Below are positions 1 to 64,000 of a stretch of 64,000 nt of DNA, in pieces. A model generated the notes under the pieces. The model was not told the DNA's origin and did not search any database. It was given only the letters and a program-made list of their open reading frames with translations. Position numbers and translations under genes: made by a program. Source of the stretch: Macrostomum lignano (taxonomy: Eukaryota); assembly GCA_002269645.1 (NCBI GenBank), contig NIVC01000087.1, positions 682,001 through 746,000 of the forward strand, read 5' to 3'. Position 1 is the first letter of the stretch; each line of letters opens with the position of its first letter.

Positions 1-36
1 GGGATTCCGTCGGGATTCGAGATTCGGGAGTTCTAC

Positions 37-362
37 CTCAAGAATGCGGTCCCCGGTGCGCAGGACGCCTTCTCGCCGGCTGGCGCTGGCCTCGGACACG
101 TGCTTGATGAAGATGCCGCTGACCGAGTGCTGCAGGCCGTGGCCGGCCACACGGCCTCCGACAATGCTGATGCCGAGGCTTTGACCCGCGTCCCGTCGGA
201 TGCGGACAATCCGCGGCGCGCCCCAGCTGCTTGCGTTGCAGCTGGCCGGCGAGCCGTCCTGCGCCAGCGAAGTCACCCGGCCGCCTGGCGACCGCGGCGG
301 CGTGGTCTCCATGGCAACGCCAAAGCCGACCGGTGGATTGTCAGCCAAATTGCGAGCTGCAG
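37..362 (-). CDS. MPDZ: MPDZ/PATJ-like exon encoding most of the PDZ domain equivalent to vertebrate MPDZ PDZ7
   Basis: Translates ..WGAPRIVRIRRDAGQSLGISIVGGRVAGHGLQHSVSGIFIKHVSEASASRREGVLRTGDRILE. Acceptor tcctacag at 363-370, donor GAG|gtag at 36. Phase 1 start matches the 1510-1610 exon. Confidence 0.9.
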
Positions 363-569
363 CTGTAGGATTGAGCAATGACAGATGGGTAGCTCAGCCG
401 TTTGTGTATGTATAATCCATAGAATATATAATAGCTCAGCAACATTGACAACCGCCACCCAGACCCAGCGCACCTGAGCCAGAGCTGGAAAACCTTGCGT
501 CACTGCAGTGCAGTGAGTTGAAGTCAATAGCTCTGCCATCTCTCAGGCTGGTGAACTTCATCAATGTTG

Positions 570-690
570 CTCAGTGCACTCATGCACACATGCTCACACA
601 GGGTGTACAGCGGGCCTGACTTTCTAACCGTCAGGCATGTACACTCTCTGTGCCTTGGGGGGTTGGCCCTCAACGACAACCCCCCTCCCC
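570..690 (-). mobile_element. Family B SINE-like fragment
   Basis: Its reverse complement aligns by eye with 7415-7500 (ccaacccc-aaggcacagaga, tgtacatg, gaaagtc, ctgtacaccctgtgtgagc). Confidence 0.55.
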
Positions 691-1109
691 AAAGGCCAAT
701 TTTTGTGCACACAAGCCCCAAAAAATGAATGAATGAGCATTCTCATAATTTACATTATATTGTTGATGGTTCCACAGTCCTCTGTTATTTTCATTAATCT
801 TTCAATTTTTAATTTGCCCGTTTTCATATGTAGTTTTAATTGGCATCAATGTGCATTTTTGCCATGTTAATATAGATTACAAAGTCAGTAGCAGTTGTCT
901 GTCGACATCAAATAAGTGTACAGCTTTGGAATTTAATTTAGACATTTAGACCCGAAAAACTACTATTAGTGATTCGAATTGGCCCGCTAAAAACAGTACA
1001 TATTGTTTAATTGAGCAGAATTTTTTCGAACTTGGAACTTGGCCATCTTTGGTCTATGTTTCACCTTCAACTCTGTGACGCCAACGTCAACTTTATTATA
1101 TCAAATTTT

Positions 1110-1348
1110 ATTATATGACGTCATCATATTATATGACGTCATCATATTATATGACGTCATCATATTATATGACGTCATCATATTATATGACGTCATCATA
1201 TTATATGACGTCATCATATTATATGACGTCATCATATTATATGACGTCATCATATTATATGACGTCATCCTTTTATATGACGTCATCATATTATATGACG
1301 TCATCATATTATATGACGTCATCCTTTTATATGACGTCATCCTTTTAT
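1110..1348. repeat. 18-bp minisatellite, 13 copies, each with the palindrome TGACGTCA
   Basis: Unit TTATATGACGTCATCATA. TGACGTCA occurs at 1116 and every 18 bp to 1332, with an extra copy at 1398. Confidence 0.97.
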
Positions 1349-1509
1349 ATGCGGACAATCATATAGCCATCAAAAGATGATATCATATAAAATTATATGA
1401 CGTCATCTTTGATTATTTGAAGTTACCTACAAGTAATCATAAAGACGTTATACTTTTTATAGATACGTCTCATTAATACAACCAGCCCGCACACAGTTGG
1501 AGAACTCAC

Positions 1510-1610
1510 TCTCAGCCAGTGCAGTGTCGACTGGCTGACGCACCGAGCGCCTGGTGGTGGATTCTCCTCCGTTGACCAGCTGCTGCTGCTGGCCCTCATC
1601 CACTGACGAG
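1510..1610 (-). CDS. MPDZ: MPDZ-like linker exon (101 nt)
   Basis: ttttgaacag acceptor, gtgagt donor, open frame SSVDEGQQQQLVNGGESTTRRSVRQPVDTALAE. Phase 2 to 1 fits both neighbouring exons. Confidence 0.8.
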
Positions 1611-2329
1611 CTGTTCAAAATAGTTTGTTTAACGGGCAGGAAATGAAATTTTGAACTGGTTTGTGGAGAAGCACAGGCGAATTTTAATCAGACTTAAGAA
1701 TATTCCGTTAATAGAAATTGCTCACTCCCTTTTTGCTTTTAGCTAAGACTCTTGACGTTGGACTTCAAAGAATCTGAGACGGACACAAAGAAGTCTAAAG
1801 AGCGACCCTTTATCATTAAGCCATTGCCTAAATGGTTGTAAAGGCGAAAGCTACTTTAATATTGCATGGGTTCACTGCAGAGGCCAGGAAGTCTTAGACA
1901 CCAGAGCTATGAACTTTTCCAAATCTATGAAACACGTTTGAAAACAATAGGATTTAAACAGAGTCATTATTCAAATCTTTAGTGCTATTCTCATCTACAA
2001 CCAGCACAAAGATGAACTGCTACTCAATCAAGGATATCGAATCCTTTGATCCGGCCGTCGCTGGATAAAAAGTGTTGCATTTTCATCGTCAAGATGCTGG
2101 AAAGAAAACAGCTCTAGTTGATAATCCGAAAACACAAGTCTCAGTAGAAAAAAACAGCTACTTTATAATATGAAAGCCCCTCTTTGAAACTGATATTGTT
2201 GCAAAACTATCTTTTTTCAGCTCGATTGAGTCTGCTAGAATCGAAGTGAAGTCAGTTTAAAAAAGGGAAGTTTGGTTCTGTGGACCCTTACACTGGTACG
2301 CTTGCTCTCCATCACTGGGAAGGTATACA

Positions 2330-2937
2330 AGCTCCTTGTCACTTGGAACATACACAGGTTCCCTGTCACTTGGAACATACACAGGTTCCCTGTCACTTCG
2401 AACGTACACAAGTTCCCTTAAAAAATGAGCCTTCCTGTTCCCTAGAGAACACAGCCTCCCTGTTACTTAAAGTACACAGCCTACCTGTTCCCTAAAGTAC
2501 ACAGCCTCCCTGTTCCCTAAAGTACACAGCCTCCCTGTTCACTAAAGTACACAGCCTACCTGTTCACTAAAGTACACAGCCTACCTGTTCCCTAAAGTAC
2601 ACAGCCTACCTGTTCCCTAAAGTACACAGCCTCCCTGTTCACTAAAGTACACAGCCTACCTGTTCCCTAAAGTACACAGCCTCCCTGTTCACTAAAGTAC
2701 ACAGCCTACCTGTTCACTAAAGTACACAGCCTACCTGTTCCCTAAAGTACACAGCCTCCCTGTTCACTAAAGTACACAGCCTACCTGTTTCCTAAAGTAC
2801 ACAGCCTACCTGCTCCTTATAGTACACAGCCTACCTATTCCCTAAAGTACACACCCTACCTGTTCCTTGTAGTACATAGCCTACCTGTTCCCTAAAGTAC
2901 ACAGCCTCCTGTTCCTTAGAGTACACAGCCTCCCTGT
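2330..2937. repeat. 25-bp minisatellite (about 19 copies) preceded by three 27-bp related units
   Basis: Unit TAAAGTACACAGCCT(A/C)CCTGTTC(C/A)C, period 25. Confidence 0.95.
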
Positions 2938-2966
2938 CTCTCAGGTAACAAGCTCAGATGTCGCAC

Positions 2967-3106
2967 CTGCACATATCGGCAGTGCCATTGCCAGCGACTC
3001 CACTCGCACGTTCTCTCTCTCTGACACCGTTGCCAACATTGTTGACCGTGAAGTCGACTTCGTCGTCGTACTCGAAGTAGCGGTCTGCATCGGCGTCTTG
3101 AATTTC
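2967..3106 (-). CDS. MPDZ: MPDZ-like acidic linker exon (140 nt)
   Basis: ctcaag acceptor, CAG|gtgcga donor, EIQDADADRYFEYDDEVDFTVNNVGNG..ADMC. Phase 0 to 2 fits neighbours. Confidence 0.8.
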
Positions 3107-3262
3107 CTTGAGTTTATGAATTCGAAATGCGTTTGTATCAAAATATTTAACAAACTGATACTTTCTGTCAATGTTCTATTGATTCTACCAATAGTAGTGA
3201 CAATTGGAAAATTACGTTAGAAAAATCTCTTTTCCAGAATATCCCTAAGACTCCGGCCTCAC

Positions 3263-4123
3263 CATGTGGTTAAACAGAGCGTCAGTGTCCGAGCCGCAGT
3301 CCCGGACGCCTTCCAGCTCAATCAGCATGTCGCCAGACGATGACGACACGATGCTCGCCAGCGACGCCGTGCTGGAGGAACCCGCCAGGCTGGCCGCGGC
3401 AGCCGCCGTCGCCGACAGCAGAAGCAGCTGCTTGGCACCGGCGATGGCGTCGCCGACAAGGCCGCGACTGATTCGCTGCAGCTCGTCCTCCGCATCCTCC
3501 TTGGCGTACGCTGAGGACCCCGGCGACGGGGAGCGGGTGCAATCCAGTGATTGGGTTGCGTCCGATCTGTCAGCCGCCGCCGCCGCCGCTGCTGCTGTCG
3601 TCTCAGCCTCGGCCTGGGCCTGCTCAGCGACCAGCTGGGAGATGACGCTGGCCATAGTCAGCTGCACAATTTCCGCGCTGATCCGGTTCAGAGCGGCCTC
3701 TTCGTCTGATTGCTCATCTGCCGCTGCTTCCGCTGCAGCTCCTCCATTGCTAGGCGTCGCTGGAGTGGTGGAGCGGGACGCCGAGCCGCTGTCCTGCCGG
3801 TAAACCGCATCCGAGCTCTCCGACGCCGTTGTTGTGTCTCCGCCTGCGTAGCGCAGAGTCTGCGGTGGTTGCGGCTGCGGCGGCGGCAGCATCGGCGCGC
3901 CAGACTGCGGCGCCAGCAGGTCGAACGCGCTGCCGAGCTCCTCGCGCAGAGCGGCGGCTCGCAATTGGACCTCCTCATCCGCCGTCGGGAGGTCCTCATC
4001 GATGCTGTCAAGCCGGGACCCGCTGGGCACCGGGGAGCTGGGCGTCGGGGACATCGCCAGGGCGGCTGAGGATAGCGGCACCGGGATGTACTGGCCCGCC
4101 AGCTGCGGCGTGGACAGGTTCGA
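3263..4123 (-). CDS. MPDZ: MPDZ-like 287-aa low-complexity (Ala/Ser/Glu-rich) linker exon
   Basis: Inside ORF 3245..4225(-). Polypyrimidine tract plus cccccag acceptor at 4124, ATG|gtgagg donor at 3262. Phase 0 to 0. Confidence 0.85.
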
Positions 4124-4204
4124 CTGGGGGCAAGAGGAGGAGGGCAGTTGAGCCAGGTTGAGTACTTCCGACATGTTTGTCGTTGGGGACCAAAGTAAGT
4201 ACGC

Positions 4205-4365
4205 AGTAGACAAGCTTCCGAACAACCCTCAAGACACGTCAAGACAAGCTTCAGGACAACCCTCTAGACATGTCAAAACAAGCTTCAGGACAACCATCAA
4301 GACACGACAAGGCAAGCTTCATGACAAACCTCAAGACACGTTAGAACAAGCTTCAGGACAACCCT
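4205..4365. repeat. Degenerate ~33-bp tandem repeat (about 5 copies)
   Basis: Recurring GACAAGCTTCAGGACAACCCTC(A/T)AGACAC, filling part of the 4124-4507 intron. Confidence 0.8.
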
Positions 4366-4507
4366 CTTGGAGGGCACCCACCAAGACACCAGATATTTTG
4401 CTCCCCTCAGGGTTTGGGGCCGCCCCAATAAAAAATCAACACACAAGTCACGCTACCCAACAAAAAGCGGCACCCAAAAAGCCCAGAGCGAGCCAGCCTT
4501 GTCGCAC

Positions 4508-5173
4508 CTTTTTCCTCGTCATTCTGTCCTGCCTGGCCGCGGCGGCCTCGGCAGCCTTGGCCGCCCGCCGTTCCGCCTGCGCCAGCGGGCACGGCTTGGC
4601 CACGCCGAGGACGATCCGGCCGCGAGGCGCCGCCTTCAGGCAGTGGACGGTCTCCTCCAGGCTCGCCCGCTCCAAGTTGGTCTCGTTAACGAACAGCAGC
4701 CTGTCGCCGGGCAGCAGGCGGCCGTCCCGGTGGGCGGCTCCGCCAGGAACGAGACTGCGGATGATGATGACGGTCTGCTCGGCGCACAGTGGGTCCTGAT
4801 AATCCAGGACGCTGAAGCCCAGGCCTGCCGGCGTCTTGTCCAGCTCAACAACTGTCGGCCGGTTCGACCAGACGCCCGTGTTGGAGAAATCGCCAATCGA
4901 GCGGCTCTTCTGACCCTGGCCGGAGCCGGTAGTTCCGGCTGATGCCACCGGAGCTGGCTTCGCCTGAAGCAGCATCTCCACGTCTTCTGCCACCGCCTGG
5001 CAGCCGTTGGTGTCGATTTCTGTGTCGGCTGGTTCCGCTCCCGGCGCAGCTTCCGGTTGCAGCGATTCCTGTTCGAGTCGCCTGGCGCAGACGATGCGCA
5101 CGTGACGGGGTAGGGACTTTAAAATGTCGACCACCTCCAGGTGGTTTAAGCCATAGAGTCTCTTGCCGTTTAC
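4508..5173 (-). CDS. MPDZ: MPDZ-like exon: C-terminal half of PDZ4 plus complete PDZ5
   Basis: VNGKRLYGLNHLEVVDILKSLP...GLGFSVLDYQDPLCAEQTVIIIRSLVPGGAAHRDGRLLPGDRLLFVN...GVAKP closely matches MPDZ/PATJ PDZ5 (GLGFSILDYQDP). Acceptor cctgtccag, donor AAG|gtgcga. Confidence 0.95.
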
Positions 5174-6338
5174 CTGGACAGGGTTAAGCATGATTATAGA
5201 AAAAGATTAATAGAACTATTACAGATTTTCCTAGAAAGTCTGACTTAACCTCACAAACTAAGCCGGTGATAAAATAAAGGCAGTTCTGTTACGAGTAAAT
5301 ATCCCCCCCTCCTATTTGATACGTAGAGAATCCTGTCACGTTCTTGATCACATCGTTACAGATTCGCAGCACGGCATGTGCTTTGCCATTTTTTGTCTTC
5401 TTTTAAAGTCTCCCCTCGTTCCGCCAGTCCTCCTCTGCGTTGCTCCAGCTGCCCCCCCCTGCTTCAGCCGATTCCTCCCCCCAAGTTCCGCTTTTTTGCG
5501 TGCGAGGAAAACACGGGGGCCGGGGAGTTGCTATACTGCGGCGCTGAGGAGAATTAATTGGGTGGAGCGGCGGCTGGGGAGCCTGGCAGCGCTGGATGCC
5601 GGGACTCGGATGCTGGGGGGAGGGGGGGGAACAGAACGAACTCAGGCAAGTAAGGCGAGCCCAGACTCAAGCTCCAACTGAAACTCTCAACCAGAGTAAA
5701 GCTTGGGAGAGAGAGAGAGAGAGAAGGTGAAGTTTGAACAGAGCGTTTAGGATTCAGGGACTTCTTAGCATCTAGCATTCTGGATTAGAATGCTACTCAA
5801 CAACATTTACAAATGACAAGAAGAAATCGTTTTAATTTTTATAATCCATTGAAGGTGACGGGCCAGGAATCCTAGGATGTGGTATTTCAAGTTTATGAAA
5901 CCACCACCACTGAAACCAGTGCACCGCAAAGGCCTCTAAAAGTCTGTCTTTTTATGCAGTCCAGATGCTATATTGAGAAGTCCCTGGATACGAGTATTAG
6001 AGCGGAAAGGAGAGGAGAAGAGGGAAAAAGTTCAAGCAAGTGGAGCTGAACCAGTATAAAGCGACCTCTCGGGCCCTCAGACCCAGGCAGACCCGAGATC
6101 CCCAATGGTTAAGCCGCGTAACGAATTGCTGGCCGCTGCAAGTCAGCCGGCCTGCCATCGCTCAGCTGCTGCACAGGAGGGGAGCAGCGGAAATTTCATT
6201 TTGAAACTCCTCGTTGCTTCTCTCCCGGCTCAGCTGTTGGGCAAAGAACGAAATTTTATTAAATAGATTTTCTTCAACTATGCCGCGTTTCCGCTCTGTC
6301 TCTTCTTTATTAGTTTCTTTTTCTACTGCAGTTCGTAG

Positions 6339-7283
6339 CAGCGGTAGCTCAGCGGTAGCTCAGCGGTAGCTCAGCGGTAGCTCAGCGGTAGCTCAGCGGT
6401 AGCTCAGCGGTAGCTCAGCGGTAGCTCAGCGGTAGCTCAGCGGTAGCTCAGCGGTAGCTCAGCGGTAGCTCAGCGGTAGCTCAGCGGTAGCTCAGCGGTA
6501 GCTCAGCGGTAGCTCAGCGGTAGCTCAGCGGTAGCTCAGCGGTAGCTCAGCGGTAGCTCAGCGGTAGCTCAGCGGTAGCTCAGCGGTAGCTCAGCGGTAG
6601 CTCAGCGGTAGCTCAGCGGTAGCTCAGCGGTAGCTCAGCGGTAGCTCAGCGGTAGCTCAGCGGTAGCTCAGCGGTAGCTCAGCGGTAGCTCAGCGGTAGC
6701 TCAGCGGTAGCTCAGCGGTAGCTCAGCGGTAGCTCAGCGGTAGCTCAGCGGTAGCTCAGCGGTAGCTCAGCGGTAGCTCAGCGGTAGCTCAGCGGTAGCT
6801 CAGCGGTAGCTCAGCGGTAGCTCAGCGGTAGCTCAGCGGTAGCTCAGCGGTAGCTCAGCGGTAGCTCAGCGGTAGCTCAGCGGTAGCTCAGCGGTAGCTC
6901 AGCGGTAGCTCAGCGGTAGCTCAGCGGTAGCTCAGCGGTAGCTCAGCGGTAGCTCAGCGGTAGCTCAGCGGTAGCTCAGCGGTAGCTCAGCGGTAGCTCA
7001 GCGGTAGCTCAGCGGTAGCTCAGCGGTAGCTCAGCGGTAGCTCAGCGGTAGCTCAGCGGTAGCTCAGCGGTAGCTCAGCGGTAGCTCAGCGGTAGCTCAG
7101 CGGTAGCTCAGCGGTAGCTCAGCGGTAGCTCAGCGGTAGCTCAGCGGTAGCTCAGCGGTAGCTCAGCGGTAGCTCAGCGGTAGCTCAGCGGTAGCTCAGC
7201 GGTAGCTCAGCGGTAGCTCAGCGGTAGCTCAGCGGTAGCTCAGCGGTAGCTCAGCGGTAGCTCAGCGGTAGCTCAGCGGTAGC
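6339..7283. repeat. Apparently perfect 11-bp satellite (TAGCTCAGCGG)n, about 85 copies
   Basis: Uninterrupted GCGGTAGCTCA repeats. Confidence 0.98.
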
Positions 7284-7560
7284 GGTGACACGCCCGACAC
7301 GCCCGACACTAACTCTCATGTGAACTCACGGCTTCAAGTCCACGGGTTCGGCGGTCACAAAAATTTGGTGATAGTGCGTGAAACCTAGCAACAGGCTTGT
7401 CGTTCGCGGCCACATGAAGACCAACCCCCAAGGCACAGAGAATGTACATGACTGGCAAAGGGAAAGTCTGGGTGTCTGTACTGTACACCCTGTGTGAGCG
7501 CATGCTCAGAGGTCACCGGAATGGCATGCCCAGAGCTCCTGCCTCCTATATGCGAGCTAA
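7270..7560 (+). mobile_element. Second tRNA-derived SINE-like element (family B)
   Basis: A box TAGCTCAGCGG, then GACACGCCCGAC and a B-box-like GCTTCAAGTCC (7331-7341). The body CCAACCCCCAAGGCACAGAGA..TGTACATG..GAAAGTC..CTGTACACCCTGTGTGAGC recurs inverted at about 570-690. Confidence 0.6.
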
Positions 7561-7591
7561 CTTAATAGAATGCAACGACGCCACTGCTCAC

Positions 7592-7863
7592 CTCAAGGAG
7601 CTCGTCTCGCTCCTTCAGAGTGCCCTCGGCGGCAACTGGACCCTCAGGCAGAACAGACCGGATGTAGTGATGAGTCCGGCCGGCCTGCCCGCTGTCCACT
7701 GTGCCCTCGAGGCTGATGCCCAGTCCCGGCTGGCCCTTGAACTTTGCTAGCTGGGCGACCACAATCTGCAGGCTGCCGGCGGACTGCGGCGACTCGTCGG
7801 CTTGGATGACCGTCGACCAGCGCTCGCTGATGGACTGGATCACCTCCTGAGAGAGTGGGCCTT
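7592..7863 (-). CDS. MPDZ: MPDZ-like exon: N-terminal part of PDZ4
   Basis: GPLSQEVIQ..IVVAQLAKFKGQPGLGISLEGTVD..HHYIRSVLPEGPVAAEGTLKERDELLE. Donor GAG|gtgagc. The cacttttag acceptor (7864) gives the phase 1 start needed after the 12912-13043 exon. Confidence 0.9.
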
Positions 7864-7963
7864 CTAAAAGTGCGAATTTTTTTTGATGGGATTATTTTAT
7901 ACTAATAATCAGTTTTTTCTTGTTCGAACTTCAAATGTCTCATTTGGATCGACATTTCTTCTT

Positions 7964-8097
7964 CTCAGAGAATTCCCCTTCTCAGAGAATTTCCCTTCTC
8001 AGAGAATTCCCCTTTCAGAGAATACCCCTTCTTAGAGAATTCCCCTTTCAGAGAATACCCCTTCTTAGAGAATTTCCCTTCTCAGAGAATTTCCCCT
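7964..8097. repeat. ~17-bp minisatellite (CAGAGAATT/ACCCCTT)
   Basis: About 8 copies, followed by a CT-rich tract. Confidence 0.85.
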
Positions 8098-8829
8098 CTA
8101 TTCTCACTAATCTCCTCTCTCTTTTTCTCTACTCTCCCTGCTCCTCTCTTCTTCTTTTCTCTCCTCTCTCCTTTCCCCTTTCTCCTGACTTTTTGTCTCG
8201 CCTCGCCTGTCGCCCCTCACCTCACCCTTTTCCTATCTCTCTTCTCTCTTCTCTCTTCTCTATTATCTTTCTCTTTTGCCGAATCCTTGGTCTAATCCAA
8301 AAAAAGGGCGCAGTGAAGGGCGCAGCTTATACCTGATTTCTATTGCTTGGATTAAAAAACACATCAGGTATTGGTGTACAAACCCAAATACAGGGTCAAT
8401 ACAATGAAAACCCTGTGCAGAGAAAATGACTACACAAAATAGAAAGATTGGCAAATAGATTCGGATCTGTTAGAAGCATCAGTAACCCTTGAGTGCGGCA
8501 GTGGGAGATGGAAGGCCAACACGCTTGGATGGGCATAGGATAGCTGTGAGGTGCGACATTGGCAAATATTTTTTGTTAAATATTTAATGACAGGCAGCTT
8601 GGGAAGCATGTGAGAGCAGGAGAAAACGAGAGAATTAAGGGTTAGTGGATAAAATACTGGGTTTCTGGCAGACTTTGAGAGGGAAAAAGGACTGACTGAT
8701 GGACTGTATAATCCTGTCAGGACAAAGCTGAGACTGAAAGCTGTTGGTTTTCCCGTGCTGAAATTTTATATTGGCAGCACCCAAGTTGGAGCTTCAGTGC
8801 AATCCATCAGGCCACTGAGTCAGACTCAC

Positions 8830-8941
8830 TGAAATGCCGCTTGCAAAACGAGCTGTTCAATGTTAAGCTGGAGCCCGAGAATCTCTGGTAGAGCGAAGTC
8901 AGCGACCTGCGCAGACTGTCCGTTGATCTGTACCGGCGCAT
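8830..8941 (-). CDS. Candidate alternative first coding exon of a short MPDZ isoform (starting at PDZ4)
   Basis: ATG at 8941, MRRYRSTDSLRRSLTSLYQRFSGSSLTLNSSFCKRHF, A|gtgagt donor. Phase 1 joins the 7863 exon in frame. An acceptor (cccag) lies 4 nt upstream of the ATG. Confidence 0.5.
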
Positions 8942-8945
8942 TCCG

Positions 8946-9132
8946 CTGGGCATTTTGTCTGGGCACTCTGTGTCTAGGCCTTCTATCTAGGCACTCTCTC
9001 TAGGCACTCTGTGTCTGGGCACTCTGTCTAGACACTCTCTCTAGGCACTCTCTCTAGGGACTCTGTGTCTAGGCACTCTGTCTAGGCACTCTGTGTTTGG
9101 GCACTCTCTGTCTAGGCACTCTGTCTAGGCAA
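8946..9132. repeat. 13-15-bp minisatellite (CTAGGCACTCTGTGT)
   Basis: About 13 degenerate copies. Confidence 0.85.
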
Positions 9133-9754
9133 TCTGGTCGAGTTCTCTAGATGGCGCCGATTATATTCTGGACACTATATTTAGCTACTATGCCCTTTTT
9201 CTGGTCACTAAGCTTAGCTATCTATCATGACTAACTAGTGAAGCCAGGTCGATTTATACTCTGCTGCATGATGTGCAGTCTGAATTCAAAGAACTGGCCG
9301 CTAGCTTCTATAACGATCTAATCTACTCTTTGTTTACTCTGTCTTTTCAGCTTTAAATCTTCTCTATACACTTACACTCTACAAAACTTTCTGCTGTAAC
9401 AGCGGATTTGCCCCTCCCTAACCTAACTAGACCTGTGTTTTGACCTATAAGGCACAGAGCTAGAAGGTGAATAGTGGAGGGGGGGTCGCCACAAGATCTT
9501 GCCAGCCTGCATGGCATTACAAACTTGAACAAGCAGCAGCTACAGTAGGCAGACCAGCCTTCTTTTACTTCTGTAGACTGAGTAGTGACAGAACTATAGG
9601 TCAGATTCTATTCTTGACTACTGCTGGCTCTTCTGCGCACCTGAACACTTGATTTTCAGCACTCGACTTTAAAAATGTTTAAAGTGTATGGCTAAAGGAG
9701 TTAATACGAAATTCTGTAGGTAGCTGCTGCACTGCATCAAAAAATAGAGATGTC

Positions 9755-10350
9755 AAGTCTTGCTGGGGAATTGCTGAGATTTCAAGGCTTACTGGGGAAA
9801 TTGCTGAGACGTTGAGTCTTACTGAGGGAATTGCTGAGATTTCAAGTCTTACTGGGGAATTGCTGAGAAGTCAAGTCTTACTGGGGAATTGCTGAGAAGT
9901 CAAGTCTTACTGGGGAATTGCTGAGAAGTCAAGTCTTACTGGGGAATTGCTGAGAAGTCAAGTCTTACTGGGGAATTGCTGAGAAGTCAAGTCTTACTGA
10001 GGGAATTGCTGAGATTTCAAGTCTTACTGGGGAATTGCTGAGAAGTCAAGTCTTACTGGGGAATTGCTGAGAAGTCAAGTCTTACTGGGGAATTGCTGAG
10101 AAGTCAAGTCTTACTGGGGAATTGCTGAGAAGTCAAGTCTTACTGGGGAATTGCTGAGAAGTCAAGTCTTACTGGGGAATTGCTGAGAAGTCAAGTCTTA
10201 CTGGGGAATTGCTGAGAAGTCAAGTCTTACTGGGGAATTGCTGAGAAGTCAAGTCTTACTGAGGGAATTGCTGAGATTTCAAGTCTTACTGGGGAATTGC
10301 TGAGAAGTCAAGTCTTACTGGGGGAATTGCTGAGATGTCAAGGCTTACTG
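9755..10350. repeat. 29-bp minisatellite, about 20 copies
   Basis: Unit GTCAAGTCTTACTGGGGAATTGCTGAGAA. Confidence 0.95.
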
Positions 10351-10837
10351 GGGGGGAATTGTAGTAGTTAGCATAGTAGCGCTCCGATGATTTCAGAGTT
10401 TTTTGAACCATTCTACTTGATGCCCGCGTTCTGCACTTTTACCGTCTCGACTCGTGGCACTTGGCGCCGTAAATCCGATTCGCTTTTTTCAATGGCGTAT
10501 TCGAGCCCGATTCAGGCAGGCACCCCCCCCCCACATGCCTGAGAGCTCGCGCAGGACTCAATCAAGCCAACTCAATTGCGCCTGGGATCAGCGAGCGTGG
10601 CCTTGCGCCCTCCTCCTTGAGTCTCTCTGATCCCAGCGACGCATAGTGAGGCAATTCAAGGTACCTGCGTGAAGACTGATGCCGGAGTATTGCTCAAAGA
10701 TGCAGGGGAACGCACAGTTGAAAGAGCAGCGGGTGAGCAAAGGCGGAGAGGTGTGCTGAGATCTCAACTTTTTGGACAGCTTTGGAACAATTTTGAGTCC
10801 TGTAATGTCTTATCGTGTCCGAATGTCTTGTATTACC

Positions 10838-11620
10838 TTAGTGTCTTGGTGTGTCAGTGTCTTGGTGTGTCAGTGTGTTGGTGTGTCAGTGTTTTGGTGT
10901 GTCAGTGTCTTAGTGTGTCAGTGTGTTGGTGTGTCAGTGTATTGGTGTGTCGGTGTATTGGTGTGTCAGTGTATTGGTGTGTCAGTGTATTGGTGTGTCA
11001 GTGTATTGGTGTGTCAGTGTATTGGTGTGTCAGTGTATTGGTGTGTCAGTGTATTGGTGTGTCGGTGTCTTAGTGTGTCAGTGTGTTGGTGTGTCAGTGT
11101 GTTGGTGTGTCAGTGTGTTGGTGTGTCAGTGTCTTGGTGTGTCAGTGTATTGGTGTGTCAGTGTATTGGTGTGTCAGTGTATTGGTGTGTCAGTGTATTG
11201 GTGTGTCAGTGTCTTGGTGTGTCAGTGTCTTTGTGTGTCAGTGTATTGGTGTGTCAGTGTATTGGTGTGTCAGTGTATTGGTGTGTCAGTGTGTTGGTGT
11301 GTCAGTGTGTTGGTGTGTCAGTGTATTGGTGTGTCAGTGTCTTGGTGTGTCGGTGTATTGGTGTGTCAGTGTATTGGTGTGTCAGTGTATTGGTGTGTCA
11401 GTGTGTTGGTGTGTCAGTGTATTGGTGTGTCAGTGTCTTTGTGTGTCAGTGTATTGGTGTGTCAGTGTATTGGTGTGTCGGTGTCTTAGTGTGTCAGTGT
11501 GTTGGTGTGTCAGTGTGTTGGTGTGTCAGTGTGTTGGTGTGTCAGTGTATTGGTGTGTCAGTGTATTGGTGTGTCAGTGTCTTGGTGTGTCAGTGTATTG
11601 GTGTGTCAGTGTCTTGGTGC
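10838..11620. repeat. 16-bp minisatellite, about 49 copies
   Basis: Unit GTGTCAGTGT(A/G/C)TTGGT. Confidence 0.95.
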
Positions 11621-11717
11621 CTTACGAGTAATAAGTGAGTTTGCTAGTGCCTTGGTGCCGTGATATCTTAGCGTCTAAGCATCTTGTGCCTTAGCGTGTT
11701 AATACTGTAGCATCGCA

Positions 11718-11961
11718 GTGTGTTGGAGTCCTAGTGACTTAATGCACGAGTGGCATAGTGTGTTGGAGTCCTAGTGACTTAATGCACGAGTGGCATAGTG
11801 TGTTGGAGTCCTAGTGACTTAATGCACCAGTGGCATAGTGTGTTGGAGTCCTAGTGACTTAATGCACGAGTGGCATAGTGTGTTGGAGTCCTAGTGACTT
11901 AATGCACGAGTGGCATAGTGTGTTGGAGTCCTAGTGACTTAATGCACCAGTGGCATAGTGG
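11718..11961. repeat. 40-bp minisatellite, 6 copies
   Basis: TGTTGGAGTCCTAGTGACTTAATGCAC(G/C)AGTGGCATAGTG at 11721, 11761, ... 11921. Confidence 0.97.
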
Positions 11962-12526
11962 CTTGTTTTGTCTAGTTTGCCTGCATTGGCAGTATTGAAT
12001 ATTTCGATGCTTATCTTAGCGCCTCTGCCAGGAGACTTCATATGCAGCCCTCCTATCTGCAGAACTTGACTACTGTAGGAAATCCGCACATGGCTTCAGT
12101 AGATGTCTGTCTAATACTTGGCCCAGTGGAGAATAGCGAGGCTACTTCAGACCGTAATCAACTATTCTGGGTCAGGGGGGGGGGGAGCCGATCGGGTGAA
12201 ACTCGAGCAGTTTGGTTCGGTTAGCCGTGGATTCTGGCGAGAGAGGATCAATTTTGGCCAGATGGCTCTCGGGCGCCTCAGCCTGCCAATTTCATATTCG
12301 CTGCCAGCCAGTGCATGCAGTGGACGCCCAACTTTGAGTGAAACCAGCCCAAGGGGGGGGGAGAGTGGGGCTCGAGTGGCCTGGCGCGAAATATGCCTGC
12401 TTGAAGAAAAGTGAGCCGCATCTATACTGGAAGCTGCAGGCTTCAAGTAGTGGATAAAGTGCTCCAAAGTCTATATACCACTGTATGCTGCTTGTGTGAG
12501 GTTGCAGTCAGAAAACTGCTGGACAC

Positions 12527-12865
12527 GGAGTCTGTCTTGGCGTTTTGTCCGTCCCAGAGTCTGTCCCAGAGTCTGTCTTGGCGTTTTGTCCGTCCCAGAG
12601 TCTGTCCCAGAGTCTGTCTTGGCGTTTTGTCCGTCCCAGAGTCTGTCCCAGAGTCTGTCTTGGCGTTTTGTCCGTCCCAGAGTCTGTCCCAGAGTCTGTC
12701 CCAGAGTCTGTCCCAGAGTCTGTCCCAGAGTCTGTCCCAGAGTCTGTCCAGAGTCTGTCCCAGAGTCTGTCCCAGAGTCTGTCCAGAGTCTGTCCCAGAG
12801 TCTGTCCCAGAGTCTGTCCCAGAGTCTGTCCCAGAGTCTGTCCCAGAGTCTGTCCCAGAGTCTGG
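12527..12865. repeat. Composite 44-bp/12-bp minisatellite (GAGTCTGTCCCA)
   Basis: Three or four longer units containing TTGGCGTTTTGTCC, then a run of 12-mers. Confidence 0.93.
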
Positions 12866-12911
12866 GTCTCTAAGTTGTTCCTGAGCTCTTCCAGACGCCG
12901 CCGCTACTCAC

Positions 12912-13043
12912 CGAAGCAGTCGGGTTCCGCTTCTTGGCGATGCAGAAGAGGCTCAGTGTCTGCACCAACCGAATCGCCGTCTGTGCCACCTGTCAGCTGA
13001 GTTGAAGGCAGCAGCGGCCGGTGAAGCGGTGGCGGCGTGCCAG
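12912..13043 (-). CDS. MPDZ: MPDZ-like linker exon between PDZ3 and PDZ4 (132 nt, symmetric phase 1)
   Basis: cattcctcag acceptor, G|gtgagt donor, open frame GTPPPLHRPLLPSTQLTGG..EAEPDCF. Confidence 0.75.
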
Positions 13044-13227
13044 CTGAGGAATGAGGAATTTTTATTATATCAAAATGTTTCGATATAAACTCCCTTAAGA
13101 CTCATAAGCTAATACGTGACGACAGGGTAGTCTAGAACGCGCAGATTTGTTTAATTTCACGACAGTATTTTCAAACTTCCTTGATTTCAAAGCAGAAAAT
13201 TCAAAGAGATCGAGTATGATGATTATA

Positions 13228-13400
13228 CGAGAATCTCAATCTACCGATGCAGAATCTCAGTTTACCGATGCAGAATCTCAATCTACCTAAGCAGAATCTC
13301 AGTTTACCAATGCAGAATCTCAGTTTACCAATGCAGAATCTCAGTTTACCAATGCAGAATCTCAATCCACCTATGCAGAATCTCAGTCTACCAATGTAGA
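13228..13400. repeat. 21-bp minisatellite, about 8 copies
   Basis: Unit GCAGAATCTCAGTTTACCAAT. Confidence 0.9.
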
Positions 13401-13427
13401 TTGACCAAAGTCAAGCTCCCAGCTTAC

Positions 13428-13563
13428 CAGCGCAAGTTTTGAGCTGCTCAAAGATGAGTCCACGCCTGTAGCGCACGAGTCTCAGCTGCACTGGGTCGTT
13501 GGCGCTCTTTAGTATCTCAACCGCCGCGCGATTTGACTGTCCCTCGAGACAGCAATTGTTCAC
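13428..13563 (-). CDS. MPDZ: MPDZ-like exon: C-terminal part of PDZ3
   Basis: VNNCCLEGQSNRAAVEILKSANDPVQLRLVRYRRGLIFEQLKTCA. Acceptor gcccag, donor G|gtaagc. Confidence 0.9.
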
Positions 13564-15929
13564 CTGGGCGACAATGCGACAAATTAATGAGTAATAATAA
13601 TACTGCTCAGACGTTTGTCCGACAACACCAAAGATAATTAGGTGCAGAAAATGCTGCTTGCACCCCTTGGTAGTGCTGGGGAATAAATGAATTGCGCCGC
13701 TGGTCGGCTGCCCCTCATAAATGTACGCCGGTCATGGAAGCCGGGGGGTGGTCGGTGGGGTAGAGGGGGGCTGTGAGTTCCCCCTCCCTTACCCAGCCAC
13801 CTCTAAGAACCTTGGAGCGTCTGTCCAACTGCCCGTCTTCCCAACTTGCCCCCCCCCTTCCAGTTCTAATAATCCCCTTTCCCCAGTTCCCCTTCCTCTC
13901 AAATTCTCCCCTCCGGTCTTCCTGGCTACCTTCTCCCCTCCTCCCCCTTAAATCCCAAAACTGCCAGCGCCTCATAAGCCCCGAAGCAGTGCAGACAAGG
14001 GGAGGGAGAAGAGAGTTTGGTAGCGGGGCAGTGCGTGTTTGGGCTTGGGGACACATGGCAGCGTCGCCAGCCAGGATCTGGTACTGGATAGGAAGAGAGG
14101 AAGAAAGAGATTCTACCAGAGCGAAGTCTCCATCGCCCCGTGCGCGCCGGAGCCAAGCAAGCACCCACCACCCTCCTTGAATTTCCCTTTTGCTTTAATC
14201 TTTTCTGTCTTCCTTCTTCCATTTTTGCCGCTAGGGATACCCCCAGATCTTGGACGCGTAACGAGCGACCCAATGGGGAAAGTTCAAGGCCTCCTCTCCC
14301 CCCTTCTCTTCCCAGCCCAACTCCCACGATTGCCGTCACGCTTTCGTGTCTTTCTTATTTTTCTATCATTTCCTGTCTGTCAATTTCTGTAGTGCCCTGT
14401 CGCCCTGTGACCTGCCAGGGTCTCCGCCGCTTTCTTTCTCTCGATCAGCGGCGTCTCCCGCTCCCTCGCTTTGGTCATGAATTGTTTGATCTGCTAAAAT
14501 GAGCAAAGGGCATTGCAGCCGTGTGTTTTTCTGTCTTCTGGGACGCTTCTTCTTTGAAGAGAGAAAGCGAGAAGAGCGAAGTGATGAAATTCAGCCGCCA
14601 GCTAAAAGCAGCTGGCGTTTGGCCAATGAATTCAGTCTACTATCGGAATGGAGCATCTTTTCCGCTGTCATTCACTGCGGCTCTTTATCGCAAGGTGGCC
14701 ATCTGAATATAATAAATCAATCTTGCATTTTGCCTATGGACACTTCAGTAGGCGGGCAAGGCCAGCTCTCCGGTGCTACTTGGGCCAGCAACGATCGATC
14801 GATTCTTTATTCGACGACAAAAACTAATCGATTTTCCATGAACGGCGAATCGGAATGGGACATTATTATAACGGAGCTCGTAGGATACGCAATGGGTAGT
14901 TTTTTTCGGTTGACATCATATGCCAAGGAACACGCAGATAAATCTATAGACTTCGAATCTACTTCATTTTTGAGACACCCTGCATCCTCATTATTTGCTT
15001 TGTTAAAAGCGAAGAACGGAGATGAGAGACAGTGAGAGAGAGGAGAGGTCAAGTCTCAACAGCCGGAAGGCCGCATGAGGTCTCGTTGGGCCAAGCTTCC
15101 TCCAGCTTGCCTCGGGAACTCTTCATCACCTTTCGCTAGGGGTCCCCCTTTGATTCGCTGGCACCCGGCTCAGTTCCCTCTCTCCGAGCTCGTCTGGCCT
15201 CGCTCATCAATCACGGGACAGTTTTTTTGTCAGGAAAAGGGATTATGCAGATTTTCAGTGGGGCTGCAGGGAGTTACCGCCAAGGAGAGCAAAGAGTGGA
15301 AAGGAGCCTGACTGAATGCTTTTTGGCTTTTTAGCCAGGGGAAGCTGTGAGAAGGAGATTTCTTGTTCAGCTCCCTTAAATCTCTGGTTTTGAAGCCCAG
15401 CTTTTTGCCATTTAAAGTACAACGTAAGCAGTCAGAGTTGTTGAGATGTTGCAAGTGATAAGATGCACTTGTGGAGAGTCAAGCCTAGCCACTATTCTGC
15501 TTTCCGGTTAAGTCAACCCCACGAGGCGACGAATGATTGCTTCTGCTGTTCGGTTTCTGTTGTCTTTTTTCAAAGACCTTCCTGTATGGTCTCTTCAGAA
15601 GGAGCATGAAAAAACACTTCACTCAATGGCCAAGCTTCGTCTATCATCGCATTACAGTGGACGTGTGGAACCTATTTTCCCCAAACACAGATTCCAGCAC
15701 AAATAAGCGAGTGGATACCTTTCCACTTTGATCAACGTGCAACAGTTGGTTCAGACCTCTTTTAAAATTTACTTGAGCAACCCTTGACCCCCGGATCTAC
15801 TAGAGGTAATACAATCCGGCCTTTAGAGATTTAGCGAGCGTCAATTAATCAATTAATCAATACGCTGAATGTAAATTCCAATTAGGAGAGACCAGAAATC
15901 AGACCAAGCATGAACAGCGTTTGTGGTGC

Positions 15930-16165
15930 AATGACTGGATCTATAAATAGACCAATGTACACATACATGGTGTACACAGGGAGCGCTTAAGAATGCAATG
16001 AGGGGAGAGGTAGGAGCTGGGGGAGTGAGCGCGGAATAGGCGCAGTGGTCAAGATCTATAAATAGACCAATTTGTACACAAATGATGTACACAGGGAGCG
16101 CTTCAGAATGCAATTAGTGGGGAGGAAGGGGCTGGGGGAGTGAGATTGCCGAGATCTATAAATAG
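15930..16165. repeat. ~115-bp tandem duplication
   Basis: GATCTATAAATAG occurs three times, and GTACACAGGGAGCGCTT(A/C)AGAATGCAAT twice. Confidence 0.75.
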
Positions 16166-16306
16166 CTTAATGTACATTTAAAAGATCCACAGTACATTTA
16201 TTGCGTCAGATGGAAAGCTATAAAGTACAGGCGAATGTCGTGGACTTAGAGAGAGGCATAGAGGGTTAGACGCATAAATGGTCAAATGTACTTATCAGCT
16301 ATTTAC

Positions 16307-16398
16307 CTCTACGATGCGGTCGTTAACTGTCAGCCGGCCGTCCCGCCACGCAGCGCTGCCCTCGGCGATGCTTTTGATGAATATTCCGCTCAGTTTAG
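16307..16398 (-). CDS. MPDZ: MPDZ-like exon: middle of PDZ3
   Basis: KLSGIFIKSIAEGSAAWRDGRLTVNDRIVE. Acceptor gttgttccag, donor GAG|gtaaat. Phase 1 to 0. Confidence 0.9.
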
Positions 16399-17441
16399 CT
16401 GGAACAACGAACCAAGGACGGTTCCCGAGGATGGGATGATGGGAGAATGCCGAGTCAGAATTACAGCGTATTGTTTTAAGCTCGCCTGATTACACACAGT
16501 TGTGTGCACCGGGGGGAGAGTTCTAGAGGCAGATTTTTGTCCAGCAACGCTTGACGAGAGAAATTTATTAGCGTTCGTTGATTTGCTGCGAAAATCACGG
16601 ATGCGAAAATAATAAAAGACACCAGCTGCGGCAAAATGTGGACGATGCCATCTGCGTGGTCCCTAGGATCGATTTGCATCATTGCTAGGAAATTCCCTGC
16701 ACTTTTTTCCTCTCCAACTGGGAATATGCGCAGAAAATCGTCGCTAGAACAACCCATTCTCTATCCTACCTTATCCCGTCATCCCGTCGGTCGGGCAACA
16801 TGATTTTTTCTACCTGAGATCTGCATATAAATCCAAAGGCTTAGTAATGCGTACGTACTAATGCGGAGTTCGCAGAGGCGCTTTGTCTGTTTGCATTGCT
16901 TCAGCAAATAGGCGAACTGAGAAGTATCGACTTGTGATTATTCCACATCTTTTTTCTCCCTCTCTCTGCTACCCTCCCAAAGCTGGCCTTGTGTTTCGTC
17001 CCTTTATCCGGTTCGCGCGAGTGCTCAAATCTGCCCCGAAGGCTGAAGCTGGCCCCGCGGCAGGCTTCTGGCCTGCTTCATCGGCTCGGGTTACAGAGGA
17101 GAGCTGGCTGACTCTTCTTCAACTTCTTCTTCTGCATGGCACTTCCCGAATGCGCCGCACGCACGCAGACACTCGCGCATGTATTGTTGTCAGCGAGGGG
17201 AGATGGTAATTAAACACTCAGGCGCTTGCTATGGGCCGGAATGCGCGGGGGCTCTCAACGTGTTGTGAGCGTCAACACGGCGGCGGCTAAAGTGTGTGCT
17301 CATGCTCACTGTTCCCCGATTCTAGAATCTTTTTACTTCTTACTTTAACAACCCAGACTCATAAATCCATATTTTTGCTTTAACTTTATACTCAACTCAA
17401 CATGCGTTTATTTCTCTCCACACATCCACTTGTGAATAGGT

Positions 17442-17863
17442 CTACTTCTCACTCCACCCGTCAGACTAGTAACCTACTTCTCACTCCACCCGTCAGACTA
17501 GTAACCTACTTCTCACTCCACCCGTCAGACTAGTAACCTACTTCTCACTCCACCCGTCAGACTAGTAACCTACTTCTCACTCCACCCGTCAGACTAGTAA
17601 CCTACTTCTCACTCCACCCGTTAGACTAGTAACCTACTTCTCACTCCACCCGTCAGACTAGTAACCTACTTCTCACTCCACCCGTCAGACTAGTAACCTA
17701 CTTCTCACTCCACCCGTCAGACTAGTAACCTACTTCTCACTCCACCCGTCAGACTAGTAACCTACTTCTCACTCCACCCGTCAGACTAGTAACCTACTTC
17801 TCACTCCACCCGTCAGACTAGTAACCTACTTCTCACTCCACCCGTCAGACTAGTAACCTACTT
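17442..17863. repeat. 32-bp minisatellite, about 13 copies, starting at intron position +3
   Basis: Unit TAGTAACCTACTTCTCACTCCACCCGTCAGAC. It abuts the donor at 17865. Confidence 0.97.
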
Positions 17864-17865
17864 AC

Positions 17866-18058
17866 CCAGCGCGGTTTCTCCAACATAGCCGGCAATTGTG
17901 ATGCCCAGCCCGCCTTCGAAGCCCCTCTGCAGCTCCACCCGGAAGTGTTCCACTTCCTCTTCCTCATCGTTATCATAATCATCCTTAATCCGATCTGCGC
18001 TCGATTTCGGCTCCTCAACGGCGTCCGTGGGCCCGTTGTTGGCGGTCCTTGGCGTCAC
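17866..18058 (-). CDS. MPDZ: MPDZ-like exon: linker plus start of PDZ3
   Basis: ..EVEHFRVELQRGFEGGLGITIAGYVGETAL (the MPDZ PDZ3 signature is GLGITIAGY). Acceptor ccaaatcag, donor G|gtaagt. Confidence 0.9.
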
Positions 18059-18574
18059 CTGATTTGGAAATAAAGTCAAATAATCACGTGACTGCTGCAG
18101 CGATGAGTCAGAGGGGGTCTGCTGGGCGCGTTAATCTCTCTAGTCTAGAGAGAGTCTTTCCTATTATTCGGCATGGAGTCAGACAGCCTCTCAGCTTCAT
18201 CTGGGAAATAGCTATATGCAAATCACCTGGGAGAAGATCTAGGGTGGGCTCATCAAAATTAACGATGAAGTGCCTGCTTTTATCGGAGGACAAGCTGTTG
18301 AAACCCGCGGATTTTGGACCCGGGGAATTCCAATCCCCGGAACTACTTTTGCATGTATTCTGAAATCTAAGGCCATAAACAAACAAAAACTTGTTAATAG
18401 TTCGTAGGATAGAGGTAGACATAAAATGGAGCACATTCGTGTAAAATTAGGGTTTGAGGCAAACATTGATATTGTTGGCTGGGGTACTCCGAAGAATGTC
18501 AGGCAATGTCTGTCTGACTCTAAAACATGTATTGGCAAACTCTAGCCTCTCCCTGACTCTCCCTACGTCCCTTA

Positions 18575-20035
<1,461 letters not shown>

Positions 20036-20869
20036 CTTTTCCTTTCCACTCTCATCTGGCCCGCACATAAGCTGGATTCTTTTTCTGGCTTTTGAAGTAA
20101 AAGTCTGCCGATCACTGCTTCGAAAGCCAGTTTGTGGGACGTACTACTCTCATCGTTATTCTCATGCTTTGATCACGTCATCTTTCTTGCCAATTTGCAG
20201 CCCTGAAAGGAATTTGTGTATCTTCAGCTCCACTGCAGTCTGCATCAGTCTAACAACCAAGGAAATACGCATTTCTTAGGAGGCCTTTAAAATTTACACA
20301 CTACTTTTAAAAGAAACCTAAAATTTCCATGGTGTGCCTAATTTAGTAGGGTTGTATTGCATTGTGCATTGCATCGCATCTCCTTTTCATAAATCTTTCG
20401 CTTTTACAAACCGCTTTTCGCTTTCGCTTTTTTGCTGGATTCCCTCGATTTGTCAATTGCCATCCACTGTTAAACTGCTGCAGAGTTTGCCAATACAGAG
20501 GGGAGGGCAGTGGTTAGAATTTCTCACTAAACTGTTATGGCTAAACGTAGCCTCTCCACTCTCGGGGTGCAGAGAAGGCTATAAATAAAGTCATTCCAAA
20601 ACACTGTACATTCGCTATGTACATTCAGTCCTATTGCCTGACCCTTCGTCTGGCTCTGGGGAATGAGTGAGTGAGTGGCACAAACAACAGAAAAAGCAGA
20701 CAAACTTCACATGCTTACAGTTTCTGTTCTGATTGAGTTAGAGAGTTGAAACTTTACATTTAGACAGAGAATGAATCAAAGAAGAATTGTGTTAAGTTAG
20801 AAGTCGTGGAGCTTCACGTGGAGCAAACTTATGGCAACTGAAAGTTAGTCAATTTTGAAACCCTTTTAC

Positions 20870-21255
20870 ACATCTGGGCCCAGATCGGGAAAGAGAGGCA
20901 GGCGGGCGGAGGTTGGGGTGGCTGCCTCGCTGAAAAAAACAGCCTAACTTTAAAAGTGCACAGCGGCTTTCAGGATTAACTTTGAGATTTGAAATTTTAC
21001 ACGATTGTGTCAAAATAGTTGAAAATTGCCTGTGTCAAATTTGAAGAGAATCGGTAGAAGTGGAGCGGCGCTATGGAGGATTTAGTTAAAAAATCGCGCA
21101 TTTTGAGCAGTTTTTTGTACTTTTAGGTAGGAAGACTTGAGTCTAGGAAATTAAAAGGTAGCCTAAGACATTCTCCGTAGTAAGTTTAGGGTGGGTGTAA
21201 AGTTTGGTGTAATTTGGTTGAGCGGTTTGGGAGTCCATAGCGAAGTAATTTGTCC

Positions 21256-21288
<33 letters not shown>

Positions 21289-21312
21289 GTTTTGATTTTT
21301 ATAGGTAGAGAT
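20870..21312 (+). mobile_element. Helentron/DINE-1 (HINE)-like non-autonomous element
   Basis: The AAATTTGA..AATCGGT motif, TTTGGTTGAGCGGTTTGGGAGTCCATAG, (CAGA)n at about 21255-21286 and a TTTTATAGGTAGAGAT end resemble invertebrate HINE/DINE-1 architecture. A 14-bp palindrome ATCTGGGCCCAGAT lies near 20870. Boundaries are approximate. Confidence 0.45.
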
Positions 21313-21464
21313 GATTAAGCGTTGGATAGAAGAATGGGGAAAAATGGAAAAAAATAATTTCAAGCTAACGGTTGTTCAGTCGATAGAGAGATTGTTAAAT
21401 GTCCTTATAAAAATCATCCTCTTAAAGGTGATAATGATTGAATTCTGACTGGCTTGAGAATAGA

Positions 21465-22186
21465 ATAGACAGTGGATCGGTGAGATTGAGCTGAGATTCG
21501 ATGGCCAGAGATGAGAATAGATATAAGTGGATCTGTGAGACTGAGACACGGTGGCCAGAGATTAGAATAGATAAACAGTGGATCTGTGAGACTGAGACAC
21601 GGTGGCCAGAGATTAGAATAGATATACAGTGGATCTGTGAGACTGAGACACGGTGGCCAGAGATGAGAATAGATATACAGTGGATCTGTGAGACTGAGAC
21701 ACGGTGGCCAGAGATGAGAATAGATATACAGTGGATCTGTGAGACTGAGACACGGTGGCCAGAGATGAGAATAGATATACAATGGATCTGTGAGACTGAG
21801 ACACGGTGGCCAGAGATGAGAATAGATATACAATGGATCTGTGAGGCTGAGACACGGTGGCCAGAGATGAGAATAGATATACAGTGGATCTGTGAGGCTG
21901 AGACACGGTGGCCAGAGATGAGAATAGATATGCAGTGGATCTGTGAGACTAAGACACGGTGGCCAGAGATTAGAATAGATATACAGTGGATGTGTGAGAC
22001 TGAGACACGGTGACAAGAGATTAGAATAGATATACAGTGGTTGTGTGAGACTGAGACACGGTGACAAGAGATTAGAATAGATATACAGTGGTTGTGTGAG
22101 ACTGAGACACGGTGACAAGAGATTAGAATAGATATACAGTGGTTGTGTGAGACTGAGACACGGTGGCCAGAGATGAGAATAGATAC
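21465..22186. repeat. 51-bp minisatellite, about 14 copies
   Basis: Unit GTGAGACTGAGACACGGTGGCCAGAGATGAGAATAGATATACAGTGGATCT, giving a 17-aa periodicity in the ORF track. Confidence 0.95.
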
Positions 22187-22834
22187 AGATGCAGTGGGGT
22201 TGGTGAGAACCCTAGATCCCGTTACTCCTTAGCGATTTTCTTTTTGAAACTGTTCGGATCTTGAGGCTAATATTATTGATTGTCTGTCTTTGTGGAAGGA
22301 GGATTAGCCCCCCCCCCCAGCCTGCAGCAGCGGTAGTAGCAAGACATACAGAGTGTCTGAGCGAACTGCTGGCGCTGGGAAGGCGAGGTGGGAATAATAT
22401 ATATTTTTTTCTTGAGCCCGGCAGGGCAGCCATTGCAGCTGAAAACTTTGGTCCCGCCTGCTCGGTCTTGGAGCTCGCGCTTGGCTCATGTCCAAGGGGA
22501 GAGGGGCAGGAGGGCTTTTCTTTCTTTCAAGCACAAAATCAATAATGCACTCAGACTAGCGAGGCCTCCCCTCTGGGGGAAGGGGGGGTTGCGAACCAGT
22601 TCAGCTCAGCACCCTCTGGCAAACACCCTCTTCACCCTCCCATGGGGTCCGCTGTTTTATATTATATACAATATTTGAGTTGGCTTCTTAATCTTCTTGG
22701 CAAAGACACTGGCTGGGCGGAGGCTACCAAGGACACGTAAGAGCCAGAGTCTGGAGTGGAAAATTTCCCCCCTAGGACACACTATCAAGCTTACTTGAGT
22801 TTCTCAGCTTATACGTACGAATCATACGTACGTT

Positions 22835-25800
22835 GTAGCCCAGAGGGGTTGCAGCCTAGAGGGGGTTGTAGCCTAGAGGGGGTTGTAGCCTAGAGGGGGT
22901 TGTAGCCTAGAGGGGGTTGTAGCCTAGAGGGGGTTGTAGCCTAGAGGGGGTTGTAGCCTATAGGGGTTGTAGCCTAGAGGGGGTTGTAGCCTAGAGGGGG
23001 TTGTAGCCTAGAGGGGGTTGTAGCCTAGAGGGGGTTGTAGCCTAGAGGGGGTTGTAGCCTAGAGGGGGTTGTAGCCTAGAGTGGGTTGTAGCCTAGAGGG
23101 GGTTGTAGCCTAGAGGGGGTTGTAGCCTAGAGGGGGTTGTAGCCTAGAGGGGGTTGTAGCCTAGAGGGGGTTGTAGCCTAGAGGGGGTTGTAGCCTAGAG
23201 GGGGTTGTAGCCTAGAGGGGGTTGTAGCCCTCTAGGGGGTTGCAGCCTAGAGGGGGTTGTAGCCTAGAGGGGGTTGTAGCCTAGAGGGGGTTGTAGCCTA
23301 GAGGGGGTTGTAGCCTAGAGGGGGTTGTAGCCTAGAGGGGGTTGTAGCCTAGAGGGGGTTGTAGCCTAGAGGGGGTTGTAGCCTAGAGGGGGTTGTAGCC
23401 TAGAGGGGGTTGTAGCCTAGAGGGGGTTGTAGCCTAGAGGGGGTTGTAGCCTAGAGGGGGTTGTAGCCTAGAGGGGGTTGTAGCCTAGAGGGGGTTGTAG
23501 CCTAGAGGGGGTTGTAGCCTAGAGGGGGTTGTAGCCTAGAGGGGGTTGTAGCCTAGAGGGGGTTGTAGCCTAGAGGGGGTTGTAGCCCTCTAGGGGGTTG
23601 CAGCCTAGAGGGGGTTGTAGCCTAGAGGGGGTTGTAGCCTAGAGGGGGTTGTAGCCTAGAGGGGGTTGTAGCCTAGAGGGGGTTGTAGCCTAGAGGGGGT
23701 TGTAGCCCTCTAGGGGGTTGTAGCCTAGAGGGGGTTGTAGCCCTCTAGGGGGTTGCAGCCTAGAGGGGGTTGTAGCCTAGAGGGGGTTGTAGCCTAGAGG
23801 GGGTTGTAGCCTAGAGGGGGTTGTAGCCTAGAGGGGGTTGTAGCCTAGAGGGGGTTGTAGCCTAGAGGGGGTTGTAGCCTAGAGGGGGTTGTAGCCTAGA
23901 GGGGGTTGTAGCCTAGAGGGGGTTGTAGCCTAGAGGGGGTTGTAGCCTAGAGGGGGTTGTAGCCTAGAGGGGGTTGTAGCCTAGAGGGGGTTGTAGCCTA
24001 GAGGGGGTTGTAGCCTAGAGGGGGTTGTAGCCTAGAGGGGGTTGTAGCCCTCTAGGGGGTTGCAGCCTAGAGGGGGTTGTAGCCTAGAGGGGGTTGTAGC
24101 CTAGAGGGGGTTGTAGCCTAGAGGGGGTTGTAGCCTAGAGGGGGTTGTAGCCTAGAGGGGGTTGTAGCCTAGAGGGGGTTGTAGCCTAGAGGGGGTTGTA
24201 GCCTAGAGGGGGTTGTAGCCTAGAGGGGGTTGTAGCCTAGAGGGGGTTGTAGCCTAGAGGGGGTTGTAGCCTAGAGGGGGTTGTAGCCTAGAGGGGGTTG
24301 TAGCCTATAGGGGGTTGTAGCCTAGAGGGGGTTGTAGCCTAGAGGGGGTTGTAGCCTAGAGGGGGTTGTAGCCTAGAGGGGGTTGTAGCCTAGAGGGGGT
24401 TGTAGCCTAGAGGGGGTTGTAGCCTAGAGGGGGTTGTAGCCTAGAGGGGGTTGTAGCCTAGAGGGGGTTGTAGCCTAGAGGGGGTTGTAGCCTAGAGGGG
24501 GTTGTAGCCCTCTAGGGGGTTGCAGCCTAGAGGGGGTTGTAGCCTAGAGGGGGTTGTAGCCTAGAGGGGGTTGTAGCCTAGAGGGGGTTGTAGCCCAGAG
24601 GGGGTTGTAGCCTAGAGGGGGTTGTAGCCTAGAGGGGGTTGTAGCCTAGAGGGGGTTGTAGCCTAGAGGGGGTTGTAGCCTATAGGGGGTTGTAGCCTAG
24701 AGGGGGTTGTAGCCTAGAGGGGGTTGTAGCCTAGAGGGGGTTGTAGCCTAGAGGGGGTTGTAGCCTAGAGGGGGTTGTAGCCTAGAGGGGGTTGTAGCCT
24801 AGAGGGGGTTGTAGCCTAGAGGGGGTTGTAGCCTAGAGGGGGTTGTAGCCTAGAGGGGGTTGTAGCCTAGAGGGGGTTGTAGCCTAGAGGGGGTTGTAGC
24901 CTAGAGGGGGTTGTAGCCTAGAGGGGGTTGTAGCCTAGAGGGGGTTGTAGCCTATAGGGGGTTGTAGCCTAGAGGGGGTTGTAGCCTAGAGCGGGTTGTA
25001 GCCTAGAGGGGGTTGCAGCCCAGAGGGGGTTGTAGCCTAGAGGGGGTTGTAGCCTAGAGGGGGTTGTAGCCTAGAGGGGGTTGTAGCCTAGAGGGGGTTG
25101 TAGCCTATAGGGGGTTGTAGCCTAGAGGGGGTTGTAGCCTAGAGGGGGTTGTAGCCTAGAGGGGGTTGTAGCCTAGAGGGGGTTGTAGCCTAGAGGGGGT
25201 TGTAGCCTAGAGGGGGTTGTAGCCTAGAGGGGGTTGTAGCCTAGAGGGGGTTGTAGCCCTCTAGGGGGTTGCAGCCTAGAGGGGTTGTAGCCTAGAGGGG
25301 GTTGTAGCCTAGAGGGGGTTGTAGCCTAGAGGGGGTTGTAGCCTAGAGGGGGTTGTAGCCTAGAGGGGGTTGTAGCCTAGAGGGGGTTGTAGCCTAGAGG
25401 GGGTTGTAGCCCTCTAGGGGGTTGCAGCCTAGAGGGGGTTGTAGCCTAGAGGGGGTTGTAGCCTAGAGGGGGTTGTAGCCTAGAGGGGGTTGTAGCCAGA
25501 GGGGGTTGTAGCCTAGAGGGGGTTGTAGCCTAGAGGGGGTTGTAGCCTAGAGGGGGTTGTAGCCTAGAGGGGGTTGTAGCCTAGAGGGGGTTGTAGCCTA
25601 GAGGGGGTTGTAGCCTAGAGGGGGTTGTAGCCTATAGGGGGTTGTAGCCTAGAGGGGGTTGTAGCCTAGAGCGGGTTGTAGCCTAGAGGGGGTTGCAGCC
25701 CAGAGGGGGTTGTAGCCTAGAGGGGGTTGTAGCCTAGAGGGGGTTGTAGCCTAGAGGGGGTTGTAGCCTAGAGGGGGTTGTAGCCTATAGGGGGTTGTAG

Positions 25801-25888
25801 CCTAGAGGGGGTTGTAGCCTAGAGGGGGTTGTAGCCTAGAGGGGGTTGTAGCCTAGAGGGGGTTGTAGCCTAGAGGGGGTTGTAGCCT
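22835..25888 (+). repeat. 17-bp satellite (AGGGGGTTGTAGCCTAG)n, about 180 copies
   Basis: A 3-kb array with recurring variants (..CCCTCTAGGGGGTTGCAG.., ..CCTATAGG..). Confidence 0.98.
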
Positions 25889-25967
25889 TGAGGGTGTGCT
25901 TTCACAAGGTCGAAATTTCACAACACCGAAAACTTAATATAACAAGAACCATGCAGTAGTTTTCTAC

Positions 25968-26022
25968 GCTGTGAAGTTTCGACCTTGTGAAGTTTCGACC
26001 TTGTGAAGCTTCGACCTTGTGA
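25968..26022. repeat. 16-bp repeat (GTGAAGTTTCGACCTT), 3-4 copies
   Basis: Direct reading of the sequence. Confidence 0.85.
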
Positions 26023-26086
26023 AAGTGGTTGCTATTTGAGTTTTCGATGTTATGAAATTTCGTTGTGAAATTTCGAGTTTGTGAAA

Positions 26087-26190
26087 CCCCCCTCCCCGGG
26101 TGGCGACCCCCAGTCCTTGGACTGAACAGCCGTACGCAGCCTTCAGATGTGCCGCGCAATAGCTGCGGCTGAGCTGTCGGTTGCACATCT
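26087..26190 (+). mobile_element. SINE family A 3' fragment
   Basis: GGCGACCCCCAGTCCTTGGACTGAACAGCCGTACGCAGCCTTCAGATG..GTTGCACATCTG, nearly identical to 60088-60178. Confidence 0.8.
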
Positions 26191-26664
26191 GCTTAATTGA
26201 CTAAGGATTTTGCTGATCGAAAAAAAATTATTATTATATAGTATGCTCTATCGGATTTCTTGAGAGTATACTAAATGCACTTGCGATACGACAGATAGCA
26301 ACAAGAGCAGCAACTAAAATCAGCCTAATCTTGTCTTGAACACGGGCATTCGGGAAAAAGTTGGCACTCTACTCGTACTTTCTGGTCTCGGGTCTTCTTG
26401 GCGCAGCTGTCCAGAGGGGACGAGACCTGGGACTGAGTCAAAGAGAGCGCTTTCACCACAGAAGGACTAACTGAAGGTTCCAATGTCACTACTGTTTTTT
26501 AACCGTATTTTAAGTAGTAACAACTGAAAGCATCTCGATAATTTTTATTTTTGCGCTTTAAAATTTAATAACAATACTCACCATAAGTCAATTCTACAGA
26601 GTTCAATGTAAATTGCGAAATTTGTCGGTTTTGCCATAGACTAAAGCTTTGAACAAATGAAAAC

Positions 26665-26693
26665 CAAGGACCACTAGAATCTAGTGGTCCTTG
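26665..26693. mobile_element. 29-bp TIR-only element or footprint with an 8-bp TSD
   Basis: CAAGGACCACTAG-aat-CTAGTGGTCCTTG is a perfect 13-bp inverted repeat, flanked on both sides by ATGAAAAC (26657-26664, 26694-26701). Confidence 0.75.
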
Positions 26694-27835
26694 ATGAAAA
26701 CACATAATTTGCTTGGCTATGCGGTAAAACTCTAAATCGGACGCGAATGAAAGACCAACTACACCTTTTCACGTTCAATTTTGATCAAAGTCCAGTTCTA
26801 AAAGAACTAGCGGAAATTCAATTCAGACAATTCAGACTGGGGAAAGTTTTGTCTATGGCTAAACCTTGCTTCAGTAGCAGAATGTTTTGAACAGGATTTT
26901 GTTTTTATTGATTTTCCGTAAGCGTTGCCCCAGTCTGAATTGTCTGAATTGTCTGAATTGTCTAAACAGAAAATCTCGGAGATAAAGTTTCGATTTTTAA
27001 AAACCTTGCTGCAAAGGACAAAGGAAGTTCTAGTAAAGTTCATCAAATATTTGATCGACACAAGCGCCAAAATGCAACTGTCTCGAGATAGCATACTGGT
27101 ACAGAAGAAAATAGGCTTGAGATACTCGTTTGCGTACGAGACATTGGATATCTGTTTTCTAGCTTAGCACACAAATACTAGAATAACTACTAGATGGGGG
27201 CCACTCAGCACATTTGCGTGTAAGCTACTTTTAGTTCAGTAGCAAGTTAAACAAAAGCATTTTAATGTATTTTTAAAGCCAAGGCTCATTTATTGGCTCT
27301 TACCCCCAGCTTAAACCCTCCAACTGCGCGTTTCCACACTACCCCCTCCGCCCCGCCTCAATTTTTATTGCCTTACTCGAAATTCCAGCCGAAAACTGCC
27401 ATGTACATTTCAGTGGACTGGCTAATGTACATTATTGCTGAACCAATTAGCAAGTTGTTTACGCCTGCAAGCTCGGGCTGCTTGACTTATCAATATCGTT
27501 TCAGCTGGCTTCATTCTTATAAAATAGCTTATGTATTCTTCTTTGCTACTGAACTGAAATTAGAAAGCTGTTTTACTAAGTATATGCCTGTGGCTTAGCA
27601 CGACAAAAGCAATTTCTGTGATTAAATCTAAGCAATTAAAAGCAGCCCAAAATTCTGTTTCTACAATTGACAGTTGTTTCCACAGAAAAGTTTTGGTTGG
27701 GAAATTTGCCTCTGAGTGGACAAGTTCTATAAAAATTCCTTGTCAGCAAGAAGTGCATTCCGCTGGCCCCTGAGCAGCACACGGATACGTATGGAGGCAC
27801 ACTGGGTTCATCGCTGCCGAATCGAAGTCGATTTT

Positions 27836-28115
27836 TTATTACACCTGCCCAAATGGGCAGAGGTGCAACCGACAGCTCAGCCGCAGCTATTGAACGGTGG
27901 CGCATCTCTGAAGGCTGCCCTGTTCGGGGTCGCCGCACACACCCTCAATTACACCCCAGCTAATGCTGGCACCCATTTTACAGCTGGGTGAACTGGAGAA
28001 ATGCAAAGTTAAGTGACGTGCTCATTGACACAGTTTGTTCCGAGTGGGTCGGGAATCGAGCCCCTGACCTTTCAGTCGTGAGTCCCACGTTCTCCACCTC
28101 TAGGCTGCAACCCCC
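27836..28115 (-). mobile_element. SINE family A copy whose 5' end runs into a 17-bp array
   Basis: Reverse complement of the family consensus. The head is contiguous with the array at 28100-28380. Confidence 0.85.
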
Positions 28116-28380
28116 TCTAGGCTACAACCCCTCTAGGCTGCAACCCCCTCTAGGCTACAACCCCTCTAGGCTGCAACCCCCTCTAGGCTACAACCCCTCT
28201 AGGCTGCAACCCCCTCTAGGCTACAACCCCTCTAGGCTGCAACCCCCTCTAGGCTACAACCCCTCTAGGCTGCAACCGCTTCTAGGCTGCAACTGCCTCT
28301 AGGCTGCAACCCTCTTTAGGCTGCAACCCCCTCTAGTCTACAACCTCCCCTAGGCTGCAACCCCGTCTAGGCTACAACCC
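28100..28380 (-). repeat. 17-bp satellite in inverted orientation, about 17 copies
   Basis: CTAGGCT(G/A)CAACCCC(C)T repeats, the reverse complement of the 22835-25888 unit. Confidence 0.95.
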
Positions 28381-28425
28381 GTATTAATATATAATAAATA
28401 CATGTAATACTGTATTTATACTGTA

Positions 28426-29394
28426 CTTCGGGTGTGTCATAAGTAATGTCACTGCAGGCCTCTGTCTAAAATATGTAGGCACATGGACTTGTGGGTAGTG
28501 TAGCTGCAAAGTATACTTAGTGAAGCAATAGCAGTGCATTTGAGACGTGCATAGGTTGTTTATGGCCCAAGCTATCGCAAGAATACGCCAAGCAGATTTA
28601 GCAAGTGCAACGCGATGAAAAACCGTCCATGCAGCGAACAAAAATCACCATGAATCTCGACATGACGCCTGCACCAAGCAGATCCGCAAGGTGTTTAGCA
28701 GCCGGGGCTTGAATGACATCCTAAACTGCCTGGTTGCTGAGGATGAAAGCTGGCTCCACCTGGATGGCAAGGGCAGCAAGGCAGACAATCGCTGCTGGCT
28801 GGGAGCTGGGGACTCCAGGCCGATGGTGACTAGGAAGTCCATCTTGGACAAGAAGACCATGCTGCTGGTAGCCTTCACGCCAAACAAACGAGTCTCCATC
28901 TGCACAACTCCACCGAACACCAAGGTCGATGGCCAGTATTTTATCGACTTTGTCCGGCACACTGGAGACCTCTGGCGCACTCTCCGGTCAAATCCATGTC
29001 ACCTGGACGAAGTTCTGTGGCAGATGGACACCGCACGGCTGCACATCTGAAGGCTGTTTCGAATTTTCTGCCTGTACGGCGAGTGAATATGCTCTGACAG
29101 AGTCCCTATAGCCCGGACTTCAACTTTTGCAAGAGATTCCTGTTCAAATGGCTGAAGGCTGACTTTTCCAAGAAGAGTTGCAAACCATGAAGAGGTCAAA
29201 CAGGCCACGTTGCACTGGTTACGGCAGTTGGAGGAAAAACACCTGCAGGCTGAGGTGGACAAGCTGTATGAGCACCTCCAGAGGGTGATTGATATTGGGG
29301 GACTCTATGCTGTTGAGTGCTACAGTTTTGTTAATCTGCGATTGCAAGTTCGTCTGTTTTCACATCAGTGACATTACTTATGACACACCCGAAG
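28426..29394 (+). mobile_element. Internally deleted, inactive Tc1/mariner DNA transposon
   Basis: Perfect 29-bp TIRs (CTTCGGGTGTGTCATAAGTAATGTCACTG at 28426-28454 and its reverse complement at 29366-29394), with TA on both sides. Transposase remnants EDESWLH, WQMDTARLH and QSPYSPDFN are present. The N-terminal DNA-binding region is missing and there are stops and frameshifts. Confidence 0.92.
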
Positions 29395-29618
29395 TATTTA
29401 ATGATAAGATCCTACTGTATTTAATGATAATGATAAGATAAGATAATGATAATGATAATGATAAGATGATAAATTATACTGTATTTAATGATAAGATTGG
29501 GCAATAGCTCTTAGCATTGTTGCAATTGTAAAGGACAAGCAGAGTAGTCGATGCACAGCTACAAACATACCACTCAATTACTGGTAATGCAAAGCAATCT
29601 CCTACTAATAGTATTTAC

Positions 29619-30143
29619 CTGTTCAGCTGCAGCTTGCTGATCAACCTTTGCATCTGAAATTGCATCCGCGTCAGTCTGCCCGTCTTCCGCAGTAGCACCA
29701 GCCTCATCTTCACTAGTAGCACCAGCATGCAGTGTTTCCGTGTCAGCGTCAGCCTCCGCGTCTGGATGAAGCGCCGCTAGCAGCTGCTCCAGGTGGTCGT
29801 CGAGCTCGACAGTGGGCACCAGCTGGCAGAGCGGGTGGCCCTCGAGTCCCGCCACGCTGTCCGCCGGGTCCTGCAGCGCCCGGGCGACAACCAGTCGGAC
29901 GTGTTCGCCGCTCTGCCGGAGCACCGTGGCCACCTGCTCGCTGCTCATGCCGCGCACGCCGACTCCGCCGATGCAGACAATGTGGTCGCCGGAGCGAAGG
30001 CGGCCGTCTTGATCGGCGATGCCGCCAGGCAGGATGGTGCGCACCACCACCCCGGTGCTCTTGCTGCCGATGATGCCGAAGCCGAGGCCCGTGCCGTCAT
30101 TCAACAAGTCGACGACCTCGATCTCAGTCCAGTCGGTGTTCAG
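29619..30143 (-). CDS. MPDZ: MPDZ-like exon: PDZ2 equivalent (Drosophila Patj PDZ1)
   Basis: [81 protein letters not shown]. Acceptor gatccag, donor CAG|gtaaat. Confidence 0.95.
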
Positions 30144-30262
30144 CTGGATCGGTTCAAGTGGGGTGTTTGTGGTTTTGAATGCATGACGGATGCTGGCTCA
30201 GAATTTAACGACAATCCCAAGTTAAACAAGTTCGAAATCTTGCCGTTTTTAAATGAATGGTG

Positions 30263-31228
30263 AGTTGAGCTTTGACAGATTGGGAGAATGGTAATGACTG
30301 AGGAGAGTGACGGTTGTGACAGATAAGGAGAATAGTAAAGACTGAGGAGAGTGACAGTTGTGACAGATTGGGAGAATGGTAATGACTGAGGAGAGTGACG
30401 GTTGTGACAGATAAGGAGAATAGTAAAGACTGTGGAGAGTGACATTTGTGACATATTTGGAGAATGGTAAAGACTGGGGAGAGTGACAGTTGTGACAGAT
30501 TGGGAGAATAGTAAAGACTGGGGAGAGTGACAGTTGTGACAGATTGGGAGAATGGTAAAGACTGAGGAGAGTGACAGTTGTGACAGATTAGGAGGATGGT
30601 AAAGACTGGGGAGAGTGACAGTTGTGACAGATTGGGAGAATGGTAAAGAAGAGAATTAAAGTTGTGACAGATTAGGAGAATGGTAATGACTGAGGAGAGT
30701 GACATTTGTGACAGATTGGGAGGATGGTAAAGAAGAGAATTAAAGTTGTGACAGATTAGGAGAATGGTAAAGACTGGGGAGAGTGACAGTTGTGACAGAT
30801 TGGGAGATTGGTAAAGACTGAGGAGAGTGACAGTTGTGACAGATTGGGAGAATGGTAAAGACTGAGGAGAGTGACAGTTGTGACAGATTGGGAGAATGGT
30901 AAAGACTGTGGAGAGTGACAGTTGTGACAGATTAGGAGGATGGTAAAGACTGAGGAGAGTGACAGTTGTGACAGATTGGGAGAATGCTAAAGACTGGGGA
31001 GAGTGACAGTTGTGACAGATTAGGAAGATGGTAAAGACTGAGGAGAGTGACAGTTGTGACAGGTTGGGAGAATGGTAAAGACTGAGGAGAGTGACAGTTG
31101 TGACAGATTAGGAGAATGGTAAAGACTGAGGAGAGTGACAGTTGTGACAGATTGGGAGAATGGTAAAGACTGAGGAGAGTGACAGTTGTGACAGATTGGG
31201 AGAATGGTAAAGACTGAGGAGAGTGACA
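30263..31228. repeat. 44-bp minisatellite, array 1 (about 22 copies)
   Basis: Unit GACTGAGGAGAGTGACAGTTGTGACAGATTGGGAGAATGGTAAA. Confidence 0.95.
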
Positions 31229-31669
31229 AAGAGTATCCCAGCGAACAGAAGGGTGACAGGAGCAACGAACTACTTTAGGAATTAAAAAATGAGCTAAGGT
31301 TAAAAATTACCCCTGGATTTTGGGGCGCCCGTCAATATGATGAATAAATTGCATCACAGTCCTTGACTTCTAAGAGCGCCATCGAAAAAAACCGACAGCT
31401 AAAATTCCTGTTTAACTATCAGCTTCCTCGTCTTACATCTTACAAGTGTACTTCAGAATTAATCAGCTGATTGAAGTTCCCAACCTCTCATTGTTGATTG
31501 TACGATTGCTTTCGTACACCGACAGTGAGAGATTTGTTTTGATATACAGAATTTTTAGTTTAGCGTCTTCTGACATTTTTAGTAATGAAAAGAAGAAGAA
31601 GAATAACTGCAGCAGAATTGTGGGCCCTGGTGCCAGCGCCTTCGGCGACATCCGTCCTGCAACCAGTGC

Positions 31670-31853
31670 CTTAGACTTTGGGGTCTAAGGCAACCAACCC
31701 CCCCGTAGACTTTGGGGTCTAAGGCAACCAACCCTTCGTAGACTTTGGGGTCTAAGGCAACCAACCCCCCCGTAGACTTTGGGGTCTAAGGCAACCAACC
31801 CCCCCGTAGACTTTGGGGTCTAAGGCAACCAACCCCCCCCGTAGACTTTGGGG
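31670..31853. repeat. ~34-bp minisatellite, 5 copies
   Basis: Unit AGACTTTGGGGTCTAAGGCAACCAACCCCCCCGT. Confidence 0.93.
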
Positions 31854-32595
31854 TTTCCCCACTCTCGGACCGCTTTCCAAAATTTTTCGCGCGCACACTC
31901 GGGTTTTGTCGTTGGGGGGGGGGGGTGTGGCGTGGACTCGGTCTAGCACCAGGCCTTGTTCCTGGTCCCAATCTGGGCCGCTCGGGCTATATGCTCTGAC
32001 ACCTGTTGAGTTGACTGGTTTGCCCAGTCACACGGGTACTTGAAAAGGAGACTCGTAAACCCTGATGATTTCTGGGCAAATTCATGCCTAAAGCAGTTAT
32101 TGTGTGTGAGAGCCTGAATTCCATCCTTGCTCTGGTATCTCCACGGTTGACTCCAAGGCGCCACTCGTAAAATGCTAATTTGTTCAGAAGTTATCCAGAA
32201 AATTTATTATTTTAGTGGGAGCGACTGAATCTAAATTTGGGTCAGTTTTTTCTCTATCCGTTCTGCAGGCTTTGAAGATTTCAGTTCATTCAGAGGGCAG
32301 GAGCTACATGGCTGGGAATCAATGGCAAACTAGCTGAGACAGTTCACAATGATTTATCGATTAGACTGGCAGGGAGGCGGCTGAAACTTGAGCTCAACCT
32401 ACTGAGGTGGTCCACGCCAAATTTTGCTCAGCGTTTTTTTACTAGTGTAATGAGCGCCCGCACCGCTGCGCTTGTGGAAGATGGAATGGCTCGCGAAGGA
32501 CATTGACGTTGACAAAATACAAGCTGACATTAACTAATTGGCTTTGCTTATGAGAGGGAAATGATTTTAGACATGAGTTGGAAACATTAAGACTG

Positions 32596-33566
32596 ACACA
32601 GAGTGACAGTTGTGACGGATTGGGAGAATGGTAAAGACTGAGGAGAGTGACATTTGTGACAGATTGGGAGAATGGTAGACTGAGGAGAGTGACAGTTGTG
32701 ACAGATTGGGAGAATGGTAGACTGAGGAGAGTGACAGTTGTGACAGATTGGGAGAATGGTAGACTGGGGAGAGTGACAGTTGTGACGGATAGGGAGAATG
32801 GTAATGACTGAGGAGAGTGACATTTGTGACAGATTGGGAGAATGGTAGACTGAGGAGAGTGACAGTTGTGACAGATTGGGAGAATGGTAAAGACTGAGGA
32901 GAGTGACATTTGTGACAGATTGGGAGAATGGTAGACTGAGGAGAGTGACAGTTGTGACAGATTGGGAGAATGGTAAAGACTGAGGAGAGTGACAGTTGTG
33001 ACAGATTGGGAGAATGGTAGACTGGGGAGAGTGACAGTTGTGACAGATTGGGAGAATGGTAAAGACTGAGGAGAGTGACAGTTGTGATAGATTGGGAGAA
33101 TGGTAAAGACTGAGGAGAGTGACAGTTCTGACAGATTGGGAGAATGGTAGACTGAGGAGAGTGACGGTTGTGACAGATTAGGAGAATGATAAAGACTGAG
33201 GAGAGTGACAGTTGTGACAGATTGGGAGAATGGTAAAGACTGAGGAGAGTGACGGTGTGACAGATAAGGAGAATAGTAAAGACTGTGGAGAGTGACAGTT
33301 GTGACAGATTTGGAGAATGGTAAAGACTGGGGAGAGTGACAGTTGTGACAGATTGGGAGAATAGTAAAGACTGAGGAGAGTGACAGTTGTGACAGATTGG
33401 GAGAATGGTAAAGACTGGGGAGAGTGAAAGTTGTGACAGCTTAGGAGAATGGTAAAGACTGAGGAGAGTGACATTTGTGACAGATTAGGAGGATGGTAAT
33501 GATTGAGGAGAGTGATAGTTCTGAGAGATCGGGAGAATGGTAAAGACTGGGGAGAGTGACAGTTGT
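32596..33566. repeat. 42-44-bp minisatellite, array 2 (same family as 30263-31228)
   Basis: Same unit, with many copies lacking two As (GGTAGACTG). Confidence 0.95.
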
Positions 33567-35014
33567 TGAGGGGAGATGAGGATGATGCTCAAGGTGAAGT
33601 ATTTCCCAACCAAATGTTTTAGCTACCTGGGCTTTAATTTAAAACAAAAATTTTAATAATGCAAGCGTCAGCCTAATTTGCAGTCAAGCATGCCCCGGAA
33701 CAATGGACAAAATAAAAAAACACATTTAGCACTGCGGCCAACGCTGCTCCCCAGAGCACGCTGCATTATTTAGCAAGGACGGGTCCCGGTGATAACTGAC
33801 TCTGTTTTTTTTGGCTTTTCAATCGACCGCCCCAGCCAGCGGAATCGAGTTACTCAATGCATCGCTTTCAACTCGCTATGACCGCCTCTTTGGGCTGCAG
33901 TCGGTTTCCGTTCGACTAGTCGCCAGTGTGCAGACTCCGAGTGTGACTTCACTCGGACGCCACGGTCTACAGTAGGTAGTTTTTAAATGTACTACAGCCG
34001 CTGCAGCTCAGCGATTGAGACAGGGGGTGGGGTGGGGGGGGGCTTTTGGAAAATCAGTGAGTCGCGAATGCTCAGGAAGAGAGGCCGGAGTGAGAGGATG
34101 GAGCAGGAACAGTCGGGTATGGGACTGAGGCTTGGGCGCGCGGGGTAGTGCCGCAGAGGGAGGAAGTTTTTGACGATGTAGAGTGGGCTGCGGGGCGGCC
34201 ACACGACAACTCAGCTCGCTGAGGTGAGGCAAGGAGGCCGGGGAGCAGAACTTGGAGTGTAACAGCTCATCGCCAAGACAAGAAGTTTCAGCCAAATGCA
34301 GGCAAAGTTATGCATTATTTTGCTACTAAATGGCTTTGGTAGAATCGAATTTTGTGTACTTGATCCGATTTTGAAGCCAAATAAATTACCAGCGATGATC
34401 CGTGAGCTTTTCGGTACAAAATGTTCAATAGCTTTTAGCTTTGAACAACCAAACTTACGAGTTATTTCTGAAAGCAGAAGCCTGTCTGTTATTTGTGTAT
34501 AAACTGTAAAACTGCGAGTTACTCCACGCTCTGGTTCTCATAGGCCTCCTTGGGTGAGCTCCGGCTTGGAAACATGAGAGGGGGGCGGGAGGCTGAAGGG
34601 GAAGTCCGCTGTGCCCTCCCGGCTCCATCCAGCCTGCACTCATTTTCGCCCTCTAGCTAGCCAGCCTGAGGCTAAAGGGGAAGAGGCTAAGGGGTAGAGA
34701 AGGGCGGCAGACTTAGCATAATTATGTTATCGATTGATTGAAGCCGCGGTCAGGTGGCCGAACTGCAGAGCCGCCATGCAGGGCCACAGCAGGTGCAAAG
34801 AAAGAAGCAAAGACGGCTCCTGGTCTCAGCTTCTCGCGGTTGCTCAGGGGGAGAGAGAAATGAGGAGAGAGAAAACTCAAGAGAGAGAACTCAAGCCAAG
34901 AGGCCAGGATTATTGACAATTTCTATATTTACTCACTTCTTGATTGTCCCAGTGCCTTGCTTGTAAATCATTTTTGCTACTATTTTCGAACTCAAGGACA
35001 TGGACTTTCATTTC

Positions 35015-35293
35015 ATTCCGAACGGCTAGAGCGTTGGCTCACGACTGAAAGGTCTGAAGTTCGATTCCCGAACCACTCGGAACAAGCTGTGTCCTTGAGC
35101 AAAACACTTAGCTCTGCATTTGCTTCAGTTCACCCAGCTGTAAAATGGGTGCCAGCATTAGCTGGGGTAATTGAGGGTGTGTGACGACCCCCCAGTCCTT
35201 GGACTGAACAGCCGTACGCAGCCTTCAGATGCTCCATGCCACCGTTCAATAGCTGCGGCTGAGCTGTCGGCTGCATACTATTATTATTACTAC
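35015..35293 (+). mobile_element. SINE family A copy
   Basis: CTAGAGCGTTGGCTCACGACTGAAAGGTC..GTTCGATTCCC..CCAGCTGTAAAATGGG..GCTGAGCTGTCGG plus a TATTATTATTA tail. Confidence 0.85.
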
Positions 35294-36499
35294 TAAAACA
35301 TCGCGCTGAAGGTCCTGAAGTATCCAACAAGCTGATGATGAAGCACAAAACCATCGAAGTCCATGAAATCAATGAAGTGTGTTTGACACTGTTGTCGACA
35401 AGGAATGTCTCAATTATCTTGGACTCCACTGACTTGAATGATGGGTGCAAGATTGCGGAATAAGCAAACCTCTAGAAGTACTTCGGAGTACATCGCACCG
35501 CACGAACACGAAAAATGAGAATGAACACAGGCATGCCCTAGGCTACGGTGCGGCATCGGTACTGGAGTGTGGAGAGAAGTGCGAGCATGGGACGGGAGAC
35601 GAGAGACGGGGAGCAAACAGATGCTGGAGGTCGGAGAGCCTCCCAGCTTCCCATCGGAAGCAGTTCAGTCAGGGAAGTCTTCCTACTTCCGCTCTAAGGA
35701 AGGTTAGAAGTCGAGACGTCAATCAGAGACGGTTTGTGCCATTTTAACCCCCCCCCAACCCCGAGCAGGAAAGCAAAGAAAGGGATATTCTCCCATCAGT
35801 TCGAATTTGTTTGCGAGCGCTCAGCTGGGGGTGGGGAATGGCGGCTCAGTCATAATCTCTTCTCCTTCACATCCGCGTTGCCAAGGGGAATTAATTACCT
35901 GGGAATCGTTTGGACTCAAAGCTGACCGAATCGCGCTAGCCGAAAGCGCTCCGTGGCATGCCGGGCTGATCGAATTCTCTCTCTGACTCTCTTTCCGTTC
36001 TGACTCCGTCTCACCCAGCCTCCTCCGTCCCCTCTCCCCTCGCCATCTTTCCGCAAAGGAAACCGCTGATGCAGTTCAGCATTTTCTATATATTTTCTCT
36101 GGCCAAGCATTTACAGCTCCCGTCCATCTGCTGCTCAGAAGGAAAAGAAGAAGAAGGGGAAGGCCAGAAGACTGAATCAGAAAGAGCCGCGATGGAGAGT
36201 ATAGGGCGGCGATGAGGCGCTGAGGCTGAAAGCTTTGGCTTTGGCCCGTCAGGATTAAAGTTATAGTGAGTGCCGCTGGGCCCGCCTCGGAGGCCGAGCG
36301 GACGGCGGCTTTGCTAGTAAAGACCCAGGTTAGAAATATGGACTAACATATTTCTGAGTAAAGTAGCTGATAGAAAACCGACACGGTCCTGTAAAATGTT
36401 TTTTTTAAATTAATTCGTTCGTCCCAGCAGCCAGCGAGGACGAGAGGCCGGACTGGCTCAGCAGTACCGTCCGGCTCTAACGTTTCTGCCCCACTTTGA

Positions 36500-37035
<536 letters not shown>

Positions 37036-37507
37036 GTCGCTATATCATTGTTGCCATTTTCTTCTAGAAGAGTTCCTTGCTAAAAAATATCCAGCCAGCA
37101 GATTCTGTTGACTGCGCGCAGGAAACGCAGTTGAAGCCGCTCTCACCAGACCGCCACACTTTCTCAATCTTCATCCTCTCGAGTTCGAGCATTTTCATCT
37201 CTTTCTCTCTTCCCTTACACCCCTCATCTCCCTCTCACTTCAGTTTTTAAGTCTTCCTGGCCTGCCAATTAAGCTTTCATTTTAACGAACACGGAGAGGG
37301 CAAGGGTGGCTCCCAGGGGGGCAGCTGGGGTAGAGAGAGACTGGGTGAGCGAGCCAGATATAGACGCCGCTAGTGGACTCTAAAGTGCATGGCAACAGTC
37401 GAAAAAAATAATCTCTTTCCTGGCCACGCCTGGCAGTTTGCCCTATTTGAGGGTCCAAGTGAGACATGGGGTCTTCAAGCCACAGTATCTAAAGTCTGAG
37501 TCTTATA

Positions 37508-38531
37508 GTCACATTCTGGATGGAGGCATCACATTCAGGATAGAGGCGCCACATTCGGGATAGAGGAGCCACATTCGGGATAGAGGAGCCACATTCGGGA
37601 TAGAGGCGCCACATTCGGGATAGAGGCGCCACATTCGGGATAGAAGCGCCAAATTCGGGATAGAGGCGCCACATTCGGGATAGAGGCGCCACATTCGGGA
37701 TAGAAGCGCCAAATTCGGGATAGAGGCGCCACATTCGGGATAGAGGAGCCACATTCGGGATAGAGGAGCCACATTCGGGATAGAGGAGCCACATTCGGGA
37801 TAGAGGCGCCACATTCGGGATAGAGGCGCCACATTCGGGATAGAAGCGCCAAATTCGGGATAGAGGCGCCACATTCGGGATGGAGGCATCACATTCAGGA
37901 TAGAGGCGCCACATTCGGGATAGAGGCGCCACATTCGGGATAGAGGCGCCACATTCGGGATAGAAGCGCCAAATTCGGGATAGAGGCGCCAAATTCGGGA
38001 TAGAGGCGCCACATTCGGGATAGAGGCGCCACATTCGGGATAGAGGCGCCACATTCGGGATAGAGGCGCCACATTCGGGATAGAGGCGCCACATTCGGGA
38101 TAGAGGCGCCACATTCGGGATAGAGGAGCCACATTCGGGATAGAAGCGCCACATTCGGGATAGAGGCGCCACATTCGGGATAGAGGCGCCACATTCGGGA
38201 TAGAAGCGCCACATTCGGGATAGAGGCGTCACATTCGGGATAGAGGCGCCACATTCGGGATAGAGATGCCACATTCGGGATAGAGGCGCCACATTCGGGA
38301 TAGAGGCGTCACATTCGGGATAGAGGCGCCACATTCGGGATAGAGGCGCCACATTCGGGATAGAGGCGTCACATTCGGGATAGAGGCGCCACATTCGGGA
38401 TAGAGATGCCACATTCGGGATAGAAGCGCCACATTCGGGATAGAGGCGTCACATTCGGGATAGAGGCGCCACATTCGGGATAGAGATGCCACATTCGGGA
38501 TAGAGATGCCACATTCGGGATAGAGATGCCG
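37508..38531. repeat. 20-bp minisatellite, about 51 copies
   Basis: Unit GCCACATTCGGGATAGAGGC. Confidence 0.97.
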
Positions 38532-38605
38532 CAATAGATGATCAGTGCCGCCACCAGAGTCGTCGCTGGCTTCGAAGCTCCGCTGACAACCCCGGACGGA
38601 CTCAC

Positions 38606-39099
38606 CTCGGCGCAGCGGCAAGGCGTCAGGTGGCAGTCGGCATTCCGCAGGATGCATTTCGGCCGCGTGTGACGAATCTTTCTAAACCCGTCGGCCGTTG
38701 TCGTGATGATGGAGGATCCTGGCGAGCTTTCGTGCCAGTCCTCGGACGAAGCATCGGCGGCGACGCCAGCTGAGGCAGAGGCGGAGCCAGCTTCAAGGAC
38801 GTGCGTCGCGGAAGCGAACAGCGGCGGGTTGAACTGAAATCGGGCCATTGGACTGGCGTCCGCCGCTGCCGCCGCCGCCGACGCCGCCGCCGCAGTGAGG
38901 CGATCGTCCCAGCTTTTCCGGCGAACCCGGAGGCTCTCGCGCAGAGCGGAATTCCGGCGCGACTCAAGTGGCGTCCCCATCACCATCACTGACTGGCGGC
39001 GCCGCTCCGCCTCCCGGCGCCGGTGCCAAATCAGCCCCATCGCCGCCACGGCGCTTACCCCAGCGACGTCGTTCACTGAGTCGTCGAGCATGCCGACGC
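38606..39099 (-). CDS. Probable upstream MPDZ exon with a novel Arg/Ser/Ala-rich N-terminal sequence
   Basis: GC-rich 494-nt open frame (MLDDSVNDVAG..RRRQSV..RRNS..RRKSW..CRCAE). Acceptor cccccaag, GAG|gtgagt donor in phase 0, compatible with the 30143 exon. No domain recognised. Confidence 0.55.
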
Positions 39100-39169
39100 C
39101 TTGGGGGGATGGATAGGTCTTTGTCTAGGTCTCTAGGTAGGTGTGTAGGTCAATTCTAGGTCTTTTTGT

Positions 39170-39368
39170 CGGACTGAGTCTAGGTCTTTTTTCTGACCGA
39201 TTCTAAGTCTGTGTGTCTGACTGATTCTAGGTCTTTGTGTCTGACTGTCTTTGTGTCTGACTGAGTCTAGGTCTTTGTGTCTGACTGAGTCTAGGTATTT
39301 GTGTCTGACTGAGTCTAGGTCTTTGTGTCTGACTGAGTCTAGGTCTTTGTGTCTGACTGAGTCTAGGT
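39170..39368. repeat. 24-bp minisatellite, about 7 copies
   Basis: Unit CTGACTGAGTCTAGGTCTTTGTGT. Confidence 0.9.
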
Positions 39369-39390
39369 TCTTATTTCTTGCGACTTAAGT

Positions 39391-39500
39391 TAGGGGTCGG
39401 CAAACTCCGGCCCGCTAAGCCTCTCTATCGGGCTCTCGGGTCCTTTGAAACTCTGAAGCCATCCTTGAAGCATCTTTGTTATTTAGTTTGCCAACCCCTG
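39391..39500. mobile_element. hAT (Charlie-like) MITE, 110 bp
   Basis: TIRs TAGGGGTCGGCAAAC and GTTTGCCAACCCCTG, with the subterminal TCCGGCCCGC typical of hAT non-autonomous elements. The flanking 8-mers match only 5/8. Confidence 0.7.
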
Positions 39501-41902
39501 ACCTGGGTCAAAATCAAAATTTACGATCTTGTCTTATTATAAAGCCTTGCGGTCTCACCTGTGCAGCACCTGCCAGATTTGCCTCCAGGGTCGGCGTCGA
39601 ACGCTCGACAAGCAAGTTTTCTGGGCGATAGTGCAGTGCAGCCGCTGCTACACTTTATTTATGCCTGATTTATTTCATTCAAACTGAGAGGAGCCCCCTG
39701 TCTTGTCCACGTGCGATCGCGCGGCACGTGCCGGTTTGTGCCAGAGGCGCGCTGAGCGCACGGTCGAGCGGAGTGGGGCGGCGGAGGGTTCGAATCGGAC
39801 AAAAACGTCCTCAGTCTTTGGATTGCCTGTCCGAAGTCTCGGCAAATAAAGAAAAGAGTTGGAGAGGAATAGAAATCGGCAGTGCAGAGGAAGAAGAAGC
39901 TATGGGGGGGGTTTGGCGCTCACTTTGGAAGCTTTTTGGTTTCTCGCATCTCGCATTCGAGCCCCCGGGGGCTGCGGGATGAGGCACCGGACTCGGGAGG
40001 TGGGAGGCTGGGAGGGGGGGGGCGTATTATTTCTCCAGTGGCCAGGCGGTCGAACCAAAACAGGAGGCCGCAGGCGGGACGAGAAAGGGGAGGAGCATGA
40101 AGGGGAGAAGGGAGAATATGGGAAAGGAGTAGAGAGAGAGCGCGGGCTGGGAGAGGAGACGAGCCAGAGGGGGGACTGGGGCTCCCGCCGTGGGGATTAG
40201 CAGAGGCGACTGTCGTCAAATACCGCAAAAACGGGGTGATCGTGGGTGCTGGGGGCAGGGGGGTGGTTATACACGCGTGCAGATGCCGATGAAGCCAACT
40301 GGGCTGGCAGAATAGCTTGCAAGTAAATTTGCAGTTGTTGAGCACACAATGCCACGGTGCCAGCCATAGTACCGCGATGGTTTCTTGGAAAGTGGCAAAG
40401 GGAATGGCTGGGGGGGAATTGGCTATGGGGGAGGGCCGCCACCCGCGCCAGCCTTGGACTAACATGAGCCTGCATGAGGAAGACACGCGGGGGAAGTGGG
40501 GTTGGCGGGCAAGGAGGTCGCTCCCGCCAGATGGAAGAAGAAGCTACGCATGGCGGGGGAATCCCTATAAGTGGGGATTTGGGAGGCCGCTACTGTGCGG
40601 CGGAGAAGTTGCGAGCAGCGGAATGAAACTGAGGCGCCCCGAGAAGAGGAGCATGCATGAATATCGGGTGGAGACACTCGCTGTGGTGGCAGCCTCCCTA
40701 AAGATAATCTTCCCCATCTGAGACCGCAGCTCCAGAAGTGTGAGCAGAGAAGGAAATGCGGAGCAGATGGCTGGCCTGCTGAAGAACTCATTGGAAATGG
40801 GATAATAAAGACGGGACGATAAACCGAAAAGCGAAGCTGAGAGTAATTTAGGAGAATTAAATTTTCAACCAAGCATTCAACCAAGAAAAGATGATCTGGG
40901 AGTGTGGCAGCAATAATCTTGCATACTGTTTTTTACTCGGCTTGGCATGCCAATGAAGTGCTGTGCCATTACGCAGTTGTCTATATCTGCCAAACTCGAA
41001 TAAAGTTGTCGGTAAATAATGTGCGACGAAAAATTCTGTTGACAAGAAGAGGAGTTGCAAAATTCCAAACACAGCGGATTGCCTCACAAATTAATTGCAC
41101 TCTTCGATCGCACTACTGCTGAGTAGGCTGTTGCAAATGTCACATCGTATCGATAAATAAAGTTTGCGAGTGCTACTTATAGTAATAGTTTTTGTAAATA
41201 AATTTTATGTCCTGACAGTCTATAATAATATTCAAGTAATTTGTTTTAATCTGGCGACGTTAAACAATGGCATTTAAATTAAATTAAATCATATTAAATA
41301 ATCTAGTTCTCAAAATTAATATTGACTTAGGTTCTCCCCCAATACATGTAGTATAAGTAGACGCAAACTCTTTTCAATTCTTTTTCAACTGCTTTTAAGT
41401 ACTTGGAAATCTTAATACTGTAATTAGAACGCAGAATACTAAAGATATGGAAGTGAAACGAAGTAGATCTCGGAAAAACATATACAGTATTAAGACCGTG
41501 ATCCTCTAATCATGGTAATCATGATAACTGAGAGATTTACAAGAAGAGTTATTCTAAGAAAAACATGTAAGAAATTCCACGCGACGCTACCACTACGAAG
41601 TAAGAAACACAAATACAAATATCCAGATATATACTCAGAATTATGCATAGACATATACTCAGAGTAACAACCTGTAAGCCTGTTACAACTTGGTGGCATT
41701 AGTGAGATTGAAGCAAAGGCCTGTGACAACTTTAGTGTCGGCAGTTTGAGTTTATAAAAGACAGAAAAACCCTTTTTAACAACTTTGGTGACAACAGTGC
41801 GATTATAAGATGATAGAACCAACACATCCATCACGAAAGCATAAAGATGTCACATTCGTTTTTATCAGGATGAGACTAGATTGTTCATTTCCTATTTCCT
41901 AT

Positions 41903-42190
<288 letters not shown>

Positions 42191-43103
42191 CAGGCTGGCG
42201 CACTGATTGGGCTGATCGAGTCAGCTCCAACTGACCCTCGGCATGTCTGGAGCAGGTCCCCCAGCTCACGTAGTGTCACGGCAGCTCCTTCGCAAACTTC
42301 TCTTCAAATCCAGCATTTCCTCAATCAGTGACTCTCTTCTTCACTTCTTCGTCTCAATTCTGAGCAGTTTGAGATGGAGATTCGGCCTCTTCAAACTCCA
42401 CTGCCCCATCCCTCTCCCTTAAGTCCATCGAGGCTGCTCAGGCGCGAACAGCAATCGATATTCGGGTCCAGTTCGATAAATTCGAAGCTGGCTGTGTTTA
42501 TCAGTGCAGCTCTAGCAGTTTCGAATTCGAACTGGTCAAGATTTCTCTGACGATTTTTGTTTCACCTTTGGTGGGCCGGCTGCTGTTTTCAGGACCCGAG
42601 CGCTTTGATTATGCATTGAGAAATAATATTTCCAAGTGTACTCCTCATAAATTATTCCCAATGGGAAGGACTTGTGAATTGAAATGACGAGGAGACAGGC
42701 CTCTCAGAGAAGAGAGAGAGGCTGAAGTAGCCCTCATCAGCTTCTCATCAGGGAACCGCGTAGTCGGAACTCTGCTGAGCAACGGGTGCATGGATGGGTT
42801 ATTCTTGCAAGTCCGCTCCATCAGCTTAGGTTACCTCTTCACTGTATTCGACCAGATTGTCTAACAGACAGGATGCCTGTCACAAGTGCGCACTTTTAAC
42901 AGGATCTGACAGCAAGATCGATTCGAGTACGACATCCACATGTAGATCTCTACACCCCTTTCCCATTCTATTTTTATAACAAAACTGATATGCAAATTCT
43001 TAATTCCATTTTTTGAGCACTTAAAAGTCAGAAACTGAGGCAAGACTCAAATTCCAAAACAAAATAAAAGTATACTCAAATAGTGCAATAGTGCGAAATG
43101 GTA

Positions 43104-43646
43104 TCTCAGAGACAAGAATACTCAGAGACAAGAATACTCAGAGACAAGAATACTCAGAGACAAGAATACTCAGAGACAAGAATACTCAGAGACAAGAATA
43201 CTCAGAGACAAGAATACTCAGAGACAAGAATACTCAGAGACAAGAATACTCAGAGACAAGAATACTCAGAGACAAGAATACTCAGAGACAAGAATACTCA
43301 GAGACAAGAATACTCAGAGACAAGAATACTCAGAGACAAGAATACTCAGAGACAAGAATACTCAGAGACAAGAATACTCAGAGACAAGAATACTCAGAGA
43401 CAAGAATACTCAGAGACAAGAATACTCAGAGACAAGAATACTCAGAGACAAGAATACTCAGAGACAAGAATACTCAGAGACAAGAATACTCAGAGACAAG
43501 AATACTCAGAGACAAGAATACTCAGAGACAAGAATACTCAGAGACAAGAATACTCAGAGACAAGAATACTCAGAGACAAGAATACTCAGTGACAAGAATA
43601 CTCAGAGACAAGAATACTCAGAGACAAGAATACTCAGAGACAAGAA
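43104..43646. repeat. 16-bp minisatellite, about 34 near-perfect copies
   Basis: Unit CTCAGAGACAAGAATA. Confidence 0.97.
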
Positions 43647-43656
43647 GTCAACTCAC

Positions 43657-43778
43657 CATGACTGAAGAATAAGTTGAGCTGCACAGCACAGATCAGAGAG
43701 CGCAGTCCTGATTCAACCTGCTGCTGTGGCCGTCTGTGCAGACATTCCAGGGCTCGATGGGAGCGCAGTGGGGGCCTC
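43657..43778 (-). CDS. Candidate further upstream exon (coding, or 5' UTR ending in ATG)
   Basis: catcacag acceptor, CATG|gtgagt donor, one open frame RPPLRSHRALECLHRRPQQQVESGLRSLICAVQLNLFFSH. Its phase-1 end fits the 39099 exon. Alternatively the terminal ATG could join the phase-0 PDZ exon at 30143. Confidence 0.3.
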
Positions 43779-43788
43779 CTGTGATGGT

Positions 43789-44097
43789 TAATATAATAAT
43801 AATAATAATTGATTACACCTGCCCTAATGGCCAGATGTGCAACTGACAGCTCAGCCGCAGCTATTGCGCGGCGCATCTGAAGGCTGCGTACGGCTGTTCA
43901 GTCCAAGCACTGGGGGGTCGCCACACAGCCTCAGTTACCCCAGCTAATGCTGGCACCCATTTTACAGCTGGGTGAGCTGCAGCAATGCAGGGTTAAGTGA
44001 CTTGTTCAAGGACACCAATTGTTCCTGGTGGGTCGGGAATCGAACCCCTGACCTACCAGTCGTGAGTCAGACGCTCTAACCACTAGAATACAATCCC
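43789..44097 (-). mobile_element. SINE family A copy, full length with (ATT)n tail
   Basis: Reverse complement of the family consensus from head GGGATTGTATTCTAGTGGTTAGAGCG to CAGGTGTAATCA plus an ATT microsatellite tail. Confidence 0.85.
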
Positions 44098-45584
44098 TAC
44101 TGATGGTTTAGTAGAGAGAAATTACACTGTTGGGTTGCTTGCAGAGTTCTTTCTTCTAAATAGCCAAAGTACTCCCGTCCCATTGTCACTCTGAATTCAA
44201 CACTCCAGACCCGTTGTCACTCCGAACACTTGCGATCCATTGTCACTCCGAACACTTCCACTACGAACATTTCCGACCCACTGTCACTCCGAATTCAACA
44301 ATACCAACCCATTTTCACTCGTAATGCATTGATCCCTACCCATTGTCACTCTAAATCTATCACTCCCGACCCATTTTCACTCCGAATTCAACACTCCTGG
44401 CACACTTGTCACTTAAAATAGAGTCACCCTTCAGATCAATTGTCACAACGTCACACAAATTCAATCCCTAATTCCTCACTTTCGAAAATGGGAGTCGATG
44501 AAGCTTCCGCCCATTCAATTGAAATCCCAGACAGAGCTATCCATGTTCCTGGATCCTGCATCCTCAACAACAAAATGAATAGTAATGTCCAATGTAAATT
44601 CTATTTATTGATGGCAGCTCTGGAGGGGATGCTGCGTGGACCGGTTCCTGGGGCTGAGGAGGCTGGCTGATGGCGGAGACATTCACAAAGGCCCCGGGGC
44701 TGCACACAAGAGGCAAAATTGATGAATAAAAGAAAACGGCTTGTGACAAAAAATCTTTTTTTAAGCCGTAGTCGAGGCGATCTCTGGATTGGAAACATGA
44801 AGTGGTTCAGGGACTACTGAAAACGCACCCCTGGATTCGTAACGTGACTGGATTGAAAAACCCAATGGAATTTTAGGAGTCTAACCGCAGCCAACTCTGC
44901 TTAACTTGAAAATGCTTCTAGGGAATCCTTTTTAGTCCAAGTCCTTCGCTTGTTTAGAAGTCCATGCTTGGAGGTGTGGCTAATGGATACCTTATTTACA
45001 TGTATATACCTATGATCGACTAAAATTTTCTACAATACTATCATTAAAATTTTGTGCTTCCAATCCAAGTTTTTGATCTCAGATATCCTTGTTCTACGCC
45101 TCAGCCGATGGATGCTCAATTATACTTAAACTGGCACACCCTAATACGTTAGAGAAATATGTCTAGGTCACTTGGAACTTTTGTGCTCACGGCATGGCCG
45201 GGGGGAAGGAGGCGACAGCGGAATCCGGAAGTGGCGGCATCCACTTTTTTCTCCGTGCAGTCCCCGTTCTCCAAGTACCATAAGCGGCAGCACACGGATC
45301 CCATAGCCAGATTAGAGAGACCAAGGAAAGCATCAGAAAATGGGAAACTGTTTGGTATGGAATAAAAAGTGCAGAGCTGTATTAAATGTGTGTCTAGCAT
45401 ACATGGACAACAGGAATAGAAGGCCACTACATTTGATTTTCTAAGAAAAGAGAATTATGAACGTTTGTCTATGGAAAAACCCCATTCAGCGCGATGCGTT
45501 CTACATGTAGCTACAGCATATTAAATGCTCCAGCGATACGATTAATATAGTTTCCTTTTCTGTACCTCTCATTTGATTTGCTCT

Positions 45585-46258
45585 CAGATTAGCAATTAAA
45601 CAAATTTGAAGCGTACAGTTCGTTTTAAACTTTAATTTACTTTAGGCTTCTTTTGGAGTAGCAATTAAACAAATTTTGAAGCGTACAGTTTGTTTTAAAC
45701 TTTTATTTTTTAGAGTAGCAATTAAACAAATTTTGAAGCGTACAGTTTGTTTTAAATTTTTATTTTTTAGAGTAGCAATTAAACAAATTTTGAAGCGTAC
45801 AGTTTGTTTTAAACTTTTATTTTTTAGAGTAGCAATTAAACAAATTTTGAAGCGTACAGTTTGTTTTAAACTTTTATTTTTTAGAGTAGCAATTAAACAA
45901 ATTTTGAAGCGTACAGTTTGTTTTAAACTTTTATTTTTTAGAGTAGCAATTAAACAAATTTTGAAGCGTACAGTTTGTTTTAAACTTTTATTTTTTAGAG
46001 TAGCAATTAAACAAATTTTGAAGCGTACAGTTTGTTTTAAATTTTTATTTTTTAGAGTAGCAATTAAACAAATTTTGAAGCGTACAGTTTGTTTTAAACT
46101 TTTATTTTTTAGAGTAGCAATTAAACAAATTTTGAAGCGTACAGTTTGTTTTAAACTTTTATTTTTTAGAGTAGCAATTAAACAAATGTGAAGCGTACAG
46201 TTTGTTTTAAACTTTTTTTTAGAGTAGCAATTAAACAAATTTTGAAGCGGACAGTTTG
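45585..46258. repeat. 57-bp AT-rich minisatellite, about 11 copies
   Basis: Unit AGTAGCAATTAAACAAATTTTGAAGCGTACAGTTTGTTTTAAACTTTTATTTTTTAG, giving a 19-aa periodicity in the ORF track. Confidence 0.95.
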
Positions 46259-48260
46259 TTTCAATGCATACGCGACCAATTTTTACTCGGATCTTTTGAA
46301 AGAATATTTTTTAGTTCAGAAATTTTCTGAAGATTCTTCTAGGAATTTTGCTATAACTGGCCATCTTAAGTTAGCCCATCTGGGAAGCAACAAATTAATC
46401 TCATTTAATATAAATTTGATGCTGTACATTCTACATTATAATTTGTTATCGAACTTATTTTGAGCTGTTAAAATAGGCTTTCCCGATCTCTGCAGACGGT
46501 GAGATTTTGGGATTGAGGATGAGGTTGGGTGCTACCGGTCTAGATTATCCAAAAAAGGGACCGTGCCAACCTGCTTAAGCTATATACCGGCAAAAGTGTT
46601 GATGCCCGCGGCTGCACGAGGGAAGAAGGGAACGACTCAAACACGGATAGAGGTTCCACTCAGTTAAACAAGTAGACATTGGCAGCTGAGCACTAAAGGG
46701 AGTATTGGGCCTTACTTAGTTGCTGACAGTGAAGCAGCTGCTTCCTTTTTGCACTGCGAAGGCTGTGAGATGGTCCGGCCTCTCTAAATATACTAAGCTA
46801 TGCAGCTAACTACAGCAACTGTAGGGACACTTTCCCATGCCAGAATGCAGCGAAGAGAAAGAAGTATAAGCTACTAAAAGTTTTTCCTTGTGCACCGGAG
46901 CGCTCTCTACAGGGCCTCTATTCTTCAGCTGCTGCCTCTGCTTGTAGCCCGTAATGCTGCTGTAAGCCCCCATGCAGGCTTCTTACTTTCAGAGTTGTTG
47001 TTTAATAGCTGGACAATGCCCAGTTGTTCGAGTTGTTCATCCATTCCTATTTCATCCAGCCCAAAACAATCTTTCCCGGTTTTTCCACATAGCTCCCGTT
47101 ATGCCCAAAACCGACCACTTTAGCACTTGGGGATCTCTATGGGGAGAAATAGGATAAATGGGTATTTCATGTGATCGGAAACTTTCCTGTGTTATTTTGA
47201 GTTTAATATGTTTTCATTGTGTTTTTTTTTCAGGATCCTCTAGTTATTCAGCCATTTAGCTCGTATGAAACATTGTACATGAGATACATGAGATTCAGGG
47301 CATGCACCTTTAGGATAATTTGAACAATATTAAGAGATAACATAATGGGGGCATAGCATAACATTTACTAGATCGCTCCTATTCTTCATACAAACATATA
47401 AAAAGAGGTTATTCCTTGTCATCTCGTCATTTAGGCATTTGAAGCTCCAAATGAACCGGGACCCATTGATTCAGGCTTCTTTTTGGAGCCTTAAGTTCAC
47501 ATGAAATCACCATTTATCCCATTTCTCCACATAGAGATCCCCAAATGCTAAATTGGTCGGTTTTAGACACAATGCGAGCAATTTGGCTCCAAATGAAGGG
47601 ATTTGGCGTAGAGAAACCGGGTTCGAGTGTTTCAGGCTCCATTTTGACTCTTAAGTCCTCTTTAATTAGTTCCTCTTAACGCTCGTAGTTAATGCAATTT
47701 CAAATTCGTGCCAAAAACGACACTGTTAAGCAACTGTTAAATACACTGAAAATTTCTTTAAAAAAACAAATAGTAAAGCTAGCAGGATCGTGGCAGATCA
47801 TAGCTTGATATACAAATCCTCCCCAGAGGATTTCCACACATCCTTGTCTTTTTATAGCCACCACCAGACTGTAGCATGCAGCTCGCTGAGGCGGGACCCG
47901 GGAGGAGACAGAGTTCATTAGCAACTGAGCCCAGTTGACGCTTAACGCCTGGACGGCGTCAAGAATTGCGACCACCAGCTCAGTGAGATATTCATGATGG
48001 GAACTAGAGAGAGAGTGAGTGAGAGAGTTTGTTGCGAGACAGTAGCTAAGCCGATACCAGCGGCAGCAGTGGATGAAAGTATTTTTGTACATTTGTAACA
48101 AGCGCTGTGTTCTGGGCATTACATGGGTGGATTAGTGTCGGAGGAGATTATTTTATATACACAGAGCAGCCTCCGCCTCGCCAAATATTCGTCTGCATTC
48201 TCAGACTAGCCGCTGTAAAACATTTCGTCAAATTGGCCTGACTGCGTGTGTAGATATTCT

Positions 48261-48493
48261 GGATTGCAGCCTAGTGGTTAGAGCGTCTGACTCACGACTG
48301 AAAGGTCGGGGGTTCGATTCTCGACCCACCTGGAACAATCTGTGTCCTTGAGCAAGACCTTATCTCTGCATTTCCTCCAGCGGTAAAATGGGTGCCAGCA
48401 TTAGCTGGGGTTAATGAGGGTGTGTGTGGAGACCACCCAGTCCTTGGAATGAACAGCCGTACGCAGCCTTCAGATGCGCCGAGCAATAGCTGC
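48261..48493 (+). mobile_element. SINE family A copy, 3' truncated
   Basis: GGATTGCAGCCTAGTGGTTAGAGCG..GGTTCGATTC..GTAAAATGGGTGCCAGCATTAGCTGGGG..GCAGCCTTCAGATGCGCC. Confidence 0.85.
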
Positions 48494-48640
48494 GTGAAGG
48501 GTCAACTGACTCCCTTGTGAGAGAGTGAAGGGTCAAGTGACTCCCCCTATGAGAGAATGAAGGTCAGCTGACTCCCCCTGTGAGAGAGTGAAGGGTCAGC
48601 TGACTCCCCCTGTGAAAGAGTGAAGGGTCAGCTGTGAGAG
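48494..48640. repeat. ~32-bp repeat, 4 copies, directly after a truncated SINE
   Basis: GTGAAGGGTCAGCTGACTCCCCCTGTGAGAGA. Confidence 0.85.
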
Positions 48641-49424
48641 AGAGCCGATGCTTCACCCCATCCAATTACAGATGAAATCCTATATCTCTATAGTCTTTTG
48701 CGCCACTGCTAATTATAGGAGTTCGGACGGGTCAGAGCTTATCAGTGTTTTTGGGAAAGAGAGGTGATTAAGAACTAAAGACTCGGGTTGATACGCACCT
48801 GTAGTTATGAATGTCCAGGGGCAGACTGTTGCTAGAATGTATGTATAGTCGAAGTTTGCACTCTGCTGTTCAAGATACCAGCAAGGATTTCTATAGCTGT
48901 CTTCTTCCGCCGTTCTGTCGCCGCGTGGTCTGTCTGTGCTAATCTCGCGTGCAAACCATAAAAGTCCCATATTAGTGTATAAAGGCTGATTTGACTGCCA
49001 CTGGGCTGAGAACAGCTGTGGGAGTCGGGTCTCATTGGATGAGCTGGGATTGGTGAAGCATGGGCCCTGTGGTTGGCCTTGGCTCACCCACCAGATCGGT
49101 AATGCTTGCTGTGCGATTTATGTATATGCTTTATTATTAATTAACGCGCAAGCATACTGTGTAAAAAATTATACTTAAACCTATCACTTGTATCGGCTCA
49201 GATCTGCAAATATCTATCATACATTTATCGTGACAGTAGGTCCAATAGGGAAATGTATCGCAAAATAAGGCATGATTTATGGACTTCTTAAGGCATGCTG
49301 TTGCATATAATTAATTGCCGTGTAAATTTCAAATAATTTTGCTAGAAAAAATGCGCAATTATATTCCCTCCTATGTCATACATGTACACCCACTCGTATA
49401 CTCATTTTTAGCACCGAAATCACT

Positions 49425-50493
49425 CATTTCAGCTAGCGCCTCAGTAATGCAATATAGCGCCTCAGTCACTCATTTCATAGTTTAGCACCTCAGTCACTCA
49501 TTTCATAGTTTAGCACCTCAGTCACTCAGATCACTTAGTTTAGCACCGGCCCAGTCACTCATTTTAGTTTAGCACCCCAGTCACTCATTTTAGTTTAGCA
49601 CCCCAGTCACTCATTTTAGTTTAGCACCCCAGTCACTCATTTTAGTTTAGCACCTCAGTCACTCATTTTAGTTTAGCACCCCAGTCACTCATTTTAGTTT
49701 AGCACCTCAGTCACTCATTTTAGTTTAGCACCTCAGTCACTCATTTCATAGTTTAGCACCTCAGTCACTCAGATCACTTAGTTTAGCACCGGCCCAGTCA
49801 CTCATTTTAGTTTAGCACCCCAGTCACTCATTTTAGTTTAGCACCCCAGTCACTCATTTTAGTTTAGCACCCCAGTCACTCATTTTAGTTTAGCACCTCA
49901 GTCACTCATTTTAGTTTAGCACCCCAGTCACTCATTTTAGTTTAGCACCCCAGTCACTCATTTTAGTTTAGCACCTCAGTCACTCATTTTAGTTTAGCAC
50001 CCCAGTCACTCATTTTAGTTTAGCACCTCAGTCACTCATTTTAGTTTAGCACCCCAGTCACTCATTTTAGTTTAGCACCCCAGTCACTCATTTTAGTTTA
50101 GCACCTCAGTCACTCATTTTAGTTTAGCACCCCAGTCACTCATTTTAGTTTAGCACCCCCAGTCACTCATTTTAGTTTAGCACCCCAGTCACTCATTTTA
50201 GTTTAGCACCTCAGTCACTCAGTTTAGCATTTCAGTCACTCAGTTTAGCACTTCAGTCACTCAGTTTAGCACTTCAGTCACTCAGTTTAGCACTTCAGTC
50301 ACTCAGTTCCTTCAGTCACTCAGTTTAGCATTTCAGTCACTTAGTTTAGCATTTCAGTCACTCAGTTTAGCATTTCAGTCACTCAGTTTAGCATTTCAGT
50401 CACTCAGTTTAGCATTTCAGTCACTCAGTTTAGCACTTCAGTCACTCAGTTCCTTCAGTCACTCAGTTTAGCACTTCAGTCACTCAGTTTAGC
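49425..50493. repeat. 26-bp minisatellite grading into a related 21-bp unit
   Basis: TAGTTTAGCACC(C/T)CAGTCACTCATTT, then CAGTTTAGCA(C/T)TTCAGTCACT from about 50220. Confidence 0.95.
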
Positions 50494-52233
50494 GTTGCAG
50501 GACACTCAGCGAAATTCTGAATTTCCACTCAGCTGTATATTATGCAAGCTTATAAGTTGCTTTTGATTATTAAAGCTTTTGAAAAATTGCAGCACATTGT
50601 TGGTCAAACTCGGAGTGTTCAATAAACACAATTCGCTGAAAGCACCATGCACAGTCAGCCATGCACGACTCAATTGTCCTGAAAATAAGAGATTTAAATC
50701 GGGAGGGGAAGATTTACTGTTAGTACTGCGCGATTGTCCTAATCCGCTAAGCACACTGCGTGGCGTCAGTGCAAGCGCGGCAGGGCAACATGTGACCAGC
50801 GGCTTTACCTTTTAGCTGGAGATAGATCAAGGGTAGCCGGAAGTCCAGTGTGGGCTGGTGGAAGTTGGAAGGTGGGTGAGGAGAGTACACTACTGTATTC
50901 ATTTAATTTCACAGAATTCAGTACAGTTTTTTCTTCAGCAGTGTACAAAAACCTCACAAAAATGAAAGCAGAGTCAAGTCTTACTGAGCAGTTAGCGCTG
51001 CTCAAAAAGATGATTTACAATTTGAGCCTAGCAACAAGAATCAGCAGCTAGGAAGTCAATCAGGCCTGTTTCATAACCCAGTTCCTTATGATGAATTAAC
51101 GGTGGAAGGAAGGGCTTGGACGGTCCTTTGAGAAATGAGAATTTTCACTTACGGTAAAAATAGGCGGCCGGCTGATAATATAAAACATTTATATTTCGTT
51201 TAATAAAGTTTAATTTTCTCATATTTTTACTGTTAGTAGACATACGCATAACTAGTATGTCAAAAAATTAGTAAAATTCTTGTTTAACGTTAACGAGGTG
51301 GCAACGTTGACAAATGGGCCGCTGTCCTGTACACATCGTTCAAATCCTTTAGCTGTCGGAAAGTCAGAGGATTTTTTGGTTTTATGGATCAGGTGTAAAA
51401 AAGCAATTGGTAGCTGCACATGGTCTGTGAAGGAATGGCCAGAAACGACTATTGCTTGCTACATAGTACGTACACGTAATTACTATAATTAGACTACAAA
51501 CAATTGACTTTTTATTATTTTGTATTGCATAGCTTCAGGATAGGCAAATTCTAGAAGCAAGACCTTTTTACATTAGGTAATCTTCGGTATTAGGTATTCT
51601 TCAGGTAGAGGCTTAGCGTTGTTTTAAGAATAACAATGCAATGTATTTTATTATAATTATCAAATTAGCCAGAGTTTATTCTAACACACGAGAAATACTT
51701 CAACTGCAATTTGACATGTATTTTACAAACCGAAATCCTTGGGCTGGATTAAATAAAATAATCAATTTCATTGAACCCTAAAGAGGGGACTTATCTCTCT
51801 GATGTAAATGCAAAATGCATACTGGCATAGCAGGCAGACTACACTGTATACAGTGCCGTAATGTAAAATACTACAAATGGCAATATTCCCAATAATAGTC
51901 AAGATAAATAGTAGACAAACCTTATTTGGTTACCGTACGTACGACGGTAACCGTTTCGCTATTTATTAGTAACCGTAACAACTGTCAAAATAACTTCATA
52001 ATCTAATCATTGAATGCAAAATAGTATCAAGACATTGAGTAGACACTAAATAAATCATGCTTGCTACGACCTACGTAAAAGAGCATAGCCAATGATCAAT
52101 GCGGGTACTAACTAGCTGTGTTTTTTTCTACCACATTAATTAATCGTAGGCCTACACATAAAATAAAATCGATAAGAAAAATTAATTAATAATAGAGCGA
52201 GAGCAAATCGAATTGGCATCAAATAAATTTGGT

Positions 52234-52249
52234 GGCCCTGAAAAGGGCC
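52234..52249 (-). promoter_or_regulatory. Histone mRNA 3' stem-loop
   Basis: Minus strand reads AAAAC-GGCCCTTTTCAGGGCC-ACC, 63 nt after the stop codon. This is the canonical 6-bp stem, 4-nt loop consensus. Confidence 0.95.
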
Positions 52250-52312
52250 GTTTTAGCGTTCAGTAACTAGTTAAAACTTGGACAAGGCTTTGCCGCTTGA
52301 CGATTGAGCAGC

Positions 52313-52735
52313 TTAGAACTCCTGGCTGGGGCCAGCCTTCTTGCCGCTGCTGGCCTTGCTGCTACCAGAGGCACCGCTCTTCTTTGGCAGCAGGACAGCC
52401 TGGATGTTAGGCAGCACACCACCCTGGGCAATGGTGACACCGCTGAGCAATTTGTTCAGCTCTTCGTCGTTGCGGATGGCAAGCTGTAAATGCCGCGGGA
52501 TGATGCGAGTCTTCTTGTTATCGCGAGCAGCGTTGCCGGCAAGCTCGAGCACTTCGGCGGCCAGGTATTCCAGCACAGCCGCTAGGTAGACTGGAGCGCC
52601 AGCGCCAACACGCTCAGCATAGTTGCCTTTGCGCAGTAAGCGATGGATTCGGCCGACTGGAAACTGCAGTCCAGCGCGAGACGAGCGAGTCTTAGCCTTG
52701 GCCTTAGCCTTACCACCTTTGCCGCGTCCAGACAT
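52313..52735 (-). CDS. H2AX: Histone H2A.X-type variant (140 aa, C-terminal SQEF), intronless
   Basis: Canonical H2A core ([55 protein letters not shown]) plus an extended tail ending SQEF, matching the SQ(E/D)-hydrophobic H2A.X motif. Confidence 0.93.
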
Positions 52736-52811
52736 GTTAGATAATTAACTGGATGTATAGCAGTATACCACGTATAAAAGTTCTTACTAATGTCGGACAC
52801 GTGCAAAGGGC

Positions 52812-52840
52812 TGGAATATATTGGGCGGTCCCAGCCAATG
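52812..52840 (-). promoter_or_regulatory. Candidate H2A.X promoter (CCAAT boxes, TATA-like motif)
   Basis: The minus strand has ccgcCCAATATATtcc about 85 nt upstream of the ATG. A second CCAAT lies on the plus strand at about 52835. Confidence 0.4.
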
Positions 52841-53089
52841 AGAGAGCGCCTAGCCTACCTCAGAATTATCGATTTGCAGGTTTTTTCTATTTCGCGAGGC
52901 AACTGCCTGGGGCCCTAACCGCGTACATTCAAAACCTCAAGCATTCATTTCACTTTGCTCCTTTGCATTGTACAAATTAAGATATCTCACATCTATCAAT
53001 ACTGCCTTTGCTGGGACTCTGGGAGTGTTTTTTTGCTTATTGATACTGGTTGGGGAATAAATTGCGATTTTTTATTTGTCCGAAAAAAA

Positions 53090-53578
53090 CTAATATGTAC
53101 TTTTCAAATTTGTGGCTTCTAAAAATTCGCTTTCGTCTCGTGATAAACTGCACGATTCGGTCGATTCCATACTTTACGAGTCAAGTCTTAGTGCCAGTAG
53201 TTAATTTATGACTTTTTTTCAGTAAAACGGCCCTTTAACGGGCTGCCCGAAACATAGCATGCAATTTTAATTTTACTGGGATTGTGCTTTTTTGCCACAA
53301 ATTACTATTATTTATTAGTTTCGAAATTAAACCTCGAATATGTCTTTATCGAAGTTGTAGCTTCTGAATAATGAGCTTTTTATCTCGTGAAAAAAAACTG
53401 CACGATTACATAGTTTACAGAAGTCGAACCAAAATATTAGCTTTTTTAAGATAAATCGACAGACCCACCCGGGCTGATCTGACGGTAAAAAATGACAAAA
53501 GTCAACCCTCAGTGCCAGCTGCCAATGCCAACAGTAAGTTAAACGGATTGTATTCTGAGTAAAACGGCCCCTTTAAGG
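53090..53578. mobile_element. Two diverged tandem copies of a transposon end terminating in TTAA (possibly Kolobok-like)
   Basis: Both about 53090-53238 and about 53340-53577 share TGT(G/A)GCTTCT..TCTCGTGA..AAACTGCACGATT and end in AGTAAAACGGCCC(C)TTTAA. Confidence 0.4.
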
Positions 53579-55767
53579 ACTAGCAACTATTAACAAATTG
53601 CTGCTCCTTACACTCGACTTTTGTAGCGCTTTGGTCGTTATTTCACACTGAATTGCAAACTGTCTAACTCGCTACCGGAGTATTTCGATACAAATAATTA
53701 ATTTCAGCGTTTGGGCCCAGAAATTCTCGCGGAATGCAATTACAATGCAATTCCGTCTTCCACTTCACAAGTCTCTTAGTGTACGGACTGAAAAAGCTCA
53801 GGAAGTTAAGTCCATGCAAGAATGATGTATGTGTATGCATAAAACAAATAGGCGACTGTTATTATTGTAATAGAAACAGACAATCCAAGTTACTTTTGCG
53901 TCGACTGTTTCAAAAAAATTCTTTGAATCGTAGTCGTTTTTCGAATGTTCATTATTTGCCTACTGTCAGTAGCGTATAACGTAAACTTAAAGAATACCAT
54001 AATATCGGCAATAAATTCCGAAACGATCATTTTCTAAATCAATTTTGAAATTTACATGTAAGTGTGCATGCAATTATTAACTTTTATTACCTACTGTAAT
54101 TAGCGACTTAACCAAGGTACAGTAGGTAAGTTAGTAACTGAGTGATTAGTAATTGATTTGATTTAATTTTTGTCTTAATTTTGTAGCAGTATGCATTTTT
54201 CGAAAATTTTATCGTGGGAATAGCTAGAATTAGACTTAAGATTTTAGAATTAGGAAAATTTTACAAGGCCTGTATGAGACCACAGCCAAGTGCATGCACG
54301 TACAAAATAAAACAAACTAATTTCAACCGATGGACATATCTGAAGGATATTATTTTATTTAAAGCTCTGATACACACGAATCAAAATATGCAGCCCTCAA
54401 TTGGGCCGCTTTTACGAGAAATGATGAAGTACAAAAAATCACATGAGCGTATATTCGACTACAGGATATAGCTGTATATAAATTACTCATTTAAAAATCT
54501 AAAATGAATATAAATGAAAAATTATCTAATTCGGTATTAATTGTTCATAATATTAATAAACAAAATTGAGCGAAAAATCCGCACAACATTTGCGCGTGTA
54601 GTAGTGGAATACTAAATTCGTTGTGGGACAATTTTAAAGAGCTTCAATGCATTACTAAGATACAAAGCGATCAAATTTTAATATACAGCACAGCTGCAAT
54701 AGCACACCAGCAAAATTCAGGTAGTTTTGGTAAAGCAATTGAAAAATAAACAAATCGAAGTTAGCTTTTGTGTTACTTTCCAAATTCAAAACATAATTGA
54801 AATCTTATTCCGGCTTTACAGTTATTATAAAAATGAGATGATCCACCAGGAATCAAATTAAGCATTTACACGTAATTATTTGCAATAAAATTCACACGTC
54901 AAAACTTATCTGATATTGATTAAAATCCATTATCTGAACAGTTCAGTAATGTTGATATTTTAAAAGAATTGCCAACAAAAATGTTGCGACCTTGTGAAAA
55001 ACATTATAAAGAACAAGTTATTTGTATCTTTAATTTTCTCAAAAACAAAAACTTAAGGCTCTGCTTAAAGTAAAATTTTTGTAACTCAATTTTTCTGTGC
55101 TTTGAAAAAGTAATTTTTTTCAATAGATTTTTTTAGGGCAATGCATGCAGAGGTTTTAGGGTACTTTGTGGTTTTTCTCAGAGTAGCTATATAGGGATAT
55201 TGTTAATGGTACGGCTACAGGAGGCAGGAGTTATGTTAGTGGTTTTTTTGGGGCTGCTGTCAAGAGTGCCGTAGCTAAATCTATATTGCCTAAAGTAGAT
55301 ATGAAATAGAAATAGAAATAGAAAAAAAATAGAATTAAATAATTAAACGAACTACATGTAGTTGAAGATTTTCATCAAGCGATAATTTCCGTAATTATGG
55401 ACTATATATAGATTTCTTATGAAGAGTGCACTTCAAATAAAAATAATCAACAAAGGAAGACGAACACGTTAAAAAGTAATGTACTTCAATGTAGGCATTG
55501 AAGAAAACCTACATGTACACATCTTTTACATGCACCTGTGAAAAACTGGCGGCGCCTTACTTATGGGACAATCGCAGGGCAATTCTACTTTAGGGAAAGT
55601 GGTAATGATGCCTAATGCTTATTGATTTTTATGGGCTATGCTATCGTCTATTATTCCTATTTTAAGCGACTGTCTCCTCACTGCTAGACCCCACTACAAA
55701 ACCGACAATGTGCCCAGATCAAAAGTACACATAAAAGTAGAAACAAAAAGAACGGGAGAGCCTATGC

Positions 55768-56487
55768 TTAATGCTGTGCAGCCTGCGGCTTGGCAGCTAA
55801 TCTCTCCGCCAGGCTGAGATCCTCGCGCAGGCCCTGCACCGTGTCTTTCAGCTTCCGGTACCGCCTGTCGATGTCAGCCGGCTGCTCCGGCAGGCGCTGC
55901 TTCTCCAAAAGGCAGCGCAGGTCGGCCAGCTCGGTCTCCACATTGGCCAGCTGGCTGAGCGACTTGCGCAACAGCTGGCGATTCTCGCCGGCCTCCCGGA
56001 CCTGCCCGGCCGCCGCCGCCTGCCGGTCCCGCTGCCAGGTGTCTAGCGCCCACAGGCTCGCCAGCGCCAGGTCGGAGCCGACCCGCTCAGCATCTGCTGC
56101 CGCCTCGCCGCCGTCCGCCTCGTCCAGGCAGAGCCGGGGCCGGCCGGCGCCGCCCATGCGGAGCAGGTGCTCCAGAGCGGAGCGTCCGGCCGCTGCCAGG
56201 CCGGCCAGCCGGCGCTCCGACTCGGCCAGGCGTTCCCGCAGCTCAGAGCGCTCTTGGCCGAGGCGCAACGCCTGGGCGGACAGCTCGGCCGCTTCCTGCC
56301 TGGCCGCAGTTGTCCTGCCGTGCGCGGCGGCCAGTTCGGCATCGCGGTCGGACAAGCTGCGCTGAAGGCGCTCCAGCTCGGCCGCCTGGGCCTTGCGAAG
56401 GCCTTCAAGCAGGCGGCGCTCCTCCTCGGCGCCGCGAGCCTCTTCGGCAGCCCGGCTGACTCTGTCGGCGGCGTCGCGGCCGGCGCC
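55768..56487 (-). CDS. CEP128: CEP128-like coiled-coil protein, exon 7 (terminal)
   Basis: cctttcaag acceptor, 240 codons ending KPQAAQH*. Phase 0 fits exon 6. Confidence 0.85.
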   Translation of the reverse strand, partial: GAGRDAADRVSRAAEEARGAEEERRLLEGLRKAQAAELERLQRSLSDRDAELAAAHGRTTAARQEAAELSAQALRLGQERSELRERLAESERRLAGLAAAGRSALEHLLRMGGAGRPRLCLDEADGGEAAADAERVGSDLALASLWALDTWQRDRQAAAAGQVREAGENRQLLRKSLSQLANVETELADLRCLLEKQRLPEQPADIDRRYRKLKDTVQGLREDLSLAERLAAKPQAAQH

Positions 56488-56546
56488 CTTGAAAGGGTTT
56501 GGAGGTTGGGGAAAAGGTTGGGGTTAAAGTGATGGAAAACTTGATG

Positions 56547-57150
56547 GAGGAGTGCAGAGTGACCCAATTCCATCAGCCAGGTGGTGAGGAGTGCAGAGTG
56601 ACCCAATTCCATCAGGCAGGTGGTGAGGAGTGCAGAGTGACCCAATTCCATCAGGCAGGTGGTGAGGAGTGCAGAGTGACCCAATTCCATCAGCCAGGTG
56701 GTGAGGAGTGCAGAGTGACCCAATTCCATCAGGCAGGTGGTGAGGAGTGCAGAGTGACCCAATTCCATCAGGCAGGTGGTGAGGAGTGCAGAGTGACCCA
56801 ATTCCATCAGCCAGGTGGTGAGGAGTGCAGAGTGACCCAATTCCATCAGGCAGGTGGTGAGGAGTGCAGAGTGACCCAATTCCATCAGCCAGGTGGTGAG
56901 GAGTGCAGAGTGACCCAATTCCATCAGCCAGGTGGTGAGGAGTGCAGAGTGACCCAATTCCATCAGCCAGGTGGTGAGGAGTGCAGAGTGACCCAATTCC
57001 ATCAGCCAGGTGGTGAGGAGTGCAGAGTGACCCAATTCCATCAGGCAGGTGGTGAGGAGTGCAGAGTGACCCAATTCCATCAGGCAGGTGGTGAGGAGTG
57101 CAGAGTGACCCAATTCCATCGGCCAGGTGGTGAGGAGTGCAGAGTGACTC
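56547..57150. repeat. 39-bp minisatellite (about 15 copies) filling about 90% of CEP128 intron 6
   Basis: Unit GGTGGTGAGGAGTGCAGAGTGACCCAATTCCATCAG(C/G)CA. Confidence 0.97.
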
Positions 57151-57167
57151 AGTCCCTACTAGCCTAC

Positions 57168-57561
57168 CTGAATCCGCTCTCGCTTCTCCCGGTGCGCCTG
57201 CCTGGCGGTCTCCTGCGCGGTGGCCAGATGTCGCCGAATTTCGGCCAGCTGTTCCTCCTTGTCCCGACGCTCCTGACCGAGCTGGCGGAGCAGGGCCTCC
57301 TTTTCTTTGGCTAAGGTGGCGTTGCGCTTGGCGGCCTCCTCAGCCTGCTGCCTGCTGGCCTGTCCGCCAGCCGTGAGGTCGGCGCACAGAGCCTGCAGCT
57401 CGCCGCGCTCCCGCTGCAGAGAGCGGGCCTCCGTCTGCAACGATTTGAGCTGCTCCTCCAGGCTCGAGCACCGGCACTCGGCGGATGTCAGGCGCTCTTC
57501 GAGGCGGGCGCTGACCTCCCGGTTAGCGTTTAGCGCGTGATCCCGGGACTCACAGTCGAAC
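57168..57561 (-). CDS. CEP128: CEP128-like exon 6
   Basis: ctctgcccag acceptor, CAG|gtaggc donor, coiled-coil heptads (..QTEARSLQRERGELQALCADL..ERIQ). Phase 2 to 0. Confidence 0.88.
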
Positions 57562-57591
57562 CTGGGCAGAGAGAAAAGTGGAAACTAGGAA

Positions 57592-58520
57592 TCTGGCACC
57601 TCACTGAGCCACTGCATCCTTGTGGCACCTCACTGAGCCACTGCATCCTTGTGGCACCTCACTGAGCCACTGCATCCTTGTGGCACCTCACTGAGCCACT
57701 GCATCCTTGTGGCACCTCGCACTGAGCCACTTCATCCTTGTGGCACCTCACTGAGCCACTGCATCCTTGTGGCACCTCGCACTGAGCCACTGCATCCTTG
57801 TGGCACCTCACTGAGCCACTGCATCCGTGTGGCACCTCACTGAGCCACTGCATCCTTGTGGCACCTCACTGAGCCACTGCATCCTTGTGGCACCTCACTG
57901 AGCCACTGCATCCTTGTGGCACCTCACTGAGCCACTGCATCCTTGTGGCACCTCACTGAGCCACTGCATCCTTGTGGCACCTCGCACTGAGCCACTGCAT
58001 CCTTGTGGCACCTCGCACTGAGCCACTTCATCCTTGTGGCACCTCACTGAGCCACTGCATCCTTGTGGCACCTCGCACTGAGCCACTGCATCCTTGTGGC
58101 ACCTCACTGAGCCACTGCATCCTTGTGGCACCTCACTGAGCCACTGCATCCTTGTGGCACCTCACTGAGCCACTGCATCCTTGTGGCACCTCACTGAGCC
58201 ACTGCATCCTTGTGGCACCTCACTGAGCCACTGCATCCTTGTGGCACCTCACTGAGCCACTGCATCCTTGTGGCACCTCGCACTGAGCCACTGCATCCTT
58301 GTGGCACCTCGCACTGAGCCACTGCATCCTTGTGGTACCTCACTGAGCCACTGCATCCGTGTGGCACCTCACTGAGCCACTTCATCCTTGTGGCACCTCA
58401 CTGAGCCACTGCATCCGTGTGGCACCTCACTGAGCCACTGCATCCTTGTGGCACCTCGCACTGAGCCACTGCATCCTTGTGGCACCTCGCACTGAGCCAC
58501 TGCATCCCTGTGGCACCTCT
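57592..58520. repeat. 28/30-bp minisatellite in CEP128 intron 5
   Basis: TGTGGCACCTC(GC)ACTGAGCCACTGCATCCT. Confidence 0.95.
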
Positions 58521-58881
58521 CTGATCCACCACACCGGAAATGATCCCTCACTGACCCACCACACCGGAAAAGATCCCTCACTGACCAACCACACAGGAAA
58601 AGATCCCTCACTGACCAACCACACCGGAAAAGATCCCTCACTGACCAACCACACCGGAAAAGATCCCTCACTGATCCACCACACCAGAAAAGATCCTTCA
58701 CTGACCAACCACACCGGAAAAGATCCCTCACTGACCAACCACACCGGAAAAGATCCCTCACTGACCAACCACACCGGAAAAGATCCCTCACTGACCAACC
58801 ACACCGGAAAAGATCCCTAACTGATCCACAACACCGGAAAAGATCCTTCACTGATCCACCACACCGGAGATGATCCCTCAC
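58521..58881. repeat. 30-bp minisatellite (about 12 copies) in CEP128 intron 5
   Basis: CACTGACCAACCACACCGGAAAAGATCCCT, abutting the preceding array. Confidence 0.95.
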
Positions 58882-58892
58882 GCATCTCTCAC

Positions 58893-59059
58893 CGGAACTT
58901 ATCGGCGTCCTTTCTAGCCGAGTTGAGCTCCTCGCGCAGCTGGTACTTGTCCTGCCTGAGCTGGTCAGCCTCCGCCTCGCGCTGGGCGAGCTGCGACTCT
59001 TGCTTCACTGTGGTGGCCAGCAGATTCTCAAGCTCCTTGCGCATTACCTCCGTCTGCGC
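58893..59059 (-). CDS. CEP128: CEP128-like exon 5
   Basis: aaatacag acceptor, CG|gtgaga donor, AQTEVMRKELENLLATTVKQESQLAQREAE..KDADKF. Confidence 0.88.
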
Positions 59060-59425
59060 CTGTATTTTGGCGTTAAAAAATTGAAAGGGTTGAGACAATT
59101 GAATTTCTTAAAGTTGTTGAAAATTGATTATTCAAAATCTTCTCCAAGCCCAAGTTACAGAGAGTGTACATTCATGACCATACAAGAAAGTCAGGGCAGC
59201 TGAAAAGGGGCACGACTGCTTGCCTTCTCCTTGGCTGTGAGTGGACTGTAGCCTAACCAATCATTCAGGGTTTTATTAGTATTTTCTCTCGGAACAATCT
59301 AGCTTGAAAAACATTGTCTCTTGGCCAAAGCTGTACCGACATCTGTGCACAATGGAGCGATTTATACATAGTGAAATTCCTGAATTCCTACTATCAGTAG
59401 CTGATCTCTAGTTGCAGATTTTTAC

Positions 59426-59606
59426 CTGGTGCGCAGCCAGCTGCCTGCGCGTCGCCTCCAGCTCGCCGTTGAGCCTTTGCGCCCGGCTGCTGCTGTCGCT
59501 GTTGCTCTCGGACAGCCGCAGCGAGTCGCGCTTGGCCGCCTCCGTCAGCTCCTGGAATTCGCGGGCCCGAGACTCGGCCCGGTTCCGCTCCTCGGCCAGC
59601 TCAGAT
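59426..59606 (-). CDS. CEP128: CEP128-like exon 4
   Basis: tatttccag acceptor, CAG|gtaaaa donor, SELAEERNRAESRAREFQEL..RRQLAAHQ. Phase 2 to 0. Confidence 0.88.
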
Positions 59607-59908
59607 CTGGAAATAGCGTTCGTTGAAAGTATTCATTTAGCAATGGAGCTCCGTCTGGAGCAGTTGAATTGTGTGCGCCGAAAACTGGTCCTACAGACTT
59701 CGGTTTCTATAAGGATGGGAGCTTAAATTGATGCTTTCCTGAGAGCCTTCTAAAGTTCACTATTGTGACTTAAATATATCAGCACCTTCCATTGAGCTTT
59801 GGCATCTCAGCATCCCGATTCCCGGTTATTCACTCTTGAGCATTTAGTGAGTTAAGTTTGGTGGAATTGAATTTTAGGAAAAGTGCATCCTAAACTTGCA
59901 CTTTGCGG

Positions 59909-60187
59909 AGGGGGTTGCAGCCTAGTGATTAGAACGTTGAACTCACGACTGAAGGTCGGGGGTTCGATTCTTGACCTCACTCGGAACAATTTGTGTCCTT
60001 GAGCAGCACACTTAACTCTGCATTGCTTCAGTTCACCCAGCTGTAAAATGGGTGCCAGCATTAGCTGGGGTAATTGAGGGTGTGTGTGGCGACCCCCCAG
60101 TCCTTGGACTGAACAGCCGTACGCAGCCTTCAGATGCGCCGCGCAATAGCTGCGGCTGAGCTGTCCGTTGCACATCTGGCCATTAGG
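59909..60187 (+). mobile_element. tRNA-derived SINE, family A (near full length)
   Basis: Head GGGGGTTGCAGCCTAGTGATTAGAACG (A box), B box GGTTCGATTC, MIR/CORE-like segment (TGTGTCCTTGAGC..CAGTTCACCCAGCTGTAAAATGGG). The 3' tail is shared with five other copies. Confidence 0.85.
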
Positions 60188-60258
60188 CTCTAATTTACGA
60201 GTATATCCTAACTTGAATCGGCAAGAATCAGAATCGAGTCCAACAGCGCAAATTTTAC

Positions 60259-60637
60259 CTGAGGCTGCGCGCCTCTCGCTCAGCAGCTGCCGCCCGCTCC
60301 TGCTCCGCCTCGGCTTGAACTCGGTGCTCGCGCAGCTCCCGCTCGGCTGCCTCGACGCGTCGCTGCGCCTCCCGATGCTGCCGCTCCTCCTGAGCCAGCC
60401 GGTCTCCCGCGGCGCGCGCCTCATCGGCTGCGCGGCGCAGCTGGGCGCTCCGATCGTCGAACTGGCTCTGCAGGCTGGCGTTCTGCTTCTGCAGATCGTC
60501 GCGCTGTCGCTCGGCTCGTTCGCGATTCCTTCGCTCCTCTTCAATCTCTGCCAGCGGCACCGAGCGGGACAGGCGGGCCCGCAGCTCGACGGCCTCCTCG
60601 GCGTAGCGGGACTTCTCAGTGGACAGGCTGCGCTCCT
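60259..60637 (-). CDS. CEP128: CEP128-like exon 3
   Basis: caacaacag acceptor, AG|gtaaaa donor, coiled coil (..LAEIEEERRNRERAERQRDDLQKQN..). Phase 1 to 2. Confidence 0.88.
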
Positions 60638-60737
60638 CTGTTGTTGGCGCAGAGGGTGAGATGCAGAATTTAAAAGTTGTTAAACTTGTTGTTTACCGAG
60701 CCTAAGAATTTTGACGTGTACTGGCGCCAAGCAATTG

Positions 60738-61097
60738 AGGATCTGGGAGGCTGGCTGCTCAGCCTGAGGATATGGGAGGCTGGCTGTTCAGCCTGAGGAT
60801 CTGGGAGGCTGGCTGTTCAGCCTGAGGATCTGGGAGGCTGGCTGCTCAGCCTGAGGATCTGGGAGGCTGGCTGTTCAGCCTGAGGATCTGGGAGGCTGGC
60901 TGTTCAGCCTGAGGATCTGGGAGGCTGGCTGTTTAGCCTGAGGATCTGGGAGGCTGGCTGTTCAGCCTGAGGATCTGGGAGGCTGGCTGCTCAGCCTGAG
61001 GATCTGGGAGGCTGGCTGTTCAGCCTGAGGATCTGGGAGGCTGGCTGTTCAGCCTGAGGATCTGGGAGGCTGGCTGTTCAGCCTGGGGATCTGGGAA
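60738..61097. repeat. 29-bp minisatellite (about 12 copies) in CEP128 intron 2
   Basis: GCCTGAGGATCTGGGAGGCTGGCTG(T/C)TCA. Confidence 0.95.
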
Positions 61098-61180
61098 TGC
61101 AAGCGCCAAAATTTCAAACTTAATTTAGAACCAGACAGACTGGCAGTGTAGGGTAATGGATCCCCAAACCCAGCCCTCAC

Positions 61181-62066
61181 CCTGAGCGCGCAGCGCTTTC
61201 TCCTTGGACTCGAACTCCTGGCACAGCTCCTGAATTCGCGTCTCCAAAGCGCGCCGTTCCGACTCGACGCGGCAGAACAGCGCCTTGTACTCCTCCAGCT
61301 CGTTCGACAGACAGTTCCTGGCGCCCTCCGCCTCCCGTACCCGGTTTCGCGCCGTCTCTAGCTCCTCCTCGGCCGACGACTTCGCCGCTTCCAACTCGTC
61401 GACCCTGGAGCGGAATAGGACCTCCTCCGGCGAGAGGCCCGGCGGCGGGGGCGGCGGCATCGGCGGCCCGCCTGGAGTTGTTGGCAGCGGTGGCGGCGTG
61501 GCGGACCCGTGGCGCCGCTGGGTCAGGTCGTGCAGCGCGGCGCGCAGCGACTCCGACAGGCGCAGGCCGGTGCCGCCACCATGGCGGCCGAACGCCGCCG
61601 CGGAGGTTTCTTCACCGCCGCTGCCACCGCCGCCTCCAAGACGATGCCGTTCCTGGCGAAGCTCCTCGCTGGCCTCCGCCAAGCGCTGCTGCACCTCCCG
61701 GGAGGTGGCGCGCGGGCTCGGCGCTCGTTCAGCGGCGCGCACCCGGTCGAGCTCCTCGCGAAGCAGGCGGGCCTCATCTGGCGACGGTTTCAAGCGGAGC
61801 TCCTCGCGCAGTCGGCTCTGCTCGGTGCCGAGGTCGCGCAGCCGCTGGTGCACCTCATGAAGCTCCTCGGTGCTGCCAGCGCCGCCCGCCCCGGCGCCGT
61901 TCAGAAACCGAACAGAGGAGGCGCGGCGCATGTGGCTGCCCGGATCCATGGCAGACGAGGCCGCCGCCGCTGTCGCGACGTTCGGGCTGGACGCGTAGGG
62001 CGTCTGCTGGCCGAGACGACTGGCCAGTCGGACCTCGCTGGTGACTCGGTGCAGGTCCTCCTTGAG
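61181..62066 (-). CDS. CEP128: CEP128-like exon 2
   Basis: LKEDLHRVTSEVR..SSVRFL..ELHEVHQRLRDLGTEQSRL resembles the CEP128 segment I recall (SVRFVD..QLHGFHQSLRDLSSEQIRL). Acceptor tttaaaag, donor G|gtgagg. Confidence 0.88.
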
Positions 62067-62409
62067 CTTTTAAACGAGAAGAAACATGACGGATGGTTAT
62101 CACTTGCTAGGGAATGTGTTGTGCTACAAGCTACAAAGATCACTTATTGCTATGGAGCTATCTAGGTTATTTCTACAACATGAAAATAATAAGCAACGAA
62201 ACATTTTCAAAACACTCTACTCTACTAAAAGTAAAATGTACGATTAGTGAATCGCGGCTACAATGGCGTCTTTAGATTTTCGACTCGGATTTCCATATGT
62301 AGGACAGGATGCTTTGTTTTTTAAAAAAAGTGTAGAAAGCTACTGAGGCAGTCAATTTTTATTACTAAATTTGGTGCTTGATAAGTTAAGAGTATAATGC
62401 TCGCCTCAC

Positions 62410-62610
62410 CCGATTCATATCTGCAGCCTGCCGATCAGTGGTATTTCTGTACAATGCCATGAGTTTATCGATAGACCTCAAATTCCTGTTGGTGTCCACT
62501 AGCGCTGTATTAAGCGTAGACAGCTGCCCGCCAACGGACTGTGGCGGCGGGTAGGAGCTGGGCTCTGAATCGTACTGGTTTGAGTCAGAGTCGGGCGATA
62601 AATCATCCAT
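62410..62610 (-). CDS. CEP128: CEP128-like exon 1 (ATG at 62610)
   Basis: LSTLNTALVDTNRNLRSIDKLMALYRNTTDRQAADMNR resembles the conserved CEP128 N-terminal motif as I recall it (NTITSTLQDTSRNLRQVDQMLGRYREYSNGQAGAIEH). Donor CGG|gtgagg. The seven exons sum to 2928 nt, or 975 aa plus stop. Confidence 0.82.
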
Positions 62611-64000
62611 AGCTTGCACAGTGTGGCCACACTTGGAAAGTTCAGTGAACTAGGCCTAAATCAGCATGGCCGTGAAATGATAGATTTTCTTTGTTTCTCA
62701 TGCATTTCATTAAGACCATTTGACAATTATTTGGATCTTAAATTGTGGAATAAAGATAATAATAATTTCTCTTTTATAGGAAATCCTAAATATTCCTGAT
62801 ACTTCATTAGCAATAAACTTATAAATGTAGAAAAGCTCAGTCACTGTCAGTTTTTGTAAATAAACTATCAATATCTAATATTAAATAAAACAAATTAATA
62901 CATGAAGTGATCTAGACAGAACCAACTTTGTACTGAAATTAAAGAAATTTGTACTAGCAGAGCCTGCATTGGTTAGTTAATTGTTGGGGCTAGATTTTGA
63001 ATTATTAAATTTATAAAAAGTGAGACAACTACAAGATACAACGCGACTGATTTTTTCTGTCTATTTCGGTGTGTTTATATTTTCTGAGGAGAGGCGTACA
63101 ATTAGATGATCATGAAATCTAAAAATTATTAATTAGAATTAGAGTATTTAATTTTAAGGCCATTATCAAAACGCATTAATTTTCGATGAAAAATTCATGC
63201 ACCCCTTAACATAAAGTAATCTGTCAATATTTAACAAAGTACGACTGGTAGTACTAAATGTTAAGTTTACTTACAATCTAAAATGAAGCAGAATTTCATG
63301 TTAAATATTGCCTCTACCGCTATAAAAAGATTAAATATTTCGAAGTTAGATACCAAGCATTGTGTTTTTATAAGTTTTTAAAACATTATTTAAGTACACA
63401 CAAAACATTTTTTAAAAACTATAGCTTTGTACAGCTACTTAGTTATAAATGATGTGTTTTTTAACACCGTTAAATTCTCGTTTTCAAACCGCTTATTAAA
63501 ATACGATGTGAATATTCCTGAATAGTGAATATAAGGACTACTCATTGCTCAAGTAGAACAGTAAACTACCGTTTCTTGGAAAATTTGAGAGGCGGGTTTT
63601 ATCTAAAAGTTACAATAAGGAGATAGATCTTCATTTCATCAGCACAAAAATTGATATTGCTTTTGACAAGAGGCAGACCCAATGTTCAATTTTCGATGTC
63701 TTGCCTTTCTTATAGCTCTATTGATATTTGTGAAGATTTCCAATCGATTATGTACATACATAACATACATTAAAACTTTTCAGGTTTAGAAATAGATTAC
63801 TTTTTTACAGAATATACAATTTTATCCCAGATTTTGAACAATTTTCATTACTCATCTACTGTACAAAAAGTTTTCAGAAGAGATGGCAAAAGTGATAGTG
63901 TCGTATCGCGTGACGATGTTTTATTTTATTTTATCGATTGACTAACAATGCTTCATTGAGCGTGACTAGTGTGTGCGTTCTTTTAAAACCCTTGTGCTTT

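Follow-up and report, generated by a model that had tools for sequence, protein, structure and literature searches.

Two neighbouring 17-bp minisatellite arrays share their unit with the head of a resident SINE in the flatworm Macrostomum lignano

Satellites derived from SINEs and minisatellites derived from Alu have been described before, and the 17-bp arrays of Macrostomum lignano described here add one more case. The closest relatives are the sSats of squamates, which are tandem repeats derived from a tRNA-type SINE, with a terminal unit running into the SINE and with alternating subvariants (PMC10702118; Vassetzky, Kosushkin & Ryskov 2023). The longer sSat loci are also the more homogeneous ones, a pattern read as primary duplication followed by amplification and concerted evolution (PMC10702118). 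Human minisatellites derived from Alu and other transposable elements are described by Ahmed & Liang 2012 (PMC3389668), who cite Jurka & Gentles 2006, as starting between short direct repeats or through slipped-strand mispairing with a truncated terminal unit. Among molluscs, the PcH-Sat of the limpet Patella caerulea is proposed in PMC11121367 to derive from a Nin-SINE.

The flatworm arrays resemble the squamate sSats in several respects: their unit is a portion of a resident SINE, the terminal unit continues to the SINE end, two unit subvariants alternate, and the same interpretation of duplication, amplification and concerted evolution applies to them. They differ from sSats in unit size and origin (67-215 nt in squamates, some units including box B or the SINE body, against 17 nt in M. 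lignano, taken from the very 5′ terminus and including part of box A), in number (tens to thousands of loci, preferentially subtelomeric, against two adjacent loci known at the scale of the region analysed) and in the host, which is a vertebrate in one case and a flatworm in the other. As in the human Alu-derived cases presented in the source above, a unit of minisatellite size was cut from a SINE and expanded by local duplication, whereas those human cases mostly hold 2 to a few units, with reported hotspots in internal Alu regions, and the flatworm has 180 units derived from the 5′ terminus. PcH-Sat is likewise a lophotrochozoan tandem repeat traced to a SINE, but its long monomer makes it a satellite of the conventional type, unlike the 17-bp unit.

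The window, that is, the whole 64-kb stretch of DNA that was analysed, corresponds to positions 682001-746000 of M. lignano contig NIVC01000087.1, and it was compared with 40 kb of homeologous sequence, from contigs that include L002 and L003. The SINE and the arrays are probably hosted by an intron of a multi-PDZ gene. After merging, the tandem arrays of the window number 45, of which 25 are at least 200 bp long; together the 45 make up 31% of its length, with minisatellite units of 11-57 bp. Within this landscape the 17-bp repeat is a genuine transposon-derived minisatellite but not a very unusual one; arrays of this kind form throughout the genome. A scan of metagenome and prokaryote collections found nothing. 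The relevant features are the following, the array lengths resting on a single long-read assembly:

22832-25894, plus strand: large 17-bp minisatellite array (TRF: 179.9 copies, 96% matches)
25888-25898, plus strand: junction piece TTGAGGGTGTG, with 11/11 identity to SINE consensus 166-176 (blastn-short)
25899-26098, no strand: foldback (MITE-like) insert of ~200 bp, with inverted repeats I2-I7 and direct family D1
26099-26191, plus strand: SINE 3′ fragment covering consensus ~179-270, oriented like the large array
27836-28116, minus strand: full-length SINE from another subfamily, sharing about 80% identity with the 59909 copy and ending in an A-rich tail
28097-28380, minus strand: small array, 17 units by TRF, better described as a 33-bp repeat
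35027-35275, plus strand: 5′-truncated SINE starting at consensus position ~22, uninformative on heads
43825-44097, minus strand: single-headed SINE carrying T at head position 10 and an (ATT)n tail, shared with the homeologs
48261-48494, plus strand: SINE with a single head, its 3′ end cut at the start of a 32-bp array, shared with the homeologs
59909-60185, plus strand: reference SINE with a single head AGGGGGTTGCAGCCTAG, common to all three homeologous contigs

The SINE is ~290 bp long and is represented in the window by five copies and one 3′ fragment (BLAST, alignment), the copies being mutually 78-89% identical. It is a dispersed multi-copy element in the size range of about 100-500 bp, with simple-repeat or A-rich tails and target site duplications (TSDs), such as TAAACCATCA/TTAACCATCA at the 43825-44097 copy and the TSD-like ATCCTAA(A)CTTG at the 59909 copy. 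No LINE turned up in the window as a candidate partner with a shared 3′ region. Its consensus carries an A box at positions 10-20 ([C/T]AGCCTAGTGG, compared with TRGCNNAGTGG) and a B box at positions 54-64 (GGTTCGATTCC, a perfect match to GGTTCGANNCC), placed at the tRNA-like spacing of a type-2 Pol III promoter. An earlier note on this DNA, written by a model from the letters alone, had called the element tRNA-derived. The box motifs and their spacing agree with that label, but ARAGORN at default settings reported no tRNA in the window and, at the 80% threshold, one tRNA on the SINE consensus only, and the Rfam tRNA model gave no match for the 59909 copy at E<=1, nor for the best-preserved homeologous copy at E<=10, so that a tRNA origin is weakly supported.

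As an exact 17-mer, AGGGGGTTGCAGCCTAG is present at 13 places in the window (seven in the large array, five in the small one and one at 59909-59925, where a SINE copy has its 5′ end), and dinucleotide-preserving shuffles predict 0.00 chance matches, which confirms the proposal that the repeat unit equals the first 17 nt of the SINE. When the SINE consensus was scored against the arrays of the window, only the two 17-mer arrays scored well, and the link to the SINE is therefore specific to them, whereas array expansion as such is general. Both lie 5′ of SINE sequence and consist of head-to-tail copies (17 bp x 180 and 17 bp x 17) in the 10-100-bp unit range of minisatellites.

Unit parsing and a variant map of the large array, whose G-rich strand is the plus strand, showed that 148 of its 180 units are identical, reading TTGTAGCCTAGAGGGGG, or AGGGGGTTGTAGCCTAG in SINE phase. 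The array had been described as made of the same unit, and this holds for the SINE head in general but not to the letter for the 59909 copy, since the dominant unit is a T variant, TTGTAGCC, one base away from that head. The T variant is nevertheless a genuine SINE-head allele, as the L003 homeolog of the 59909 SINE carries AGGGGGTTGTAGCCTAG. Along the array, "e b" is a variant pair seen 7-8 times, and the multi-unit block f.h.i....f has two identical occurrences; such repeated variants are the mark of DNA-level processes, either the duplication of blocks or unequal exchange. At the junction piece, where SINE positions ~18-165 are absent, the array meets the SINE body, and the piece (166-176) is collinear with the downstream fragment (~179-270), which shows 96.8% identity to the 59909 copy and 98.8% to the consensus over 85 nt, and is followed by a divergent A8(TTA)3 tail up to about 26250. 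The SINE remnant is split by the foldback insert, whose inverted arms consist of 16-bp subrepeats TGTGAAGTTTCGACCT (TRF row 25970-26023) and of which no second copy was found in the window or in L002/L003. A SINE 3′ fragment in the same orientation had indeed been noticed some 200 bp beyond the array, but what had seemed a gap consists of SINE 166-176 plus the foldback insert.

The small array runs without a gap and in phase into the head of the 27836-28116 SINE, which itself forms the last array unit (AGGGGGTTGCAGCCTAG), so the reported fusion of an array to a complete minus-strand SINE is borne out. Its ten inner, SINE-proximal units make up a perfect, substitution-free higher-order repeat of 33 bp, composed of a 16-nt C unit plus a 17-nt T unit and in phase with the SINE head, whereas the six outer units have diverged at about 10% of positions (unit-by-unit listing). 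It follows that the units of this array differ in age. Since the divergence of the outer units about equals that of the SINE copies from one another, the first few 17-mer units could have originated at insertion. An extra AGG follows position 17 in this SINE, and the junction is thus not intact; AGGGGG...AGGTGG at 17-bp spacing amounts here to a 3-nt partial unit at a place where the family consensus reads TGGTTA. In terms of the Haber-Louis / Jurka-Gentles model, in which minisatellites start between short direct repeats that bracket the founding unit or with a truncated terminal unit, this direct repeat may be either what caused the array or a consequence of it.

The behaviour of other repeats in the region is also informative. 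A 16-bp array at 43105-43646 has 33.9 copies in the window and about 1.8 at the same site of both homeologous contigs, that is, a neighbouring 16-mer grew in place from about 2 to 34 copies after the homeologs split. Copy number also varies between homeologs in other arrays and in the arm subrepeats of a shared transposon. Given the repeated variant blocks, the 33-bp higher-order repeat and the diverged outer units, we conclude that most growth of the 17-mer arrays was post-insertion expansion at the DNA level, through slippage or unequal exchange, and not reverse-transcriptase stuttering. The earlier note had offered two routes, and later unequal exchange fits best; repeated re-priming by the reverse transcriptase at the RNA 5′ end, as the main mechanism, is not supported, in view of the variant blocks, the unequal unit ages, the extra AGG and the in-place expansion of an unrelated 16-mer (~2 to 34 copies) in the same genome.

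We therefore favour, with a probability of about 0.65, a SINE-derived minisatellite produced by duplication of the head at the DNA level, followed by expansion, later decay and linkage between the two arrays. A Pol III-type SINE of about 290 bp would have inserted at the locus, and its first 17 nt, AGGGGGTTG[C/T]AGCCTAG, would have been duplicated at the DNA level, likely by slipped-strand mispairing of the 5′ G-run AGGGGG with AGGTGG or TGG after position 17. Replication slippage, unequal sister-chromatid exchange or gene conversion would then have expanded and homogenised the tandem copies, a step supported by the anatomy of the arrays and the behaviour of their neighbours, and which is the same process that filled 31% of the window with arrays of 11-57-bp units. 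Decay at the large array would have involved the loss of SINE positions ~18-165 at a microhomology between CCTAGAGGG in the array and ATTGAGGG in the SINE body, as well as the insertion of the 200-bp foldback element into the SINE remnant. The two arrays, 2.2 kb apart, flank two convergent SINEs of different subfamilies and are probably not independent: most likely the array arose at one head, and template switching or conversion involving the inverted heads then carried it to the other. Such a DNA-level model must account for the exact head boundary of the unit, either through the G-run direct repeat or through inter-SINE transfer. None of this implies a cellular function, the arrays being a by-product of repeat instability.

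The inverted arrangement of the arrays suggests a different history. The FB transposons of Drosophila have foldback arms made of tandem subrepeats, and the flatworm locus recalls them in that two inverted short-unit arrays, as unequal arms, bracket a central segment, and in that a foldback element of FB architecture is polymorphic between the homeologs of the region. The whole of 22832-28380 might accordingly be one foldback-type unit, either mobile (FB/MULE-like) or an inverted duplication, with the arrays as arms of a single origin, so that no separate amplification at two SINE heads would have taken place. The 17-mer arrays are in fact the only inverted array pair of the window, their outer ends share the unit phase and the T, C, T variant order, a 200-bp foldback-like element adjoins the large array, and L002/L003, but not the window, carry a foldback-like transposon of 0.7-1.0 kb with tandem-subrepeat arms and a 10-bp TSD. 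Even so, we consider this history unlikely: a search for a TSD, which in foldback-type transposons measures about 9-10 bp, and for flank homology outside the arrays found neither, and, unlike FB elements, the arrays have no terminal unique sequence and no second copy in the sequence analysed, and their inner arm ends are two different SINEs. The subfamilies of these SINEs differ (the left one 98.8% identical to the consensus over 85 nt, the right one about 80% to the 59909 copy), which speaks against a simple recent inverted duplication, the full-length SINE of the right arm has indels of its own, and the arm lengths are very unequal (3063 vs 284 bp).

Coupling of the array to the insertion itself appears rather improbable. 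In this scenario, a LINE reverse transcriptase that reached the 5′ end of the SINE RNA in the course of target-primed reverse transcription would repeatedly jump back to about position 17 and add heads, later growth being secondary. Such a 5′-end template jump predicts that the unit begins exactly at the first nucleotide of the SINE, as it does at two SINEs of different subfamilies, and the SINE-like divergence of the outer units of the small array would allow a few of them to be as old as the insertion. Its products should be few copies of equal age with an intact proximal head, whereas the large array holds 180 units, is at 3 kb ten times as long as the SINE, and contains duplicated variant blocks, a combination that cannot come from one reverse-transcription event, and the small array joins identical inner units and diverged outer ones to a SINE-proximal head altered by the extra AGG. 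Arrays occur at two of the five head-bearing SINE loci, both within 5.5 kb and inverted, while the three other head-bearing insertions, each present on three homeologs, have exactly one head. A search for TSDs bracketing array plus SINE, the check proposed in the earlier note, found none at either locus. This test does not discriminate between the models, because the 5′ TSD would likewise end up outside the array if the first 17 nt were duplicated after insertion.

For the earlier note's suggestion that SINE heads would act as satellite seeds, the examples available are the two arrays, inverted and 2.2 kb from each other, which may have a common origin. A broader proposal would make the SINE head a programmed, recurrent seed of G-rich minisatellites genome-wide, with extra heads acquired at insertion and expanded afterwards, and this we hold to be quite doubtful. 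The heads would be added either by a template jump of the reverse transcriptase or by upstream Pol III starts at the A-box-like motif of the unit, and, if this were true, SINE retrotransposition would be a direct source of the unusual minisatellite load of M. lignano.

It is very unlikely that the arrays travel with the SINE, in which case Pol III would start in upstream units of a source gene and yield multi-head daughters that then expand. The unit does carry a near-consensus A box (TAGCCTAGAGG, compared with TRGCNNAGTGG; the T variant in array context agrees at 10/11 positions), the B box GGTTCGATTCC stands at tRNA-like spacing from the true head, and arrays are found at SINEs of two subfamilies. 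But a second head is seen at none of the other SINE copies, either in the window or on the homeologs, and the two subfamilies would require two array-bearing source genes. An artefact of misassembled long reads, or a non-SINE source of the unit such as a tRNA gene, is hardly credible, for even if one assembly was examined and tandem-array lengths are error-prone in long-read assemblies, the variant structure of the arrays is ordered and non-random, an exact 17-nt identity that continues in phase into the SINE body is expected 0.00 times by chance, and ARAGORN found no tRNA gene in the window.

The composition of the unit invites one last comparison. The human minisatellite CEB1 is G-rich, prone to form G-quadruplexes and unstable, and the M. 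lignano unit is similarly G-rich, with a five-G run every 17 nt on one strand. Unlike CEB1, the 17-bp unit leaves 12-nt loops, a length at which G4 formation tends to be weak. The large array contains 426 of the 450 loose G4 motifs of the window, and the 17-bp unit has no Watson-Crick hairpin potential. Arrays of the window without G-runs also expand.

Both 17-bp tandem arrays of the window are made of the head, that is, the first 17 nt, of a SINE, as the earlier note had proposed. The unit shared by the two arrays is AGGGGGTTGYAGCCTAG, and the exact 17-mer AGGGGGTTGCAGCCTAG is matched 13 times in the window, where shuffled sequence gives an expectation of 0.00. The large array accounts for seven of these matches, the small array for five and the 5' end of the 59909 element for the last. 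The observation is thus correct and lies far beyond chance. The features on which the following account rests are these:

Tandem arrays, SINE copies and flanking exons in the window
22832-25894, plus strand: large 17-bp array, 179.9 copies, 96% matches, consensus GTTGTAGCCTAGAGGGG (Tandem Repeats Finder)
28097-28380, minus strand: small array of the same 17-bp unit, opposite in strand to the large array, 17 copies, better fitted by a 33-bp repeat (Tandem Repeats Finder)
59909-60185, plus strand: SINE copy (BLAST)
44097-43825, minus strand: SINE copy (BLAST)
48261-48494, plus strand: SINE copy (BLAST)
35027-35275, plus strand: 5'-truncated SINE copy (BLAST)
28116-27852, minus strand: SINE copy (BLAST)
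26100-26191, plus strand: SINE 3' fragment (BLAST)
3245-5191 and 29574-30107, minus strand: PDZ-domain exons (Pfam PF00595, E 1e-13 to 1e-14)

The repeated element, of ~280-290 bp, was recovered through a BLAST of the 59909 copy against the window, and by its structure it is a SINE. Target-site duplications (TSDs) are recognisable at two copies (TAAACCATCA/TTAACCATCA and ATCCTAA(A)CTTG), and the tails are (ATT)n or A-rich. The earlier description of the element as tRNA-derived is weakly supported: positions 10-20 of the consensus ([C/T]AGCCTAGTGG) resemble an A box and positions 54-64 (GGTTCGATTCC) match the B box perfectly, but ARAGORN at default settings found no tRNA in the window, and the Rfam tRNA model gave no match at the gathering threshold, at E<=1 or, on the best-preserved copy, at E<=10. 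A tRNA was matched by ARAGORN solely at the 80% threshold and solely on the consensus, and a tRNA ancestry is no more than plausible. A literature search found no report of SINEs or SINE-derived repeats in M. lignano, and an exact scan of metagenome contigs with a conserved SINE segment gave no match. On the minus strand of the 290-bp consensus, one frame is open across all 96 codons, which is probably due to chance; a protein search found no homologues of its peptide. The head is polymorphic at position 10, with a T in the 44097 copy; on a homeologous contig, the orthologous counterpart of the 59909 element has the head AGGGGGTTGTAGCCTAG, indicating that the dominant T variant of the large array is a natural head allele.

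The junctions bear out the claim that both arrays are attached 5' of SINE sequence in the same orientation. On the minus strand, the units of the small array continue directly into a complete SINE (...TTGTAGCCTAGAGGGGG TTGCAGCCTAGAGG-TGGAGAACG...). The large array ends in ...GTAGCCT followed by TTGAGGGTGTG, identical to SINE consensus positions 166-176. Beyond this stretch, a ~200-bp foldback insert (25899-26098) with 16-bp subrepeats TGTGAAGTTTCGACCT interrupts the SINE remnant, which continues as positions ~179-270 in the orientation of the large array, with 98.8% identity to the consensus over 85 nt. No further copy of this insert was found in the available sequence. Positions ~18-165 of the SINE are gone at the large locus, where T-GAGGG is common to the array and the SINE body at the point of loss. 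The SINE attached to the small array has an extra AGG after position 17, and its head thus reads AGGGGG...AGGTGG with 17-bp spacing, a pattern compatible with both a short direct repeat and a truncated unit. The two array-linked SINEs face each other in convergent orientation at a distance of 1.65 kb and are members of different subfamilies. The complete SINE is still attached at one locus and mostly lost at the other, in a clean, datable example, from a flatworm model organism, of how a transposon becomes a tandem repeat. Not only the 3' tail of a SINE but also its 5' end, with the Pol III promoter, can turn into a kilobase-scale array.

The internal structure of the arrays favours, with a probability of about 0.65, an amplification at the DNA level after SINE insertion. 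In the large array, 148 of the 180 units are identical. Among the rest, an 18-nt variant (e, n=8) has CCCTCTAGG in place of CCTAGAGGG, which amounts to an inversion of the 9-nt core of the majority unit plus one extra G; it is followed by a C-variant unit in seven of the eight cases, and the recurrence of this pair, seen 7-8 times across the array, indicates that a two-unit variant was spread through it. Exact scans of metagenome contigs and prokaryote genomes with a pattern of two consecutive array units gave no match. A ten-unit block of variants (f.h.i....f, where letters are unit types) is present twice. In the small array, the inner ten units form a perfect 33-bp higher-order repeat, while ~10% of the positions of the outer six units deviate from the unit consensus. 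Such block duplications, together with the higher-order repeat and the AGG junction, are the usual marks of slipped-strand initiation, unequal exchange and homogenisation, and it is these features that favour post-insertion amplification. The process would have started by slipped-strand initiation at the SINE head, and growth would have followed through unequal exchange and then homogenisation of the 17-bp units. Between the two routes suggested in the earlier note, later unequal exchange is the favoured one, given the recurrent two-unit pair, the duplicated ten-unit block and the homogeneous inner units.

Whether the two arrays were amplified separately is another matter, as they are probably not independent. 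They are the sole inverted array pair in the window, 2.2 kb apart, and at their outer ends they agree in unit phase and in the succession of variants (T, C, T). Instead of two separate amplifications, a foldback-type structure or a transfer of the array from one inverted SINE head to the other has to be seriously considered, and foldback-like elements with tandem-repeat arms clearly occur in the M. lignano genome; the lack of a TSD and of flank homology and the differences between the two SINEs speak against both a mobile element and a plain inverted duplication. The outer flanks of the arrays showed no homology to one another or to the spacer, and an inverted segmental duplication was rejected on these grounds. 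Three other head-bearing SINE insertions, each seen on three homeologs, have a single head; the cases at hand of a SINE head as a putative satellite seed are two, and linked.

A seeding of the first few units at SINE insertion keeps a small share of the probability because the outer units of the small array are old, although a single reverse-transcription event would not leave such unit-variant features, nor an array of 3 kb, ten times the length of the SINE. Re-priming by the reverse transcriptase at the RNA 5' end did not hold up as the main route in view of the block duplications, the 33-bp higher-order repeat and this length. The proposal that TSDs might enclose array plus SINE was not confirmed, with no TSD of at least 7 nt around them at either locus; their position does not separate the models, since a post-insertion duplication of the first 17 nt of the SINE would also leave the TSD outside. 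Hairpin-driven instability was rejected, as both array strands fold less well than shuffled controls. The G5 run present every 17 nt in the unit GGGGGTTGTAGCCTAGA matches a loose G-quadruplex motif, which may add to array instability.

SINE-derived tandem repeats are already known. In squamates, the terminal unit of SINE-derived satellites runs on into the SINE, subvariants alternate and homogeneity is length-dependent (PMC10702118), but their units are of 67-215 nt, in contrast to 17 nt in M. lignano. In humans, 23% of mini/satellites are TE-derived, and Alu-derived minisatellites are ascribed to slippage or to short direct repeats that flank the unit (PMC3389668). Distinctive here are the very short, extreme-5' unit with part of box A, the array size and the host phylum.

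The presence of minus-strand PDZ exons on both flanks indicates that the arrays are probably located in an intron of a multi-PDZ gene; searches of the protein collection with the flanking PDZ exon and an upstream exon-like ORF found no gene model covering them. Intronic arrays will hamper assembly, read mapping and transgene or CRISPR design in M. lignano. At 43 bp beyond the small array's outer end is an element of ~970 bp bounded by perfect 31-bp terminal inverted repeats (28424-29396; repeats at 28424-28454 and 29366-29396). Its internal ORF (28691-29050) resembles by eye a mariner-type transposase remnant, and had no Pfam match.

Minisatellites within and between genes form an unusually dense landscape in the window: tandem arrays occupy 31% of it (45 merged arrays, 25 of at least 200 bp); most units are 11-57 bp long, and many arrays are more than 95% homogeneous. 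Only the two 17-mer arrays are clearly SINE-like. The 32-bp array that adjoins the truncated SINE at 48494 showed no SINE similarity above the null, and a 29-bp array (60736-61096), whose unit in reverse complement matches SINE consensus 184-210 at 22/27 positions, gave a shuffle p of about 5e-4, marginal after ~40 arrays tested, with no SINE remnant visible in its flanks.

The most useful by-product is a view of minisatellite birth and growth on the time-scale of homeolog divergence. Three contigs of GCA_002269645.1 (M. lignano Mlig_3_7 assembly) share an identical H2A.X protein: NIVC01000087.1, which is identical to the window over positions 682001-746000, and two collinear homeologs of this neopolyploid (L002 and L003), whose comparison, anchored through the H2A.X gene, covered 42.3-62.7 kb of the window. 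By extrapolation, the locus of the 17-bp arrays would fall at ~75-81 kb of NIVC01002917.1 and ~45-51 kb of NIVC01003542.1. The 16-bp array CTCAGAGACAAGAATA (43105-43646) has 33.9 copies with 99% matches in the window and ~1.8 copies at the same site on each homeolog (reverse complements, L002 ~1345-1380 and L003 ~1785-1820), indicating expansion in place after homeolog divergence. Other arrays also vary among homeologs, the 29-bp array having 12.4, 6.3 and 16.4 copies on the three. Array births can thus be timed on three contigs, as for this 16-mer growing from 2 to 34 copies, which makes M. lignano usable for studying high-rate minisatellite generation.

The H2A.X-type histone gene itself (52313-52735, minus strand) is intron-less, its protein ends in SQEF, and a canonical histone 3' stem-loop (Rfam RF00032, 34.7 bits) comes after it, gene and stem-loop spanning 52209-52735. 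The two homeologs also carry a foldback/MULE-like DNA element of 0.7-1.0 kb (reverse complements, L002 11036-11763 and L003 11039-12013) with a 10-bp TSD GTCTTTATCG, absent from the window, where the empty site is at ~53342-53351; each arm is an array of a 14-bp subrepeat CAACTGCCAGCCGA, the two being inverted relative to one another, and the subrepeat differs in copy number between L002 and L003. Finally, a 44-bp unit forms two arrays of ~1 kb each in direct orientation (30273-31228 and 32588-33566), with 1.36 kb between them that include a different 34-bp array (31672-31854), and the pair looks like a single array split by an insertion.
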